In this document: positions 1 through 64,000 of the stretch, one piece after another
How positions within the stretch are numbered: the first letter of the stretch is position 1
How the letters are laid out: every line of letters starts with the position of its first letter
NCBI GenBank assembly: GCA_030157865.1
Contig: JAOATY010000038.1
Coordinates: forward strand, 52,393 to 116,392
Direction of reading: 5' to 3'
DNA length: 64,000 nucleotides
DNA from: Candidatus Nanopelagicales bacterium
Lineage (GTDB): Bacteria > Actinomycetota > Actinomycetes > S36-B12 > UBA5976
The notes under the pieces: model-generated
Told to the model about the DNA's origin: nothing
The model's input: the letters and a program-made list of their open reading frames with translations, nothing else
The model's database searches: none
Translations under genes and position numbers: made by a program

Positions 1-686
<686 letters not shown>

Positions 687-696
687 TCAAAAAGTT

Positions 697-731
697 GCTA
701 ACGCCCCGATGTAAACGATCGGGGCGTTAGC
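697..731 (-). terminator. Strong stem-loop in the groES-groEL spacer (attenuator/terminator-like or processing hairpin)
   Basis: Perfect 14-bp inverted repeat gctaacgccccgat (697-710) / atcggggcgttagc (718-731) with a 7-nt loop. On the transcribed (minus) strand it is followed by AACTTTTTG. Confidence 0.5.
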
Positions 732-740
732 TTGAGGTTC

Positions 741-1040
741 TTATTTTTCGACGATTGCGAGAATGTCGCGTGCGCCAAGAAGTAGGTATTCAACACCGTC
801 GTACTTAACTTCGGTGCCGCCGTACTTGGAGTAGATAACTAAGTCGCCGACTTTAACGTCAAGCGGAATACGCTTTTCGCCGTCTTCATCGAAACGACCT
901 GGTCCTACTGCGACGACCTTGCCTTCTTGTGGCTTTTCCTTAGCGGTATCTGGGATTACCAAACCCGAAGCGGTGGTCTGCTCGGCTTCTAGTGACTGAA
1001 CGAGGATGCGATCCTCAAGTGGCTTAATGTTGACCGACAC
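741..1040 (-). CDS. groES: Co-chaperonin GroES (99 aa, GTG start)
   Basis: [15 protein letters not shown]...[23 protein letters not shown]...YSKYGGTE is the typical Cpn10 sequence. An AGGAGA RBS lies upstream and groEL follows immediately downstream. Confidence 0.97.
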
Positions 1041-1070
1041 GTCGTGTCTCCTGTTATTACTCGATTTGAA

Positions 1071-1097
1071 TTAGCACCCGAGGCTTTAGAGTGCTAA
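1071..1097 (-). promoter_or_regulatory. CIRCE element (HrcA operator), proximal copy
   Basis: TTAGCACCC-N9-GAGTGCTAA read directly. It is a near-perfect match to the CIRCE consensus TTAGCACTC-N9-GAGTGCTAA and lies 31 nt upstream of the groES start. Confidence 0.9.
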
Positions 1098-1101
1098 TCC
1101 A

Positions 1102-1130
1102 AATGTAAGCAGGTTTTGGCACTCGGTCAA
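1102..1130 (-). promoter_or_regulatory. Putative groES promoter TTGACC-17 nt-TACATT
   Basis: On the minus strand, the -35 TTGACC (= + 1125-1130) lies in the spacer of the distal CIRCE-like repeat. A 17-nt spacer separates it from the -10 TACATT (= + 1102-1107), which lies just upstream of the proximal CIRCE. Confidence 0.45.
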
Positions 1131-1141
1131 CTTGAGTGCCA
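1117..1141 (-). promoter_or_regulatory. Second, degenerate CIRCE-like inverted repeat (distal copy)
   Basis: TGGCACTC-N9-GAGTGCCA is a perfect 8-bp inverted repeat with the CIRCE 9-nt spacing. It straddles the stop codon (1127-1129) of the upstream ORF. Confidence 0.65.
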
Positions 1142-1486
1142 GACCAGAGCCTCATCCGGCTCAGTAGGCCCAAACCATAGGAAATCCTCAGGTTCAGAGG
1201 CTTTGGCCGCGAAAATCGCCTGGATTTGGGCTTTAGCAATTGGGTTAGGAAGCGAAATCTGGCCAGTTTCAGAATCTGCAATTTCGGCAGTACATTCGGC
1301 CACCATAACTAGACGGCTATCGGAGCCAGCCACCTGCAAAATTTCAGCTTCCAAAACTTCTGGATCCGTTTCATCCCAAGATTGGGCCCAGCCATCAGTG
1401 ACGGCATACCCGTTGGAGGCTGACAAGACTTTTGAATCTTTGAATTCGCTGACCTGAAGAACTGAAACCGGAATCCAAACGCGCAT
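1127..1486 (-). CDS. Conserved acidic hypothetical protein (119 aa)
   Basis: This is the longest ORF in the interval. The acidic composition and C-terminal ...DFLWFGPTEPDEAL resemble a small actinobacterial protein family of unknown function that I recall only vaguely. No domain name is assigned. Confidence 0.55.
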   Translation of the reverse strand: MRVWIPVSVLQVSEFKDSKVLSASNGYAVTDGWAQSWDETDPEVLEAEILQVAGSDSRLVMVAECTAEIADSETGQISLPNPIAKAQIQAIFAAKASEPEDFLWFGPTEPDEALVWHSS

Positions 1487-1530
1487 GGGTCCATTCTTGC
1501 CTATAGATAGGTAGGTGTCAGGATGTACCT

Positions 1531-3156
1531 ATGGATGCAATCACACATGTTCCCGCCCCTTACAACGAGCCAATTGGCACATTTGCCCCAGGCACACCTG
1601 AACGTGCTGGCCTAGAACAAGGTCTTAAGGATCTTGTTGCTACCACTCACGAATTACCTAACGTAATTGGTGGCAAGAAAGTTATGGCATCTGGCGAAAA
1701 GATTGAAGTGCGAAGCCCACACGAGCACTCTCGCGTACTTGGCGTAACCGCCAACTCAACTCAGGCTGATGCCACCAGTGCAATTGCCGCAGCCAAAGCT
1801 GCAGCACCGATGTGGCGCGACCTTCCATTCGATGAGCGCGCTGCTGTTATCTTGCGCGCTGCTGATTTACTTTCTGGTCCTTGGCGCAACAAAGTTTTGG
1901 CTGCAACCGTTTGGGGTCAGTCCAAGACTGCATACCAAGCTGAAATTGATTCAACATGTGAGTTAATCGACTTCTGGCGCTTTAACGTTCACTTCGCACG
2001 CCAAATCTTGCAAGAACAACCAGTGTCGTCACCTGGAGTTTGGAATCGAACTGATCATCGTCCACTTGAAGGTTTCGTTTACGCAATCACACCGTTCAAC
2101 TTCACTGCGATTGCGGGCAATCTTCCAACAGCTCCAGCCTTGATGGGTAACACCGTTATCTGGAAGCCATCCCCTACTCAGCAAGTCGCTGCATCGATCA
2201 CGATGGATCTTTTGATGGCAGCTGGTTTACCGCCCGGTGTAATCAACATGGTTACTGGAGATGGCATTGCGGTATCGGATGTCGCACTTGCGGATCCAGA
2301 TTTAGCTGGCATCCACTTCACCGGTTCAACACCTGTGTTCCAGCATCTATGGAAGACAGTTGGAAACAATATTTCTAACTACCGTTCCTACCCTCGTCTT
2401 GTTGGTGAAACCGGCGGCAAGGACTTCATCTTTGCTCACCCATCAGCTGAACATCGCACCCTAATCACTGCAATGATCCGTGGTGCCTTTGAATTCCAGG
2501 GACAGAAATGTTCAGCAGCATCACGTGCATACATTCCACGCAGTATTTGGAATGCAATCAAGGATGATTTCTTGGCCGAAGTTGAAGGTATCAAGCAAGG
2601 TCATGCATCTGACTTCAGCAACTTCATGACTGCAGTTATTGATGAGAAGGCGTTCAAGCGAGTTAGCGGTGCAATCGATCGCGCCCATGCTGACAAGTCA
2701 ATCGAAGTTGCAGCCGGTGGAACTTATGACAGCAGTGAAGGTTGGTTTATTCGCCCAACAGTTTTGGTTGGATCTGATCCAACTGCTGAATTCTTTACTG
2801 ACGAATACTTTGGACCAGTGCTTGCTGTTTATGTCTACGAGGACAACAACTGGCGCGATGCTTTGACGCAAATGGAAGGCATTGCAAAGTATGCACTGAC
2901 CGGTGCAATCATTGCGCAAGATCGTGATGCCATCAATGAAATGTCACATGCGCTTCGATTCGCAGCAGGTAACTTCTATGTCAATGACAAGCCAACTGGC
3001 GCAGTAGTTGGTCAGCAGCCATTTGGTGGCGCTCGTGCATCTGGCACTAACGACAAAGCTGGTGCAGCACTTAACTTGCAGCGCTGGACGAGTGATCGCA
3101 GCATCAAGGAAACTATGGTTCCGGCGCAGCATTACTCATACCCATTTATGGGTTAG
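1531..3156 (+). CDS. pruA: L-glutamate gamma-semialdehyde (1-pyrroline-5-carboxylate) dehydrogenase
   Basis: 541-aa aldehyde dehydrogenase with VGETGGKD and catalytic EFQGQKCSAASR. The length and N-terminus are typical of actinobacterial PruA. Confidence 0.9.
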   Translation: MDAITHVPAPYNEPIGTFAPGTPERAGLEQGLKDLVATTHELPNVIGGKKVMASGEKIEVRSPHEHSRVLGVTANSTQADATSAIAAAKAAAPMWRDLPFDERAAVILRAADLLSGPWRNKVLAATVWGQSKTAYQAEIDSTCELIDFWRFNVHFARQILQEQPVSSPGVWNRTDHRPLEGFVYAITPFNFTAIAGNLPTAPALMGNTVIWKPSPTQQVAASITMDLLMAAGLPPGVINMVTGDGIAVSDVALADPDLAGIHFTGSTPVFQHLWKTVGNNISNYRSYPRLVGETGGKDFIFAHPSAEHRTLITAMIRGAFEFQGQKCSAASRAYIPRSIWNAIKDDFLAEVEGIKQGHASDFSNFMTAVIDEKAFKRVSGAIDRAHADKSIEVAAGGTYDSSEGWFIRPTVLVGSDPTAEFFTDEYFGPVLAVYVYEDNNWRDALTQMEGIAKYALTGAIIAQDRDAINEMSHALRFAAGNFYVNDKPTGAVVGQQPFGGARASGTNDKAGAALNLQRWTSDRSIKETMVPAQHYSYPFMG

Positions 3157-3159
3157 TCC

Positions 3160-3510
3160 TTGCCGGCAATCCTGATCACTGATGGCAACTGCGGCTTTTG
3201 TCAGCGCAGCGCTAAGAAACTTGCTGGGATTGTCCCAACGGGTTGGGTGAATGTTCCAAGTACTGAGCTGACTAATAACTATGGCTTAACTGAGGAAGAG
3301 CTAGAACATTCCGTTTGGCTAATTGAGAATCCAGATTCAGATCCAGTGCATTACAGCGGGGCTAAAGCCGTCGGAAAAGTTTTGCGAATTCGAGGTGGCC
3401 TCTGGGGCGCACTCGGTTGGCTGACTTTTATTCCGCCAACTTCTTGGATTGCGGCGGGCATGTATCGCGTAGTTGCAAACAATCGAAAGTTCTTTAGCCG
3501 CTTCGTTTAG
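3160..3510 (+). CDS. Thiol-disulfide oxidoreductase DCC family protein (DUF393), TTG start
   Basis: N-terminal ILITDGNCGFCQRS (CxxC) and a ~115-aa length. The start lies 4 nt after the pruA stop. Confidence 0.75.
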   Translation: MPAILITDGNCGFCQRSAKKLAGIVPTGWVNVPSTELTNNYGLTEEELEHSVWLIENPDSDPVHYSGAKAVGKVLRIRGGLWGALGWLTFIPPTSWIAAGMYRVVANNRKFFSRFV

Positions 3511-4496
3511 TTGATGAACTTAGCTTCGGGCTTTAGTTCGATTTCAAACTTCGCTTTAACGCCCTTAACAATGTGCTCGGCAAGTTCAGAAATATCTGCA
3601 CTGGTTGCATTGCCTCGATTTGTTATTGCCAAAGTGTGCTTACTTGATAGCGAAGCGCGACCATTCAAAGTAAATCCTTTACTGAAACCCGCCTGCTCTA
3701 TCAACCAAGCAGCACTCACTTTGAATGAGCCATCTGGCTCAGGCCAATGCGGTGCGTTTTCTGGTACAACCGAAACTCTTGGATTCATAAAGAACGAACC
3801 AACACTCCAAGTGTCATGATCCGCTGAATCAAGCACCATACCTTTACCAGCACGAAGTTCTAAGACGGCTGCTTGCAAATCGGAAGTGCTAACTCGATCA
3901 CCAAGTGCAACCTTAAGTTTTGCGGCGAGTTCGTTATAAGCAATCGGCGCGGACATCGTTCCAAGCGGTAATTGGAACGTGACACTCAAGATAACCCAAG
4001 TGTCAGGATTTGTTTTGAAAACTGAAGAGCGATACCCGAACTCGCAATCCGCTGCAAAAATTGTGTCAACAGATTTGGTCTTACGATTCCAGGCGCGAAC
4101 CTGGGCAATAGTTTCACTCACACTTTGTCCGTAAGCGCCCACATTTTGGATTGGGGTTGCACCAACAGTTCCTGGGATGCCGGCTAGTCCTTCAATCCCA
4201 GTCCAACCATTGGCAACTGCGGTTGCTACGAAATCATTCCAGTTATGTCCAGCCGCCACAGTTACCCAAGCACCAGCGCAAGCCGATTCATCGTTAACAA
4301 AACCTTGCGACTCGATCTTGATTACGTCACCGTTGAAGTCATCGCTAACAATTACGTTGCTGCCGCCGCCAAGAATTAAAGCATCAGGATGAGCGGAAAC
4401 TGCTTCGATTATTTCTGATTCAGACGTCGCGATTACTAGCGAGTTTGGCGTGCCACCAACGCGCAAAGTAGTCAGTTCCGCAAGGCTGCGCATCAT
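3507..4496 (-). CDS. murB: UDP-N-acetylenolpyruvoylglucosamine reductase
   Basis: 329 aa with LRVGGT...LILGGGSNVIVSD (FAD-binding PCMH) and a C-terminal MurB domain ...GSFFMNP...SAAWLIEQAGF...SKHTLAITN. Confidence 0.92.
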   Translation of the reverse strand: MMRSLAELTTLRVGGTPNSLVIATSESEIIEAVSAHPDALILGGGSNVIVSDDFNGDVIKIESQGFVNDESACAGAWVTVAAGHNWNDFVATAVANGWTGIEGLAGIPGTVGATPIQNVGAYGQSVSETIAQVRAWNRKTKSVDTIFAADCEFGYRSSVFKTNPDTWVILSVTFQLPLGTMSAPIAYNELAAKLKVALGDRVSTSDLQAAVLELRAGKGMVLDSADHDTWSVGSFFMNPRVSVVPENAPHWPEPDGSFKVSAAWLIEQAGFSKGFTLNGRASLSSKHTLAITNRGNATSADISELAEHIVKGVKAKFEIELKPEAKFIN

Positions 4497-4500
4497 GTTC

Positions 4501-4926
4501 CTATTGTGCTAGTCGCACAGTCGCTTTTGCTAAACCCAGAACTTTTGTTTCACCAAAGACGGCGCCAAGATCGATCTGAACGGTGCCGTCGTCATTAATC
4601 TGTGCAACTTTTCCGGTAAAGCTAACGATTGAACCCTCGGCAGTATTTGGCACAACAACTGGTCGCGTCATTCGAACTGAGTAGTCGATAACTGCAGTTG
4701 GATCGCCAACCCAATTCGTCACAACCTGAATCGCGCGTCCCATGGTCAGCATGCCGTGCGCAATTACATCTGGCAGTCCCACAGACTTAGCAAACTCTTC
4801 GTCCTGGTGAATTGGGTTTTGGTCACCGGAAGCATTTGCGTAAGCAACTAGGTCAGCGCGAGTGAATGCTAAATCTAAAGCGGGAAGTTCCATGCCGACG
4901 GAAACATCGGAAAGTTTAATTGTCAT
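4501..4926 (-). CDS. MaoC-family (R)-hydratase/dehydratase, HadB-like subunit
   Basis: 141-aa hot-dog fold with YANASGDQNPIHQDEEFA. It is paired with an upstream overlapping HadA-like ORF and sits downstream of rpmG, as in the mycobacterial hadABC context. Confidence 0.8.
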   Translation of the reverse strand: MTIKLSDVSVGMELPALDLAFTRADLVAYANASGDQNPIHQDEEFAKSVGLPDVIAHGMLTMGRAIQVVTNWVGDPTAVIDYSVRMTRPVVVPNTAEGSIVSFTGKVAQINDDGTVQIDLGAVFGETKVLGLAKATVRLAQ

Positions 4927-5339
4927 GCTTCAGGTCCTCGCACAACTATTTTTGACCAGCCCGTTACAACTAGTTCGTCACCGGAGTAAACATCCGTTTT
5001 GAAGGTTGCGATTTCATTTGTGCCAAGTGGCTTGATCTCTTCAACTGAGGCACTAACTGTTAGCTCGTCGCCAACGCGAATTGGGCGAAGGTACTCGAAC
5101 TTCTGATCGCTATGAACCAAGCGTGCATAATCTAGCTGCAGCGCTGGGTCATGGAATGCCGTATCCATAGCATTCATAGTTACAACGATTGGAAAAGTTG
5201 GTGGCGCAACGGTCCCGTCTGCATATGCAGGGTTTGTTTCACCTAGTGCTTTAACAAATGCAGAAATGTTTTCTGAAGTCACCAAGTAAGGCTTTGAAGG
5301 TGGATAGACATGACCAATCATGTCGTGGTTCATGCCCAT
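4923..5339 (-). CDS. MaoC-like dehydratase N-terminal-domain protein, HadA-like subunit
   Basis: 138 aa with a 4-nt overlap onto the HadB-like gene and an AGGGGA RBS. It has the hot-dog family N-terminal-type sequence. Confidence 0.75.
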   Translation of the reverse strand: MGMNHDMIGHVYPPSKPYLVTSENISAFVKALGETNPAYADGTVAPPTFPIVVTMNAMDTAFHDPALQLDYARLVHSDQKFEYLRPIRVGDELTVSASVEEIKPLGTNEIATFKTDVYSGDELVVTGWSKIVVRGPEA

Positions 5340-5388
5340 GGGATTCCCCTAAACAATCAACGTACGTTTGAAAACAAACGTTAACTAA

Positions 5389-5553
5389 TTAACGGGTTTC
5401 CTTGTGTACGGTGTGCTTGTTGCACTTAGGGCAATGCTTCTTGATCTCTAGGCGATCAGGATCGTTACGACGATTCTTGCGTGAGATGTAGTTGCGGTCT
5501 TTGCAGTCTTCGCATGCCAAAGTGATCTTTGGACGAACGTCGTTACGTGCCAT
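5389..5553 (-). CDS. rpmG: 50S ribosomal protein L33
   Basis: Manual reverse translation gives [54 protein letters not shown] (54 aa, below the ORF-track cutoff). It has the Cys4 zinc-ribbon form. Confidence 0.93.
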
Positions 5554-5611
5554 GGTCTTGCCTTTCGTTTGAGCAGCTACACATGGTGTGTAACTGGTCT
5601 TGCCTTTTTAG

Positions 5612-5685
5612 TACCGAGGGCCGGACTTGAACCGGCGACACAGCGATTATGAGCCGCTTGCTCTACCAAGCTGAGCTACCCCGGC
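5612..5685 (-). tRNA. tRNA-Met (anticodon CAT), elongator type, no encoded CCA
   Basis: The reverse complement GCCGGGGTAGCTCAGCTTGGTAGAGCAAGCGGCTCATAATCGCTGTGTCGCCGGTTCAAGTCCGGCCCTCGGTA folds as a cloverleaf. The anticodon loop is CTCATAA and the T-loop is TTCAAGT. Confidence 0.88.
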
Positions 5686-5713
5686 TTAAAACCGTGCGTA
5701 AACACGGCCTTCG

Positions 5714-5785
5714 AGCCCCCTGTCAGAATCGAACTGACGACCTCTTCCTTACCAAGGAAGTGCGCTACCACTGTGCCAAGGGGGC
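5714..5785 (-). tRNA. tRNA-Thr (anticodon GGT)
   Basis: The reverse complement is GCCCCCTTGGCACAGTGGTAGCGCACTTCCTTGGTAAGGAAGAGGTCGTCAGTTCGATTCTGACAGGGGGCT. The acceptor stem is GCCCCCT/AGGGGGC and the anticodon loop is TTGGTAA. Confidence 0.9.
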
Positions 5786-5895
5786 CAGTCTTTTCTTCTA
5801 GAAACGCATTTCTGCGCCCCGTTAGCGTATCGAATACCTGCCGTTACAGGGAAATTGAGCCTAAATGGCACCGATTAGGGGCTAACTGCAAAATC

Positions 5896-5924
5896 TTGGC
5901 ATAGCTATTTTCCGCATGAATACT
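5896..5924 (+). promoter_or_regulatory. Putative promoter TTGGCA-17 nt-AATACT for the ATC-hydrolase operon
   Basis: Read directly, about 37 nt upstream of the ATG at 5961. It would overlap the alternative ATG at 5916, which argues for the 5961 start. Confidence 0.3.
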
Positions 5925-5960
5925 ACGATTATTAAAACCCTAGGAAATCGGGAGAAATTA

Positions 5961-6476
5961 ATGTCAACTTCAGCGGAAAATTTGAGCGTCTCGGTCCAAG
6001 ACCAGGACGATCAATTGGGCATTTTGCAGCGCCGCCGGATCGAGGCAAACATCATCTCGCCGATTTACCAAATCATGAAGCGTGAGTTGGGTCAGGAACG
6101 CGCCTCCGAAATCATTCGGGAAGCGATCACTGAGGATGCACACAAAGCTGGTGCGCGGTTCGCAGCCAATGAACCAAATGGCGCAAACCTATTAACTTTT
6201 ATCGCAATCCAAGATCTTTGGAAAAAAGATGATGCGTTGGTCACTGAAGTCGTTGAGGAATCCGAAGAGGTTTACACCTACGAAGTGAAGCGCTGCGCGT
6301 ACGCCGAAATGTACAAAGAAATGGGATTGGCCGAGATTGGCAACCTGCTTTCATGCACTCGCGATTTTGAATTCATTGTTGGCTACGATCCAACAATCGA
6401 AATCACTCGGACTAAAACCATCATGGGTGGCGATTCACATTGCGATTTCCATTACGTCCGTAAAGCCCAGGCATGA
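5961..6476 (+). CDS. L-2-amino-thiazoline-4-carboxylic acid (ATC) hydrolase family protein
   Basis: RRRIEANIISPIYQIMKRELG...LLSCTRDFEFIVGYDP...GGDSHCDFHY resembles the ATC-hydrolase (AtcB-type) family. I prefer the start at 5961 (GGGAGA RBS) over the track start at 5916. Confidence 0.7.
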   Translation: MSTSAENLSVSVQDQDDQLGILQRRRIEANIISPIYQIMKRELGQERASEIIREAITEDAHKAGARFAANEPNGANLLTFIAIQDLWKKDDALVTEVVEESEEVYTYEVKRCAYAEMYKEMGLAEIGNLLSCTRDFEFIVGYDPTIEITRTKTIMGGDSHCDFHYVRKAQA

Positions 6477-7705
6477 CAACTCCACTAATCAACTCTGCTC
6501 GACTCTGGAAATCTCTTGAGGAAATTTCTGTCTTTGGTGAAACGCCAGCAGGTGGACTTCATCGATTAGCTGCGTCTAAAGAAGATGGTCAAGCACGCGA
6601 CTACGTAGTTGCCGCAGCTCGCGAACTTGGCTGCACAATTCGTATCGATGCACTTGGCAATACATTCATGCGTCGGGCTGGCACCGATGCAAGTGAAAGA
6701 ACAATCTTGATTGGTTCACATTTAGATTCCCAACCACTTGGTGGAAAATACGACGGTATCTATGGCGTAATGGCTGGGTTGGAATTACTTCGAGTTCTGC
6801 ACGAATCCAAAATCGAAACAAAGCATGCGGTTGAAGTTGCGGTCTGGACGAATGAAGAAGGCGCCCGATTCGCTCCAGCCATGATGGGCGCAGCCTATTT
6901 CGCTGGCAAATTTACTGCTGACGAACTTTTGGTTCGAAAGGATGTTGACGGCGTTCAACTAGGCAAGTCACTTACCGAAATCGGTTACGCCGGAACGGAC
7001 GAAGTTTCTCCAGTTGAGCACGAAGCATATTTTGAAATTCACATTGAACAAGGTCCGATCCTGCAAGATGAGAATCTTCAAATCGGTGTGGTGACCTTGG
7101 TGCAAGGTATGCGATGGTTCCGCGTGGGCATCACTGGCCAGGCCGGTCATACTGGAACTTACCCAATGGAGACTCGTCGCGATGCGCTAGTTGCAGCATC
7201 ACACTTGATTAAAGCTGTGCAGCAAATTGGCTTAGATCAACCACTCACGGGTCGGGCAACTGTTGGACACATTGTTGTCACGCCAAACTCCCCCAATGTA
7301 ATTCCGGGGCATGTCGAGTTGATGGTCGAATTCCGAAATCCTGAAGTTGCTGTTCTCGATGTGATGACAACTTCGCTTAATCAGGCTCTGAAAGAAACCG
7401 TCGATAGGTACGGTGTCGAAGTTGTCAGTAAGCAGGAGCTTGATTCGGCCACCATCAACTTCACTCAGGAACTTGTAGACCTAGTTGAGCAAGCGGCTGC
7501 TGCCTGTGGCAAGACTTCCAAGCGCATGATTTCTGGTGCTGGCCATGATGCCTGCCAGCTTTCTGCAGTCATGCCAACCACGATGATTTTCATCCCTTGC
7601 GACAAGGGCATTAGTCACGCTGAGAACGAAGCCATTACCCAAGAATGGGCTGCTGACGGTGCCCAAGTTTTAGTCGAGACGGTTTTAACTTTCGATTCGA
7701 AATAG
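6473..7705 (+). CDS. M20-family Zn amidohydrolase (allantoate / N-carbamoyl-L-amino-acid amidohydrolase type)
   Basis: 410 aa with LIGSHLDSQPLGGKYDGIYGV, WTNEEGARF and IHIEQGP, motifs typical of the AmaB/AllC/AtcC hydrolases. ATGA overlap with the upstream gene. Confidence 0.85.
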   Translation: MTTPLINSARLWKSLEEISVFGETPAGGLHRLAASKEDGQARDYVVAAARELGCTIRIDALGNTFMRRAGTDASERTILIGSHLDSQPLGGKYDGIYGVMAGLELLRVLHESKIETKHAVEVAVWTNEEGARFAPAMMGAAYFAGKFTADELLVRKDVDGVQLGKSLTEIGYAGTDEVSPVEHEAYFEIHIEQGPILQDENLQIGVVTLVQGMRWFRVGITGQAGHTGTYPMETRRDALVAASHLIKAVQQIGLDQPLTGRATVGHIVVTPNSPNVIPGHVELMVEFRNPEVAVLDVMTTSLNQALKETVDRYGVEVVSKQELDSATINFTQELVDLVEQAAAACGKTSKRMISGAGHDACQLSAVMPTTMIFIPCDKGISHAENEAITQEWAADGAQVLVETVLTFDSK

Positions 7706-7718
7706 ATCTGTAAAACAA

Positions 7719-7755
7719 AGAAAGCGCCAGTCCCCGTCGGAACCTGGCGCTTTCT
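7719..7755. terminator. Bidirectional intrinsic terminator
   Basis: 12-bp perfect stem agaaagcgccag (7719-7730) / ctggcgctttct (7744-7755) with a 13-nt loop. T-runs flank it on both strands. It lies between the amidohydrolase stop and the tRNA-Tyr 3' end. Confidence 0.75.
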
Positions 7756-7838
7756 GGTGGCAGATAGTGGGTTCGAACCACTGTAGCTTTCGCGACGGAT
7801 TTACAGTCCGCTCCCATTGGCCGCTCGGGCAATCTGCC
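7755..7838 (-). tRNA. tRNA-Tyr (anticodon GTA), long variable arm, encoded CCA
   Basis: The reverse complement is GGCAGATTGCCCGAGCGGCCAATGGGAGCGGACTGTAAATCCGTCGCGAAAGCTACAGTGGTTCGAACCCACTATCTGCCACCA. Confidence 0.92.
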
Positions 7839-7906
7839 ATTTGTCGCCCGAAGGCAACTTAGTAAGGATACCGAGCAGAAGGCTATAAATGCCAATCGGA
7901 AATTGG

Positions 7907-9130
7907 TTAAAACGAGTCCATAATATGGCGATTTCCACGATCAAAGGTCAAGTAGTTCCAAGTCCAGTCGGCCATAGTGCCAATCTTGTTTCGGCCACCA
8001 AGGATGTAAAACAGGTGAAGCCAGAGCCAAGCAAGCCAGGCAATCGGTCCAGAGATTCGAATGCCCTTAACTTCAACAATTGCTTTATGGCGACCAATAG
8101 TTGCCATCGAACCTTTGTCTTTGTATTTAAAGTTCTCTAATGCCTTACCTAAATTCAATGCCTGAATTTGTTTTGCAAGGAATCTGCCTTGCTGCATTGC
8201 AACTGGAGCAACCATCGGAAGCGGAACACCGTTAGCTCCAACTGCGCCGGCAATATCTCCGATAGCCCAAACGTTTTCATAACCAGTTACTTGAAGTGTG
8301 CTCGAAACATCGATACGACCTCGCGTAATTGGAAGGTGCAAGAGATCCATGGCAGGAACGCCCTTTACGCCGGCTGCCCAAACAGTTGTGTTTGCGGGAA
8401 TCGAGTTTCCATCAAGAGTGAGGATCGAATCAGGCAAGACTTCTTTAACGGATGTGTTGGTAAGAACTTTCACGCCGAGTTTTTCTAAATCTTTTTGAGT
8501 CTTGTTTGAAAGTGATTCAGAAAATGATGGAACCAATCTTGGGCCAGCTTCAATAATCGATACCCGAACTCGGTCGGCTGCATCTGCGTAATCTGAGCGA
8601 AGTGGACCTCTCACGAGTTCAGCAAAGGCACCTGCCATCTCTACGCCAGTCGGTCCGCCACCAACAATGGCGATGTCAAGTTCATCTTTATTTCCTTGGA
8701 TGCACATCTCTTCATAGGAGCGCATAACTTCAGAACGAATAGTTAGTGCTTCGCCAACTGTTTTCATACCTAGGGCATTTTCTTTAACGCCCGCGATTCC
8801 AAAGTCAGCTGTGGTTGAACCCATTGCAATGACTAGGTGGTCATACTTAACGACTTCGCCATCAGCCAGAATGAGTTCGTTTGCTGAAGCGTTTAGGTTC
8901 TTTGGGGTGCCCATGCGGAACTGAACATCGGTTTTACGCAATGCGCCACGAATTGGATACGCAACATGGTCAGCCGCTAAACCTGCTGTTGAAACTTGAT
9001 ACAAAAGTGGCAAGAAAGTTTGAAAGTTGTGGCGATCAATCAATGTAACTTGCGCATGCTTAGAAAGCGCTCGGGCTGCAGTGAGTCCACCAAAACCGGC
9101 ACCAAGAATTACTACTTTGGGTGTTGCCAT
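7907..9130 (-). CDS. ndh: Type II NADH:quinone oxidoreductase (NDH-2)
   Basis: 407 aa with two dinucleotide folds, VVILGAGFGGL and IVGGGPTGVEMAG, plus a C-terminal amphipathic tail. This is the typical Ndh architecture. Confidence 0.88.
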   Translation of the reverse strand: MATPKVVILGAGFGGLTAARALSKHAQVTLIDRHNFQTFLPLLYQVSTAGLAADHVAYPIRGALRKTDVQFRMGTPKNLNASANELILADGEVVKYDHLVIAMGSTTADFGIAGVKENALGMKTVGEALTIRSEVMRSYEEMCIQGNKDELDIAIVGGGPTGVEMAGAFAELVRGPLRSDYADAADRVRVSIIEAGPRLVPSFSESLSNKTQKDLEKLGVKVLTNTSVKEVLPDSILTLDGNSIPANTTVWAAGVKGVPAMDLLHLPITRGRIDVSSTLQVTGYENVWAIGDIAGAVGANGVPLPMVAPVAMQQGRFLAKQIQALNLGKALENFKYKDKGSMATIGRHKAIVEVKGIRISGPIAWLAWLWLHLFYILGGRNKIGTMADWTWNYLTFDRGNRHIMDSF

Positions 9131-9166
9131 GTTTACCTCGATCCCCGAGAGGCTAGAACGCTAAGA

Positions 9167-9952
9167 CTAGTCCCCAAAACCAGGTCGTGGCACCGAACTC
9201 ATTAATGTCTGGCTAAATCCGCCATCTGCGACCAGATCTGCACCCGTTATGTAACGGGCACGATCACTTGCCAAGAACGTAACGATGTCAGCAATATCAT
9301 CCGGCTTAGCTACTCGCCCAACTGGAACGGCCGCATCGCGACGCTGGGCAACGTCTCCTACTTGGTAATAAGCCTCTGTCATCGGAGTGCGAACTAAACC
9401 TGGACTAACGGTATTACTGCGAACACCCTTTGGGCCAAGTTCAAACGCTAGTTGTTTAGACATGATTACTACGCCTGCTTTACTGACACTGTATGCACCG
9501 CTAGATCCCTGTGGGTTAGTACTGGAAATCGAAGCAACGTGGATCATTGCGCCATTTCCAGAAGCGACAAGGTGCGGAGTAAAGCTGCGGGCCATCAAGA
9601 AGTAGCCGGTCAGATTAACTCCTAACAAGTCGTTCCATTCGACAGTTGTTAAGTCAGCCAATGCACCCGGTCGGACTAAACCGGCTGCGTTAACCAAAAT
9701 GTCACAGTTCTTAATTGAGGTTGCAACAGAATTAATAGCTGCTTCATCGGTTACGTCACATACATATCCGCTCGCACTGCCACCACTTGCTTTAATTTCA
9801 GCGACAGTTGCATCAACTAATTCACTTGCCCTGTCCAGGACATTGCAATGCACGCCATTTACCGATAGTTCGAGTGCAATGGCTTTACCTATGCCACCAC
9901 CAGCTCCAGTGATAACAGCGGTACGACCCGAAAGCCCTAACCAGTCACTCAT
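9167..9952 (-). CDS. SDR-family oxidoreductase
   Basis: TGAGGGIGKA cofactor motif, NAAG, and catalytic YSVSKAG (YxxxK). Confidence 0.88.
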   Translation of the reverse strand: MSDWLGLSGRTAVITGAGGGIGKAIALELSVNGVHCNVLDRASELVDATVAEIKASGGSASGYVCDVTDEAAINSVATSIKNCDILVNAAGLVRPGALADLTTVEWNDLLGVNLTGYFLMARSFTPHLVASGNGAMIHVASISSTNPQGSSGAYSVSKAGVVIMSKQLAFELGPKGVRSNTVSPGLVRTPMTEAYYQVGDVAQRRDAAVPVGRVAKPDDIADIVTFLASDRARYITGADLVADGGFSQTLMSSVPRPGFGD

Positions 9953-11235
9953 GACGAAATGGTTTCCGGCTTAACTTCGGCCATGATGCTCAGCGCTGTT
10001 TTTGTGTGCTCAACTTGATCGAGCCAAATTGGCCGCAAGATGTCAATGCGCCACTCCTTTTCTTGCAGCTTTTCAAGCGGTCCAGCAATACTTCGGTATC
10101 CGCCAGCTTGTTCATGGAGGCGAACCATTTCAAGGGCAATCTTTGCCTGAATCAAATAGATAGGTGGTTGTGGTCCACGTGCGCCGATCATTCCAATTAA
10201 GTAAAACTTCTCAAGACCCAGTGGAACGATTGCTGCTCCAACCCGAAGTGGGACACCTTCTTGTCTTTCCAGATACTCCTCAGACAAGAACGGAAGCGAA
10301 GCATGGAAGCCAGTTGCGTACAAAATAGTGTCGTACTCTTTCGAAGTTCCGTCACTGAAGTGCACAGTCTTGCCTTCGAATCTTTCAATTCCTGGCTTTA
10401 CAGCGATGCGGCCATGATGGATCCAATAGAGCAGTAGCTGATTCACTACCGGTGGGCCATCGGCCAAAGTTCGATGATCTGGTGCTGGCATACCTGGGTA
10501 GTTCTCATGGGTACCAACAGATAACCGAATCATCAATCGAGCAATCAGATCTTGTTCTTCAAAAGTGAATTCCTGCATCCAGCCAAGCTCGGCACGAGGC
10601 ACACCAAAGAAAGTTTTAGGTTGGAAGAAGTGGCCACGACGAATCACGATGTCAGTCTCGAAATGATTTTGCGCGGCATCAACAGCCAAGTCACAGCCTG
10701 AGTTACCAGAACCGATAACTAAAACGCGTGTGCCGTCGATATCTTTAGTGTTTGTGTAGCTTCCGGAGTGAACTGTCTTGCCCGTAAATTCACCTGGGAA
10801 TTCTGGTCGCTTTTCATCCCACAAGTGACCGTTGGCTACGAATACACCGTCGTAGTTATTGGTCTTGCCATCACTAGTAGTTACGCTCCAACCGGCTGAC
10901 CCGGTCGGTCCATCAGTTGGCAATGGTTCTACTCGATCAACCGAAACACCAAACGATACATGCTTTTTTAAATCAAACTCTTCAGCAAAGTCTTCGAAGT
11001 ACTTAAGCATCAATTTGCGACTTGGGAAGACCGGCCAATCTTCTGGCATTGGGTGTCCGTCATAACCAGTTACTTTGCTCGATGTAATTAGGTGCAATGC
11101 TTCGTAGTCTGTGTTCCAGTGTCCACCTACGGCCTGAGTGCGCTCGAAGCAATCAAACTCAAGGCCGGCATCAACCAAGGTTTTCATGGATGCCAAGCCG
11201 GCTGGTCCAGCGCCAATCACACAGTACTTACTCAT
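9949..11235 (-). CDS. Class B flavin-containing monooxygenase (FMO-like)
   Basis: GAGPAGL (FAD), GSGNSGCD (NADPH) and the FMO signature FTGKTVHSGSY (FxGxxxHxxxY). 4-nt overlaps with both neighbours. Confidence 0.82.
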   Translation of the reverse strand: MSKYCVIGAGPAGLASMKTLVDAGLEFDCFERTQAVGGHWNTDYEALHLITSSKVTGYDGHPMPEDWPVFPSRKLMLKYFEDFAEEFDLKKHVSFGVSVDRVEPLPTDGPTGSAGWSVTTSDGKTNNYDGVFVANGHLWDEKRPEFPGEFTGKTVHSGSYTNTKDIDGTRVLVIGSGNSGCDLAVDAAQNHFETDIVIRRGHFFQPKTFFGVPRAELGWMQEFTFEEQDLIARLMIRLSVGTHENYPGMPAPDHRTLADGPPVVNQLLLYWIHHGRIAVKPGIERFEGKTVHFSDGTSKEYDTILYATGFHASLPFLSEEYLERQEGVPLRVGAAIVPLGLEKFYLIGMIGARGPQPPIYLIQAKIALEMVRLHEQAGGYRSIAGPLEKLQEKEWRIDILRPIWLDQVEHTKTALSIMAEVKPETISS

Positions 11236-11963
11236 CGCACATTCTCCATTTCGAATAAGTTATTCATTAAAGGTCTTTCGAATAGTTCATTAACTTCAAC
11301 TTCACTAAACGGCTTCATAAACTCCCGAACTGAGGTTTGAATATGGCCATTCCAGATTTCAATCGCTTGGCTGGCGTTTCCTACTTTTATTGCCTTGAGC
11401 AACTTTTCATGTCTTGAAATCAACGCTTTATGATCTGAGTCGTCGTATTTAATTCCCAAGAATCGCACAAAGACACCAATGTCTACTGCAGTCTGCTCAA
11501 ACATTTCGGTAATCCGGGGCAGGGCGCCCAAGGCAATTAGAGCTGACTGAAAATCTAAATCGAGTGAAATCATACGATTTGCATTTCCGCCCACAGCAGT
11601 CCGCATTGCTTCCAATTTCTTGGTGACTTTTCCCAGATCCAGTTCGGATTCCAAACTCAATTGAGATGCATGCGTTACCGCGATCGAACCCATTGACATT
11701 CGCATCGCATAAACCTCAAGTACGTCATCAAAATTCGGCGCCGAAACGATGGCACCGCGATTTTTTCGAAGCTCCACTAAACCTTCAGTTGCCAAAATTC
11801 TTATGGCTTCGCGAATTGGACCACGCGAAGTTTTGAAAGATTCTGATAGCTCTTGTTCGATTAACCGATCTCCAGGGTGAAGTTTGCCCACCAGAATCGC
11901 ATCTCGGATTTGTTCAGCAAGGAGCTCTGCTGTGCTCTGGCTTTCTAAGGCTTGAAATGTCAT
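11232..11963 (-). CDS. GntR-family transcriptional regulator (FadR/FCD subfamily)
   Basis: N-terminal winged HTH ...LIEQELSESFKTSRGPIREAIRILATEGLVE plus a ~150-aa all-helical C-terminal domain. Confidence 0.88.
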   Translation of the reverse strand: MTFQALESQSTAELLAEQIRDAILVGKLHPGDRLIEQELSESFKTSRGPIREAIRILATEGLVELRKNRGAIVSAPNFDDVLEVYAMRMSMGSIAVTHASQLSLESELDLGKVTKKLEAMRTAVGGNANRMISLDLDFQSALIALGALPRITEMFEQTAVDIGVFVRFLGIKYDDSDHKALISRHEKLLKAIKVGNASQAIEIWNGHIQTSVREFMKPFSEVEVNELFERPLMNNLFEMENVR

Positions 11964-12661
11964 CTCATTACATCCGCGCCAGAAATCACGATGGTTTCTC
12001 CATCTACGAACCCAGCTTTAGTTGGATCGGAAAGCAACCACACCCACTCAGCAATTTCTGATGGCTGAGCTACGCGACCAACTGGAATTGATTTTGCAGC
12101 CTCTTCCATGCGACCTGTTGCGGCATTGCCTGGTGTAGCTACCCAGCCAGGTGCGATTCCGTTAACGCGAATACCTTTTGGTGCCAGTTCAAGTGCAAGA
12201 GATTTAGTGATCATGATGACTGCTGACTTTGAAGCGCCATATAGAAGTTGGCCACGCGAAACTGTAAAACCATCAACCGATGCGAAATTAACTACTGCAG
12301 ATCCAGGTTTCATGTGAGGAACACAGGCTGCAGTGACATTCAAGACCCCCAGCACATTTACATCAAAAATGAAGCGGAAGTTTTCTTCAGTAAATGTTTC
12401 AAGTGTTGTTGGTGGAAAAACACCCGCAACGTTTGCCACGGCATCGATGTTCCCACCAGCAGCTTTAACGGCTGAAGCTAAAGCGGCTTCGAGTGATTCT
12501 CGGTTTCGCACATCGGCCTTAACCCAATGCAAGTTTGCAGATTCAATTCCAGGGTTATCGGAAACATCGACGGCTATCACTTGCCAGTCCCGCTCGAGGT
12601 ACAGCTCAGCGGTAGCTCGACCCATTCCACTGCCAGCACCTGTTATCACTGCTGTTCCCAT
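11960..12661 (-). CDS. SDR-family oxidoreductase
   Basis: TGAGSGMGRA and YGASKSA (YxxxK). It is the first gene of the 4-gene overlapping operon. Confidence 0.88.
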   Translation of the reverse strand: MGTAVITGAGSGMGRATAELYLERDWQVIAVDVSDNPGIESANLHWVKADVRNRESLEAALASAVKAAGGNIDAVANVAGVFPPTTLETFTEENFRFIFDVNVLGVLNVTAACVPHMKPGSAVVNFASVDGFTVSRGQLLYGASKSAVIMITKSLALELAPKGIRVNGIAPGWVATPGNAATGRMEEAAKSIPVGRVAQPSEIAEWVWLLSDPTKAGFVDGETIVISGADVMR

Positions 12662-12673
12662 GAATACTCCTAA

Positions 12674-12702
12674 ATTGTCAACAATCTACAATTCTGAACA
12701 AT
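12674..12702 (-). promoter_or_regulatory. Candidate GntR operator: palindrome ATTGT-CA-ACAAT plus two further ACAAT repeats
   Basis: attgtcaacaat lies at 12674-12685. ACAAT recurs at 12688-12692 and 12698-12702. The site is just upstream of the RBS of the SDR-GntR-FMO-SDR operon. Confidence 0.35.
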
Positions 12703-12827
12703 ACGCAGACTCCGCTCATGGGTCAAGGCCTTTCGGAAAATCTTTAGATCTGGCAGCCACCTCAACCAAACTGATTTATTCAGCCCAGTAAAGTGGGGTG
12801 AAATATCCAGTTTCTAGTGAGGTAAAA

Positions 12828-13319
12828 ATGGCTGATTCCAGTATGGACATTGTGAGCAAAGTAGATCGTCAGGAAGCCGACAATGCCCTCGGCCAGGCTG
12901 CCAAAGAACTTGCTACTCGCTTTGACTTCAAAGGAACTGAAACCACTATTGAGTGGAAAGGTGAACTTGGTGTTGAGATCAGTTCCAGCACGGAAGATCG
13001 CGCCAAGGCTGCGCTCGAAGTTTTCCGGGAAAAACTAATCAAACGTGGCGTCAGCCTGAAGTCATTTAATGCTGGTGATCCCCGGGTATCTGGCAAAGAT
13101 TACAAAATTAATGGCGAGTTCAAGGCTGGTATCAGCCAAGAGCAAGCTAAAAAGATTGGCAAAATCATTCGTGATGAAGGCCCAAAGAATGTCAAGACTC
13201 AGGTTCAAGGTGAAGAACTTCGCGTAACTGGCAAGAGTCGCGATGATTTACAGGCTGTTCAACAATTGCTTAGTGAATCTGATCTAGATTTCGCAGTTCA
13301 ATACACGAACTATCGCTAA
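12828..13319 (+). CDS. yajQ: YajQ-family nucleotide-binding protein (UPF0234)
   Basis: [36 protein letters not shown]... is 163 aa. The GAGG RBS before the ATG at 12828 favours this start over the track start at 12798. Confidence 0.85.
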
Positions 13320-13724
13320 TTACTTTTTGCGACGACCACTTGGTGGTTCGTCTATCTGAGGTGCCGGCGAACCGTCACTTCTTCTTGCACTAGGCAATGA
13401 CGCTGCCAAGGCTTCAATTCCATAAATCAATTCTCCGCGGCCTTGCCCAGCTGGCATTGGTGAGTCCGACCAGAACAATGCATCGAACGGGCAAACATCA
13501 ATGCAGATGCCACACCACATGCATTGACCAAAATCGATTGTGAATTGGTCAAGAACATTTTTCGTCGCTTGCCTACGAGAATTACTGTAAGCCGGCGCAT
13601 CTGGATCTGGCTCAGAGTGTGCTTGAACCGTGATGCACCAGTCTGGACATTCGCGAACACACAGCATGCAAGAAGTACATGAAGATGGATGTAGTGCAAT
13701 TGTTGAATGGTTCATGCTGTCCAC
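13320..13724 (-). CDS. NuoI-like 2x[4Fe-4S] ferredoxin-domain protein (short paralogue)
   Basis: [12 protein letters not shown] and [12 protein letters not shown] motifs, spaced as in NuoI/MbhN. 134 aa, versus 183 aa for the canonical NuoI at 22538-23089. Confidence 0.75.
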
Positions 13725-14161
13725 TCCGGTAATACTCCCGGCGGGAGCGATGGTCGACGCTTTGCATTTTCATCAGGTTCAACGGCTCCAGGCCAATCCG
13801 CACCAGCCCTGGTAGCAAGCGCAAAATCTCGGCGAAGCGGATGGCCAGGAAGCTCAATTTCAAAGGCTGGGGACTCGTCTTTGCTTCCGTTGAACTTTAC
13901 GCCAAACATTTGAGAAACTTCGCGTTCATGAAAACTAACGTTTGGAAATACACCAACAAGTGAATCAATTGCGGAATCAATATCTGTACTCAAAATTGTG
14001 CTCTCCGATAAGTCTTCCTTTGAAAGCATTAGCGAAATCTCGAAAGCATCTCCCCCATTGTGAGTTGCCGTCAACCATTCACATCTGACAAAGCCACTTT
14101 GCTTCATTTGCGAAGCCTGACTTAACCAATCGGATTCATTAACTTTTACTTGAGTTGTCAT
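13712..14161 (-). CDS. NuoC-like (30-kDa subunit family) protein (short paralogue)
   Basis: [21 protein letters not shown] and GHPLRRDF align to [17 protein letters not shown] and GHPQRKDY of the canonical NuoC. 149 aa. Confidence 0.7.
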
Positions 14162-14541
14162 GTCGAAGCCAACTCCACTGCCTGCATTAGCGCTGCTGCT
14201 AACTCCTCAGGTCCAGGCGGACAGCCAGGAACTTGTATGTCAACTGGAATCAACTCGTGAGCACCAGAAATCACCGAATAGGAATCCCAGTACGGTCCAC
14301 CAGATATTGCACATGCCCCAAATGCCACGACCACTTTTGGTTCCTGCAGAGCGTCGTATGCAGATTTCACGGTTGGGACAAGGGCGTGAGTCACAGTTCC
14401 AGCAATAACCAGAATGTGCTGAGCCGCACTTAATTTTGATACCGATGTTGTTTGCTGCCAGGCATCGGCAACTAAATCAACTGAGCTTGATTCCACACCA
14501 CAACAAGCCAAACCGGCCTGTAACACAGAAACATTGCTCAC
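14158..14541 (-). CDS. NuoB-like (20-kDa/PSST family) [4Fe-4S] protein (short paralogue)
   Basis: GLACCGVE, FGACAISGGPYW and VPGCPPGPEE align to [19 protein letters not shown] and LPGCPPRPE of the canonical NuoB. All four cluster-N2 cysteines are retained. 127 aa. Confidence 0.78.
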   Translation of the reverse strand: MSNVSVLQAGLACCGVESSSVDLVADAWQQTTSVSKLSAAQHILVIAGTVTHALVPTVKSAYDALQEPKVVVAFGACAISGGPYWDSYSVISGAHELIPVDIQVPGCPPGPEELAAALMQAVELAST

Positions 14542-14550
14542 AGTATGACT

Positions 14551-15483
14551 CTAGTCAGGATCTGGCACGAAAGACTTACTGACATTTCGACGATTGCGTA
14601 ACGCATCGAAAGTAAGAATCACTAGCGCCACCCAAGTGATAGCAAAGCCAATAAATCGCTCCCGTGGCATCGCTTCTTGAGTAAGCCAAACTCCAACGAA
14701 GAACTGGATGGTTGGACCGATGTATTGCAACATTCCAAGAGTCGTTAATGGCAATCGGGTAATTGCCACGCCAAATGCTAGAAGTGGGATAGCGGTAACT
14801 ACACCGGCACTAGCCATCCAAAGTGTGTGGTCTAGACCATAAGCCAGGAAGGTATTTCCACCATTAAATTGCAACCAGATCAGGTAGCCGATAGCCACCG
14901 GAGTCAGAATCAGGGTTTCAATCATCAGGCTTTCTAGAGACTGCACGTTAGCAAGCTTCTTTACATACCCATACATTGCAAACGAAGTCGCCAAGGAAAG
15001 GGCAACCCATGGCAAAACACCCAGCGCAATAGTGATGAACAAAACCGCAAATGCCGCAATGCCAATTGCCAGCCACTGCATCGGGCGAAGTCTTTCCTTG
15101 AAGAAAAACACACCAAGTGCAACATTAAGTAGTGGAGTTATGTAATAACCAAGAGATGAATCTAGGACGTGCCCATTCATACTCGCCCAAATGAATAGAC
15201 CCCAGTTAAATCCAATCAATACCGCGGCAACGGTTAGAAGCTTCATTTGTCGTGCATTTTTCATCACAACTTTGAGCGAAACAATTCGCTTTTGGTAAAT
15301 CAAGATTGCGGCTACAAATAGCAAGCTCCACAAAATCCGATGTGCCAGAATTTCGAGTGGTTTTGCAGGCGCCAGGTAAGGCCAATAGAGAATTACAGCG
15401 CCCCAGATTATGTAGGCGATAAAGCCGTTGATCAAACCAATGGAATGCTCGGAGCGCTTTTCTTTCTCAACCTGCATACTCAT
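14551..15483 (-). CDS. rarD: EamA/RarD-family permease
   Basis: 310 aa and ~10 TM segments. The N-terminal GLINGFIAYIIWG...YW is typical of RarD. Confidence 0.75.
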   Translation of the reverse strand: MSMQVEKEKRSEHSIGLINGFIAYIIWGAVILYWPYLAPAKPLEILAHRILWSLLFVAAILIYQKRIVSLKVVMKNARQMKLLTVAAVLIGFNWGLFIWASMNGHVLDSSLGYYITPLLNVALGVFFFKERLRPMQWLAIGIAAFAVLFITIALGVLPWVALSLATSFAMYGYVKKLANVQSLESLMIETLILTPVAIGYLIWLQFNGGNTFLAYGLDHTLWMASAGVVTAIPLLAFGVAITRLPLTTLGMLQYIGPTIQFFVGVWLTQEAMPRERFIGFAITWVALVILTFDALRNRRNVSKSFVPDPD

Positions 15484-15531
15484 GATGACTCAAAACTATT
15501 GCATCAGAGATTTGGTTCTAACTTAGGGTGA

Positions 15532-16509
15532 CTAAACGGTGCGGTAAGCGACGCTATCGACAAGTGTGACCATGGCAGATTTGGCATCGCAATCTGGCAA
15601 GGCGGTTAGGCGTTCTCGGGCGCGATCTGCCCACTGTTCAAGAACTTCACGTGCCTGATCCATCGCAGGATGAACGCGAAGTGCTGCTAATGCTTCAGCA
15701 TGCTCCGCATCGTCTGTAATTGCGCGGCTAAGCAGCTCGCGCAGTCTCGGTGGTGTGTCCGGATCGGCTAGTGCAAATAACACTGGCAAAGTACGGATGC
15801 CTTCGCGCAAATCTTTACCTGGTGTTTTACCAGAAACTTCAGATTCAATATCTAGCAAGTCATCACTCAACTGGAATGCGATACCAATGCTTTCGCCAAA
15901 ATCTGCGATTCGATCAGTAAGTTCTGGTGACACTCCACTCATCATTGCGCCATATCTTCCAGCGGCTGCGATTAATGAACCGGTCTTGTCGGCAAGAACT
16001 TCTAAGTGATGAACGATTGGATCTTCGTCACCTTGTGGTCCAACGCTTTCGCGTAGTTGACCAATAACAAGTCGTTCAAAAGTTTCAGCTTGTACGCGAA
16101 CTGCTTCTGGACCTAAATCCGCAAGCAACTTTGAAGACCTAGCGAATAAAAAGTCACCGCTCAAAATCGCGACAGTATTTCCCCATCGGCTATTTGCAGA
16201 CTCTGCGCCACGTCGCACTTCGGCTTCATCCATAACGTCATCGTGATACAGCGTTGCTAGATGAGTAAGTTCTACAACCACAGCCGAAGGAACTACGCCT
16301 TCGGACTTAGGATCGCCAAAGTGCGAAGCAAGTAAAACGAGTAATGGGCGGAATCGCTTGCCACCGGCTTCAACTAAATGTCGCGCAGTGATGTCCGCAA
16401 GTTCGTAGTCGCTTTTGATTTCTTCCCGAAGGCGATCTTCAATCGCGGCAAGGCCAGCAAACATCTCGTCTTCGAGTGCTGCTAGCTCTTCTGGGAATAA
16501 AACGCTCAC
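15532..16509 (-). CDS. Polyprenyl diphosphate synthase (long-chain, menaquinone side chain, GrcC1/HepT-like)
   Basis: First and second aspartate-rich motifs LYHDDVMDEA and FQLSDDLLD. It lies directly downstream of nuoN. Confidence 0.88.
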   Translation of the reverse strand: MSVLFPEELAALEDEMFAGLAAIEDRLREEIKSDYELADITARHLVEAGGKRFRPLLVLLASHFGDPKSEGVVPSAVVVELTHLATLYHDDVMDEAEVRRGAESANSRWGNTVAILSGDFLFARSSKLLADLGPEAVRVQAETFERLVIGQLRESVGPQGDEDPIVHHLEVLADKTGSLIAAAGRYGAMMSGVSPELTDRIADFGESIGIAFQLSDDLLDIESEVSGKTPGKDLREGIRTLPVLFALADPDTPPRLRELLSRAITDDAEHAEALAALRVHPAMDQAREVLEQWADRARERLTALPDCDAKSAMVTLVDSVAYRTV

Positions 16510-16552
16510 GACTCAATCTTTGCATTTTGCAGGCAAAGTTGCGACTTGAGAA

Positions 16553-18121
16553 CTAGCGGATGAACAACCCTGCATTGATTACCAAATCAAGGACTGGCTG
16601 TGGTGCGATACCCAGAAGCACTGTGAAGGCAGCGCTGGTTCCGATAGCCACAGTCGTCAAAGCACTTGGTACGACTACGCTTGGTCCATCTACTGGAGGC
16701 TCAGTGAAGAACATCAGCACAATGACTCGGGCGTAGAAGAAAGCTGCGACGGCGCTTGCGACAACGGCCACGATTACAAGTGGGGTTGCGCCACCATCGA
16801 TTGCAGCTGTAAATACTGCAAACTTTCCGGTGAAACCACTGGTCAAAGGTATGCCTGCTAGAGCCAACAGGAATAGCGCAAAAATAGTGGCGATCCAAGG
16901 TGACTTCTTACCTAGGCCAGCCCATTGCGATAAGTGAGTGGCTTCACCGGATGCATCTCGTACTAAACCAACGATTGCAAACACGCCAACTGATGTAAAG
17001 CCGTAAGCCAGCAAGTAGAACAGCGTGCTTGAAAGTCCAGCTGCGCTAGTTGAAATCACGCCAAGCAAAATGAAGCCGGTATGAGCAACTGACGAGAAAG
17101 CAAGCATTCGCTTCATGTCAGTTTGAGTAACAGCAAGCAATGAACCGATAACCATCGATAGCACAGCGACTACCCACATCATTGGGCGCCAATCCCAGCG
17201 CATGCCACCGAATGCAACATAGAAAACTCGAAGCAATGCTCCAAAAGCTGCAACCTTTGTGGCCGCACTCATGAACGCCGTTAAAGGTGTTGGTGAACCT
17301 TGGTAAACATCTGGAACCCACTGGTGGAATGGAACCGCTCCAACCTTGAAGAGCAATCCAACCGCAATCATGCCGATACCCGGAATGATCAAGCCATCTT
17401 GTGATGAGTTCTCCATAGCCACGGCAACCGTGCTGAAGTTAACTGAAGACGTTGCCGCATAAATCAAAGCTGCGCCGAATAGGAAGAATGCGCTCGAGAA
17501 CGCTCCAAGAATGAAGTACTTAAGAGCTGCCTCTTGGCTAAGCAATCTACGGCGACGGGCCATGCTGGCGATCAAGTAAAGCGGAAGTGAGAACACTTCA
17601 AGTGCTACGAACATGGTCAAGAAATCATTTGAAACTGGGAAAAGCAGCAAGCCACCAACACAGAATAAATAAAGCGGCCAAATTTCAGTCTGTAACCAGC
17701 CTTGAGCGGTGAACTGGCGTTCGTCTTCACTGCCTGGAAGTGTTGACGATCGGGATGCAAATGCATCACCCTGTGGATCAATCTGACGCTCCGCAAGTAG
17801 CAAGGCAGCTACGAATGAAATCAAAAGGATGATTCCCTGAATCACCATGCCTGGACCGTCGATCGCAATTGATCCACTTGCGGCAAGTTCGCGAAGTCCC
17901 TTAACTTGGCCACCATTAACTAGCGGATCACCAGCAAGTTCAGCGGTCGCATTAATAACAACATAGGCAAACGCCAAAACAATGCTGGCCAGGACCAACA
18001 TCAATTGGATCGGACGACGCAATGTGCGTGGAATAAAGGCTTCGACCAATACTGAAAGTACACCTGACGCCAACAAAATTATGATCGGAGCTAATGCTTG
18101 GTATTCAACGGAAACCTTCAT
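16553..18121 (-). CDS. nuoN: NADH-quinone oxidoreductase subunit N
   Basis: 522-aa antiporter-like polytopic protein. It is last in the nuo operon and has a 4-nt overlap with nuoM. Confidence 0.93.
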   Translation of the reverse strand: MKVSVEYQALAPIIILLASGVLSVLVEAFIPRTLRRPIQLMLVLASIVLAFAYVVINATAELAGDPLVNGGQVKGLRELAASGSIAIDGPGMVIQGIILLISFVAALLLAERQIDPQGDAFASRSSTLPGSEDERQFTAQGWLQTEIWPLYLFCVGGLLLFPVSNDFLTMFVALEVFSLPLYLIASMARRRRLLSQEAALKYFILGAFSSAFFLFGAALIYAATSSVNFSTVAVAMENSSQDGLIIPGIGMIAVGLLFKVGAVPFHQWVPDVYQGSPTPLTAFMSAATKVAAFGALLRVFYVAFGGMRWDWRPMMWVVAVLSMVIGSLLAVTQTDMKRMLAFSSVAHTGFILLGVISTSAAGLSSTLFYLLAYGFTSVGVFAIVGLVRDASGEATHLSQWAGLGKKSPWIATIFALFLLALAGIPLTSGFTGKFAVFTAAIDGGATPLVIVAVVASAVAAFFYARVIVLMFFTEPPVDGPSVVVPSALTTVAIGTSAAFTVLLGIAPQPVLDLVINAGLFIR

Positions 18122-19644
18122 GAGCCGCTCCCTTCAACTACAACTGCTGCTTCTGGATCAGTCACACCTACATATGTCTGGACTTGCTCAACTGCAGGGT
18201 TAATCACATTAAGTGCTACCTGCGGAACAAAACCAAGTGCGATGATGATCGCCAAAACTGGTGCGATGGCTACCAATTCTCGACGTGAAATCTCCGTCAC
18301 GGTTTCTTCAACTTCTTTACTAGGAACACCAGTCATCATTCTTTGGTAGAGCCAAAGAATGTAAACGGCTGCTAAAACAATTCCGAAAGTCGCAATGATC
18401 GCTGCTATTGGATTAACTGCGTAAGTTCCAGCTAGAACCAAGAATTCAGAAATGAAGCTCGACATACCTGGAAGCGCTAAACCGGAAAGTCCTGAGATCA
18501 GGAATACGCCAGTAAGAATTGGCGCAACCTTTTGGACGCCACCAAAATCAGCAATTCGCTTTGATCCTCGACGAGAAACTAAGTAACCCATAACTAGGAA
18601 CAAAGCACCCGTGGAGAATCCATGGTTAACCATGTAGAACGAAGATCCACTTAGGCCTTGTGAGGTCATTACAAAGATGCCTAGAACAATGAAGCCAAAG
18701 TGCGAGATCGAAGTGAATGCCACAAGACGCATGACATCTGTTTGTCCAATGGCTAAAAGTGCACCATAGAAAATACTGATAACTGCAAGCACGATAATTG
18801 CCGGAGCGTAGAACTTACTTGCCTCAGGGAAAATCGGAAGCAAGAAGTGCAACATTCCGAATGTTCCAACTTTGTCGAGTACACCAACCAAAAGTGTTGA
18901 AGTACCTGGTGTTGCTTCTGCTGTGGCATCTGGCAACCAAGTATGGAATGGAACCATCGGGGCCTTCACTGCAAACGCGAAGAAGAAACCTAGGAAAAGC
19001 ATTTTCTGAGTTGCTGGATCCATGTTCAAGGTAGTTAAAGTTTCGAAATCAAAAGTTCCCGTACCTAGTTCACGTCCAGAAACTACGTATAGACCGATCA
19101 AGGAAGCAAGCATGAACAATCCGCCGACAAGTGAATACAGCAAGAACTTCATAGCTGCATATGCACGTTGTGGGCCACCGAATCTTCCAATCAAGAAATA
19201 GATCGGAAACAGCATTGCCTCAAAGAAAACGTAGAACAGGAATAAATCATTCGCAGAAAATACACCGATGATTAATACTTCTAAGGCCAGGATTAAGGCA
19301 AAGAATCCCTTGACGGTTCCACGGCGAGCATTCTCGGCATCCCACCAACCAGCAACAATTACCACTGGAACCAAAATCGCTGCCATAACGATTAATGAGG
19401 CAGAAATTCCGTCAACACCTAAAGTCCAAGAAATTCCAAAAGCTGGAATCCAGTCATAGGACTCAACATGTTGCAGTCCCCCAGATGAATTTTCTAGGCC
19501 AATCACCATAAGTACTGAACCAACCAACGTGGCAACACCAAAACCAAGTGCTACCTGCTTAGCCAGAGTTGGCTTTGCAGCAGGCAACATGAAAACAACA
19601 AGCGACCCAATTAGTGGGATTAGCATCAGCGTCGTAAGCAACAT
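18118..19644 (-). CDS. nuoM: NADH-quinone oxidoreductase subunit M
   Basis: 508-aa antiporter-like subunit, placed by operon position between nuoL and nuoN. Confidence 0.93.
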   Translation of the reverse strand: MLLTTLMLIPLIGSLVVFMLPAAKPTLAKQVALGFGVATLVGSVLMVIGLENSSGGLQHVESYDWIPAFGISWTLGVDGISASLIVMAAILVPVVIVAGWWDAENARRGTVKGFFALILALEVLIIGVFSANDLFLFYVFFEAMLFPIYFLIGRFGGPQRAYAAMKFLLYSLVGGLFMLASLIGLYVVSGRELGTGTFDFETLTTLNMDPATQKMLFLGFFFAFAVKAPMVPFHTWLPDATAEATPGTSTLLVGVLDKVGTFGMLHFLLPIFPEASKFYAPAIIVLAVISIFYGALLAIGQTDVMRLVAFTSISHFGFIVLGIFVMTSQGLSGSSFYMVNHGFSTGALFLVMGYLVSRRGSKRIADFGGVQKVAPILTGVFLISGLSGLALPGMSSFISEFLVLAGTYAVNPIAAIIATFGIVLAAVYILWLYQRMMTGVPSKEVEETVTEISRRELVAIAPVLAIIIALGFVPQVALNVINPAVEQVQTYVGVTDPEAAVVVEGSGS

Positions 19645-19646
19645 GA

Positions 19647-21506
19647 TTAAAGCCTCACTAATAGAAGTACGAGTGCAATCAAAACTGCGCCACCAAGCAT
19701 GGTTAATGCGTAGGAGCGAACGTAACCGTTTTGTAGTCGACGAGCACGAGCCGAAAGACCGCCAGTTGCTGCCGCCAATCCGCTAACCAAACCATCTACT
19801 GCCTTGGAATCAAACCAAATCAATGAGCGAGTTAGGTACTGACCTGGGCGCATGAAGACTGCTTCGTTTAGTGCGTCACCGTATGCGTCTGCTCTTGCGG
19901 CTCTAGTTAGGAAGCGAACATCAGTAGGTGCTGTGACTGGAACTGGTCGGCGACCGTAGCGAAGCCAAGCAAATAGCGCGCCGCCAACTACAACAGCAAG
20001 TGTGATTGGGATCAAAACTGAATGTGAAACTGAGTGTTCTGGTTTAGCGAATCCTGTTACTGGCTCTAACCAGTGTTCGATGTCGCCAACAAACAGCATC
20101 GCCATACCGCCAAAGACCGAACCAAAAGCTAGAACAATCATTGGAATCGTCATGATGGCTGGAGATTCATGTGGATGAACATCATCTTCCCAACGCGCTT
20201 CACCAAAGAAAGTCATAGCCATCATTCGAGTCATGTAGAACGCAGTTACGCCAGCTCCGATTAAGGTAGCCAAACCAATCACCATGCTCTGGCTAAATGC
20301 CACATAGATGATTTCGTCTTTAGACCAGAAGCCTGCAAATGGCGGTACGCCGATAATTGCCAAGAATCCAAGACCAAATGTTGCATAGGTAATTTTCATC
20401 ATGGTTCGAAGTGCACCGTAATGACGCATGTTTACATCGTCATGCATACCGTGCATTACCGAGCCCGCTCCAAGGAACAAGCCGGCTTTGAACATACCGT
20501 GAGTAAGCAGGTGGAAGATTGCAAAGACGTAACCAACTGGTCCAAGTCCAGCAGCCAGGATCATGTAACCAATTTGGCTCATGGTCGAACCAGCAAGACC
20601 CTTCTTAATGTCATCCTTTGCAGTACCAATGAAGGCACCAAGAAGAAGTGTGATTGCTCCAACAATGACAACCGCAGTTCGGGCAGTTTCAGATAGATCA
20701 AAGATTGCGTGTGCTCTAACAATTAAGTAGACACCAGCAGTAACCATGGTTGCTGCGTGAATAAGTGCCGAAACCGGAGTTGGGCCTTCCATTGCGTCAA
20801 GCAACCAGGACTGCAATGGGAACTGGGCACTCTTGCCACATGCAGCCAAAAGCAATGCTAAACCGATCCAAGTGATTGCAGATGAGGAGCCTGATTCTGC
20901 GGCAGCATTAACGCCTTCAAAAGTTACAGTTCCAAAAGTTACGAACATCAACATAATTGCCAAGGAAAGACCAACGTCACCAACACGGTTAACGATAAAT
21001 GCCTTCTTACCTGCCGCAGCAGCAGTTGGCTTTTGTTGGTAGAAGCTAATCAATAAGTAGGAAGCAAGACCAACGCCTTCCCAGCCAACGTAAAGCAAGA
21101 AGTAGTTGTCAGCTAGAACCAAAAGCAGCATTGCAGCAACGAATAGGTTCAAATACGCAAAGAAGCGACGGCGATTTGGATCATGTTCCATGTACCCAAT
21201 TGAGTAGATGTGAATCAACGTGCCGACGCCAGTGATCAAGAGAACGAAAACAATTGATAGTTGATCTAGATGTAAACCAAATGGAACCTGAAAAGCGCCG
21301 ACTGAGATCCAATCGAACAAGTGCTGTCCAACTTCGCGCTCTTCCTCCGACTTACCTGCCATTTGAAGAAATAGGAAAGCGCCGAGAAGGAATGACGCAG
21401 CAGACATCGCAACTGCTAGGAAATGTCCCCAAGCATTAGTACGACGGCCCCCGAGTAAGAGCACTGTGGCGCCAAGTAATGGCAGACCAATAAGAGCGGC
21501 AATCAT
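19647..21506 (-). CDS. nuoL: NADH-quinone oxidoreductase subunit L
   Basis: 619 aa with [12 protein letters not shown] and a long C-terminal lateral-helix region. Confidence 0.93.
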
Positions 21507-21516
21507 TTCAGTTCCT

Positions 21517-21816
21517 TTAGTACTTCATCAGACTTGCTTCGTCGATCGAGGCTGATCTACGAGTTCGGAAAATTGTGACAATAATTGCTAGCCCAACAAC
21601 CACTTCTGCGGCAGCAACCACCATTACGAAGAATGCGATTACTAAGCCATCCAAAGTTCCAGTGTTACGAGCAGCGGCAACGAATGCGAGGTTTGCTGCA
21701 TTAAGCATTAACTCAACGCTCATGAAAACGATAATTGCGTTTCGGCGAACCAAAACTCCATAGACACCAATTGTGAAAAGGATGGCTGCCAGGATCAAAT
21801 AATTGTTTGGATTCAC
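21517..21816 (-). CDS. nuoK: NADH-quinone oxidoreductase subunit K
   Basis: 99 aa with 3 TM segments, placed by operon position. Confidence 0.92.
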
Positions 21817-22541
21817 TTGCCTGCCTCCTCAATTGAATTGGACTTAGACACTTGGCCTTCGCCGCGGAATGCATTTGGCAGAGATTCAATTGAAGTTGTT
21901 CCATCTGGCAACAGCGCAGGCGTATCAACCGAGTTATTTCTTGCTAGAACACCAGGCGCTGGAAGTGGAGTCACATGATTGCTAAAGGTACGTTCCTTTT
22001 GCAATTGGTCCTGAGTCTTGCGAGGTGTCCATCTTTCGTTGTGAGCCAAAACCATCGCACCAAGAGCTGCGGTGATCAATAGTGCTGACAAAGCTTCGAA
22101 AGCGAAAAGGTAGGTTCCAAAAACCAGGAATCCGATTGCTTGCAGATGGCCACCGTAGCCAGCATTAGCAATCGCTAATCCAGCTGATGGTGAAGACAAA
22201 GTGCTAGCAATTGAAGCCACAATCACTCCGCCAAAAGTTAAGGCAAAGAGACTTGCTAGCAGTCGTTGACCCTTGATTGTTTCTAGAAGTGAATCCGAAG
22301 AATCAACGCCAACAATCATCAGCACGAATAGGAACAGCATCATTACTGCTCCGGTGTAAACAATGATCTGAGTCGTTCCTAGAAATGGTGCTTCAAGTGC
22401 AAAGTAAAGAACTGCAATATTGACCATTGCAAATGCAACCCATAGCGCGCTGTGCACAGCCTTCTTTGAAACCACCATGCCTAGTGCACCGACTACGGCG
22501 AACGTACCCGAGACCCAAAAAACTACGCTCTCGCCATTCAC
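21813..22541 (-). CDS. nuoJ: NADH-quinone oxidoreductase subunit J
   Basis: 242 aa with 5 TM segments plus a hydrophilic tail, placed by operon position. Confidence 0.9.
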
Positions 22542-23089
22542 TTATCGTCACCTACTTTTACTGTCGTAGGTGTTGGGCTGCTGCCAACTTTGCCTTCGTA
22601 ATAATCGATTGCAGTTGTGCCCGGTGCCATATCGTGTGGCGGAAGTTCCATCCCTGACAAAAGCGGAGCAAGTAAATCTTCTTTTGTGAAGATTAGTTTC
22701 TCACGACTATCGTCAGCTAATTCATATTCGTTTGTCATGGTTAGTGCACGTGTTGGACACGCTTCGATGCAAAGTCCGCAAAGAATGCAACGCAAGTAAT
22801 TGATTTGGTAAGTGCGACCGTAACGCTCACCTGGTGAAAAACGTTCTTCTTCAGTGTTGTCCGCACCTTCAACATAAATTGCATCTGCTGGACAAGCCCA
22901 AGCACATAGTTCACAACCGATGCACTTTTCTAGGCCATCTGGATGCCGATTAAGTTGATGGCGACCATGGAAGCGTGGCTTTGGTGGATACTTGTCGCGC
23001 TCTTCTGGGTACTGCTCAGTTGTTACCTTCTTGAACATCGACAAGAAAGTAACGCCGAATCCACGGATGACTTGTGGAACTTTAGACAT
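22538..23089 (-). CDS. nuoI: NADH-quinone oxidoreductase subunit I
   Basis: [12 protein letters not shown] and [12 protein letters not shown] motifs. Confidence 0.95.
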
Positions 23090-24426
23090 TAGTTGCCCTC
23101 CGTAGTTTCCGCTGGGGTGTGGGATGCAGGTGCACCGCTTGAAATCGTTGCCTTCATACGTCGTGACGGTTGAGCAACCTGACCTGGCATTGGTGGAACT
23201 GGGAAGCCGCCAGCAAATGGATCGAACTCTTGCTCTGCCTCAATCGCAATTCGCTGTTCTTCAGCTTCATCAGATTTCTTACGTCGCAAATCAAGTGTGT
23301 AAGAAACTAAGACAACTACAACTAGAACTGCGCTGGCAGCAAATAACAAGTTGCGCGACTCCAGTCCACCTTCATTGCGTAGGTAGCGAGCTACGGAAAC
23401 GATCAAAATCCAAACGATCGAAACTGGGATAAGAACCTTCCAGCCGAACTTCATGAATTGGTCGTAGCGCAGACGCGGCAGCGTGCCACGAAGCCAGATG
23501 AATACGAAGATGAATGCAAATACCTTGCCAAAGAACCAAAGCATTGGCCACCAGCCCACATTTGCCTGATCCCAAAGTGAGATTGGCCAAGGTGCACGCC
23601 AGCCGCCAAGGAAAAGTGTGGTTGCAAGTGCGGAAACGGTAACCATGTTTACGTATTCAGCCAAGAAGAACAGTGCGAACTTCAAAGATGAGTACTCAGT
23701 ATGGAAACCACCAACGAGTTCGCCTTCAGCTTCCGGCAAATCGAAAGGTGCGCGGTTAGTTTCGCCAACCATGGCAGTTGTGTAAATGATGAATGAAGGC
23801 AGCAACAAAACGATGTACCACATCGGTTCTTGGGCAGCCACAATTTGAGAAGTCGACATTGACTGTGCGTAAAGGAATACCGCAACGAACGAGAGTCCCA
23901 TCGCAATTTCGTAGCTGATCATTTGTGCTGAGGAGCGAAGTCCACCGAGAAGTGGGTAAATCGATCCGGATGACCAACCTGCAAGCACGATGCCATAAAT
24001 ACCGACAGATGCGATTGCTAATACATATAGAACTGAAACTGGGAAGTCAGTTAGCTGAAGTGGTGTCACAGTTCCAAAAATAGAAACCTGCGGTCCAAGT
24101 GGAATCACGGCAAAGGTTAAGAATGCGGTGGTTGCTGCAATAACTGGAGCAATTACGTAAACCGCTAAGTGTGCACCCTTTGGAATGATTTCTTCCTTAA
24201 GTGCCAGCTTGATTCCGTCCATCAAAGACTGCAAAAGGCCAAATGGTCCAACTCGGTTTGGTCCGATACGCATTTGCATGCGACCAACAACGCGACGCTC
24301 TGCCCAAATAGTAAGAAGAGTCATCAAAACCATGATTACGAAAATGCCCAAAACCTTAACTGCGATTACCGCAGCTGGATCATTTCCGAAGATTCCTAGA
24401 TCTCCCTGTGCTTGAGAGTGAAACAT
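23089..24426 (-). CDS. nuoH: NADH-quinone oxidoreductase subunit H
   Basis: 445 aa and polytopic, with [21 protein letters not shown]. Confidence 0.95.
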
Positions 24427-26642
24427 TAGTTACCTCCCTGTGAAACTTCTACGACGCAGCCAGAAGGCAAATTCAATGAACTTCCTTCGCTGTTTGCTGG
24501 TAACCAAACAACATCGTCTGTCATTCCAGCAGTAACAATCAATGGTGCGCTTGCGCTATTGCCACAGCAGCTAACTGTTGCAGTGCCACCATCAACCAAG
24601 TTCAGCTTCTGTGCAGTTGCTGGGCTGACTCGAACTACAGCAACTCGTGCAGTAGCTGCCAAATATGGTTCTCCACTTTGTAAAGATCCCTTATCTAGCA
24701 AGTGGCGCCAAGTCGAAAGAACCGCTTGTCCGTTGCCGACTGATTCAGTTGACGCAGCATCTGCCTTTAGTGCTGGCTTAGTTGCAGAAGCCCAGAAATC
24801 GGAAACTGAAAGTGACTTTCCAAGTTCACGAGCTAACTCACCGAGTACATCAGCGTCACTTAGTGCACCTGGAGTTGGAATGACTGCAGCGAAGCTGCGG
24901 TCACGGCCTTCCCAGTTTCGGAAAGTTCCAGCTTTTTCAGTTACAACTGCAACTGGCAAAACAACATCGGCTTCAGCTGTGATTTCGGTGTGACGAGTTT
25001 CTAGCGAAACGACAAACTGTGCCTTATCGATTGCGGACAACAAGTCGCCATCAACATCTTCTGGAGAAACGCCACCGATAACTAGTCCCTTAACTGCTGA
25101 TCCAGTTGCGGAAACAATTTCAGAAGTGTTGCGGCCATCGATAGGAAGCAAACCTGCATCAAGTGCGCCACGATCGCCCGCACGTCTTGGAATCCAAGCC
25201 AACTTCGCACCAGTCTTGGCAGCCAGTTCAGCTACAGCAGTAAGTGCACCTGGAGTTTGGGCAGCACGCTCTCCGACCAAAATCACGCTATCGCCAGAAA
25301 GGTGGCTAGCTGCAGATGCGATTACCGAAACTTCTTCGCGCGGACCTGCTGCCAGCAAAGTTCCCTTCATCTTGGCAAGTCCAGCACTTGTGTATGGTGC
25401 GACCGCAAAGACCTTCGTTGTGCCACTTAACGCAGCCTTACGAAGACGCAAGAAAACAATTGGCGATTCATCTTCAGGTTCAAATGAAACTAAAAGCACA
25501 CTCTTTGCTGCTTCCAAATCACCATAAGTAACGTCCATTGGCTTGTTTGCTACATGATTTGCAAGGAAAGCTGTTTCTTCGTTGCTAACTGCGCGAGCAC
25601 GGAAGTCCACATCGTTGGTGCCAAGTACTTCTCTGGCAAACGATGCATATGCTTTGGCATCCTCAACAGTTACGCGGCCACCAGTTAATACAGCGGTTGA
25701 CTTACCGATACCAGCTAGTCCAGCAGCTGCTACGCGTAGAGCCTCTGGCCATGATGCTGGCCCTAAGTTGCCTGCTTCGTCGCGAACTAATGGATGAGTT
25801 AAGCGGCCTTCGCTTGTGTAAGGGAATGCAAATCTTCCCTTGTCGCAGTTCCACTCTTCGTTAACTTCTGGAGCGTCCCATGCCAAACGGCGCATAACTG
25901 TGCTGCGGCGAACGTCGGTGCGAAGTGCACAACCACTTGCGCAGTGTTCACATGCAGTTGGTGTGCTGATCAAATCAAATGGGCGGGAACGGAAGCGGTA
26001 CTTCGCGCTCGTCAATGCGCCAACTGGACAGATCTGAATTGTGTTGCCAGAGAAGTATGAATCAAATGGCTGATCTTCAGAGGTTCCAACTTGCTGCTTT
26101 GCGCCGCGCTCTAGCAATTCAATGAACGGGTCGCCGGCAATTTGATCTGCGAATCGAGTGCAACGCGCACAAGAAACACAACGCTCGCGATCAAGCAGAA
26201 CTTGAGCGCTTACATTGATTGGCTTAGGAAAAGTTCGCTTGGTGCCTTCGAATCTGGTTTCACCCTGACCATTTGTCATGGCCTGGTTTTGCAACGGGCA
26301 TTCGCCGCCCTTGTCGCAAATTGGGCAATCAAGTGGGTGGTTGATCAACAAGAATTCCATAACGCCGGCTTGGGCTTTTTCGGCCATTTCGCTGGTGTGC
26401 TGAGTCTTGATAACCATGCCGTCAGAAACGGTAACTGCACATGAAGGTTGTGGCTTGCCTTGTCCTTCGATTTCAACAAGACACATGCGACATGCAGCTA
26501 CTGGATCAAGAAGTGGGTGATCGCAGAAGCGTGGGATCGCCGTACCAAGCATTTCAGCAACGCGAATAATCAAGGTTCCAGCTGGAACTTCAACTACTAC
26601 GCCATCAACGGTGACGGTAACAGTTTGGGTAGTTACGGTCAT
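24426..26642 (-). CDS. nuoG: NADH-quinone oxidoreductase subunit G
   Basis: 738 aa. An N-terminal 2Fe-2S/4Fe-4S cysteine array ([31 protein letters not shown]) is followed by a molybdopterin-oxidoreductase-like domain. Confidence 0.95.
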
Positions 26643-27940
26643 CGAGTTGCTCCTGCAAATACTGTGGCGGCTACTGGATCAAAGCTTTCATTCGCTGGCG
26701 CATTTGTTGCCTGCACGAATTCATCGCGGAAGTACTTAAGTGCGGCTGGGAATGGAGTCGCAGCTGCATCACCAAGTGCACAGAAGGAACGACCGGCAAT
26801 CTGTGAACAGATATCGATCAACTTATCTAGATCTGCTTCAGTGCCATGACCATCTTCGAAACGATGAAGCACGTCACTTAACCACCAAGTGCCTTCACGA
26901 CATGGCGTGCATTTGCCACAAGATTCGTGCTTGTAGAAAGCCAACCAGCCAGTGACGGCGCGAACCACAGAAGTAGTTTCATCAAAAATCATTGGGGTAC
27001 CAGTTCCAAGCATGGAACCAGCTGCTGCAATGTCTTCGTAGGTAAGTGGCGTATCAAGTAAGTCTGGAGTCAACATTGGAACGGAAGATCCACCTGGTAG
27101 CCAGAACTTAACTTTGTGTCCATCGCGAACTCCCCCAGCATGCTCAAGAAGTTCGCGCATTGTGATGCCAAGCGGAGCTTCATAAATACCTGGGCGATTT
27201 ACGTGACCTGAAACGGCGAACAACTTAAAGCCTGGAGACTTTTCAGTTCCGAATGACTTGAACCAATCAACACCGTTGTTAACGATGTAAGGAATGTTTG
27301 CAATTGTTTCAACGTTGTTGACACAAGATGGTGAGGCATAAAGACCAGCGACCGCTGGGAACGGTGGCTTTAGTCTTGGCTGGCCGCGACGACCTTCCAA
27401 TGAATCAAGCAATGCAGTTTCTTCACCACAAATGTATGCACCGGCACCCGCGTGCAAAACAACTTCAAGATCAAATCCTGATCCCATGATGTTCTTGCCA
27501 AGGTAACCAGCTGCGTACGCTTCGCGAATTGCACTATTAACTCGACGGAAAACGTGTGGGACTTCACCACGTAGATAGATGAAGGCATGGTTAGCGCGCA
27601 TTGCATAAGCCGCAATAATTACGCCTTCAATAAGTGCGTGAGGGTTCGCCATCATTAATGGGATGTCTTTGCAGGCACCTGGTTCTGATTCATCAGCGTT
27701 GATCACTAAGTAATGTGGCTTGTCGTCACCCTGCGGAACAAAGCTCCACTTCAGGCCTGTTGGGAAACCTGCGCCACCGCGACCGCGAAGACCTGAGTCC
27801 TTCACAAGCGAAATGATTTCGTCTGGCCCGGTTGCAAAAGCCTTCTTGAATGCGGTGTAACCACCGTTGCGCATATAGCCAGCGATTTTGTAGGAATCTG
27901 CTTCATCCCAATGTGCGCTAAGTACTGGAGTTAATGTCAT
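26639..27940 (-). CDS. nuoF: NADH-quinone oxidoreductase subunit F
   Basis: GRGGAGFPTGLKW (FMN/NADH site) and ESCGKCTPCREG (cluster N3). Confidence 0.96.
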   Translation of the reverse strand: MTLTPVLSAHWDEADSYKIAGYMRNGGYTAFKKAFATGPDEIISLVKDSGLRGRGGAGFPTGLKWSFVPQGDDKPHYLVINADESEPGACKDIPLMMANPHALIEGVIIAAYAMRANHAFIYLRGEVPHVFRRVNSAIREAYAAGYLGKNIMGSGFDLEVVLHAGAGAYICGEETALLDSLEGRRGQPRLKPPFPAVAGLYASPSCVNNVETIANIPYIVNNGVDWFKSFGTEKSPGFKLFAVSGHVNRPGIYEAPLGITMRELLEHAGGVRDGHKVKFWLPGGSSVPMLTPDLLDTPLTYEDIAAAGSMLGTGTPMIFDETTSVVRAVTGWLAFYKHESCGKCTPCREGTWWLSDVLHRFEDGHGTEADLDKLIDICSQIAGRSFCALGDAAATPFPAALKYFRDEFVQATNAPANESFDPVAATVFAGATR

Positions 27941-28584
27941 TTCTTTACTCCTGGTGCACTTTGGCCAAGTTCCTTGGCGCGCTTCAAGCCAGCAAGCATT
28001 TGCTCATCAGCCTGAACACCTTCATCTACTAGACCGTCGTCAAAACCAGCTAGCGTTAATTCGTTTTCCTTGAAGGTGCGAATTCTTGGACCGCGAGTAC
28101 TCATAACTTCTTTTCCACTGACGAGCTTTTCAACAACGTCAATTGCAGATTCTGGAGTCATGTTGTCTAGGAATTCCCAGTTCGCTGTCATTACTGGTGC
28201 GTGTGTACAAGCAGCTTGGCATTCAATGCGCTCAAGAGAAATTTTTCCGTCTGGAGTTACTTCGTCATGACCAATGCCAAGGCGAGAACTTAACTTCTCC
28301 CAAATCGCGTCGCCACCAAGAATTCCACAACCAGGGTTAATGCAAACACCTACGTGGTATTCGCCAGCTGGCTTGCGGTGATACATCGTGTAAAAAGTTG
28401 CAACTGCTGCTACTTCAGCAGTTGTCAATGAAAGTTCTTCGGCACACAATGCAATGCCATCAGCACTTACGTAACCTTCTTCTGCCTGCACCAAGTGCAG
28501 CATCGGAAGCAGAGCTGAACGAGCCTGCGGGTAACGCGAAATGATTTCGCGCGCCTGCACTCGAGTTGATTCAGAAAGTGACAT
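27937..28584 (-). CDS. nuoE: NADH-quinone oxidoreductase subunit E
   Basis: Thioredoxin-like 2Fe-2S subunit with GVCINPGC and ECQAACTHAP. Confidence 0.94.
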   Translation of the reverse strand: MSLSESTRVQAREIISRYPQARSALLPMLHLVQAEEGYVSADGIALCAEELSLTTAEVAAVATFYTMYHRKPAGEYHVGVCINPGCGILGGDAIWEKLSSRLGIGHDEVTPDGKISLERIECQAACTHAPVMTANWEFLDNMTPESAIDVVEKLVSGKEVMSTRGPRIRTFKENELTLAGFDDGLVDEGVQADEQMLAGLKRAKELGQSAPGVKK

Positions 28585-29903
28585 TAACGATCAACGCCTC
28601 CCATAACTGGATCAATCGAAGCAACTGCTGCGATCACGTCTGCAATCTGTCCACCTTCACACATTGCGGCAACTGCCTGAAGATTTGTAAATGATGGATC
28701 GCGGTAGTGAACTCGGTAAGGACGAGTTCCACCGTCAGAAACAATGTGAACACCAAGTTCGCCACGTGGTGATTCAACTGCGCTGTAAACCTGACCGGCT
28801 GGAACCTGGAAACCTTCAGTTACTAACTTAAAGTGGTGAATCAAAGCTTCCATTGATTCGCCCATGATGTGACGAATGTGATCAAGCGAGTTGCCCTGAC
28901 CGTCAGAACCGATTGATAGCTGTGATGGCCATGCAATCTTCTTGTCTTCAACCATGACTGCACCAGGCTGCAAACGATCTAGACATTGTTCAACAATGTT
29001 TAGTGACTGTTCCATCTCCGTTAGACGGATCAGGAAACGACCGTATGCATCGGAAGTGGTCTGGGTCATGACATCGAATTCATAGTTTTCGTAACCGCTG
29101 TATGGCGCTGTCTTACGAAGATCTTCAGGCAGACCGGTTGCACGAAGAACAGGACCAGTAACACCAAGTGCCATACAACCTGCAAGATCAAGCTTTCCAA
29201 TACCTTGAGTTCTGGCTAACCAAATCGAGTTATCGACAAGCATGTCTGCAGTGTCTTTCATGCGACGAGGTAGCGCCATGATTGTGTCTCGAATTTGCTT
29301 TTCAGCACCTGCTGGCAAATCTTGTGCCACACCACCAGGTCGGATGTAAGCACTGTTCATGCGCAGACCAGTTACAAGTTCAAACAAGTCAAGAACTGAT
29401 TCACGCTCACGGAATCCAAAGATCATTGCGGTAAGCGCGCCAAGTTCCATACCGCCAGTTGCAAGTGCAACAAGGTGGGAGGAAACGCGGTTAAGTTCCA
29501 TCATCATTACGCGAATGATTTGCGCACGTTCTGGAATTTGGTCAGTTATGCCAAGAAGTTTTTCAACACCTAAGCAGTAAGCAGTTTCGTTAAAGAATGG
29601 TGACAAGTAATCCATACGAGTAACAAAAGTTACGCCCTGAGTCCAAGTGCGGTATTCAAGATTCTTTTCGATACCGGTATGTAGGTAACCAATTCCGCAA
29701 CGAGCTTCGGTTACAGATTCGCCTTCAAGTTCCAGGATCAAACGCAATACGCCGTGAGTTGATGGGTGCTGAGGACCCATGTTTACGACAATGCGTTCGT
29801 ACTCGCCTTCGGCAGCACCAAGAACTGAATCCCAATCTTGGCCCATAACAGTGTGGACGCGACCTTCAGTCGTTTCATATGTTGGTGAGTAAGTATCTGA
29901 CAT
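28584..29903 (-). CDS. nuoD: NADH-quinone oxidoreductase subunit D
   Basis: 439 aa with [14 protein letters not shown] and a C-terminal ...[10 protein letters not shown]. Confidence 0.96.
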
Positions 29904-30598
29904 TAGCTGTATGACCTCCGAGTATCGGGAGGTGGAATTGTTGCGCCCTTGTATTCAACGGGAACACCACCAAGTGGATAGTCCTTGCGCTGCGGATGAC
30001 CTTGCCAATCATCCGGCATCATGATGCGGATCAAATGTGGATGACCATCAAAAATAATTCCGAAGAAGTCATATGCTTCACGCTCATGCCAGTCGTTTGT
30101 TGGATAGACCGACATGATCGAAGGAATGTGTGGGTTGGAATCTGGAACTGAAACTTCAAGTCGGATTCGACGATTGTGAGTTAGCGAACGGAAATGATAA
30201 ACCGCGTGTAATTCACGATCTTTATGTTCTGGATAGTGAACGCCACTAACACCAAGGCAAAGTTCAAAACGTAGACCTGGTTCGTCGCGAAGTGTCTTTG
30301 CTACTGAAACTAGTTCACTTGGGCGCACATAAAGCGTTAATTCATCGCGATCAACTACAACTTTTTCAATTGCCTTTTCCCAAGACGAATCAAAATCTGG
30401 AAGCGCTGCAGTTAATTCATCAGCAAGCACATCAAAGTAGTTTCCGTATGGACGCTCGGCTGGGGCTGGAACTGGAACCACAGTTGTTAGTCCGCCAAAT
30501 CCGGAAGTGTCACCGGATCCTGATGCACCAAACATTCCTTGGCTCGCACTTGTAACTTCAAGCAACGGTTGCCCGTTGTGTACTACTTCATTACTCAT
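29903..30598 (-). CDS. nuoC: NADH-quinone oxidoreductase subunit C
   Basis: 231 aa with [19 protein letters not shown]. Confidence 0.95.
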
Positions 30599-31149
30599 CG
30601 CAACAAACCTCGTTGCGCAGTTACTGGTGTTGCAAGTAGCGCTTCTTTTTCAAGTTCAACAATTTCGCGTTTACGGTTTGAACCAAGTTTGGTGTCGCCA
30701 ATTTGCTCATGAAGCTTCAGCAATGCATCGATTAGCATTTCTGGGCGCGGTGGGCAGCCTGGCAAATAAATGTCTACTGGTACAACGTGATCAACGCCCT
30801 GCACAATTGCATAGTTGTTGAACATGCCACCGGAAGATGCACAAGCACCCATTGCAAGAACCCACTTTGGTTCTGGCATTTGATCATAAATTTGGCGAAG
30901 TACTGGAGCCATCTTTTGGCTAACGCGACCTGCAACGATCATTAGATCTGCTTGACGTGGTGATGCACGGAAAACTTCCATGCCGAATCGAGCTAAGTCA
31001 TAACGTCCTGCACCGGATGCCATCATTTCGATTGCGCAGCAAGCAAGACCGAATGTTGCTGGCCAAAGAGAGTTCTTGCGTGCGTAACCTGCTAAGCCTT
31101 CAACCGTGGTTAAGAGCACACCACTTGGCAACTTCTCTTCTAGTCCCAT
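30595..31149 (-). CDS. nuoB: NADH-quinone oxidoreductase subunit B
   Basis: [21 protein letters not shown] and LPGCPPRPE. Confidence 0.96.
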
Positions 31150-31174
31150 TTTTTCCTCTAACTTCTAAAAATTC

Positions 31175-31543
31175 TTAATCCCACTCAAGTCCACCGCGAC
31201 GCCAAACAAATGCGTACGCAACTAGAACTGTGAGAATGAAAATGATCATTTCAATCAATCCGAATAGCCCAAGAGCATCAAATGAAACTGCCCATGGATA
31301 TAGAAAAACAATTTCGATGTCGAAAATAATGAAGAGCATCGCGGTGATGTAGTACTTCACTGGGAAGCGACCGCCGCCAAGCTGAGCTTGTGCTGGCTGG
31401 ATTCCACATTCGTAAGCATCAACCTTGGCTCGGTTGTATCTTTTTGGTCCGGTGAACGAAGCGGCAGCGACCGAGAAAACTGCAAAACCGAATGCCAATA
31501 GACCTAGGAAGAAAATGGGTAGGTATACATTTCCCTGTCCCAC
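31175..31543 (-). CDS. nuoA: NADH-quinone oxidoreductase subunit A (GTG start)
   Basis: 122 aa with 3 TM segments, DAYECG, and an AAAGGTGG RBS upstream. Confidence 0.93.
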   Translation of the reverse strand: MGQGNVYLPIFFLGLLAFGFAVFSVAAASFTGPKRYNRAKVDAYECGIQPAQAQLGGGRFPVKYYITAMLFIIFDIEIVFLYPWAVSFDALGLFGLIEMIIFILTVLVAYAFVWRRGGLEWD

Positions 31544-31617
31544 GGTTAGGCCACCTTTCGCTTGCGCTAGTCAATCCTAGAGGCGAAAAGCCCCTTTAAA
31601 ATTCAGCATTTGTGCGT

Positions 31618-31636
31618 TTGTGAAAAGATTCACTAA
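31618..31636 (-). promoter_or_regulatory. Rex operator (ROP-like) upstream of nuoA
   Basis: TTGTGAAAAGATTCACTAA compared with the recalled consensus TTGTGAA-N4-TTCACAA gives one half-site mismatch. It lies 75 nt upstream of the nuoA start, and rex is encoded in this window. Confidence 0.55.
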
Positions 31637-31716
31637 TGCGCCCTTAGTTTATTTGATGGCAGACAAGGGGTCACTTCTGGGTCGAGGATTCAAAACTTGA
31701 GGCTAGCGGGATTTAC

Positions 31717-32406
31717 TTACTTAGTTGCCCTATGTAGGGCAACAATTCCCCCAGTTAAATCGCGATATTCGCAGGTTTTCCAGCCGGAAGCCAAGATATC
31801 TTCACTTAATTCGGCCTGATTTGGCCAAGCTCGGATTGACTCAGCCAAATAAACATAAGCATCTGGGTTGCTGGACATTTTGTTAGCCACGGCTGGCAAA
31901 GCCTTCATTAGGTATTCCATATAAACCGTGCGAAATGGTGACCAAGTTGGATGGCTGAATTCACAAACAACTAGACGTCCACCTGGCTTGGTAACTCTGG
32001 ACATTTCGGACAGAGCCTTCTTCGGATCCTGCACGTTTCGCAGGCCAAACGAGATTGTGACTGCATCAAAAGAGTTGTCTGCGAAAGGCAAATTCATGGC
32101 ATCGCCTTGGACGAAGGTTAGGTGCGGGAATTGCTTGCGACCTACTTCAATCATTCCTGCGCTGAAATCACAGGCAGTTGGATTGGCACCTGCTTCATAG
32201 AACGGCTGGGTACTGGTTCCGGTACCGGCCGCTAGATCCAGAATTTCTTCGCCAACAGTTGGCGCTACTGCTGCCACTACGGCTTTACGCCAAGAGCGGG
32301 TTTGTCCCATGCTCAATACATCGTTCGTGATGTCGTATTTTTTCGCCACTGCATCAAACATTGCAGCTACCTCGTGAGGCTCTTTGTTTAAGTAAGCGCG
32401 TGACAT
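31717..32406 (-). CDS. menG: Demethylmenaquinone methyltransferase
   Basis: [40 protein letters not shown]... with SAM motif LDLAAGTGT (UbiE/MenG family). I prefer the ATG at 32406 over the TTG at 32445. Confidence 0.9.
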
Positions 32407-32450
32407 GTCTCTAGTCTGCCATCTTTTTCGGGGCACGCACTTCAAGGTCC

Positions 32451-33854
32451 TTAGCTTGGATTAGGCAACTTCAACAAAACGGATTTCCACAGCGCTAAGA
32501 CGTTTGGAATCGCAGTGATCACCCGTTCGTGATCTTTAGTTAGGACTGCGTCGCGCAAAATCACACTTGCCGTTGTTGGCGACAGCGCAATGTCTCCAGC
32601 GAAAAGAGCTTTCCAAACTTGATCCTCATCGCTACGAATCTGTTCCAAGTCGCCCATATCTTTCCGAAGCGATGATGCTTGTTTGGTTAATCTGTCGCGA
32701 TAATTCTTAGACGAGGTAATCACACCACCAAGTAATGCCCCACCGTTAAAGAAAATGAACGGAATAGCGGCATACGCCAGAGCAGCACCATATGAACCAG
32801 AGTTGTCGCCTGCGAAAAATCCAAGGATTAATAGCCAAAAGAAAAGATAAGCGAGTACTAATAGCTCATATGTCATTACTCGAAACAAAACTGGTTTCGC
32901 TCCAAGTCGTGGAACTAGATTTCTTTCATAGATCCGGAAAATCAAAAAACTAATCGCACTTAAAGTTGCACCCCAAAAGAAAGCATGGATCGCATCCATG
33001 AAGTAACTAAGCCAACTGCTAAATCCAAAGAAAGCGAAAATCGAAATTAATGCCGGCATAGCATTGTTTGGATTTGTGCTTGCTGCGATTACGTCAGCAA
33101 ATGAATACTTAGCTTGCGAATGCACTTTTGACATTCTTGATGCACTTGGAGTTCGGTTAGAAATCTTGTTAACACGTATTTCCACCTCATCGAGGGTTTC
33201 CTGCAGTTGAACAATCTGTCCCGTTACTTTTTGCACCGGAATATTAGTTGCGATGAGATTTTCTAGTGTGCCGCGTGTTGCTTGAATCTCGAGCGAAACT
33301 TCACGAATGGCAAAGGTCCTGGCATCTCTAATTGTTGAGATCAAATCCGCTTGCTGTTTGGTGAGACTTACAAGCAAATCTTTTCCAAGACTTACTTGTT
33401 TAAAGTTTCCCCCCAAAACCAAAGTCGTCCAACCGAATCCCAAGTAGATAAAAGTTGTGAAAGCCAAACTTATTGCTCGTTGAAAAAGGGACTGCGTGAT
33501 TGGCTCAAAGTTCCAGCTTCGAAGGATTGCTTCAAACAGGATTGTTCCAAAAACATTAAGGACAAGGATCAAGCCAACAACAATCCAAGAACGCATTTTT
33601 CCAAGTGGTGCTCGCCACAATGCCTTTCCCAAAATTGACAGCAAGACCACTACCAAGATTTGAGAAATTGCAATTGCCCCGAGGCTATAAATGAAAAACT
33701 CACTTTCGTCCGCGGCATAAACCGTGAGTTTTCCTAACGAAAAAACTAAGGAAGCAAGACTTAAAGACAACAAGTTAAAGGTGTCGGGACCGGCGAGATT
33801 CCGTAGTAAATCTCGGAATGTCGAACTGGTATTCGCGGAAGTTAACTCGGTCAC
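32451..33854 (-). CDS. Hypothetical polytopic membrane protein with central and C-terminal coiled-coil-like segments (467 aa)
   Basis: Long uninterrupted ORF with ~5 N-terminal TM helices, a ~90-aa heptad-like hydrophilic segment ([15 protein letters not shown]...[16 protein letters not shown]), ~6 more TM helices and a ~100-aa soluble tail. I recognise no catalytic motif. The GTG start is uncertain. Confidence 0.6.
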
Positions 33855-33877
33855 ACTGCTAAGTCTAAGGAGACTCC

Positions 33878-33925
33878 ATGCACATGCTGAGATTCCAAAG
33901 ACGCCGTAGGCTTATCAGGTTATGA
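33878..33925 (+). CDS. Candidate 15-codon upstream ORF (MHMLRFQRRRRLIRL) translationally coupled to menF
   Basis: AAGGAG (33867-33872) lies 5 nt before the ATG at 33878. Its TGA stop overlaps the menF ATG as ATGA (33922-33925). menF itself has no obvious SD. Confidence 0.3.
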   Translation: MHMLRFQRRRRLIRL

Positions 33926-35184
33926 CTTCATTGATGTCGGTTCAAGATTCGAACTTATATGTTCGAACTGTAGCCCTGCCTGATATTCCAAACCTGCTGG
34001 CGCTCATGCCTGCCGCGGGTGGACTCTCTTGGGTTCATGGATTGGCAACCGACCAAACCGGAATTATCGGTTGGGGTGAAGTTTCCAGAATGTCCTTTAG
34101 TGGTCCAGAGAGATTCAGTCGCGCCCAGCGTTGGTGGTCACAGCAGTGCACCAATTCACATGGCGATGAACCAATTGCCTTTGCTTCATTCGCGTTCGAC
34201 AAAGATCCTGGGTCGTCAGTTTTAGTAATTCCTGAAATTGCAATTACTCGAGATGCAACAGGGACTCGACTGACGTTAATAAGTAATGACGCAATCACTG
34301 ATTTCCAACTTAATGAAGTTGTTAGCGAGATAACTAAGCCTCGAGAAGTTGTGCAAGGAATTAACAACGTAACTTGGTTACCAGGTTCTCGTCCGGTATC
34401 CGAATGGCAGTCAGCAGTAGATACTGCAGTTTCAAGAATCAATTCGGGCGAGTTAGACAAGGTCGTTTTAGCTCGAGACATTGTGGCGCAACTTGATGAG
34501 CCAATTCATATTGGTTCCCTCTTGATTCGCTTGAATGAAGCTTTCCCTGAGTGCTGGACGTTTTGTGTCGACGGCCTTGTTGGCGCCACGCCTGAACTAT
34601 TGATTCGACGCGATGGCGAGCATGTGACCAGTCGAGTTTTGGCTGGAACTATGCGCCGAAGTCGTGACACTGATCGCGATGGGCAGCTGGCTGCGGAGTT
34701 ACTTGATTCCGATAAGGACCAAGAAGAGCATGCCTATGCCGTCGAATCTGTAGCTGCTGCACTTGCAACACATTGCACAGATCTAAATGTTCCCGAGCGA
34801 CCATTTATTTTGCGTCTGGCAAATGTGCAGCACTTAGCAACAGATGTAACAGGTGAACTTGTCGACGCTGCTCCTGCTCTCGCGCTTGCCGCATCACTGC
34901 ACCCAACTGCAGCTGTTTGCGGAACACCGACTGAACGCGCAACTCATGTCATAAAAGAATTAGAAGGCATGGATCGTGGTCGTTACTCCGCGCCAGTTGG
35001 TTGGATCGCAGCTAATGGGGATGGTGAATTTGGAATTGCATTGCGCTGTGCACTTATTGAATCCGAAGATCGCAAGACTCTGCGATTATTTGCCGGTTGT
35101 GGGATTGTTGCTGGGTCAGACGGTGAATCAGAAGTTGCTGAATCTCAGGCTAAATTCGCCGCTATGAAATCCGCTTTGGAATAA
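33922..35184 (+). CDS. menF: Isochorismate synthase (menaquinone-specific)
   Basis: 420-aa chorismate-binding domain with LAGTMRR, LHPTAAVCGTP, RGRYSAPVGW and GIALRCA. Confidence 0.9.
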   Translation: MTSLMSVQDSNLYVRTVALPDIPNLLALMPAAGGLSWVHGLATDQTGIIGWGEVSRMSFSGPERFSRAQRWWSQQCTNSHGDEPIAFASFAFDKDPGSSVLVIPEIAITRDATGTRLTLISNDAITDFQLNEVVSEITKPREVVQGINNVTWLPGSRPVSEWQSAVDTAVSRINSGELDKVVLARDIVAQLDEPIHIGSLLIRLNEAFPECWTFCVDGLVGATPELLIRRDGEHVTSRVLAGTMRRSRDTDRDGQLAAELLDSDKDQEEHAYAVESVAAALATHCTDLNVPERPFILRLANVQHLATDVTGELVDAAPALALAASLHPTAAVCGTPTERATHVIKELEGMDRGRYSAPVGWIAANGDGEFGIALRCALIESEDRKTLRLFAGCGIVAGSDGESEVAESQAKFAAMKSALE

Positions 35185-36387
35185 CTAGTTATTAGTTGCT
35201 GGAATTGTTTCCCAACCGCGTAAAACAAATGTTGGTCGCTGGACCGGAGTTCCAGCTAAACGCAGATTTGGAAATCTCTCAAACATCATCGGTAACGAAT
35301 TCTGCATTTCAAGACGAGCTAACGGAGCACCGATGCAGAAATGAATTCCAGCACCAAATGCAATATGTGGATTGTGCTTTCTAGTTATGTCGAAGCGATC
35401 AGTATCTTCAAAAACTTCTTCGTCTCGATTTGCCGAACCAAGCATTGCCACAACCTTTTGTCCTTCGAGAACCGTTGTGTTACCAATGACAGTTTCGCTT
35501 GTAGCAGTCCGCTCAAACATGTGAAGCGGTGAATCAAACCGCATCATTTCTTCAAGTGCTGTTTCAGTGAGCTCTCTTGGCGAACTCTTCATTAAATCCA
35601 ATTGATCTTGGTGGCGAAACATTGCAACCATTCCATTACCAAAACCATTAACAGACGCTTCATGGCCAGCATTTAAGAGCAGAACGCACATTGCGATCAA
35701 TTCATGTTCGTTGAGTTTTTCACCCTGCTCTTCAACTTCTACTAAAGCGGTAATCAAATCAGACCTAGGATCAACTTTGCGCTTGGCTGCCAAATCTGCA
35801 ATGTAAGTACTAAATTCCAGCCCAGCTTTTTGAGCAGCAAGTTCTTGTTCGCGCGATCTTCCGTATTCATACATCTTTACGATGTCCTGAGACCATCGGC
35901 GCAAGTCATTAGCCATATCTCGCGGCACGCCTAACAGGTCTGCAATAACTAAGATAGGCAATGGCTCAGCGTAGTCCGCCAAAATATCGAAGCTTCCGGA
36001 ACTTGCCAGCTTTGCTTCGGCTTCATCAAGTAACTGATCACAAATTTCAATGATGTTAGGTTCTAGCGCTGCAATGCGTCCAGGTGTGAATGCTTTTTGA
36101 ACTAACGATCGCAACCTGGTGTGCTTTGGTGGTTCGCTATCTAAAATCGAATCAGAATGTAACCAGTTAAAAATTTCCCATTCATCAAATGGTTCTTGCG
36201 CTTTATATAAACGACCCAAGCTTTTATTTCGAAGTGTGGCATTAGCTGTTTCATGAGTTGGAGCCAGCCAAAGCCCTAAGCGGTCACTCCAAACTAAATC
36301 TCGATCAGCTCGAAGTTGCCGATAGATGTCATAAGGGTTTGCAACTGTTGCCGGGTCGCGAGTATCTAAAATGTCAGCTGAGCTCAT
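35185..36387 (-). CDS. Cytochrome P450
   Basis: 400 aa with heme loop FGAGIHFCIGAPLARLE, ExxR (EEMMR) and I-helix LLLNAGHEAS. Confidence 0.93.
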   Translation of the reverse strand: MSSADILDTRDPATVANPYDIYRQLRADRDLVWSDRLGLWLAPTHETANATLRNKSLGRLYKAQEPFDEWEIFNWLHSDSILDSEPPKHTRLRSLVQKAFTPGRIAALEPNIIEICDQLLDEAEAKLASSGSFDILADYAEPLPILVIADLLGVPRDMANDLRRWSQDIVKMYEYGRSREQELAAQKAGLEFSTYIADLAAKRKVDPRSDLITALVEVEEQGEKLNEHELIAMCVLLLNAGHEASVNGFGNGMVAMFRHQDQLDLMKSSPRELTETALEEMMRFDSPLHMFERTATSETVIGNTTVLEGQKVVAMLGSANRDEEVFEDTDRFDITRKHNPHIAFGAGIHFCIGAPLARLEMQNSLPMMFERFPNLRLAGTPVQRPTFVLRGWETIPATNN

Positions 36388-36800
36388 GCGCTAGTTGGTT
36401 GATCTTCTTTGTAGCCGATCGATTTGATCGGGAGGGTGATTAGGTACAGAGCTGCAAAGCCGGAACCGATGCCAACAAAAACCCAACGTCCCGTCGTAGC
36501 AGTTCCTGGTGCTAGGTAAGTAAGAATTGCTAAACCGATCGAAACTAAAATCATCACAACTGCAGCTCTACGAAATGCTGGATCGCCAGCATTGCGTGAA
36601 GTTGTCGCCATGTGAGTTGAAAGTGCAACCAGAATCATGCCGGTCAATCGAAACGACCATATCGCTGACTCGTTAGATGTCAGGCCAATGTAGGAAACAA
36701 ATGCTGATGGATCCACAAGCAATACACCTGCGCTAATTGCGAAAACAATTGATCCAATGATCATCACTAGGCGGGAGTAACGATATCTAGAATTGCGCAT
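36384..36800 (-). CDS. Hypothetical small membrane protein (4 TM), overlapping the P450 start by 4 nt
   Basis: 138 aa with four hydrophobic helices, translationally coupled to the P450 gene. I recognise no family. Confidence 0.6.
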   Translation of the reverse strand: MRNSRYRYSRLVMIIGSIVFAISAGVLLVDPSAFVSYIGLTSNESAIWSFRLTGMILVALSTHMATTSRNAGDPAFRRAAVVMILVSIGLAILTYLAPGTATTGRWVFVGIGSGFAALYLITLPIKSIGYKEDQPTSA

Positions 36801-36846
36801 GGGTTAAGTCTAGAACTGTTTGCTTAAAGTGAGTTCAGGCACTCGA

Positions 36847-37704
36847 CTACTTGTGTAGAAGACCTGCGTCACTGAGCTTTGTGTCGCATTCGGACGAACC
36901 GGGCACTGGTGCATCCGGAGTTCGCGCGGGGCAGACTCGTTCAAATGCGCAGTAATCACACAGTCGAGAGACCCGTGTTTCCCACGACGAATTCTGCACA
37001 TCGCTTTCACTACCTGCGCGCATCTGTGCCAACTTCTCGCCTTGCAAAACAACCAGACCTGAATCAGCAGGACGCCGAACTACTTCTTGCGCATTTAGGA
37101 AAATTAGTTCAACTTCATCAACATCTATGTCGTGTTGAGTCTTGAAGCCAAGTGCGTACAAATACGGCTGAGCTAATTTGTCGTCGACAAACTTTCCAGG
37201 ACTCTTGCCGGTCTTGTAGTCAGTAACGCGATTAACGCCATCAACTGTAAAGCGATCTACTTTTCCAAAAAAGTTAACGCCATTGATTTCAACATTGAGT
37301 TCCATTTCAAGGTGCTCCGGCTGAACTACAACCTCTGGCGGATTTTCTACTTTGAATAAATTTTCAATCGCCTCTTTGACGCTGTATTTCATTTTGTTGT
37401 CAGATTCGAATGGTTTGTATTCAGCTAACTTAAGCATTCGTGGGCCATGCTCGCGGAGTAATTCCATCGCGGCGTCTAAAGTCCGCTCTTCTGGAGCTAG
37501 GCGATACAAGTATTCAACAACTTCGTGAGTAATCGATCCACCAGCTAATGCAGAAGTTGGTGGCTCGCGCCAGCCATCGATATATGAAAAGAAGTACTTC
37601 AATCCGCACTGTTGATAAAGCGACATTTGAGAATAGGAAACGCGCTTAGGGAGATTTGCTTTTGCAGGTTGCTCAACGTCAACGCGCATAGATTTGTCGG
37701 CCAT
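36847..37704 (-). CDS. PD-(D/E)XK nuclease, RecB/Cas4-like with 4-Cys cluster
   Basis: VDRF...VTDYKTGK (D...DxK), the QPYLY (QxxxY) motif, and cysteine pattern C33 ... CDYCAFERVC (C-x2-C-x5-C) as in Cas4/AddB Fe-S nucleases. Confidence 0.8.
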   Translation of the reverse strand: MADKSMRVDVEQPAKANLPKRVSYSQMSLYQQCGLKYFFSYIDGWREPPTSALAGGSITHEVVEYLYRLAPEERTLDAAMELLREHGPRMLKLAEYKPFESDNKMKYSVKEAIENLFKVENPPEVVVQPEHLEMELNVEINGVNFFGKVDRFTVDGVNRVTDYKTGKSPGKFVDDKLAQPYLYALGFKTQHDIDVDEVELIFLNAQEVVRRPADSGLVVLQGEKLAQMRAGSESDVQNSSWETRVSRLCDYCAFERVCPARTPDAPVPGSSECDTKLSDAGLLHK

Positions 37705-37759
37705 TTAGATTTCTCCCTTGTTGCCTTAACCGTACTTGGCTTGACTGACTATTCGGTCG

Positions 37760-38887
37760 TTACGGCTTAGAAATTCGGGATTTAACTTGATCGTGTGGCA
37801 ACGCGTGTGAGGTGTTTCCATCACGACCGATCATGGTTGCGTTATTAACAAGTGCATTTAATACTGACTCTTCAACGCCTTGTACAACCGCTGTAAAGAA
37901 TGCATCCAAATAGTTCCACGGCACAAAGTCAAGAGATTTCAATTCGGCTTCATTTCGTTTTTGGGTAGGAAATCCACTCGACAGTTCGCCAGGTTGCGCA
38001 GTGGACATAGCCAAGAAAATGTCACCACTGAAATGCCCGCCAGCTGTTCCAGTTCTGGCTAACCCAAGTGGAACACGTCTGGCTAGTGCTCGGCACTGAT
38101 CTGGAAGCAATGGGGCGTTAGTTGCAACAACAACAATTACCGAACCAGCTCCGCCAGGAACGGTGCGAGATTTATCTTTTTCAATCCAACCTGGTTCGTC
38201 CATTGGATTTGGTACATCTAAGTCAGACATATCTATGCCTTGAATCCGAAGTTCGCGACGATCTCCGAAATTAGCTTGCACAAATACGCCTACGACATAT
38301 TCTTTTCCACCGAAGTTAACTGTCCGAGATGATGTGCCGTTCCCACCCTTAAACCCGTAACAGTTCATACCTGTTCCACCACCGTGTGAACCTTCGGCTA
38401 CTTGGCCACCAGTTGCAGAATCAATTGCCGTGATTGCGTCCTCAGTTGTTACATGCGAACCATTGATGTCGTTTAAGTATCCATCCCAAGTTTCGGCTAC
38501 GACTGGAAGTAGCCACTCCATTGCAGCTTCTGGAAAATTTTGTTTAACCCACTCGATTACCCCGCGATGCACACTTCCAACAGCGTGAGTGTTCGTGATC
38601 ATGACTGGACCAGAAAGGCCGCCAGTTTCATTTATCCAATGGGAGCCGGTCATCTCGCCATTGCCATTTAAGGAATAGATTCCAGCAGGAATCGCATCCT
38701 GAGTGCGTGACTTACCCACCGGCAAAATTGCAGTTACGCCAGTTCGCACTGGTCCAGAATCTGTGACCAAGTCACCATCGCCGGAAATCAAAGTAACCAT
38801 TCCGACTTCTAAGCCTGGAACATCTGTGATTGCGTTCAGCGCTCCAGGCGTACCTTCGAACTTGATACCTAAATCCCGCGCGCGCAT
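37760..38887 (-). CDS. P1/S58-family peptidase (DmpA-type L-aminopeptidase/D-esterase)
   Basis: 375 aa with MRARDLGI...GALNAITDVPGLEVG and ...GGNGTSS..., typical of the DmpA/BapA Ntn-hydrolases. Confidence 0.8.
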   Translation of the reverse strand: MRARDLGIKFEGTPGALNAITDVPGLEVGMVTLISGDGDLVTDSGPVRTGVTAILPVGKSRTQDAIPAGIYSLNGNGEMTGSHWINETGGLSGPVMITNTHAVGSVHRGVIEWVKQNFPEAAMEWLLPVVAETWDGYLNDINGSHVTTEDAITAIDSATGGQVAEGSHGGGTGMNCYGFKGGNGTSSRTVNFGGKEYVVGVFVQANFGDRRELRIQGIDMSDLDVPNPMDEPGWIEKDKSRTVPGGAGSVIVVVATNAPLLPDQCRALARRVPLGLARTGTAGGHFSGDIFLAMSTAQPGELSSGFPTQKRNEAELKSLDFVPWNYLDAFFTAVVQGVEESVLNALVNNATMIGRDGNTSHALPHDQVKSRISKP

Positions 38888-38896
38888 ATTGAATCC

Positions 38897-40528
38897 TTAA
38901 CTATTACTCACCTGAGACACAATTTGTTTAATCAAATCATTCTCGGCATTGCGGTCACCTGTCAGGCAAACGATGACTTTGATGCCAGGTATTTTTTGGA
39001 AACTCTCTAATGCGAATTTCAATTCTGTTTTAGTCGTAACCTGTTTGGCTGGAATACCTAAAGATTCAGCAATAACCCAAAGGTCTTTGCCATGCGGGGT
39101 ACCAAATACCTTTTCGTAGTGTTCTTGGTATTCACTCGCACCTTGCTCGAGTTGGCTGAAGATTCCACTTCCGTTGTTATCTAACACAACAACTGTCAGA
39201 TTTGGATGAGTTTGTCCTTCGCCAAGGTTTAGGCCACCTACGTCATGCAAGAAAGCAATATCGCCCATCAGTAAAACGGTTCGCTTACAAGTACCAATTG
39301 CAGTTCCAATTGCTGTGGAGATCAGCCCGTCAATTCCATTGGCGCCACGGTTGCCTAAAACCTGTAATCCATTTCGTTTCGAGGCATATGCTTCGAGATG
39401 TCGAACTGGCCATGAGGCTGCAACGAAAAGTTGATCTTCGTCGTTAGCTTGATCCCAGACACATTGCGCCGCACTTGGGCCAGTCAAGGTATCCACTGCC
39501 AAAGCTGCGCTAACAGCAGCTGTTGCTTTGGCATCAAGTTCTTGCCACTGACTTAACCATTCTGAATCCTTGTCAGCGTTAAGAACTGGCACAGATTCTA
39601 AAATCTTGCTGGCACTTGAAACCGGATCTGGTAAGTCTGGTCCCGAAGTTGAACTGTGTATGGCGTAATGCAATGGTGCATTCTTTAGTAATCCCAAGAT
39701 TGCCCGCGACAGACCCACCGTGCCAAACGTGACAACAACATCTACTTCTGGTGCAACACCAGCTTGTAGCAAAACCACACCATGTGAAATTGCATTAGTC
39801 AACATATGAGCATTCGCAGTTGGTTCCCAAATAATTGGCCACCCAATGGATTGTGAAAGCAGATCTATTTCAACAACAGCCTTTGCATCAGCGTTATCTC
39901 CGAGAACAAAAATTCCTCGAGCTGGAACTGTGATCTGCTTTTTGTCAACGATCGGTTCTGAATCGCTCTTCTTAATTGGTGTTGTTGGTTGCCAATTCAA
40001 ATCGTTAAGTTCAGGCATAAGTGGAAGTTCAAACTGCACATTAACTTGAACTGGTCCTGGGCGACCAGAGATTGAAGCTGCAATAACGTCGCTTGTCTCG
40101 GAAATATTTGTTGATTCAGCTTTCACATCAACTTGTGATTTAACAAAGGTTCCAAACATTCCGAATTGATTTATGGTTTGCGGTGCACTTTTCCCCCGCG
40201 CGGATTCTGGGCGGTCAGCACTCACGACAACAACCGGAACTGCGCTATGGAACGCCTCAACTATTGCAGGCATTAAATTGGCAACTGCGGAACCAGATGT
40301 GACAACTACTGGAACTGGTTTCTTGGTTACTTTGGCAATTCCTAGCGCAACGAATCCTGCATCACGTTCATCGATTCGAACCTGAATTTTTAGAAGTCCT
40401 GCTTTTTCAGCCTGAGCAAATGCCCAAGATAAAGGGGCATTACGTGAGCCTGGAGAGATCACTACATTTTCAACGCCAGAGTCTAGGCAACTTTGAACGA
40501 TGGCTCTTGCTACATCAGTAGCCGTCAT
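38897..40528 (-). CDS. menD: 2-succinyl-5-enolpyruvyl-6-hydroxy-3-cyclohexene-1-carboxylate (SEPHCHC) synthase
   Basis: 543-aa ThDP enzyme with GSRNAPL and MGDIAFLHDVGGLN...NNGSGIF. Confidence 0.92.
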   Translation of the reverse strand: MTATDVARAIVQSCLDSGVENVVISPGSRNAPLSWAFAQAEKAGLLKIQVRIDERDAGFVALGIAKVTKKPVPVVVTSGSAVANLMPAIVEAFHSAVPVVVVSADRPESARGKSAPQTINQFGMFGTFVKSQVDVKAESTNISETSDVIAASISGRPGPVQVNVQFELPLMPELNDLNWQPTTPIKKSDSEPIVDKKQITVPARGIFVLGDNADAKAVVEIDLLSQSIGWPIIWEPTANAHMLTNAISHGVVLLQAGVAPEVDVVVTFGTVGLSRAILGLLKNAPLHYAIHSSTSGPDLPDPVSSASKILESVPVLNADKDSEWLSQWQELDAKATAAVSAALAVDTLTGPSAAQCVWDQANDEDQLFVAASWPVRHLEAYASKRNGLQVLGNRGANGIDGLISTAIGTAIGTCKRTVLLMGDIAFLHDVGGLNLGEGQTHPNLTVVVLDNNGSGIFSQLEQGASEYQEHYEKVFGTPHGKDLWVIAESLGIPAKQVTTKTELKFALESFQKIPGIKVIVCLTGDRNAENDLIKQIVSQVSNS

Positions 40529-41577
40529 TGCTCAACCACCTCTCGCACGCTTGGCGAAACTAGGTCCTTAGCTCCGCTCTGCCATGCTCGCACAATGCGC
40601 TGTTGCCACCAAAGTCGATCGTCTTGGCTTACATTTGCTGCTGCAGTTGCAAGTAGATGAGCATCCGGTGTCGCTCGGCGCACCGGCAGTTCGCCATTGG
40701 TAGGCAAGGTCGTTGGGGTAACTAAGTCTTGGGCAAACAAAGTTCCAGTACCTAGTCCACATGCCCCGTAAAGTTCTGGGATGCAAGAGGCCAGTGCGAT
40801 TCCACTGGATAAACCAACAGATGTATCTAGAGAACCGCTTACTACAGCTGGCAAACCTATTTCAGTAACTAAATCAAGAGCGCGCTGCACTCCACCTAGC
40901 GGAATTGCCTTTACTACCAAAATATCCGCAGCTGCTCTAATTTCAGCAACATCTATATTCGACGACATTCGCAATGACTCATCCACTGCGATTTGAATTG
41001 GTTTGGCCCAGTTCTGCATCGCACTCTTTAGCTCAATCAACTCTGCAACAGTTGAGCAAGGTTGCTCTGCATAATCAAGGCCACCGGCAGCTTCGTCTAT
41101 CAACGGCAATGCATGAATCGCTTCGCTTAAGCTCCATTGTCCGTTTACATCGATACGGATTTTTCCATCGACGCCCAAACGATTTAAAGTCTCGCGCACA
41201 GCTTGGACTCGAAGTAAATCATTTGCCAAAGCGTTGTCGGTGGAATCAGAAACTTTTACCTTGAAAGTTGTCATGCCGTAATTAGTTACCGCAGCTTCAA
41301 CCGCCGAAATAGTTTGTTCAGCATCCTGCATTGGAATAATGGCGTTCACAGGAACAGTTGTTCTCAACTTTGTTGGGAAAGTTCCAAATGCTGATTCAAG
41401 TGCACCAGCAAGCCACTTCGCGCAAACTTCATCGTCATATTCAGGAAATGGCGCGAACTCTCCCCAACCAGATGGTCCACTAATCAAAACACCGGTTCGA
41501 ACTTCGGTACTGCGAAACTTTGCACTTAACTTCAATGCAAATGGAACTGACTGTTCCGCAATCTCCGCGATAGACAT
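40525..41577 (-). CDS. menC: o-Succinylbenzoate synthase
   Basis: 350-aa enolase-superfamily barrel (FKVKV..., IRIDVNG, VDES) lying between menD and menB. Confidence 0.85.
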   Translation of the reverse strand: MSIAEIAEQSVPFALKLSAKFRSTEVRTGVLISGPSGWGEFAPFPEYDDEVCAKWLAGALESAFGTFPTKLRTTVPVNAIIPMQDAEQTISAVEAAVTNYGMTTFKVKVSDSTDNALANDLLRVQAVRETLNRLGVDGKIRIDVNGQWSLSEAIHALPLIDEAAGGLDYAEQPCSTVAELIELKSAMQNWAKPIQIAVDESLRMSSNIDVAEIRAAADILVVKAIPLGGVQRALDLVTEIGLPAVVSGSLDTSVGLSSGIALASCIPELYGACGLGTGTLFAQDLVTPTTLPTNGELPVRRATPDAHLLATAAANVSQDDRLWWQQRIVRAWQSGAKDLVSPSVREVVEQ

Positions 41578-41595
41578 GTTTTACGTTACGAAAAA

Positions 41596-42528
41596 CTATG
41601 GACGTTTTGGAAATTGAGTAAAGTCAGGGCGACGCTTTTCTTTGTATGCGTTGCGTCCTTCTTGTGCTTCTTCGCTCATGTAGAAGAGCAATGTGGCATC
41701 GCCAGCAAGTTGTTGAATTCCAGCTAAGCCGTCATCAGCAGCATTGTGACTTGCCTTCAACATGCGAAGTGAGAGAGGAGATAGTCGAAGCATCTCGCGA
41801 CACCACTGCACAGTTTCAATTTCTAAATCCTGAATTGGCACTACTGAGTTCACTAAGCCCCAGTCATATGCTTGCTCGGCGCCATACTGACGACACAGGA
41901 ACCAAATCTCGCGTGCGCGCTTCTGACCAATGTGACGAGCGAGTAAACCTGAACCGTAGCCACCATCAAATGACCCAACAATTGGACCAGTCTGTCCGAA
42001 GCGAGCATTGTCTGCTGCAATCGAAAGATCGCAAACAACATGCAGTACGTGTCCACCACCGATTGAGTAACCAGCAATCATTGCCACAACAGGTTTCGGA
42101 ATTCTGCGAATTGCAATTTGTAGATCCAGAACGTTTAAACGTCCAACTCCGGCTTGCGCAACAGCGTCGTCGCCGATGTAACCGTCATCGCCACGAATCA
42201 TCTGATCGCCGCCGCTGCAGAAAGCCCAGTCACCCTGGCCAGTCAAAATAACGACACCCACACTTGGATCGTCACGGACTACATCAAAAGCGTGGATCAA
42301 TTCCTGAACGGTTTGTGGACGGAAAGCATTTCGCTTTTCAGGGCGATTGATGGTGATTTTGGCAATGCCAGAATCTTCACCAGTTGAGCGTTCCAAAATA
42401 ATGTCGGTGTAGTCGCCACTTCGTACCCATTCACACGCAGTTGTGATCGATGAGTAACTTGGGTCGGTTTTTGCAGGACTGTCGTCTGCAACCACTGGCG
42501 GAAGTACGTACTTTGTTCGGGTATCCAT
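41596..42528 (-). CDS. menB: 1,4-Dihydroxy-2-naphthoyl-CoA synthase
   Basis: Crotonase fold with [20 protein letters not shown] and [11 protein letters not shown]. Confidence 0.95.
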
Positions 42529-42581
42529 AACAAACCTTAGGAAAATCTTGAGGAATAGTTCTTCGCTCTAGGCTAGTCTCG

Positions 42582-43883
42582 ATGACCAATTCACACACAT
42601 CCAGAAAAAGCCAGAATCCGCGGGCGCTTACCGCGGTGACGGTTCCCCCTGGCATGGGCGGAGTGCTCAAACTTGCCTCAGTTATTGGTCCAGCTCTGGA
42701 CGGTTCAGGTCCAGCAATTGCTCCGATGGCCTCAGGTCCGGAATTTGTTGTTGCCCAGACTTTGGAAGCCCTTCGTCCAGATAATCCGGAATACCCACTG
42801 GAATCCAATGACATTGCAATTGTTTGCGCCACATCTGGATCGACTGGAACTCCCCGCGGTGTCCTACTTAGTCAACAAGCATTAGCAGCTTCAGCAACTG
42901 CTTTTGGAAATCGATTTGGCACCAACAATCGCTGGGTGATTTCGATGCCCGCACATCGAATTGCCGGAATTATGGTTTTAGTTCGATCTTGGTTTCACAA
43001 CAGTCCATTTGAAATCGATCCAAGTGTTGGCGGAGCCCGAACATTTGAAGCTGCCGCCTTTGCGGCAACAACAATGCGAGCTGTGCGCGAAAGCGATAAA
43101 GATGGCCGCGCACTTTTTGTGTCGTTAGTTCCCACCCAGATCGCTCGATTACTTGAATCTGGAAGCGTTGGTATTGAAGCGCTGCAGTCTTATGACGTGG
43201 TGTTGAGCGGTGCGGCAGCAACACCACAGCCGATGTTAACCAAGATGCGTGAACTTGGAATCAAGGTCTCCGTTTCTTATGGCATGACTGAAACGTGTGG
43301 TGGTTGTGTTTTCGATGGCCGTCCACTGGATGGCGTAAACATTTCATTGGGCACCCAAGATGATGTTGAACCAGGTCGAGTAACAATTTCTGGAACTGTT
43401 GCTGCAAGTGGCTACCGCCTTCGTCCAGATTTAGATGCAGTCAGTTTCATATCTGGCCAAGTGCAAACACACGATGTTGGAAAACTTGATTCCAGCGGCT
43501 TGCTACACATCTTGGGAAGATTGGATGACGTCGTAACAGTTGGCGGCGTAAATGTTGCGTTAAGCGCAGTCGAGTCATTAATTAGACATCATCCAGCAAT
43601 TGAAGATGTCGCAGTAATTGATTTGCAAGATGAGTTGTGGGGTTCAATCCCAATCGCGTACGTAGTTACTAGAAGTCATATTTCTGACACTTCAAGCTTG
43701 ACATCCGAAATTCAAACTGTGATTCGTGATCAAATAAGTAGAGCTGCAGTTCCTAGAACCGTGCAATTTGTAACTTCTCTACCCATGCTCGATTCTGGAA
43801 AAATCGATCGGATAAGTTTGCGAATGCAAGCTGCAAACGAAATGACACAAAAGAAGTTCCCGCACCCGGGAGCAAATCATTAA
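42582..43883 (+). CDS. menE: o-Succinylbenzoate-CoA ligase
   Basis: Short adenylate-forming enzyme with TSGSTGTPRGV, YGMTET and a C-terminal SGKIDR. It is divergent from menB. Confidence 0.88.
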   Translation: MTNSHTSRKSQNPRALTAVTVPPGMGGVLKLASVIGPALDGSGPAIAPMASGPEFVVAQTLEALRPDNPEYPLESNDIAIVCATSGSTGTPRGVLLSQQALAASATAFGNRFGTNNRWVISMPAHRIAGIMVLVRSWFHNSPFEIDPSVGGARTFEAAAFAATTMRAVRESDKDGRALFVSLVPTQIARLLESGSVGIEALQSYDVVLSGAAATPQPMLTKMRELGIKVSVSYGMTETCGGCVFDGRPLDGVNISLGTQDDVEPGRVTISGTVAASGYRLRPDLDAVSFISGQVQTHDVGKLDSSGLLHILGRLDDVVTVGGVNVALSAVESLIRHHPAIEDVAVIDLQDELWGSIPIAYVVTRSHISDTSSLTSEIQTVIRDQISRAAVPRTVQFVTSLPMLDSGKIDRISLRMQAANEMTQKKFPHPGANH

Positions 43884-43891
43884 GGATCTTC

Positions 43892-44785
43892 ATGGCTACC
43901 CGTACGCAATGGATTGATGGCGCACGAACTCGAACTTTGCCCGCGGCGGTAGCTCCAGTTTTGGTTGGAACTTCAATTGCAGAATTTGAAGGATCCTTTC
44001 GACCAGTAATTGCATTACTTGCGCTAGTTGTGAGCCTTTCCCTGCAAGTTGGCGTTAACTACGCAAATGATTACAGCGACGGCATTCGTGGCACGGATGA
44101 AAACCGAGTTGGGCCAGTTCGACTTGTAGGTCAAAAGCTTGCAACTCCAGAAGAAGTTAAGCGTGCTGCATTTATTGCATTCGGCATCAGCGCACTAGCT
44201 GGCTTAGGAATGGTTCTGATCAGCCAATACTGGCTACTTATTCCAATTGGGATTGCATCCATTGCTGCCGCTTGGTTTTATACCGGTGGCTCAAAGCCCT
44301 ATGGTTATGCCGGTTACGGAGAACTATTTGTATTCGTTTTCTTTGGCTTAGTAGCAGTCGCTGGAACGAGTGCGAGCCAGACCGGACAAGTAACAGTTTT
44401 AGCTCTACTTGGAGGCGTGGCATGTGGCGCGCTCTCGACAGCAATCTTGGTTGCCAATAACCTGCGCGATATTCCAACTGATGAAAAATCCGGAAAGCGC
44501 ACGCTGGCTGTTCGTTTGGGTGATTCGAAAACCCGTGAGCTTTATCGCGCCTGCATTATGGTTGCGTTCTTTATGCCACTAGCAATGAACTTTTCTGAAG
44601 CAGGACCAGAAAGTGCATTCATTGGATTGTTTGCGATCCTAAGTGCCCGCCGACCGTTGCAGGTAGTTCGTTCTGGAGCTACTGGACCGGACTTAATTCC
44701 GGTGCTCGTTGAAACTGCAAAAGTTTTATTGCTGTTTTCTGGAATGCTTTCTGTGGCAATCTGGCTTTCGCCAAACGGCTTATAA
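43892..44785 (+). CDS. menA: 1,4-Dihydroxy-2-naphthoate polyprenyltransferase
   Basis: UbiA family with NYANDYSDGIRG and NNLRDIPTDEKSGKRTLAV, and ~8 TM segments. Confidence 0.93.
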   Translation: MATRTQWIDGARTRTLPAAVAPVLVGTSIAEFEGSFRPVIALLALVVSLSLQVGVNYANDYSDGIRGTDENRVGPVRLVGQKLATPEEVKRAAFIAFGISALAGLGMVLISQYWLLIPIGIASIAAAWFYTGGSKPYGYAGYGELFVFVFFGLVAVAGTSASQTGQVTVLALLGGVACGALSTAILVANNLRDIPTDEKSGKRTLAVRLGDSKTRELYRACIMVAFFMPLAMNFSEAGPESAFIGLFAILSARRPLQVVRSGATGPDLIPVLVETAKVLLLFSGMLSVAIWLSPNGL

Positions 44786-44787
44786 AA

Positions 44788-45033
44788 CTATTCGTCGATA
44801 TCTTCTTTGCGAGTATTTTCTTCTAGTTTTTGATTCAAGCGTGAGAAATACCCAGAGATACGTCCGCCCAATTGTGAGCGTTGATTGTTTAGCAACACTA
44901 GGGACAAAAGCCCGGAACCCAAGAAGCTAAGAATGATTAAAAGTGGCCCGCGCAGGCCAAACAGATAACCGACACCCAAGGTGACTGCTAGTAATCCGAG
45001 ACGGGCCAGGGTGTAAGAAATGAATGGGTTCAC
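44788..45033 (-). CDS. Small membrane protein, DUF4229-like
   Basis: 81 aa with two TM helices (YTLARLGLLAVTLGVGYLF...) and an acidic tail. This is the usual actinobacterial neighbour of menA. Confidence 0.7.
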   Translation of the reverse strand: MNPFISYTLARLGLLAVTLGVGYLFGLRGPLLIILSFLGSGLLSLVLLNNQRSQLGGRISGYFSRLNQKLEENTRKEDIDE

Positions 45034-45087
45034 TTCATTAGTTTATGTCTGTTCGCGAACTTTCGAATTCTGACTTACGATCTAACT

Positions 45088-45345
45088 ATGCCTCGCTTTG
45101 TTTTAACGGTTTTAGTAATCGGTCTATCGGTCTATGCCCTTGCCGACTGCTTGCAAACACCAAATCCAAAAGCGCTCCCGAAATTGGTTTGGGTTGCAAT
45201 CATTGTCTTCATTCCGGTGATTGGTCCATTGCTATGGATTTTGTTTGGTCGCACAAATGGTCGCGGCTGGGGACGTGGCGATGACGACGTCTTTGCTCCG
45301 GATGATGACCCAAGTTTCTTGCGCGATCTTTCGCCGAAGCGCTAG
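45088..45345 (+). CDS. PLD nuclease N-terminal domain (PLDc_N) small membrane protein
   Basis: 85 aa with ...ALADCLQTP...LPKLVWVAIIVFIPVIGPLLWILFGR. Confidence 0.75.
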   Translation: MPRFVLTVLVIGLSVYALADCLQTPNPKALPKLVWVAIIVFIPVIGPLLWILFGRTNGRGWGRGDDDVFAPDDDPSFLRDLSPKR

Positions 45346-45352
45346 TTAACTT

Positions 45353-46357
45353 TTAGAGGCCTGAGTATGAATGCAGGCCTTGTACCCAAATGTTCACAAC
45401 AAAGTAGTTGAACAAAATCGTGGCGTATCCCGCAATTGCCACATACGCGGCTTTTTTGCCACGCCAACCTGCAGTTGCTCGAGCGTGCAAGTAAGCCGCG
45501 TAGATAACCCAAGTGATGAAAGCCCAAGTCTCTTTTGGATCCCAGCCCCAATAACGACCCCAAGCAGCTTCCGCCCAAATTGCGCCAGCGATAACTGCGA
45601 AGGTCCAGATTGGAAACATGAAAGCGTGAATTCGGTAGGACATTAAGTCCAGGCGGTCTGCTGACGGAATGCGCTGCGCAATCGCGGCGCTGCGACCTGG
45701 TTCCTTGCCTGCCGCAACTCGATCTTCGGCAGATTGCGCCACAAGATACAAACCAGAAAGTGCAGCACCAATTGTGAAGGCACCAAAGCACACAACTGCA
45801 GCCGATACGTGAATCGCTAACCAATAAGAGTTAAGCGCTGGAACTAGTTGTGAACTTTCGGCGTATAGAACAGTTAGGGCAAGACCCAGATCAAGCAGCA
45901 CAGGGACAGTGATAAACACACCGAGCCAACGCAAGTCGCGCGAGATCGACATCAAACAGTAAGTCAGCGACACTGCAAAACCAGCTGCGAGAGAGAACTC
46001 ATACATATTTCCCATTGGGACTCGGCCAGCCGAAAGACCGCGAAACAGAATTGCCATGCCAAGCAATAGCGTTCCAAGCCAGGTTAGAGACATACCGATA
46101 TTTCCAGCGCGGCGACCTTCGCCTAAGTCACCGTCATCGGATAACGAAGTAGAAACTGAAGGCTTATCTAAGGTTGCCGTTGATCCCATTCGGACTTGAT
46201 GCGAAGCGCTTGTGCGTTGGGCTGAAGTTTCGATGGTTTCAAGTCTGCGACCTTTAGCTAACGAAATGCTGAATGCAACCATGGCTCCTGTGAAGGCAGT
46301 CATTGATCCATAAACCATGGTGTTACTTGCTTGCGCCAATGTTTCATTAACAGTCAT
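45353..46357 (-). CDS. ccsA: Cytochrome c biogenesis protein CcsA (system II heme handling)
   Basis: W-rich heme motif WGRYWGWDPKETWAFITW, polytopic. Confidence 0.92.
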   Translation of the reverse strand: MTVNETLAQASNTMVYGSMTAFTGAMVAFSISLAKGRRLETIETSAQRTSASHQVRMGSTATLDKPSVSTSLSDDGDLGEGRRAGNIGMSLTWLGTLLLGMAILFRGLSAGRVPMGNMYEFSLAAGFAVSLTYCLMSISRDLRWLGVFITVPVLLDLGLALTVLYAESSQLVPALNSYWLAIHVSAAVVCFGAFTIGAALSGLYLVAQSAEDRVAAGKEPGRSAAIAQRIPSADRLDLMSYRIHAFMFPIWTFAVIAGAIWAEAAWGRYWGWDPKETWAFITWVIYAAYLHARATAGWRGKKAAYVAIAGYATILFNYFVVNIWVQGLHSYSGL

Positions 46358-47838
46358 TACTTTTCCTCCGGAGCATTTACCAGTTTGGCAAGCTGTGAAA
46401 TCTCATCTGCCAAACCAGGAGCTTCAGTTTTTGATAAACCAGCAACTTCAATCACATTACCCCGATCATCAGTTGCCGTCACGCGCAACCAGGCTCGGCG
46501 ACGTGGGATCAAAAGTGAAAGTGACAAACCGATAATCGATGCAATTGCCGCACCAAGGGCCCAGCCCTTGCCAGGATCTTTGGTGATGACGAAGGTAGCC
46601 CATTGGCGATAACCCGTAAATTCAACGGTTCCAGCCGAATTTGGAAGTGTCCAAGTTTCACCTGGCGCAAGTTCCTCAATTCCAATTCGCTTCATGTTTT
46701 CGGTTTCGAGGCGATAGACACTTTGTGGCATTCCAGAATCGAGACCTAAATCACCCTGCCAGGCACTCAGGTAAACCTCAGGATCATCGGGAGCTGGAAA
46801 CTTTGAAACTGGTCCATTTGAGAAATCCTCAGACACAGTTGGCAAGAAAAAGCCTTGGAGTCCCAGCTGGGGAACCGTGTCAGGAATCTTAACCACACCA
46901 CTTGAAGTGAATGCCGTGTCTTGTGGCAAGAACACTGAGGCGTCTTCCCAAACTACTTTTCCAGATGCGTCACGCACCGTGAACTCAGGCGCGTAACCAT
47001 GTCCAACCAGGTACACCGTGATTCCAGAGGTTCGAAGTGGGTAATTCACTTCTACTGTGACTGGTCTTGGCTCTGATTGTGGGTCATCTTTAACTAATAG
47101 GTCTGCGCGGAAACCTCGCGGCGCACCATTTTGCTGTCCCCCGCGCTGAAATGTCGCTTCAAATTCTTGAAGTTCAAATGAGAACGGTGGCAATTGGTCT
47201 GCCCCAAAAATTCGACCGGGTGCAAACGTGTCGTACTGCGTCACGTTGTTTGCAAATCCTGCATCTTCGCGAACAATTACAGTTCCGCGATATCCAACTG
47301 CGCCGCCGTATCCGACGGCTAATAATAAAACTAATAGCGATAGGTGAAAAAGAAGATTTCCAGTTTCTCGCGCATAACCTTTTTCTGCCGAAAGCCAGCC
47401 ATCACCTTGGCGGACTCGCCAACCGCGTTTCTTCCAAGCGACAGCAGTTTCAGAAATAATTTGTGACGAATCAGAATTACTTTGCCATTGCTGATGAACT
47501 GGAAGTCGACGTAAGTTTCTTGGAGCAACTGGTGGTTCACTGCGCAATTCTTTGTAATGATCTAGGGCGCGTGGCAATACGCACCCGGTTAGCGATATAA
47601 ACAACAATAGATAAATCGAGGCAAACCAAGGTGAAGCAAACACATCGAACATATACAGGCGATCCAAAATTGGACCGGTAGTTGGATTGTCTTTTAAGAA
47701 CTCATTAACCCGAAGTGGTGAAGTTCCTCGTTGCGGAAAAATTGAACCAGGAATACTTGCTAACGCGAGCAAAAACAGCAAGATCAAAGCAACGCGCATA
47801 CTGGTTAGCTGTCGCCATAACCACCGCATAGTTGCCAT
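46357..47838 (-). CDS. resB: Cytochrome c biogenesis protein ResB/CcsB
   Basis: 493 aa with N-terminal LTSMRVALILLFLLALASIPGSIFPQR and a large extracytoplasmic loop. It is adjacent to ccsA and ccdA. Confidence 0.9.
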   Translation of the reverse strand: MATMRWLWRQLTSMRVALILLFLLALASIPGSIFPQRGTSPLRVNEFLKDNPTTGPILDRLYMFDVFASPWFASIYLLLFISLTGCVLPRALDHYKELRSEPPVAPRNLRRLPVHQQWQSNSDSSQIISETAVAWKKRGWRVRQGDGWLSAEKGYARETGNLLFHLSLLVLLLAVGYGGAVGYRGTVIVREDAGFANNVTQYDTFAPGRIFGADQLPPFSFELQEFEATFQRGGQQNGAPRGFRADLLVKDDPQSEPRPVTVEVNYPLRTSGITVYLVGHGYAPEFTVRDASGKVVWEDASVFLPQDTAFTSSGVVKIPDTVPQLGLQGFFLPTVSEDFSNGPVSKFPAPDDPEVYLSAWQGDLGLDSGMPQSVYRLETENMKRIGIEELAPGETWTLPNSAGTVEFTGYRQWATFVITKDPGKGWALGAAIASIIGLSLSLLIPRRRAWLRVTATDDRGNVIEVAGLSKTEAPGLADEISQLAKLVNAPEEK

Positions 47839-47861
47839 TACTTATTCACCATTACTTTTCA

Positions 47862-48623
47862 TTAGATTGGAACGCCCCAATCAGCTGCCCAAACTCGCAA
47901 CCCAATTGTTAAGTCATTCCAGTATCCAGTTACAAGTAGTAACCCGATCACAATAAGCATGACGCCACCGAAATACATAATTCCCCGAGAATGCCTTCGC
48001 AAAACTTTCACTGTGCGAATACTTCGCTCGAAGAACAAAGCAATGAATACAAACGGAAGTCCGAGTCCAAGGCAATAGGCAGAACTCAAAATTGCGCCAC
48101 GAACAGCGCTTGCTTCGGAAAGTGCCATCCCTTGAACCGCAGCCAATGTCGGCCCAATGCAAGGTGTCCAACCGATTGCAAACAGTGCGCCAAGTAAGAA
48201 GGCGCCAAACAAAGTTCCAGTTGGGACTCGATGGATTCTGATGTCTCGCTGAATCGCCGGGATGGCACCTAGGAAACCTAGACCAAGGATGACAACAACT
48301 ACACCCATGATCATTTGAATGGTTCGCTGATACTCAAGGAGTAGTTGTCCAATGCCGCCAAATAGTGCGCCATAGGAAATGAACACGACCGAAAATCCAG
48401 AAACGAAAACTAGCGATCCCCAAACAGCTCGAGATCTGGATACTGAAGTCCGTTGTGCAGTGGCTCTGGCGCCAGCCACGCCTGTTATGTAGGAGAGGTA
48501 CCCAGGGACTAGCGGAAGCACGCATGGCGAAAGAAACGAAACTAATCCAGCAGCAAACGCCAATGGGATTGCAAGAAGTAGTGAACCTGATGTGATCGTT
48601 TGGACGATTTCAATCGCAGGCAT
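47862..48623 (-). CDS. ccdA: Cytochrome c-type biogenesis thiol:disulfide transporter CcdA
   Basis: 253 aa with LSPCVLPLVPGYL and GWTPCIGPTL. Confidence 0.92.
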   Translation of the reverse strand: MPAIEIVQTITSGSLLLAIPLAFAAGLVSFLSPCVLPLVPGYLSYITGVAGARATAQRTSVSRSRAVWGSLVFVSGFSVVFISYGALFGGIGQLLLEYQRTIQMIMGVVVVILGLGFLGAIPAIQRDIRIHRVPTGTLFGAFLLGALFAIGWTPCIGPTLAAVQGMALSEASAVRGAILSSAYCLGLGLPFVFIALFFERSIRTVKVLRRHSRGIMYFGGVMLIVIGLLLVTGYWNDLTIGLRVWAADWGVPI

Positions 48624-49192
48624 TAACTTTCACTTTCCAAAACTGCGGTAAGTACAACTCGCAACTCAGATTCAGTTGTCGGACCAAGGATTCGAGCCGC
48701 TACTCGCCCTTGTGAATCCAAAATAATTGTTGACGGTGTCGCAGCCGGGCCTAGATTTCCAAAAACTAAAGTCAACTGCCCGTCTTCATCGCGAATTGAT
48801 GGATATGAGGACTTGAATCTTTCGTTAAATGCTTTTGCAGCAGCAAGGCCATCACGAGTATTCAAACCAAGAAACTCAACGCCTTGATTCTTAAACTGCT
48901 GATATGAATTCTCTAATTCATCTGCTTCAGCTCGGCAAGGGCCACACCAGGATGCCCAGAGGTTTACGACAACTGGCTTACCTCGCCAATCAGCAATGTC
49001 GAGTTTTGAACCATCGAGAGTTTCACCGGCTAAGGAGATTGCATCGCCACGCTCTTCTGGAGACAAGAGCACCGTTGAGCCATCGCCAGAGATGTAGCCG
49101 GTATCTGAAGTGTTCGATCCAGTACTTGCGCTACATCCCGTGAGAAGTGCTATGCACGCTCCTGCCAAAATCCAAGCCGCAACTTTACGCAC
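48623..49192 (-). CDS. TlpA/ResA-like thioredoxin-fold lipoprotein
   Basis: WASWCGPCRAE active site and lipobox LLTGCS. The start is uncertain: GTG at 49192 is proposed, while the track ORF extends to 49252 and would overlap the upstream gene by 68 nt. Confidence 0.85.
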   Translation of the reverse strand: MRKVAAWILAGACIALLTGCSASTGSNTSDTGYISGDGSTVLLSPEERGDAISLAGETLDGSKLDIADWRGKPVVVNLWASWCGPCRAEADELENSYQQFKNQGVEFLGLNTRDGLAAAKAFNERFKSSYPSIRDEDGQLTLVFGNLGPAATPSTIILDSQGRVAARILGPTTESELRVVLTAVLESES

Positions 49193-49820
49193 CGGCGATC
49201 TTGCTCGCTTTCCCCAAAAGGTCAGCGCTCGGTTCGGTATACAAAACTGCAACTAACTTGTCATCATCGAAAGTCAATGAAGTTAGCGAAGCCAGGCTGC
49301 ATTGGCGCTTGCGCGGATCGTGCGGAAATCTGCGATCTTCGAAATCAAGTCGGCTAATCCAAATTGGAAGTTGGTGGCTGACTAGGACTGCTTCGTGACC
49401 CCGTGCTGCATCGCGAGCATCGGCTACCGCTTGACGCATTCGCGCAGCAACTACAACATAAGGCTCGCCCCATGATGGGCGAATCGGATTGTAGAGATGT
49501 TTCCAGGCTCGTGGCTGTCGCAGAACTCCATCGCCAACAGAAACTCGCTCGCCTTCGAATACGTTGTCGGCTTCGATCAAGTTTTCATCTGTACCGATGG
49601 TCAAGCCATGTACGCCGGCAATCGGCGCCGCGGTTTGCTGAGCTCGCTCTAGTGGCGATGCGATAACTGCAGTTACATCACGAGGTGCGAGAGCATCAGC
49701 AGCGCGCTGGGCCATTTCGTGACCTAGTTCAGAAAGTCGATATCCAGGAAGGCGTCCATAAAGGACCTTGTCCGGGTTATGTACTTCACCGTGACGCAGT
49801 AAGTGAACTGTTGTCCGCAT
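49185..49820 (-). CDS. Histidine phosphatase (phosphoglycerate mutase-like) family protein
   Basis: MRTTVHLLRHGEVHNP (RHG motif). The start at ATG 49820 avoids overlap with the hemD fusion. The track ORF to 50069 is an artefactual extension. Confidence 0.85.
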   Translation of the reverse strand: MRTTVHLLRHGEVHNPDKVLYGRLPGYRLSELGHEMAQRAADALAPRDVTAVIASPLERAQQTAAPIAGVHGLTIGTDENLIEADNVFEGERVSVGDGVLRQPRAWKHLYNPIRPSWGEPYVVVAARMRQAVADARDAARGHEAVLVSHQLPIWISRLDFEDRRFPHDPRKRQCSLASLTSLTFDDDKLVAVLYTEPSADLLGKASKIAGA

Positions 49821-49833
49821 ACTACTAATTAGA

Positions 49834-51420
49834 TCACGTTGCGCGACGTCGTGCAGCCGAGCGCTTACGAGACGGACGCCAGCCAACGGAGCCTGAAGTT
49901 TCAGCCTCATCGCGAAGTGCACCACCATGGACTGCCAAAGCGTTTGCAAGGGCAGTGATCGTGGCATCCTCAGGAAGTACATCCACGCGCAAACCATGCT
50001 CTTGAGCGGTCTTTGCAGTTGCTGGACCGATGCAAGCGATGATCGTAGTTGGATGAGGCTTTCCAGCAATTCCTACCAAGTTACGAACTGTGCTACTTGA
50101 GGTGAAGATCACAGCATCGAATCCACCACTCTTGATGGCTTCGCGAGTCTCAACTGCAGGAGGCGCAGCGCGAACGGTACGGAATGCTGTGACGTCTTCG
50201 ACTTCCCAGCCAAGAGCAGTTAGACCAGCAACCAAAGTGTCAGTTGCGATGTCAGCACGTGGCAAGAAGATTCGATTAATCGGATCGTTGATTGAATCAA
50301 ACTCCGGCCATTCCTCAAGCAGGCTGGCGGTTGTTTGTTCCTCTTCTGGAACTAGGTCTGGACGCACACCCATTGCGATCAACGCATTAACTGTGTCCTC
50401 GCCAATTGCAGCAATCTTGATTCCCGAAAGTGATCGAGCATCTAATCCATATTCTTCAAAACGCTCGCGAATCGCGCGCACTGCATTCAGGCTTGTGAAG
50501 ATAACCCATTCAAATCTTCCGGAAACAAGTCCGTGAATTGCACGTTCCATTTGTTGTGGTGTGCGAGGTGGCTCAACCGACATCGTTGGAACTTCAAACG
50601 GGACTGCGCCAAATGAAATCATTTGTTCGCGTAGGTCTTCAGTTGAATCCTTAGTACGAGGTACAAGTACGCGCCAGCCATGCAGCGGACGATTCTCAAA
50701 CCAGGCGGTGCGATCACCGACGGTTTCACCGATGATGACTATGCCATTACCACTTTGCTTTGCAAGCTTTACTGCATTCGGTAGTGCCTCAAGTGTTGAG
50801 TGCAAAGAACGCTGCTCAACAGTTGCGCCATCTCGCACGATTGCAACTGGTGTTGAACCGTCGCGACCTGCCTTGATAAGCGCCTTTGAAACTTCAGTTA
50901 CACGATCGGCTGCATTGTGAACCACAAGTGTCACAAGCGGATCAATGTGCGCTGACCAATCAACGATTGGTGAGTCAGCATCGATGATGCGAACTTCACG
51001 AGTACGGCCACCAGTTAGTGAAACACCAACGTGTGCTGCAACTGCAGTTAGCGGAGATACGCCAGCAGCAACTTCGAAGGCATGTCCTGCCTTAGCGATT
51101 GCTGAGGTCTCCATAGCAAGACGACCGTCAAGAACTGGATCACCTGAAAGTAGGCGAACTACCTGCAGGCCTTCCTTGCGCGCATCTAACAAAACTTTTG
51201 TGCGGGCTGCTAATGAAAGCGGCGCACCTACGTTGTCCACGGCAACTAGTACTTGTCCCGATGAAACTATCTCGGCAAGGCGAGTTACTTCCTCGTCAAC
51301 AACTACGACGTCAGCTGCCTGAAGCAACCGATGTGCGCGAACTGTTAGTAAATCTGGGTCGCCAGGTCCGGCAACCACAAAAGACACTCCGACTGCGGCA
51401 GAAATCTGCGAGCTAGCCAT
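49834..51420 (-). CDS. hemD: Bifunctional uroporphyrinogen-III C-methyltransferase-like / uroporphyrinogen-III synthase
   Basis: 528 aa. The N-terminal tetrapyrrole methylase domain (FVVAGPGDPDLLTVRA...) is fused to a C-terminal HemD domain (WRVLVPR...VIFTS...IFTSSSTV...IACIGPATA), like the mycobacterial HemD fusion. Confidence 0.85.
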   Translation of the reverse strand: MASSQISAAVGVSFVVAGPGDPDLLTVRAHRLLQAADVVVVDEEVTRLAEIVSSGQVLVAVDNVGAPLSLAARTKVLLDARKEGLQVVRLLSGDPVLDGRLAMETSAIAKAGHAFEVAAGVSPLTAVAAHVGVSLTGGRTREVRIIDADSPIVDWSAHIDPLVTLVVHNAADRVTEVSKALIKAGRDGSTPVAIVRDGATVEQRSLHSTLEALPNAVKLAKQSGNGIVIIGETVGDRTAWFENRPLHGWRVLVPRTKDSTEDLREQMISFGAVPFEVPTMSVEPPRTPQQMERAIHGLVSGRFEWVIFTSLNAVRAIRERFEEYGLDARSLSGIKIAAIGEDTVNALIAMGVRPDLVPEEEQTTASLLEEWPEFDSINDPINRIFLPRADIATDTLVAGLTALGWEVEDVTAFRTVRAAPPAVETREAIKSGGFDAVIFTSSSTVRNLVGIAGKPHPTTIIACIGPATAKTAQEHGLRVDVLPEDATITALANALAVHGGALRDEAETSGSVGWRPSRKRSAARRRAT

Positions 51421-51467
51421 TTACACACCTACCTTGTTTGTGTACTTACAGCTTTGGGAAGTCATTT

Positions 51468-52181
51468 TTATCCTGCATTCGCTTGAGTCAGCGCGCTTTG
51501 AGATTTGCGCTGTTCGTGGAATGCAAGAATCTGTAGTTCGGTCGCAAGGTCTACGCGACGCACGTCAACACCAGCTGGTACTTCGATAAGTACCGGTGCG
51601 AAATTCAAAATACTTGTGATGCCATTGCGAACCATTACGTCGCAAACTTCTTGAGCCGCAGCTTCTGGTGTAGCTATGACCCCAATTGATGCCCCAGTAC
51701 TAAGAACGACCTGCGGCAATTTAGAAATGTCGGTAACAACAATTTCTTTGCCAGCGACTGTGACGGATTCACCAACGCGTTGCGGGTCGGTATCAAAGAG
51801 GCCAACAACAGAAAAGCCACGCGATGCAAAACCTGGGTAACCAGCAAGGGCATTTCCGAGGTTTCCAATACCAACAATCACAACTGGCCAAACCTGAGTA
51901 AGGCCTAAAGCGCGAGCAATTTGGTAGAGCAAGAATTCGACATCGTAGCCAACGCCACGAGTTCCGTATGAACCCAAGAAGGAAAGATCTTTGCGAAGTT
52001 TTGCACTAGACACACCACTGGCCTCGGCCAACTCTTCGGACGAGACCAGGAGAACTCCACGCGCAGTTAATGACAGGAGGCTGCGGTGATACATCGGAAG
52101 ACGACTAACGGTCGCGTCGGGGATAACACCACGAGCACTTACGTGCGCGCTAGGCGTTTGTGACAGCGACATTAAAACCAT
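51468..52181 (-). CDS. rex: Redox-sensing transcriptional repressor Rex
   Basis: ATVSRLPMYHRSL (winged helix) and the IVGIGNLGNALAGY Rossmann motif. Confidence 0.93.
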   Translation of the reverse strand: MVLMSLSQTPSAHVSARGVIPDATVSRLPMYHRSLLSLTARGVLLVSSEELAEASGVSSAKLRKDLSFLGSYGTRGVGYDVEFLLYQIARALGLTQVWPVVIVGIGNLGNALAGYPGFASRGFSVVGLFDTDPQRVGESVTVAGKEIVVTDISKLPQVVLSTGASIGVIATPEAAAQEVCDVMVRNGITSILNFAPVLIEVPAGVDVRRVDLATELQILAFHEQRKSQSALTQANAG

Positions 52182-52324
52182 CCCTTTTTGTGTCCGTTGG
52201 CGATCAGGTTATGCGCCTTTTCGCTTTGTGCAAAATTGGCGCAGTGACCCTAAATCGTGCTAGGGAAAACAAGGATTTTTGATGTTACAAACGTGACTGG
52301 TGTGACTTGACGGCGACACGAAAT

Positions 52325-52573
52325 TTACTTGGTTTTTTTCGATAATGCGGTTCGCAAGCGTGCTTCATCAACGCGCCACTTGTCGTGGATCTTTCCGTCA
52401 ATCATGGTTACCGGAATTGATTCAAAATACTGATCAGCTAGCTGAGCGTCTTCCAAGATCGAAAGTTCACTCCAAGTTTCACCAAGTTCTTCACATACTT
52501 TGGCGATTATTAACCTGGCGTTTTCGCACAAATGGCAATCTGGTTTTCCAATGAGTACAACACGAGATTCCAT
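52325..52573 (-). CDS. Glutaredoxin-like protein (DUF836-type)
   Basis: MESRVVLIGKPDCHLCENA... is 82 aa. The longer track ORF (to 52741) would overlap the divergent HAD gene. Confidence 0.8.
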   Translation of the reverse strand: MESRVVLIGKPDCHLCENARLIIAKVCEELGETWSELSILEDAQLADQYFESIPVTMIDGKIHDKWRVDEARLRTALSKKTK

Positions 52574-52634
52574 TTTTCTGCTCCCTTCGGTCTGTAACCA
52601 GTGTGGCACACTACATTCGCAGTACCCTTTAAAC

Positions 52635-53459
52635 ATGGGCGCAAATTCGATCGGAATGCCTAGCGACATAGGTACTCCAGAGCCACGAAACATCGGTGCG
52701 TTCTTCGATATCGACAATACGATCATGCGCGGCGCGAGCATCTACCACTTAGCTCGAGGCCTATTCGCTCGAAAGATTTTGAGCGCAACTGACTTAGCTA
52801 ACTTTGCAATCGCCCAAGGCAAGTTTCTAACTTACGGATCCGAAAATCTTTCTGACATGGCACGCATCACGGAGAATGCGCTCTCATTTGTCACTGGTAG
52901 AACAGTCGAAGAAGTTGTCGGATTGTCCGAAGAAATTTACGACGAAATCATGGCTGACAAAGTTTGGCCTGGCACCGTGCAATTGGCGCACACGCACCGA
53001 GCAGCAGGACATCAAGTATGGCTAGTTTCGGCGGCACCAATTGAGCTGGCAAACATTATTGCAACCAGACTTGGATTGAGTGGCGCAATCGCAACTGTCA
53101 GCGAAGTTGAAAATGGTGTCTATACCGGCCGACTTAAAAATCCTCCGATGCATGGCGAGCAAAAAGCAATCGCGGTGGCTACGTTAGCCAGTGAACATGG
53201 TTTGGATTTAGTTCACAGCTTTGCGTATTCGGATTCCAGTAATGACATACCTCTTTTGAATAGTGTTGGAAATCCAACTGCTATCAATCCAGATTCGGCA
53301 CTGCGAAATGTTGCCACATTAAATGGCTGGCCAGTGCATGATTTCCGCAGACAGAGATTAGTTAAGCGTTATGGCGTACCTGCGGGCGCAACAGCCATTG
53401 CATTAGTAGGCGCGGGTGCCGGGTTAGCAATTGCTGCCACCCGACGCTCCCGCGCCTGA
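52635..53459 (+). CDS. HAD-IB family hydrolase (SerB1-like) with C-terminal TM anchor
   Basis: FFDIDNTI (DxDxT), SAAP and YSDSSNDIPLL. The start is uncertain (ATG 52635 or 52656), and the track start at 52500 is rejected. Confidence 0.82.
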   Translation: MGANSIGMPSDIGTPEPRNIGAFFDIDNTIMRGASIYHLARGLFARKILSATDLANFAIAQGKFLTYGSENLSDMARITENALSFVTGRTVEEVVGLSEEIYDEIMADKVWPGTVQLAHTHRAAGHQVWLVSAAPIELANIIATRLGLSGAIATVSEVENGVYTGRLKNPPMHGEQKAIAVATLASEHGLDLVHSFAYSDSSNDIPLLNSVGNPTAINPDSALRNVATLNGWPVHDFRRQRLVKRYGVPAGATAIALVGAGAGLAIAATRRSRA

Positions 53460-53474
53460 AGTTTTTGAAAGGGT

Positions 53475-53576
53475 TTACTTACCCTTATTGCGACGCTGTG
53501 AACGCGTCTTCTTAAGCATTTTGCGATGCTTCTTCTTGGCCATGCGCTTGCGGCGCTTCTTGATCACCGAGCCCAT
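53475..53576 (-). CDS. 30S ribosomal protein bS22 (33 aa)
   Basis: MGSVIKKRRKRMAKKKHRKMLKKTRSQRRNKGK matches the actinobacterial bS22 (AURKAIP1/COX24-like) peptide. The track ORF is N-terminally over-extended. Confidence 0.88.
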   Translation of the reverse strand: MGSVIKKRRKRMAKKKHRKMLKKTRSQRRNKGK

Positions 53577-53669
53577 TTGGACCACCTTTACTTGTGTTGT
53601 TAAACCGAGTCTACGTGCTTGCGTTAGAGATCTTGCGCTTGGACTGGATTGCTCCAAATTCCGTTGTGA

Positions 53670-53876
53670 TTAACCTGCTTCTACAAAAGATTCCTGTAGG
53701 TAGGTATGCACTGCTTGTTCTGGAATTCGAAATGATCGACCAACCTGAACAGCTGGTAGTTCACCGTTGTGTACTAAGCGATACACAGTCATTTTTGAAA
53801 CGCGCATTGCAGTTGCAACTTCAGCAACAGTTAAGAAGCGAACTTCCCCGAGCGGACGTTCATTGGATGCACCCAT
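53670..53876 (-). CDS. Excisionase-family helix-turn-helix DNA-binding protein
   Basis: FLTVAEVATAMRVSKMTVYRLVHNGELPAVQVGRSFRIPEQAV is a conserved actinobacterial small HTH located next to bS22 and proC. Confidence 0.88.
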   Translation of the reverse strand: MGASNERPLGEVRFLTVAEVATAMRVSKMTVYRLVHNGELPAVQVGRSFRIPEQAVHTYLQESFVEAG

Positions 53877-53955
53877 AGGTCACCGAAACCATTCTGTGTG
53901 GGCTAAGCACCGGCTTCCCCTCCGGGCTGAACTTCACACTAATTCGTAGATGCTT

Positions 53956-53984
53956 ACATTAGTGGCGAATGGGACTGAAGTGAA
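53956..53984 (-). promoter_or_regulatory. Putative promoter TTCACT-17 nt-TAATGT for the HTH/bS22 genes
   Basis: Read on the minus strand (-10 = + 53956-53961; -35 = + 53979-53984), about 75 nt upstream of the HTH start codon. Confidence 0.3.
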
Positions 53985-54003
53985 AGTCGGTTCAGAAAGT
54001 AAC

Positions 54004-54027
54004 TTAAATTACACGCGTGTAATTTAA
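54004..54027. repeat. Perfect 24-bp palindrome TTAAATTACACG|CGTGTAATTTAA
   Basis: Verified base by base. It lies in the 232-nt spacer between the proC stop and the HTH gene start, ~20 nt upstream of the putative -35. Confidence 0.9.
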
Positions 54028-54108
54028 AACTCGTTACTGCTGACCCGTCCTAATTGTTTGCGTCGCAAACACAATTTCGAGCTGTATTCATTTGTTCAAA
54101 AGAACTGG

Positions 54109-54906
54109 TTATTGCATACCCAGTTCTTTTGAACGATCACGCGCTGCTTCCATTGCACTTAAAAACGCAGCACGCACTTTAAAGTCATCAAACTGACGAA
54201 GTGCTGCAACCGTGGTGCCACCCGGTGAAGTAACTTGCTCACGTAAAACTGTTGGATGCTCTTTAGTTTCTCGAAGCATCGTGGCTGCGCCATAAACCGT
54301 TTGCAACACCAAATCGTTTGCCACATCGCGCGGCAAACCAAGCATTACTCCGCCCTCAATCATCGCCTCGACAACATAAAAGATGTAAGCAGGACCGGAA
54401 CCCGAGATCGCAGTAACAGCGTCCTGGTACTTCTCAGGGACTCTCACCACTTGTCCAACGCTGCGCAATAAAGTTTCCGCGGTTAGCAGGTGATCTTCGG
54501 TGCAATTCGATCCTGGATTAATTGCCGCCATACCTTGATCAACTAATGCAGGAGTGTTTGGCATAACGCGAACTACCGGAGTCTTGGCTGGAAGTAGGTC
54601 TTCCATGAATCCTGTGGTGATACCTGCAGCAAGTGAAACAACTAGAGTTCCTGGCTTGAGTGAATCTTTGATTTCACCCAAAACGATGGCCATGTCTTGT
54701 GGTTTAACCACAAGAACAACAGTGTCTGCCTTGCCCGAAACGTCTTGATTAGTGCCGTTAGCAACGCCATATTCTTGAGTTAATTCAGCAGATCTTTCGA
54801 TCCGACGATCTGCAATCAACAGCTCCGACTTAGGAACTCCAGCACGTAACAGGCCCGCTAATAAGGTCTCCCCCATAACGCCAGCCCCGATGATGGCGGT
54901 TGTCAT
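54109..54906 (-). CDS. proC: Pyrroline-5-carboxylate reductase
   Basis: 265 aa with IIGAGVMGETL and a C-terminal ...VTSPGGTTVAAL motif. Confidence 0.94.
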   Translation of the reverse strand: MTTAIIGAGVMGETLLAGLLRAGVPKSELLIADRRIERSAELTQEYGVANGTNQDVSGKADTVVLVVKPQDMAIVLGEIKDSLKPGTLVVSLAAGITTGFMEDLLPAKTPVVRVMPNTPALVDQGMAAINPGSNCTEDHLLTAETLLRSVGQVVRVPEKYQDAVTAISGSGPAYIFYVVEAMIEGGVMLGLPRDVANDLVLQTVYGAATMLRETKEHPTVLREQVTSPGGTTVAALRQFDDFKVRAAFLSAMEAARDRSKELGMQ

Positions 54907-54915
54907 AACGCAGTC

Positions 54916-55845
54916 CTAACTCTTGGAAACTAAGGATCTCAAGAAGAGTGAAAGGTTGGATGGCTTCTCTGCCATACGACGCATTAAGTATGGGTACCAC
55001 TGATCGCCATAAGGTACGTAAACGCGAACCTTGTGGCCAAGTTCTGCTAGTCGCACCTGCTCATCTGGACGCACACCAAGCAACATCTGGAATTCAAAAG
55101 TTTCTTTTGCGCGTCCACTGCGAAGGGCTAAAGCCTGGCCAATCTGGATTAGTCGTGGATCGTGAGTTGCCAACATTGGGTAAGCATCTGATTCGATCAA
55201 GTTACGCATGCTGCGGACATAAGCCTTATCGATTTCACCGCGATCAACAAAAGCTACGTCAGCAGCTTCGGCATACGCACCCTTACAAAGTCGGATACGG
55301 GAATCGGCGTAAGAGTAGGCAGCTACGTCATCTTCAGTGCGATGAAGTTGAGCTTGAAGTACGCCACCGGTAGTTGGAAACTCTTTACGAACTTCGGACA
55401 AAATTCGAAGTGTTGAATCAATTGTTGTGTGATCTTCCATGTCGAAAGTCACTGTTGTGCCCACCTGCTTTGCGATGGAACAAATCTCAAGTGCGTTTTC
55501 TAGTGCAATGCTTTCGCCGCTGTCGCCAAGTGCTTGGCCGACTGCAGAAAGCTTTACGGAAACTTCAGCGCTGTCTGAAAGTCCAGCACCCGACAATGCG
55601 CGAAGTACATCTTTGTAGTCAGAAACAGTTGTGTCGGCGGCGGCGCGATCAAGTGTGTCTTCACCAAGTCGATCGACGGTTGCTAGTAGTCCTAGGTCAT
55701 GGAGATTCTGAACTGTTGAAACAACGTCAGCTGTTGTTGTGCCAGCGACGAATCGATTAACTACACCGCGGCTAAGTGGTGACGTGGAAACAAGATGTTC
55801 CAACTTTTCACTGCGTGATGCTGAAACTAATAATTCGCGAAGCAT
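54916..55845 (-). CDS. Proline dehydrogenase (monofunctional PRODH)
   Basis: 309-aa PutA-type TIM barrel with ...RLCKGAY... and ...YVPYG..WYPYLMRRMAE. Confidence 0.88.
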   Translation of the reverse strand: MLRELLVSASRSEKLEHLVSTSPLSRGVVNRFVAGTTTADVVSTVQNLHDLGLLATVDRLGEDTLDRAAADTTVSDYKDVLRALSGAGLSDSAEVSVKLSAVGQALGDSGESIALENALEICSIAKQVGTTVTFDMEDHTTIDSTLRILSEVRKEFPTTGGVLQAQLHRTEDDVAAYSYADSRIRLCKGAYAEAADVAFVDRGEIDKAYVRSMRNLIESDAYPMLATHDPRLIQIGQALALRSGRAKETFEFQMLLGVRPDEQVRLAELGHKVRVYVPYGDQWYPYLMRRMAEKPSNLSLFLRSLVSKS

Positions 55846-55907
55846 GGCTCTCCCACCTTTGGTGACCCCGGGAATGGATCTAGGCCTTACTTTACGCGGT
55901 TATTCAG

Positions 55908-56843
55908 TTACTCGGCATCGTCAGGGAACCAGTCCAGACGACGCAGGATGATTCCTTCGCGAAGTGCCCACGGGCAGATTTCTAGAGTTTCCAGATTCAA
56001 GAACTCCATGGCTTCTTGCGCCACAATCGCGCCAGCTAATAATTGTTCGGCTCTGCCGGTTGATATTCCTGGCAATTGCGCGCGCTGCCCATGTGTCATC
56101 TCCGCAATTTTTGGCACCCACTTATTCAGGGCTTGGAGCGGAAGTTCTCGCTGAACTCGCTGGCCTTCACTTGATGGCGCTGCGCCACACAATCGAGCAA
56201 GTTGTTTAAACGTTTTGCTCGTGGCAACTGCGTGATCAAATTCACCCTCAAGCAAGTGTGCGAAATCAGTTTCCAAAGTTTTCTTTACATACTTTCGAAG
56301 AGCCTTAATCTCATCGGCACTCGGAATTTCAGTCGTGAAAAAGTCACGGGTCAATCGACCGGCACCAAGCGGCGTTGACATCGCAAGTTCAGGATGTTCG
56401 TCGGTTCCGATCGCAACTTCAAATGAACCGCCACCAATGTCGGCAACGAGCAATCTGCCCGACGACCAGCCAAACCATCGACGCACTGCCAGGAACGTAA
56501 GTATGGCTTCATGTTCGCCATCAAGTACCTGCAGGTCAATCCCAGTTTCGGTCTTGATCTTTTCGAGAATTGCATTTGAATTCTTTGATTCACGAATTGC
56601 CGAAGTGGCGAAAGCCAGTAGCTCGTCGCAATCGTGCTGCTTTATGTATTCATTGCATTCCTGCAGAACTTCAATCAGAGTCTTTACAGAGGACTTCTTA
56701 AGGTCGCCATCAGCCTTAAGTTGCTCGGCCAACCGCAGTTCATATTTCTGCGACATTGTTGGAATCGGAGCAGCACCCGCGTGAGCATCAACGATCAGTA
56801 GGTGAACAGTGTTTGAACCAACGTCTAACACTCCCATTCGCAT
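55908..56843 (-). CDS. ppx: Ppx/GppA-family exopolyphosphatase
   Basis: MRMGVLDVGSNTVHLLIVD and DIGGGSFE (ASKHA fold). Confidence 0.9.
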   Translation of the reverse strand: MRMGVLDVGSNTVHLLIVDAHAGAAPIPTMSQKYELRLAEQLKADGDLKKSSVKTLIEVLQECNEYIKQHDCDELLAFATSAIRESKNSNAILEKIKTETGIDLQVLDGEHEAILTFLAVRRWFGWSSGRLLVADIGGGSFEVAIGTDEHPELAMSTPLGAGRLTRDFFTTEIPSADEIKALRKYVKKTLETDFAHLLEGEFDHAVATSKTFKQLARLCGAAPSSEGQRVQRELPLQALNKWVPKIAEMTHGQRAQLPGISTGRAEQLLAGAIVAQEAMEFLNLETLEICPWALREGIILRRLDWFPDDAE

Positions 56844-56911
56844 ACCTGAAACAGTACTAGCGGACTAGGTGCTGGGTAGGTAAGCACTCACGTACGCAAT
56901 AGGATTTATCC

Positions 56912-57694
56912 GTGGTTGAAAAGAATCAAGATTTCCCTCGCGCATGGGTCGAGTTTGTTGATCCCGAGGATGACACAAATTTGTATCGCTGCGATCTGAC
57001 CTGGCTAACAAGTCGATGGACTTGTATCTGGGGAAATGGTTGCAAAGGAATCGGCAAAGAAAATCCTGACGTAGGTTGTTGCAACCTCGGCGCACACATC
57101 GCTGACAAAGAAGATTTCAAGAACACCAAGAAGCATGCAGCCATGTTGACGCCTGACATTTGGCAGAACTACGACGAAGGTCACGCGAACGGCATGTTCG
57201 AAAAAGATGACGATGGCGCAAAGAAAACCCGCGCGTACAACGGTGCTTGCATCTTCCACAACCGCAATGACTTCGAAGGCGGCGACGGTTGTTCGCTACA
57301 TATTTTGGCCGGTCAACTCGGCGTAAATCCTTTGGTTACCAAGCCACAAGTTTGTTGGGAACTTCCAATTCGTCGCACATTCGAAGAAGTTAAGCGACCA
57401 GATGATGTGGACATCATCGTTATTGGAATTGAAGAGTACAACCGACGTGGTTGGGGTCCTGGCGGCGAAGATTTGGATTGGTACTGCACAACTGCAACTG
57501 AAGCTCATGTTGGGGCTCGCGCGGTTTACCAATCCTACGAACCAGAACTAACTGCGTTAATGGGCAAGAAGGCTTACAAGATTTTGGCAGACCATTGCCA
57601 AGCTCGCGAAGAGATGATTGCGGCAGCAAAGGCTTCCGACAACGCTCGCGCAATCAAGTACCTTGCGATTCACCCAGCAACGCCAAAATCCTAA
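56912..57694 (+). CDS. Conserved Cys-rich hypothetical protein (GTG start), divergent from ppx
   Basis: 260 aa with cysteine clusters CDLTWLTSRWTCIWGNGCKG...GCCNLGAH and CIFHNR...GCSLH. By position it looks like the counterpart of the conserved hypothetical gene divergent from ppx in mycobacteria (recalled, not checked). Confidence 0.7.
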   Translation: MVEKNQDFPRAWVEFVDPEDDTNLYRCDLTWLTSRWTCIWGNGCKGIGKENPDVGCCNLGAHIADKEDFKNTKKHAAMLTPDIWQNYDEGHANGMFEKDDDGAKKTRAYNGACIFHNRNDFEGGDGCSLHILAGQLGVNPLVTKPQVCWELPIRRTFEEVKRPDDVDIIVIGIEEYNRRGWGPGGEDLDWYCTTATEAHVGARAVYQSYEPELTALMGKKAYKILADHCQAREEMIAAAKASDNARAIKYLAIHPATPKS

Positions 57695-57773
57695 GTTTTA
57701 TTCACAGGGGCTTTAGTTAGCCATTGGCGTACCAAAAGCTACGGCTGTCAGTCTAGGCGCGTAACCTAAGGGC

Positions 57774-59147
57774 ATGGCTAAAGCAGTTCGCGCAACATAC
57801 AAGTGCACCGAGTGTGGGTGGACTGGCCATAAATGGGTCGGACGTTGCCCTGAATGCCAAGCCTGGAGTTCAGTAACCGAATCATCCGTGGCTGCAAGTA
57901 GCGCGGGTTTACGAACCTCAACGGCAGGCGTCGCGCCCGGTAAACCCGCTCGCGCTGTTAAGGACATCCCACTTGGTGAAGTTGAACGCACTTCAACGGG
58001 AATCGAAGAATTTGATCGCGTACTTGGCGGCGGTCTTGTAGCTGGCCAATGTGTTTTGCTTGCTGGTGAACCTGGCGTTGGAAAATCCACTCTGTTACTT
58101 GAGGCCGCCGATAAGTTTGCTCGCGCTTCAGGTAAGCCTCGCAAAGTTTTATACATCTCTGGTGAAGAGTCCGCTGAACAAATCGGGATTCGAGCTCGAC
58201 GTATCGGAGTAAATGCCGACACATTGCTTGTTGCTGATGAAACAGATCTAGCCGTGCTGCTTGGGCACGTCGAAGATGTTGATCCGGATTTACTAATCGT
58301 TGACAGTGTGCAAACCATTGCATCGGCTGAACTTGATGGACGCGCCGGTGGCGTCGCACAAGTACACGAAGTAACCCAAGTCTTAACTCGGGCAGCAAAA
58401 GGTCGCCGGATGCCACTTTTGCTTATTGGCCAGTCCACTCGCGATAACTCAGTTGCAGGACCTCGTTCACTTGAGCACTTGGTAGATACAGTTCTGACTT
58501 TTGAAGGCGACCGCGGAACTCCATTGCGCCTGCTTCGCGCCAACAAGAATCGTTACGGCCCTGCTGATGAGGTTGCCTGCTTTGAACAAGCAGACGATGG
58601 CCTTCGCCAAGTTACTGATCCATCCGCCTTGTTTAGATCCCAGCGCGATCAAGCGATCCCAGGAACTTGCATTGCGATCACATTAGAAGGGCGCCGAGCA
58701 TTGCTGGTTGAAGTTCAGGCTTTGACGACAACTAGTCCTGGCAGTAACCCGATGCGTCGGACGACCGGATTTGATAACGCTCGAGCCGCAATGTTGATCG
58801 CAGTGACAGAGCGGGCTGCTCGACTAAAGCTTTGGGATAAAGACGTGTACTTAGCAACGGTCGCAGGTGCCAAGATTTCCGATCCTGGCGCTGACTTGGC
58901 GATGTGCTTAGCCATTACCTCGGCCGCCCGAGATTCTGCACTGCCTATTGACTTAGTTGCCATTGGCGAAGTTGCTCTAAGCGGCGATGTCCGACCAGTG
59001 CCTGGCATGAATCAGCGCTTAAGTGAGGCTGCCCGAATCGGATTCAAAACTGCGCTGGTGCCAAAAAGCACCCGACTGCCATCGGGAGTCAAAGGCCTTC
59101 GATTGATCGAGGTCGGCTCGCTAACGGATGCAGTAAACGCAATCTAA
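57774..59147 (+). CDS. radA: DNA repair protein RadA
   Basis: Zinc finger YKCTECGWTGHKWVGRCPEC, Walker A GEPGVGKST, the KNRYG motif, and a Lon-like C-terminal domain. Confidence 0.96.
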   Translation: MAKAVRATYKCTECGWTGHKWVGRCPECQAWSSVTESSVAASSAGLRTSTAGVAPGKPARAVKDIPLGEVERTSTGIEEFDRVLGGGLVAGQCVLLAGEPGVGKSTLLLEAADKFARASGKPRKVLYISGEESAEQIGIRARRIGVNADTLLVADETDLAVLLGHVEDVDPDLLIVDSVQTIASAELDGRAGGVAQVHEVTQVLTRAAKGRRMPLLLIGQSTRDNSVAGPRSLEHLVDTVLTFEGDRGTPLRLLRANKNRYGPADEVACFEQADDGLRQVTDPSALFRSQRDQAIPGTCIAITLEGRRALLVEVQALTTTSPGSNPMRRTTGFDNARAAMLIAVTERAARLKLWDKDVYLATVAGAKISDPGADLAMCLAITSAARDSALPIDLVAIGEVALSGDVRPVPGMNQRLSEAARIGFKTALVPKSTRLPSGVKGLRLIEVGSLTDAVNAI

Positions 59148-59221
59148 ATTTCTTTGGCAATCCTGTGAAAATGTTGGGTTCAGACGTAGACTCAACTCAA
59201 CTCGAGTGAGAAAGAACTTTC

Positions 59222-60313
59222 GTGGCAACCAAAGAGCAAGTTAACTCTGCTGAATTATTGAGATCTGTTTTGGCACAAGTTGCCCCCGGCACCGAACTGC
59301 GTGACGGCTTGGAAAGAATCCTTCGAGGCAACACTGGCGCCCTAATTGTTTTGGGTCAAGACAAGACCATCAACACAATCAGTAGCGGTGGCTTTGATGT
59401 AAACATAGATTTCACTGCGACTCGACTTCGCGAGCTGGCAAAAATGGACGGCGCAGTTATTTGCGATCGTGATGCCACAAAGATTATTTCGGCTGCCGTG
59501 CAGTTGCTTCCTGATCCTTCGATTCCAACCAGTGAACAAGGAACTCGACACCGCACAGCCGATCGCGTTTCCCGACAATCGAACTTGCCCGTCATCAGCG
59601 TAAGTAAGTCGATGCGAATCATTGCGCTTTACCTTGATGGTCGTCGTTACGTACTAGAAGATTCCGCAACCATTCTTTCCAAAGCCAATCAGGCGTTAGC
59701 AACTTTGGAACGTTACCGCGCTCGATTAGACGAAGTTGCAGGTTCACTTTCCACAATGGAAATTGAAGACTTAGTAACAACACGTGATGTAGCAACAGTC
59801 GTGCAGCGCCATGAAATGGTGCGTCGTATTTCAAGTGAAATTTCAGCTTACGTAGTTGAACTTGGAACTGATGGTCGCTTACTTTCGTTACAACTTGAAG
59901 AATTGATCTCCGGAGCTGCCGCTGATCTTGGTTTCATCATTCGCGACTACATGCCAACTGGTGGCCGAAAAGCCAATAAAGCAGAGGGAATTCTTGATGG
60001 AATCGCTGACTTAGATGCTGCTTCTCTATTAGATGTTTCAAATATTGCTGAAGTTATTGGACTTCCAAGTGACACCGAATCACTCGATAACACCGTGCAT
60101 CCTCGTGGCTTCCGATTGCTTGCAAAAGTGCCAAGACTTCCAGAACAGATCTTTGAAAACTTGATTCAGCACTTTGGTAGTTTGCAACACTTACTTTCAG
60201 CATCCGCTGAAGAACTTCGCGATGTCGAAGGTGTTGGTGAAACTCGTGCACGAGCGATTCGCGAAAACTTATCTCGAGTTGCTGAAGCAAGTTTGCTTGA
60301 GCGTTACGTCTAA
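59222..60313 (+). CDS. disA: DNA integrity scanning protein DisA (diadenylate cyclase), GTG start
   Basis: DAC domain with GALIVLG, DGAVI and GTRHRTADR, plus a C-terminal HhH (VEGVGETRARAIRE). It lies downstream of radA. Confidence 0.95.
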   Translation: MATKEQVNSAELLRSVLAQVAPGTELRDGLERILRGNTGALIVLGQDKTINTISSGGFDVNIDFTATRLRELAKMDGAVICDRDATKIISAAVQLLPDPSIPTSEQGTRHRTADRVSRQSNLPVISVSKSMRIIALYLDGRRYVLEDSATILSKANQALATLERYRARLDEVAGSLSTMEIEDLVTTRDVATVVQRHEMVRRISSEISAYVVELGTDGRLLSLQLEELISGAAADLGFIIRDYMPTGGRKANKAEGILDGIADLDAASLLDVSNIAEVIGLPSDTESLDNTVHPRGFRLLAKVPRLPEQIFENLIQHFGSLQHLLSASAEELRDVEGVGETRARAIRENLSRVAEASLLERYV

Positions 60314-60327
60314 TTCTTTTTCGGCAA

Positions 60328-60978
60328 TTACTGAACGACGAACTTAACGCCATCGCTGTTTAAGCTGGAATTTCTACCATGTGCCCAATACGCACCTGGA
60401 TCAGCCATGTTTGTGACTTTGCAGCCAGTTGAAGTTTGTTTGCCAATCCAAACAACTTTTACATTCCATTCTTGACCAGGTGCTAGTTCAACTAAATCTT
60501 TATCTGTATTTGGATTGCAATGATCGGTTGACCAAATCAATGCCGGTCCAGAAATTACCGTGACTTCATTTGCGCCGCTACCGACATCGCGCTTACAGGT
60601 CTTTGCCGAAATGTTCTTGACGATCATGTTTATATGAACGCCTTCACCAACAGCTGTCGTTTCTCGATCTACTTCAACGCGCACTGAAGTGTCCGCATCA
60701 GAGCACTCGCCTTCGGCGACGGCTGGGACTGCTGGTTGCGCAGTTGGTTGCAGAATGCTTGGAGTGGGTGAGGCAGCAACAACACTTGGAATCGGAGTAG
60801 CAACAACTGCTCCTTCAGTTGGAGCGGCTGAGGCGGCAGCTTGAACAGTGTCGTCACCACCGGTAAAAGTGCGAATCAGGACAATCAAAGTAACTAGGGC
60901 AGCCAGGCCAAGCATTAGGCGACGTCGCCAATAGACCACTGGTTCTTCTGGTCCTACTGGATGCACTACACCGGTCAC
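60328..60978 (-). CDS. Membrane-anchored secreted protein, DUF4232-like C-terminal domain
   Basis: One N-terminal TM segment, an Ala/Pro/Thr-rich linker, then a Cys-containing beta-rich domain (...CSDADTSVRV...NISAKTCKRD...WSTDHC...TGC). Confidence 0.7.
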   Translation of the reverse strand: MTGVVHPVGPEEPVVYWRRRLMLGLAALVTLIVLIRTFTGGDDTVQAAASAAPTEGAVVATPIPSVVAASPTPSILQPTAQPAVPAVAEGECSDADTSVRVEVDRETTAVGEGVHINMIVKNISAKTCKRDVGSGANEVTVISGPALIWSTDHCNPNTDKDLVELAPGQEWNVKVVWIGKQTSTGCKVTNMADPGAYWAHGRNSSLNSDGVKFVVQ

Positions 60979-61080
60979 ATATTTAAGGTATTAAGCAATT
61001 GCCACCAAAGGCAGTAGGCGCGAGCAAGTGATGACCTAGAAATTCACTTTTTGAAAGCTTTTGGCGAATCGGACAAGTGC

Positions 61081-62064
61081 CTAGACGGAAAATGCAGGGA
61101 TAACTTTTCCAACATGAACGCCGCCGCCAAATAGTTCTTGGCTCTCCAGCTGACGTTCGACTTCCTGAGAGACGACGCCCATAACGTTCTGCAGAATCGA
61201 CATGGCAACTACGATTCGAGCACGATCAGCGCCATCTTCAATCTTGAGCGCAAGTGCCCTTCCATCCCCCAGGCCAATTCCGTAAACCGCTTCGGCACCA
61301 TCTTTAGCCAGCAGACTTGGAACACCTTGCATAAGTTTTGTAACGTCACGTCGAGTTCCACCTAAGTACTGTGGATTTGCGCGTATTGCATCAGCAATTG
61401 ATTTCTGTTTCGAATCTGCACTAGGTCCAGCAAATTTTGAAAATGCTCGAGCTAAGCCAACTAGTGATGTGGACATTAGTGGCGCACCACATCCATCAAC
61501 ACCGATGTGTTCAATTGTCTGGCCCGTAACTTCTTCAATTGTTTCTTTGCAGGCTATTTGAAGTGGGTGTGTTGGCTTCAGGTAAGTATTGGTATCCCAG
61601 CCATTAAGAACACATGTGAACAGCATGGCCGAATGTTTGCCACTGCAATTCATGTATGACGAAGTCTTGCCCAGGCCAGCTGCCAGCAAAGTATCGCGCT
61701 CGACTTCATCAAGTGGCCAGTCAGCTGGGCATTGCAATGCTGAGGTGTCTAAATTCGCGGCATTCAAAATGTCTTCCACGCCAGCGAGGTGGAAATCTTC
61801 ACCGCTATGGGAAGCGCAAGCTAAAGCAAGTAATTCGTCTTTAAGTGGCAAACCATTTCTGACCATTGCCAGGCCTTGCATTAACTTGCTCGAAGACCTC
61901 GGGAACATGGCGGTTGAAACATCACCGATTGACCATTCAACTTTGCCTTGAGCATCTACAACAACGGCACTACCGAAATGTGCGCCTTCAACAAGTCCGC
62001 TTCGGACCACATAAGCAACTGGAACTGACACTCCCCTATCGTTCCATGTTTGACTATTGGACAC
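61081..62064 (-). CDS. Asparaginase (L-asparaginase II / Rhizobium-type family)
   Basis: 327 aa with RSSSKLMQG, ASHSGE and MNCSGKHSAML. Confidence 0.82.
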   Translation of the reverse strand: MSNSQTWNDRGVSVPVAYVVRSGLVEGAHFGSAVVVDAQGKVEWSIGDVSTAMFPRSSSKLMQGLAMVRNGLPLKDELLALACASHSGEDFHLAGVEDILNAANLDTSALQCPADWPLDEVERDTLLAAGLGKTSSYMNCSGKHSAMLFTCVLNGWDTNTYLKPTHPLQIACKETIEEVTGQTIEHIGVDGCGAPLMSTSLVGLARAFSKFAGPSADSKQKSIADAIRANPQYLGGTRRDVTKLMQGVPSLLAKDGAEAVYGIGLGDGRALALKIEDGADRARIVVAMSILQNVMGVVSQEVERQLESQELFGGGVHVGKVIPAFSV

Positions 62065-62103
62065 CTAATGCGAACTACCGATAAACCACGGCAGAATGTG
62101 ACT

Positions 62104-62574
62104 ATGCGTGCAGTTGTTCAGCGAGTTGATGGTGCCAGTGTTGTTGTTGAGGGCGAAACCATTGGTTCCTTCGATGGTCCAGGCCTTCTGGTCTTAATCG
62201 GCGTAAGTGTCGATGATGATGAAAGTAAGTGTGCAGTCCTTGCGGACAAGATTTGGAAGCTTCGGATTTTTGAATCTGCTGCCTTGAAGGCTGCTGGTAA
62301 GACAGTTAGCTCTGAATCTGTCGAAGTTGCTGCCGCCGATGCTGGATTACCAATCTTGGCCATCAGCCAGTTCACGCTATTTGCTGATACAACAAATGGT
62401 CGCCGGCCAACTTGGCAACAAGCAGCTCGCGGGCCGCAGGCGGAGCCATTAGTTGAAAATGTAGTTAATGCTCTGCAGGATCTTGGCGCACATGTTGAGA
62501 CTGGAAAATTTGGCGCGGACATGAGAATCAGTGCCGTTTGCGACGGCCCAATGACCATCACGCTCGAGGTTTAG
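62104..62574 (+). CDS. dtd: D-aminoacyl-tRNA deacylase
   Basis: MRAVVQRVDGASV..., ISQFTLFAD and a C-terminal DGPMTI. I prefer the ATG at 62104 over the track start at 62050. Confidence 0.9.
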   Translation: MRAVVQRVDGASVVVEGETIGSFDGPGLLVLIGVSVDDDESKCAVLADKIWKLRIFESAALKAAGKTVSSESVEVAAADAGLPILAISQFTLFADTTNGRRPTWQQAARGPQAEPLVENVVNALQDLGAHVETGKFGADMRISAVCDGPMTITLEV

Positions 62575-63552
62575 TTACTCAACAATTACGGTTTGGCTGG
62601 CAGCAACTGTGCCCGCTGTCAGGACCGCGTCAGTTGGAACCGAACGCTTGATGACAGCAAGGGCGAGTGGTCCACTTTCGTAATCCTGCGTAACTGAAGT
62701 TACTCGGCCAACTTCTTTTCCATCCAAAAGCACAGCATCGCCGATTGCTGGTAAGTCGTTAGTTGAGCCATCAAGTTCAAGCTGCACTATGCGACGCGGC
62801 GGCTTACCTAAGTTATAAACCCGAGCCACAGTCTCTTGGCCGCGATAGCAACCCTTGTTCAAGTGAACCGAAGAACCAATTAATCCAACTTCGTGTGGAA
62901 TTGTTTTGTGGTCAGTTTCGAAATTGAGGCGAGGAACGCCGGCACGAATTCGATGCGCTTCCCAGGCCCAAGTTCCAACCTGAGTTTCTTGATTCAAAAC
63001 ATCTTTAAGTTCAGAACGCGGTACAAAAAGTTCGCTAACTTTCCAGTCCGCAGGTCTGGTCGCAACGTACTTGTCATTAACCTGAGAGTCGTTTACAAAA
63101 GCTTCAGATGAATGCCACACCGGATATGTATCTGACTCAATCCACCCAGGTGCGCCCACGATTGCAATTTCATCTGATACATCTTTGATCTCAACTCGAA
63201 GCATGAACTTCATTGACTCTAAGTAGTGAATCAAGTCATTCACAGTTCCTGGTTCGCAGCTAATCCAAATGGTTTCATTATGTTCAGCTACGTGAATGTC
63301 ATGTTCGATGTGACCGTGTGGCGACAAAATCAATGAAGTTAGATGTGCAACCGGTGATTCAAAATCTTGGGTTGTAATCGAATGCATCCAGGATTTTCGA
63401 TCTGGTCCAGAAACCGTGACCACGCCGCGATGTGAAAGATCTACTCGTCCACGACCTGCAACTAATTCGCGCTGTTCTTTAAACGGCTCTCCGAAGTGCC
63501 ATGGCACCGCAGCATCAATGCTGGTGTCGTCCATGTGCGGAATAGCGGTCAT
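62575..63552 (-). CDS. ygfZ: Folate-binding Fe-S cluster repair/tRNA-modification protein YgfZ (GcvT-like)
   Basis: 325 aa with the signature NKGCYRGQETVARV. Confidence 0.85.
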   Translation of the reverse strand: MTAIPHMDDTSIDAAVPWHFGEPFKEQRELVAGRGRVDLSHRGVVTVSGPDRKSWMHSITTQDFESPVAHLTSLILSPHGHIEHDIHVAEHNETIWISCEPGTVNDLIHYLESMKFMLRVEIKDVSDEIAIVGAPGWIESDTYPVWHSSEAFVNDSQVNDKYVATRPADWKVSELFVPRSELKDVLNQETQVGTWAWEAHRIRAGVPRLNFETDHKTIPHEVGLIGSSVHLNKGCYRGQETVARVYNLGKPPRRIVQLELDGSTNDLPAIGDAVLLDGKEVGRVTSVTQDYESGPLALAVIKRSVPTDAVLTAGTVAASQTVIVE

Positions 63553-63603
63553 AACAACATTCTCTCGCAGTTAATGCGGGCGGGAAACCTTTATCGCTAA
63601 GGG

Positions 63604-64000
63604 CTAAAGCAGCTTTTGGCGATCCATGCAGGTTGCGCACTGGCCATGAACTGAAACGTGTGCCACGTCAGTCTCAAACCCAACTTTTTCCCGAAGCATT
63701 TGTACGAATAGTTCAGCCGCATCTGCCGGAATTGATTGCACGCCTTGGCAGGTGTCACAAACCAAGTGGATGTGGGCGTCGGTATCAACTGAGTGATATG
63801 TCGGTGCACCATGACCAATATGAGCGTGAGTAACCAAACCAACTTGTTCCAAAACTTCTAGAGTTCGGTAGATAGTCGAAAGGTTTACGGCAGCTGCAGT
63901 CTTTTGGACTTCTGAAAGCAATTCTTCTGGAGTCGCGTGACCCAAAGTGTTAACAGCTTCAAGCACTAACTGACGCTGCGGAGTGATTCGGTAACCCTGG
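63604..64000 (-). CDS. Fur-family transcriptional regulator (N-terminus beyond window end)
   Basis: ...RITPQRQLVLEAV...STIYRTLEVLEQVGLV..HAHIGH...HLVCDTC...HGQCATC. The ORF stays open to the window edge, so the M at 63966 is probably internal. Confidence 0.85.
   Translation of the reverse strand, partial: QGYRITPQRQLVLEAVNTLGHATPEELLSEVQKTAAAVNLSTIYRTLEVLEQVGLVTHAHIGHGAPTYHSVDTDAHIHLVCDTCQGVQSIPADAAELFVQMLREKVGFETDVAHVSVHGQCATCMDRQKLL

What the first reader, a model, noticed from the sequence alone, without database searches (positions are those of the whole stretch)
49185..52181. Heme-biosynthesis locus eroded to rex + cobA/hemD while heme-dependent machinery is retained
From memory, streptomycetes carry rex-hemA-hemC-hemD. 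M. tuberculosis has a nearly contiguous block: grx-like, hemA, hemC, hemD, hemB ... hemL, phosphatase, thioredoxin-like, ccdA, resB, ccsA. The same backbone is present here: grx-like at 52325-52573, rex, the methyltransferase/HemD fusion, a histidine phosphatase, TlpA/ResA-like, ccdA, resB and ccsA. However, only 47 nt separate rex from the hemD fusion, and only 13 nt separate hemD from the phosphatase gene. So hemA, hemC, hemB and hemL are missing from their syntenic slots with no pseudogene debris. Heme consumers are nevertheless kept in the same window: system II cytochrome c maturation and a P450 with an intact FGAGIHFCIG loop. This fits heme auxotrophy with uptake of exogenous heme, which I recall being reported for some streamlined freshwater actinobacteria. 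The retained uroporphyrinogen-III synthase/methyltransferase fusion would then lack a substrate supply, which is itself a puzzle and may point to a second role.
Basis: partly seen in the sequence, partly recalled or inferred. Interest (0 to 1): 0.6.

Follow-up and report, generated by a model that had tools for sequence, protein, structure and literature searches.

The report
Heme-synthesis locus reduced to orphan hemD
A freshwater actinobacterium has cleanly lost four of the genes that start heme synthesis but keeps, under strong selection, one enzyme gene (a CobA-like/HemD fusion) that now seems to have no substrate; the heme dependence is already known for its relatives, while the kept gene is a small unsolved puzzle.

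Summary
On the minus strand the order is Glrx-like, rex, CobA-like/HemD fusion (528 aa), histidine phosphatase, ResA, CcdA, ResB, CcsB. The gaps flanking the fusion are 47 and 13 nt. No hemA, hemC, hemB, hemL or late heme gene, and no debris of the first four, lies anywhere in the 64 kb.

Nocardioides and Streptomyces-like genomes carry rex-hemA-hemC-fusion-hemB…hemL-phosphatase. About 20 related loci, at 34-73% GC, carry the same eroded order as the window. These arose in at least three or four separate events, and each event kept the fusion.

The closest genomes are Lake Mendota MAGs named 'Ca. Nanopelagicales bacterium' (99% identity). A supplementary table of Kim et al. 2021 scores non-acI Nanopelagicales genomes as having one common-pathway step and one siroheme step, and little else. 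acI proper has neither step. Heme auxotrophy is therefore likely and already known for the order, but I could not check this genome as a whole.

The fusion is not decaying: dN/dS is 0.01-0.11, and the HemD half is the most conserved sequence in the locus. Its CobA-like half lacks canonical methyltransferase motifs in all actinobacteria examined. A role independent of heme synthesis is plausible but untested.

The parts
52325..52573 (-). Glutaredoxin-like protein (DUF836; the Rv0508-type upstream neighbour of the hem block)
   Evidence: Pfam PF05768, E 1.1e-16
51468..52181 (-). rex, redox-sensing repressor
   Evidence: NCBIfam NF003992, 336.5 bits against a cut-off of 226; Pfam Put_DNA-bind_N + CoA_binding
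51421..51467 (.). 47-nt rex-fusion spacer, the slot where hemA and hemC lie in heme-complete relatives
   Evidence: Coordinates. L054 has hemA and hemC between rex and the fusion. No debris found
50692..51387 (-). N-terminal CobA-like (TP_methylase) half of the fusion, residues 12-243. GxGxGD and the CysG D248 equivalent are kept. The GK, FGRGGEE, PLTHR and YM motifs are absent
   Evidence: Pfam PF00590, 1.9e-29. TIGR01469 126.6 bits against cut-off 185; NF004790 134 against 198. Alignment to CysG. Motif table. dN/dS 0.04-0.11
49936..50685 (-). HemD (uroporphyrinogen-III synthase, HEM4) half of the fusion, residues 246-495. It is the most conserved segment of the locus
   Evidence: Pfam PF02602, 7e-60, covering profile positions 2-230 of 231. 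End-to-end alignment to Pseudomonas U3S 4es6. dN/dS 0.01-0.07. About 70% identity to Nocardioides/Streptomyces-type proteins
49834..49881 (-). Conserved arginine-rich C-terminal tail (WRPSRKRSAARRRAT) plus stop codon
   Evidence: Invariant W514 R515 P516 S517 R520 R525 in A1. A similar tail occurs in heme-complete lineages. Low pLDDT in the model
49821..49833 (.). 13-nt fusion-phosphatase spacer, the slot where hemB ... hemL lie in heme-complete relatives
49185..49820 (-). Histidine phosphatase (Rv0525-type), also highly conserved
   Evidence: Pfam PF00300, 9.7e-36. 67-77% identity to the non-Nocardioides loci tested and 60% to Nocardioides L054
48623..49192 (-). ResA/TlpA-like thiol-disulfide oxidoreductase
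   Evidence: Pfam Redoxin/AhpC-TSA; NCBIfam ResA subfamily hit; 189-aa gene call
47862..48623 (-). CcdA (DsbD_TM)
   Evidence: Pfam PF02683
46357..47838 (-). ResB/CcsB-type system II cytochrome c biogenesis protein
   Evidence: Pfam PF05140, 3.8e-140
45353..46357 (-). CcsB/ResC-type heme-handling cytochrome c synthase subunit
   Evidence: TIGR03144, 264 bits against 187.6. WGRYWGWD motif
35185..36387 (-). Cytochrome P450 with an intact Cys ligand loop, a heme consumer
   Evidence: Pfam PF00067. FGAGIHFCIG at residue 344

Best explanation
The region is the conserved actinobacterial supercluster Glrx-like / rex-hemA-hemC-(CobA-like/HemD)-hemB ... hemL-phosphatase-resA-ccdA-resB-ccsB. From it hemA, hemC, hemB (with the genes that follow it) and hemL have been precisely deleted. 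The organism is a freshwater member of the non-acI part of the order named Nanopelagicales.

Shown: the deletion itself, its presence across a large clade, and its independent recurrence. Inferred from a published genome survey of relatives: the cell cannot make uroporphyrinogen III or heme. It must therefore import heme, which it then attaches to c-type cytochromes through the retained system II machinery and loads into P450 and other hemoproteins.

Shown: the CobA-like/HemD fusion is an intact gene under strong purifying selection, not a relic. Inferred: it must therefore provide something that does not depend on de novo hydroxymethylbilane. My best guess, marked as speculation, is a tetrapyrrole-binding or tetrapyrrole-handling role, co-expressed with rex and the cytochrome c maturation genes. 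The canonical methyltransferase chemistry of the N-terminal half is doubtful in all actinobacterial members of this fusion family.
For: Gene content and spacing. Ancestral order confirmed by Pfam in Nocardioides humilatus L054 and seen in about 55 other loci. Eroded order rex-fusion-phosphatase: window, L001-L011, L016, L017, L020, L021, L024, L025, L032, L035, L037; L015 has fusion-phosphatase with no Hem gene, but no Rex match was found. Intermediate L027 has an intact hemC + fusion + phosphatase. In the NJ tree the main eroded groups form one clade, sister to heme-complete relatives; L025, L012 and L027 are separate events. Eroded loci span 34-73% GC. The closest genome records are 'Ca. Nanopelagicales bacterium' MAGs from Lake Mendota at 99% and 98% identity.

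Kim et al. Supplementary Table 1, sheet Fig. 3a: all acI genomes have COMMON 0 and SIRO 0. S36-B12, AcAMD-5, UBA5976 (47.5% GC) and UBA12327 genomes have COMMON 0.33 and mostly SIRO 0.17, CPH 0 and PPH 0-0.25, including a 94%-complete MAG. The same paper demonstrates heme auxotrophy experimentally for acI.

Selection: dN/dS is 0.04-0.11 for the CobA-like half and 0.01-0.07 for the HemD half, against 0.03-0.12 for the flanking genes where dS was measurable. The HemD half has the lowest dN in every comparison except that with L054. No internal stops occur in any eroded-lineage copy. The HemD motifs shown are near-identical in eroded and complete lineages. HemD identity to other orders is 69.5-73.7% in eroded lineages against 77.7% in complete ones. 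Precedent: Porphyromonas and related heme-auxotrophic Bacteroidota lack HemA/L/B/C yet all keep a HemD homologue (PMC13096392).
Against: Absence of hemA/L/B/C and of the late genes is therefore shown only for 64 kb, plus published scores for related genomes. The link from the Kim et al. scores (0.33 / 0.17) to this particular fusion is my inference, because the KO list was in a figure that is not held. I could not assign the window to a GTDB family. acI proper has lost the fusion and still lives as a heme auxotroph, so whatever the fusion does is dispensable in at least one lineage. No direct evidence supports any specific second function. The structural model was poor (pLDDT 65).
Confidence: 0.7

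Rival explanations
1. The early heme genes were relocated rather than lost. hemA, hemL, hemB and hemC (and the late genes) sit elsewhere in the chromosome, the organism makes its own heme, and the fusion works as an ordinary uroporphyrinogen-III synthase.
For: Only 64 kb of the genome was seen. Gene order does vary among relatives: hemL lies 8-10 kb from the fusion in L034, L045 and L086. L027 still has hemC next to the fusion. Strong purifying selection on HemD is what an active pathway would produce.
Against: Published whole-genome scoring of 11 non-acI Nanopelagicales genomes, up to 94% complete, finds only one of the three common steps and none of the coproporphyrin-dependent lower module; the protoporphyrin-dependent lower module scores 0-0.25. 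The same clean deletion occurs in about 20 loci and several independent lineages. None of the 80 best HemB-encoding JGI metagenome contigs has the roughly 48% GC of this lineage, although the lineage is abundant in JGI lake metagenomes.
Confidence: 0.1
2. The fusion is a non-functional leftover that has simply not been deleted yet.
For: acI proper has lost it completely (none among the top 80 loci). HemD identity to outgroups is slightly lower in eroded lineages than in heme-complete relatives, 69.5-73.7% against 77.7%.
Against: dN/dS is 0.01-0.11, equal to or lower than that of the flanking genes. ORFs are intact in all 18 eroded or intermediate loci. The gene is retained across a clade whose members differ by 40-50% in protein sequence and by 34-73% in GC, and in at least three further independent erosion events.
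Confidence: 0.04
3. The fusion still acts as an enzyme on a salvaged or alternatively produced tetrapyrrole precursor. It would feed a small demand for a product other than heme, for example precorrin-2 or siroheme, or use exogenous porphobilinogen in lineages like L027 that keep hemC.
For: Both domains are under selection. The intermediate L027 keeps hemC + fusion, which suggests stepwise loss from the top of the pathway. The GxGxGD SAM-binding loop and the D248 equivalent are kept.
Against: From general biochemistry, hydroxymethylbilane is too unstable to be scavenged. No hemC is in the window. The remaining siroheme steps are absent in related genomes, which score SIRO 0.17, i.e. one step of six. 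The CobA-like half lacks the GK, FGRGGEE, PLTHR and YM motifs of characterised SUMTs and scores below NCBIfam cut-offs.
Confidence: 0.12

Closest known systems
Heme auxotrophy of the acI lineage (Nanopelagicaceae); Kim et al., bioRxiv 10.1101/2021.01.11.426183, PNAS 2021
   Same: Same order, same habitat, same loss of the early and late heme genes while respiratory cytochromes are kept. The paper's supplementary table already lists non-acI Nanopelagicales genomes with very low pathway completeness.
   Different: acI has lost hemD/cobA as well (COMMON 0, SIRO 0). The window lineage and its clade keep the fusion. The paper's text describes the non-acI genomes only as 'more complete' and does not discuss the single retained gene.
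Actinobacterial rex-hemACD(B) operon and the M. tuberculosis Rv0508-Rv0529 block (hemA Rv0509, hemC Rv0510, hemD Rv0511, hemB Rv0512, hemL Rv0524, then phosphatase, thioredoxin-like, ccdA, resB, ccsA)
   Same: Same backbone and the same CobA-like/HemD fusion protein, including its arginine-rich tail.
   Different: hemA, hemC, hemB and hemL are missing here, with 47-nt and 13-nt scars.
Orphan HemD in heme-auxotrophic Bacteroidota (Porphyromonas gingivalis keeps only HemD, HemN, HemG, HemH); PMC13096392
   Same: A heme auxotroph without HemA/L/B/C that nevertheless conserves a HemD homologue of unknown purpose.
   Different: Different phylum. There HemD is a stand-alone protein and some late enzymes (HemG, HemH) are kept. 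Here HemD is fused to a CobA-like domain, and related genomes show no genuine late enzymes.
Bifunctional uroporphyrinogen-III methyltransferase/synthase (KEGG K13542; NCBIfam NF005524 type)
   Same: Same two-domain architecture, TP_methylase + HEM4.
   Different: Scores 93.6 bits against a cut-off of 603 for NF005524, and below the cut-offs of all SUMT models. Canonical SUMT motifs are absent.

Membership tests
Uroporphyrinogen-III synthase (HemD, Pfam HEM4 PF02602) | Full-length match to the HEM4 profile above the gathering score | tested here: met
   202.5 bits against 27.5, profile positions 2-230 of 231. End-to-end alignment to solved U3S 4es6
Uroporphyrinogen-III synthase (HemD, Pfam HEM4 PF02602) | Match to an NCBIfam HemD equivalog above its curated cut-off | tested here: not met
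   Best is NF004593 at 114.5 bits against a cut-off of 275. These equivalogs are lineage-specific, so this is weak evidence against
Uroporphyrinogen-III synthase (HemD, Pfam HEM4 PF02602) | Cyclises hydroxymethylbilane supplied by HemC in the same cell | tested here: inconclusive
   No hemC in the 64-kb window, and related genomes score one of three common steps. The whole genome and enzyme activity are not testable here
Uroporphyrinogen-III C-methyltransferase (SUMT: CobA / CysG-A / NirE, TIGR01469) | TP_methylase (class III methyltransferase) domain | tested here: met
   PF00590, 103.6 bits. Best sequence and fold matches are CysG, NirE, CobA and CbiF (the model is of low confidence)
Uroporphyrinogen-III C-methyltransferase (SUMT: CobA / CysG-A / NirE, TIGR01469) | Score above the curated family cut-off | tested here: not met
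   TIGR01469 126.6 against 185; NF004790 134.2 against 198; NF007922 132.8 against 400
Uroporphyrinogen-III C-methyltransferase (SUMT: CobA / CysG-A / NirE, TIGR01469) | Catalytic and substrate-binding motifs: GK (CysG K270), FGRGGEE (NirE R111/E114), PLTHR (NirE R149), YM (residue roles recalled from memory) | tested here: not met
   The window has VDNVGAP, LDGRLAMET, SLTGGRTR and VHNA at the aligned positions. These motifs are non-canonical in heme-complete actinobacteria too. GxGxGD and the D248 equivalent are kept
Heme-auxotrophic aquatic bacteria (sensu Kim et al. 2021) | Absence of hemA/hemL/hemB/hemC and of the lower pathway from the genome | tested here: inconclusive
   Absent from the syntenic slots and from all 64 kb. 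Related genomes score near zero. The complete genome of this organism was not searchable
Heme-auxotrophic aquatic bacteria (sensu Kim et al. 2021) | Growth requires exogenous heme | not testable with these tools
   Needs a culture experiment
System II cytochrome c maturation (ResA-CcdA-ResB-CcsB) | All four components present and intact | tested here: met
   Pfam and NCBIfam hits. CcsB WWD-type motif. dN/dS 0.03-0.12
Rex regulon operon (rex-hemACD type) | Rex equivalog immediately upstream, on the same strand | tested here: met
   NF003992, 336.5 bits against 226; 47-nt gap
Rex regulon operon (rex-hemACD type) | Rex operator (TTGTGAA-N4-TTCACAA) upstream of rex | tested here: not met
   No match with up to 2 mismatches in 52182-52324. 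The only 1-mismatch site in the window lies upstream of nuoA, and the total count is no higher than in shuffles

The most novel reading that the evidence does not exclude
The actinobacterial CobA-like/HemD fusion has a selectable function that does not depend on de novo tetrapyrrole synthesis. One candidate is binding or handing over heme or porphyrin for cytochrome maturation; another is a redox-linked role alongside Rex. This would explain why the fusion is kept each time the rest of the pathway is lost, and why HemD is also the one early enzyme kept by heme-auxotrophic Bacteroidota.
Probability: 0.35. Interest if true: 0.7.

Novelty: new member of a known kind. Interest (0 to 1): 0.42.

Why it matters
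Heme auxotrophy in abundant freshwater actinobacteria is already established, so the locus mainly adds another lineage and a clear gene-level picture of how the pathway was removed. The useful new angle is the orphan gene. A CobA-like/HemD fusion has survived at least three or four independent losses of its substrate supply, at dN/dS of 0.01-0.11, across relatives from 34 to 73% GC. Bacteroidota show a parallel. This gives a concrete, testable handle on whether HemD-type proteins have a second function. It also warns that KEGG-style completeness scores of 0.2-0.33 in such genomes reflect a single, probably repurposed, gene.

Tried and rejected
1. Whole-genome check. The single genome-contig scan went on the fusion, to obtain relatives and organism names, so hemA/B/C/L could not be searched for in the source genome.
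2. A metagenome scan with a HemB alignment returned only contigs of at least 58% GC.
3. A Rex operator search gave 3 sites against 5.2 expected by chance and none upstream of rex. It is not usable as evidence that the fusion belongs to the Rex regulon.
4. The AlphaFold2 model from a 12-sequence alignment was poor (mean pLDDT 65, pTM 0.32). Foldseek only re-found SUMT/CbiF for the N-terminal half at rmsd of about 9 Å. I drew no residue-level conclusions from it.
5. A literature search for Rv0511 confirmed the gene numbering. It gave no functional data, and the hit in the nucleoid-protein paper is a non-significant BLAST line.
6. Cluster-member names did not link the window to a named GTDB genome such as UBA5976, so family assignment remains open.
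7. The PNAS version, PMC8617464, is not held, and the KO list of Kim et al. is in a figure. The reading 'COMMON 0.33 + SIRO 0.17 = this fusion' is therefore my inference.


Full report
**Observation**

On the minus strand of the window the genes run in this order:
- Glrx-like, 52325-52573
- rex, 51468-52181
- a 528-aa TP_methylase + HEM4 fusion, 49834-51420
- a branch-1 histidine phosphatase, 49185-49820
- a ResA/TlpA-like redoxin, 48623-49192
- CcdA, 47862-48623
- ResB, 46357-47838
- CcsB, 45353-46357

These assignments rest on ORF lists and Pfam/NCBIfam scans. Independent gene calls on identical metagenome contigs give the same boundaries.

I scanned every other called ORF of the window with Pfam, except the nuo operon (16553-31543) and three short ORFs. 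They encode groES/EL, murB, NDH-2, menaquinone synthesis, a P450, proC, Ppx, radA, disA and a Fur-family regulator. None is a heme-synthesis gene.

tblastn with HemA, HemC, HemB and HemL from a Nocardioides locus found nothing in the window at E<1e-8. With very relaxed settings it found only noise, best E 0.026. So there is no pseudogene debris. The P450 carries FGAGIHFCIG, and CcsB carries its tryptophan-rich motif.

**What the ancestral locus looks like**

A scan of one genome per species with an alignment of the fusion returned 80 loci. In Nocardioides humilatus (L054), Pfam confirms the order rex, hemA, hemC, fusion, hemB, an unknown gene, hemL, phosphatase. tblastn shows the same order in about 55 further loci, including Streptomyces-like genera such as Yinghuangia, Embleya and Streptodolium. 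The backbone is therefore real, and the fusion itself is ancestral to these actinobacteria.

**Who has the eroded form**

The order rex-fusion-phosphatase, with none of the four genes, is found in:
- the window and six identical freshwater metagenome contigs (L001-L006);
- Lake Mendota and Czech freshwater MAGs at 78-99% identity (L007-L011, L020);
- more distant loci L016, L017, L021, L024, L025, L032, L035 and L037;
- L015, where fusion and phosphatase are adjacent and no Hem gene was found, but no Rex match either.

L027 keeps an intact hemC next to the fusion but has no hemA, hemB or hemL. It looks like an intermediate state. L012 has the fusion directly followed by the phosphatase.

In a neighbour-joining tree of the fusion protein, the three main eroded groups form one clade, sister to heme-complete relatives. 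L025, L012 and L027 fall elsewhere. That implies at least three or four separate erosion events, each of which kept the fusion. This is a quick NJ gene tree, not a species tree, so the count is provisional.

The eroded loci range from 34% to 73% GC, and one lies on a 2.08-Mb contig. The erosion is therefore not confined to small, low-GC, streamlined genomes.

**Identity of the organism and the whole-genome question**

The nearest genome records are MAGs named 'Candidatus Nanopelagicales bacterium'. NCBI has a separate placeholder name for the family Nanopelagicaceae. No Planktophila or Nanopelagicus record appeared among the 80 best loci. Both points suggest a non-acI member of the order.

I could not search the rest of this genome. 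The best available substitute is Supplementary Table 1 of Kim et al. (bioRxiv 10.1101/2021.01.11.426183), which scores heme-pathway modules genome by genome:
- All acI (Nanopelagicaceae) genomes, including complete isolate genomes, score 0 for the common module (hemB, hemC, hemD) and 0 for the siroheme module.
- Genomes of the other families score COMMON 0.33 and mostly SIRO 0.17, with CPH 0, PPH 0-0.25 and the C5 upper module 0 or 0.5. These are S36-B12 (UBA4592, IN43, RS404, UBA10649, Baikal-G3), AcAMD-5, UBA5976 (47.5% GC, close to the window's 48%) and UBA12327. They include a 94%-complete MAG.

One step of three plus one step of six is what a lone hemD/cobA fusion would give. That reading is my inference, because the KO list sits in a figure I could not read. 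The paper's text says only that these genomes are 'more complete' than acI. The same paper shows experimentally that acI strains need hemin.

As a refutation attempt, I scanned JGI metagenomes with a HemB alignment. The 80 best contigs all have at least 58% GC and none is near 48%, even though this lineage is common in JGI lake samples.

**Is the retained fusion a relic?**

It is not. Comparing the window with four relatives of the eroded clade gives:

| Segment | dN/dS |
|---|---|
| CobA-like half of the fusion | 0.04-0.11 |
| HemD half of the fusion | 0.01-0.07 |
| Rex | 0.06-0.11 |
| CcsB | 0.03-0.09 |

The HemD half has the lowest dN in every comparison except that with Nocardioides L054, where Rex ties it. 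All 18 eroded or intermediate copies are free of internal stops.

The conserved HemD blocks (SVEPPRTPQQMERA, FLPRADIATDTLVAGL, GWEVEDVTAYRTVRAAP, FTSSSTVRNLVGIAGKPH) are near-identical in eroded and heme-complete lineages. Identity of the HemD half to proteins from other orders is 69.5-73.7% in eroded lineages against 77.7% in complete close relatives. That is a slight relaxation at most. From general knowledge, HemD is usually one of the least conserved enzymes of the pathway. Here it aligns to solved Pseudomonas U3S only at E about 1e-4. The tight conservation within actinobacteria is therefore notable in its own right.

**The 'CobA' half**

It is a TP_methylase domain whose best sequence and fold matches are CysG, NirE, CobA and CbiF. 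It falls below every NCBIfam SUMT cut-off, for example TIGR01469 at 126.6 against 185.

Aligned to CysG, it keeps the GxGxGD loop and the D248 equivalent. It has the following in place of the canonical motifs:

| Canonical SUMT motif | Window sequence |
|---|---|
| VGKRAGYH | VDNVGAP |
| FGRGGEE | DGRLAME |
| PLTHRD | SLTGGRTR |
| FYMG | VHNA |

The catalytic roles of these motifs (CysG K270; NirE R111, E114, R149) I recall from memory. Heme-complete actinobacteria are also non-canonical at these positions, though with different residues. Doubt about methyltransferase activity therefore applies to the whole fusion family and is not a consequence of the erosion. A conserved arginine-rich C-terminal tail (WRPSRKRSAARRRAT) is likewise shared by both groups.

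**Most likely explanation**

The locus is the standard actinobacterial hem/ccs supercluster after precise deletion of hemA, hemC, hemB and hemL. The organism is very probably a heme auxotroph that imports heme. It uses that heme through its retained system II cytochrome c maturation genes, its P450 and its respiratory enzymes.

It is not proven for this genome.

The fusion is kept for a reason that does not require de novo hydroxymethylbilane. I cannot say what that reason is. A tetrapyrrole-binding or handling role is my leading guess, because both folds bind tetrapyrroles and the gene sits between rex and the cytochrome c maturation genes in every lineage. The loss of the fusion in acI shows that the role is dispensable in some settings.

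A published parallel exists. Heme-auxotrophic Porphyromonas and related Bacteroidota lack HemA/L/B/C, yet all keep a HemD homologue whose function is unexplained (PMC13096392).

**Verdict**

- The locus is a new member of a known kind.
- The persistent orphan fusion is a modest, well-defined open question.
- Interest: 0.42.

Noticed in passing
window 31619-31634 (+): TGTGAAAAGATTCACT is a one-mismatch match to the Rex operator consensus. It lies in the spacer just upstream of nuoA (31175-31543, minus strand). The position is plausible for Rex control of complex I, but the window-wide count of such sites is not above chance.
   Followed up: partly
window 13320-14541 (-): Three short genes sit about 2 kb beyond nuoN, apart from the full 14-gene nuo operon (16553-31543). 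They resemble NuoI/ferredoxin (134 aa), NuoC (149 aa) and NuoB (127 aa). They could be a truncated second set or the remnant of a small NiFe-hydrogenase-like module.
   Followed up: no
window 32451-33854 (-): A 467-aa ORF with no Pfam hit (E<=0.001), wedged between the ubiE/menG methyltransferase and menF inside the menaquinone gene neighbourhood.
   Followed up: no
window 49185-49820 (-) and relatives: The Rv0525-type histidine phosphatase next to the fusion is nearly as conserved as the HemD half, at 67-77% identity to the non-Nocardioides relatives tested and 60% to Nocardioides L054. CcdA, ResB and CcsB are only 44-61% identical at the same distances. It stays adjacent to the fusion in every eroded locus, and its substrate is unknown.
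   Followed up: partly
L027 8253-10810: A high-GC 'Ca. Nanopelagicales' MAG keeps an intact hemC directly upstream of the fusion but has no rex, hemA, hemB or hemL in the locus. A divergently oriented response regulator lies upstream. It appears to be an intermediate stage of pathway loss.
   Followed up: partly
L025 (whole locus, 19.6 kb): An eroded locus at only 34% GC on a long branch of the fusion tree. This is an unusually AT-rich actinomycete MAG that also keeps the fusion.
   Followed up: no
window 35185-36800 (-): A P450 and a 138-aa ORF with no Pfam hit lie between menF and a PD-(D/E)XK nuclease gene. A P450 is an unexpected heme consumer to find beside a deleted heme-synthesis locus.
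   Followed up: no
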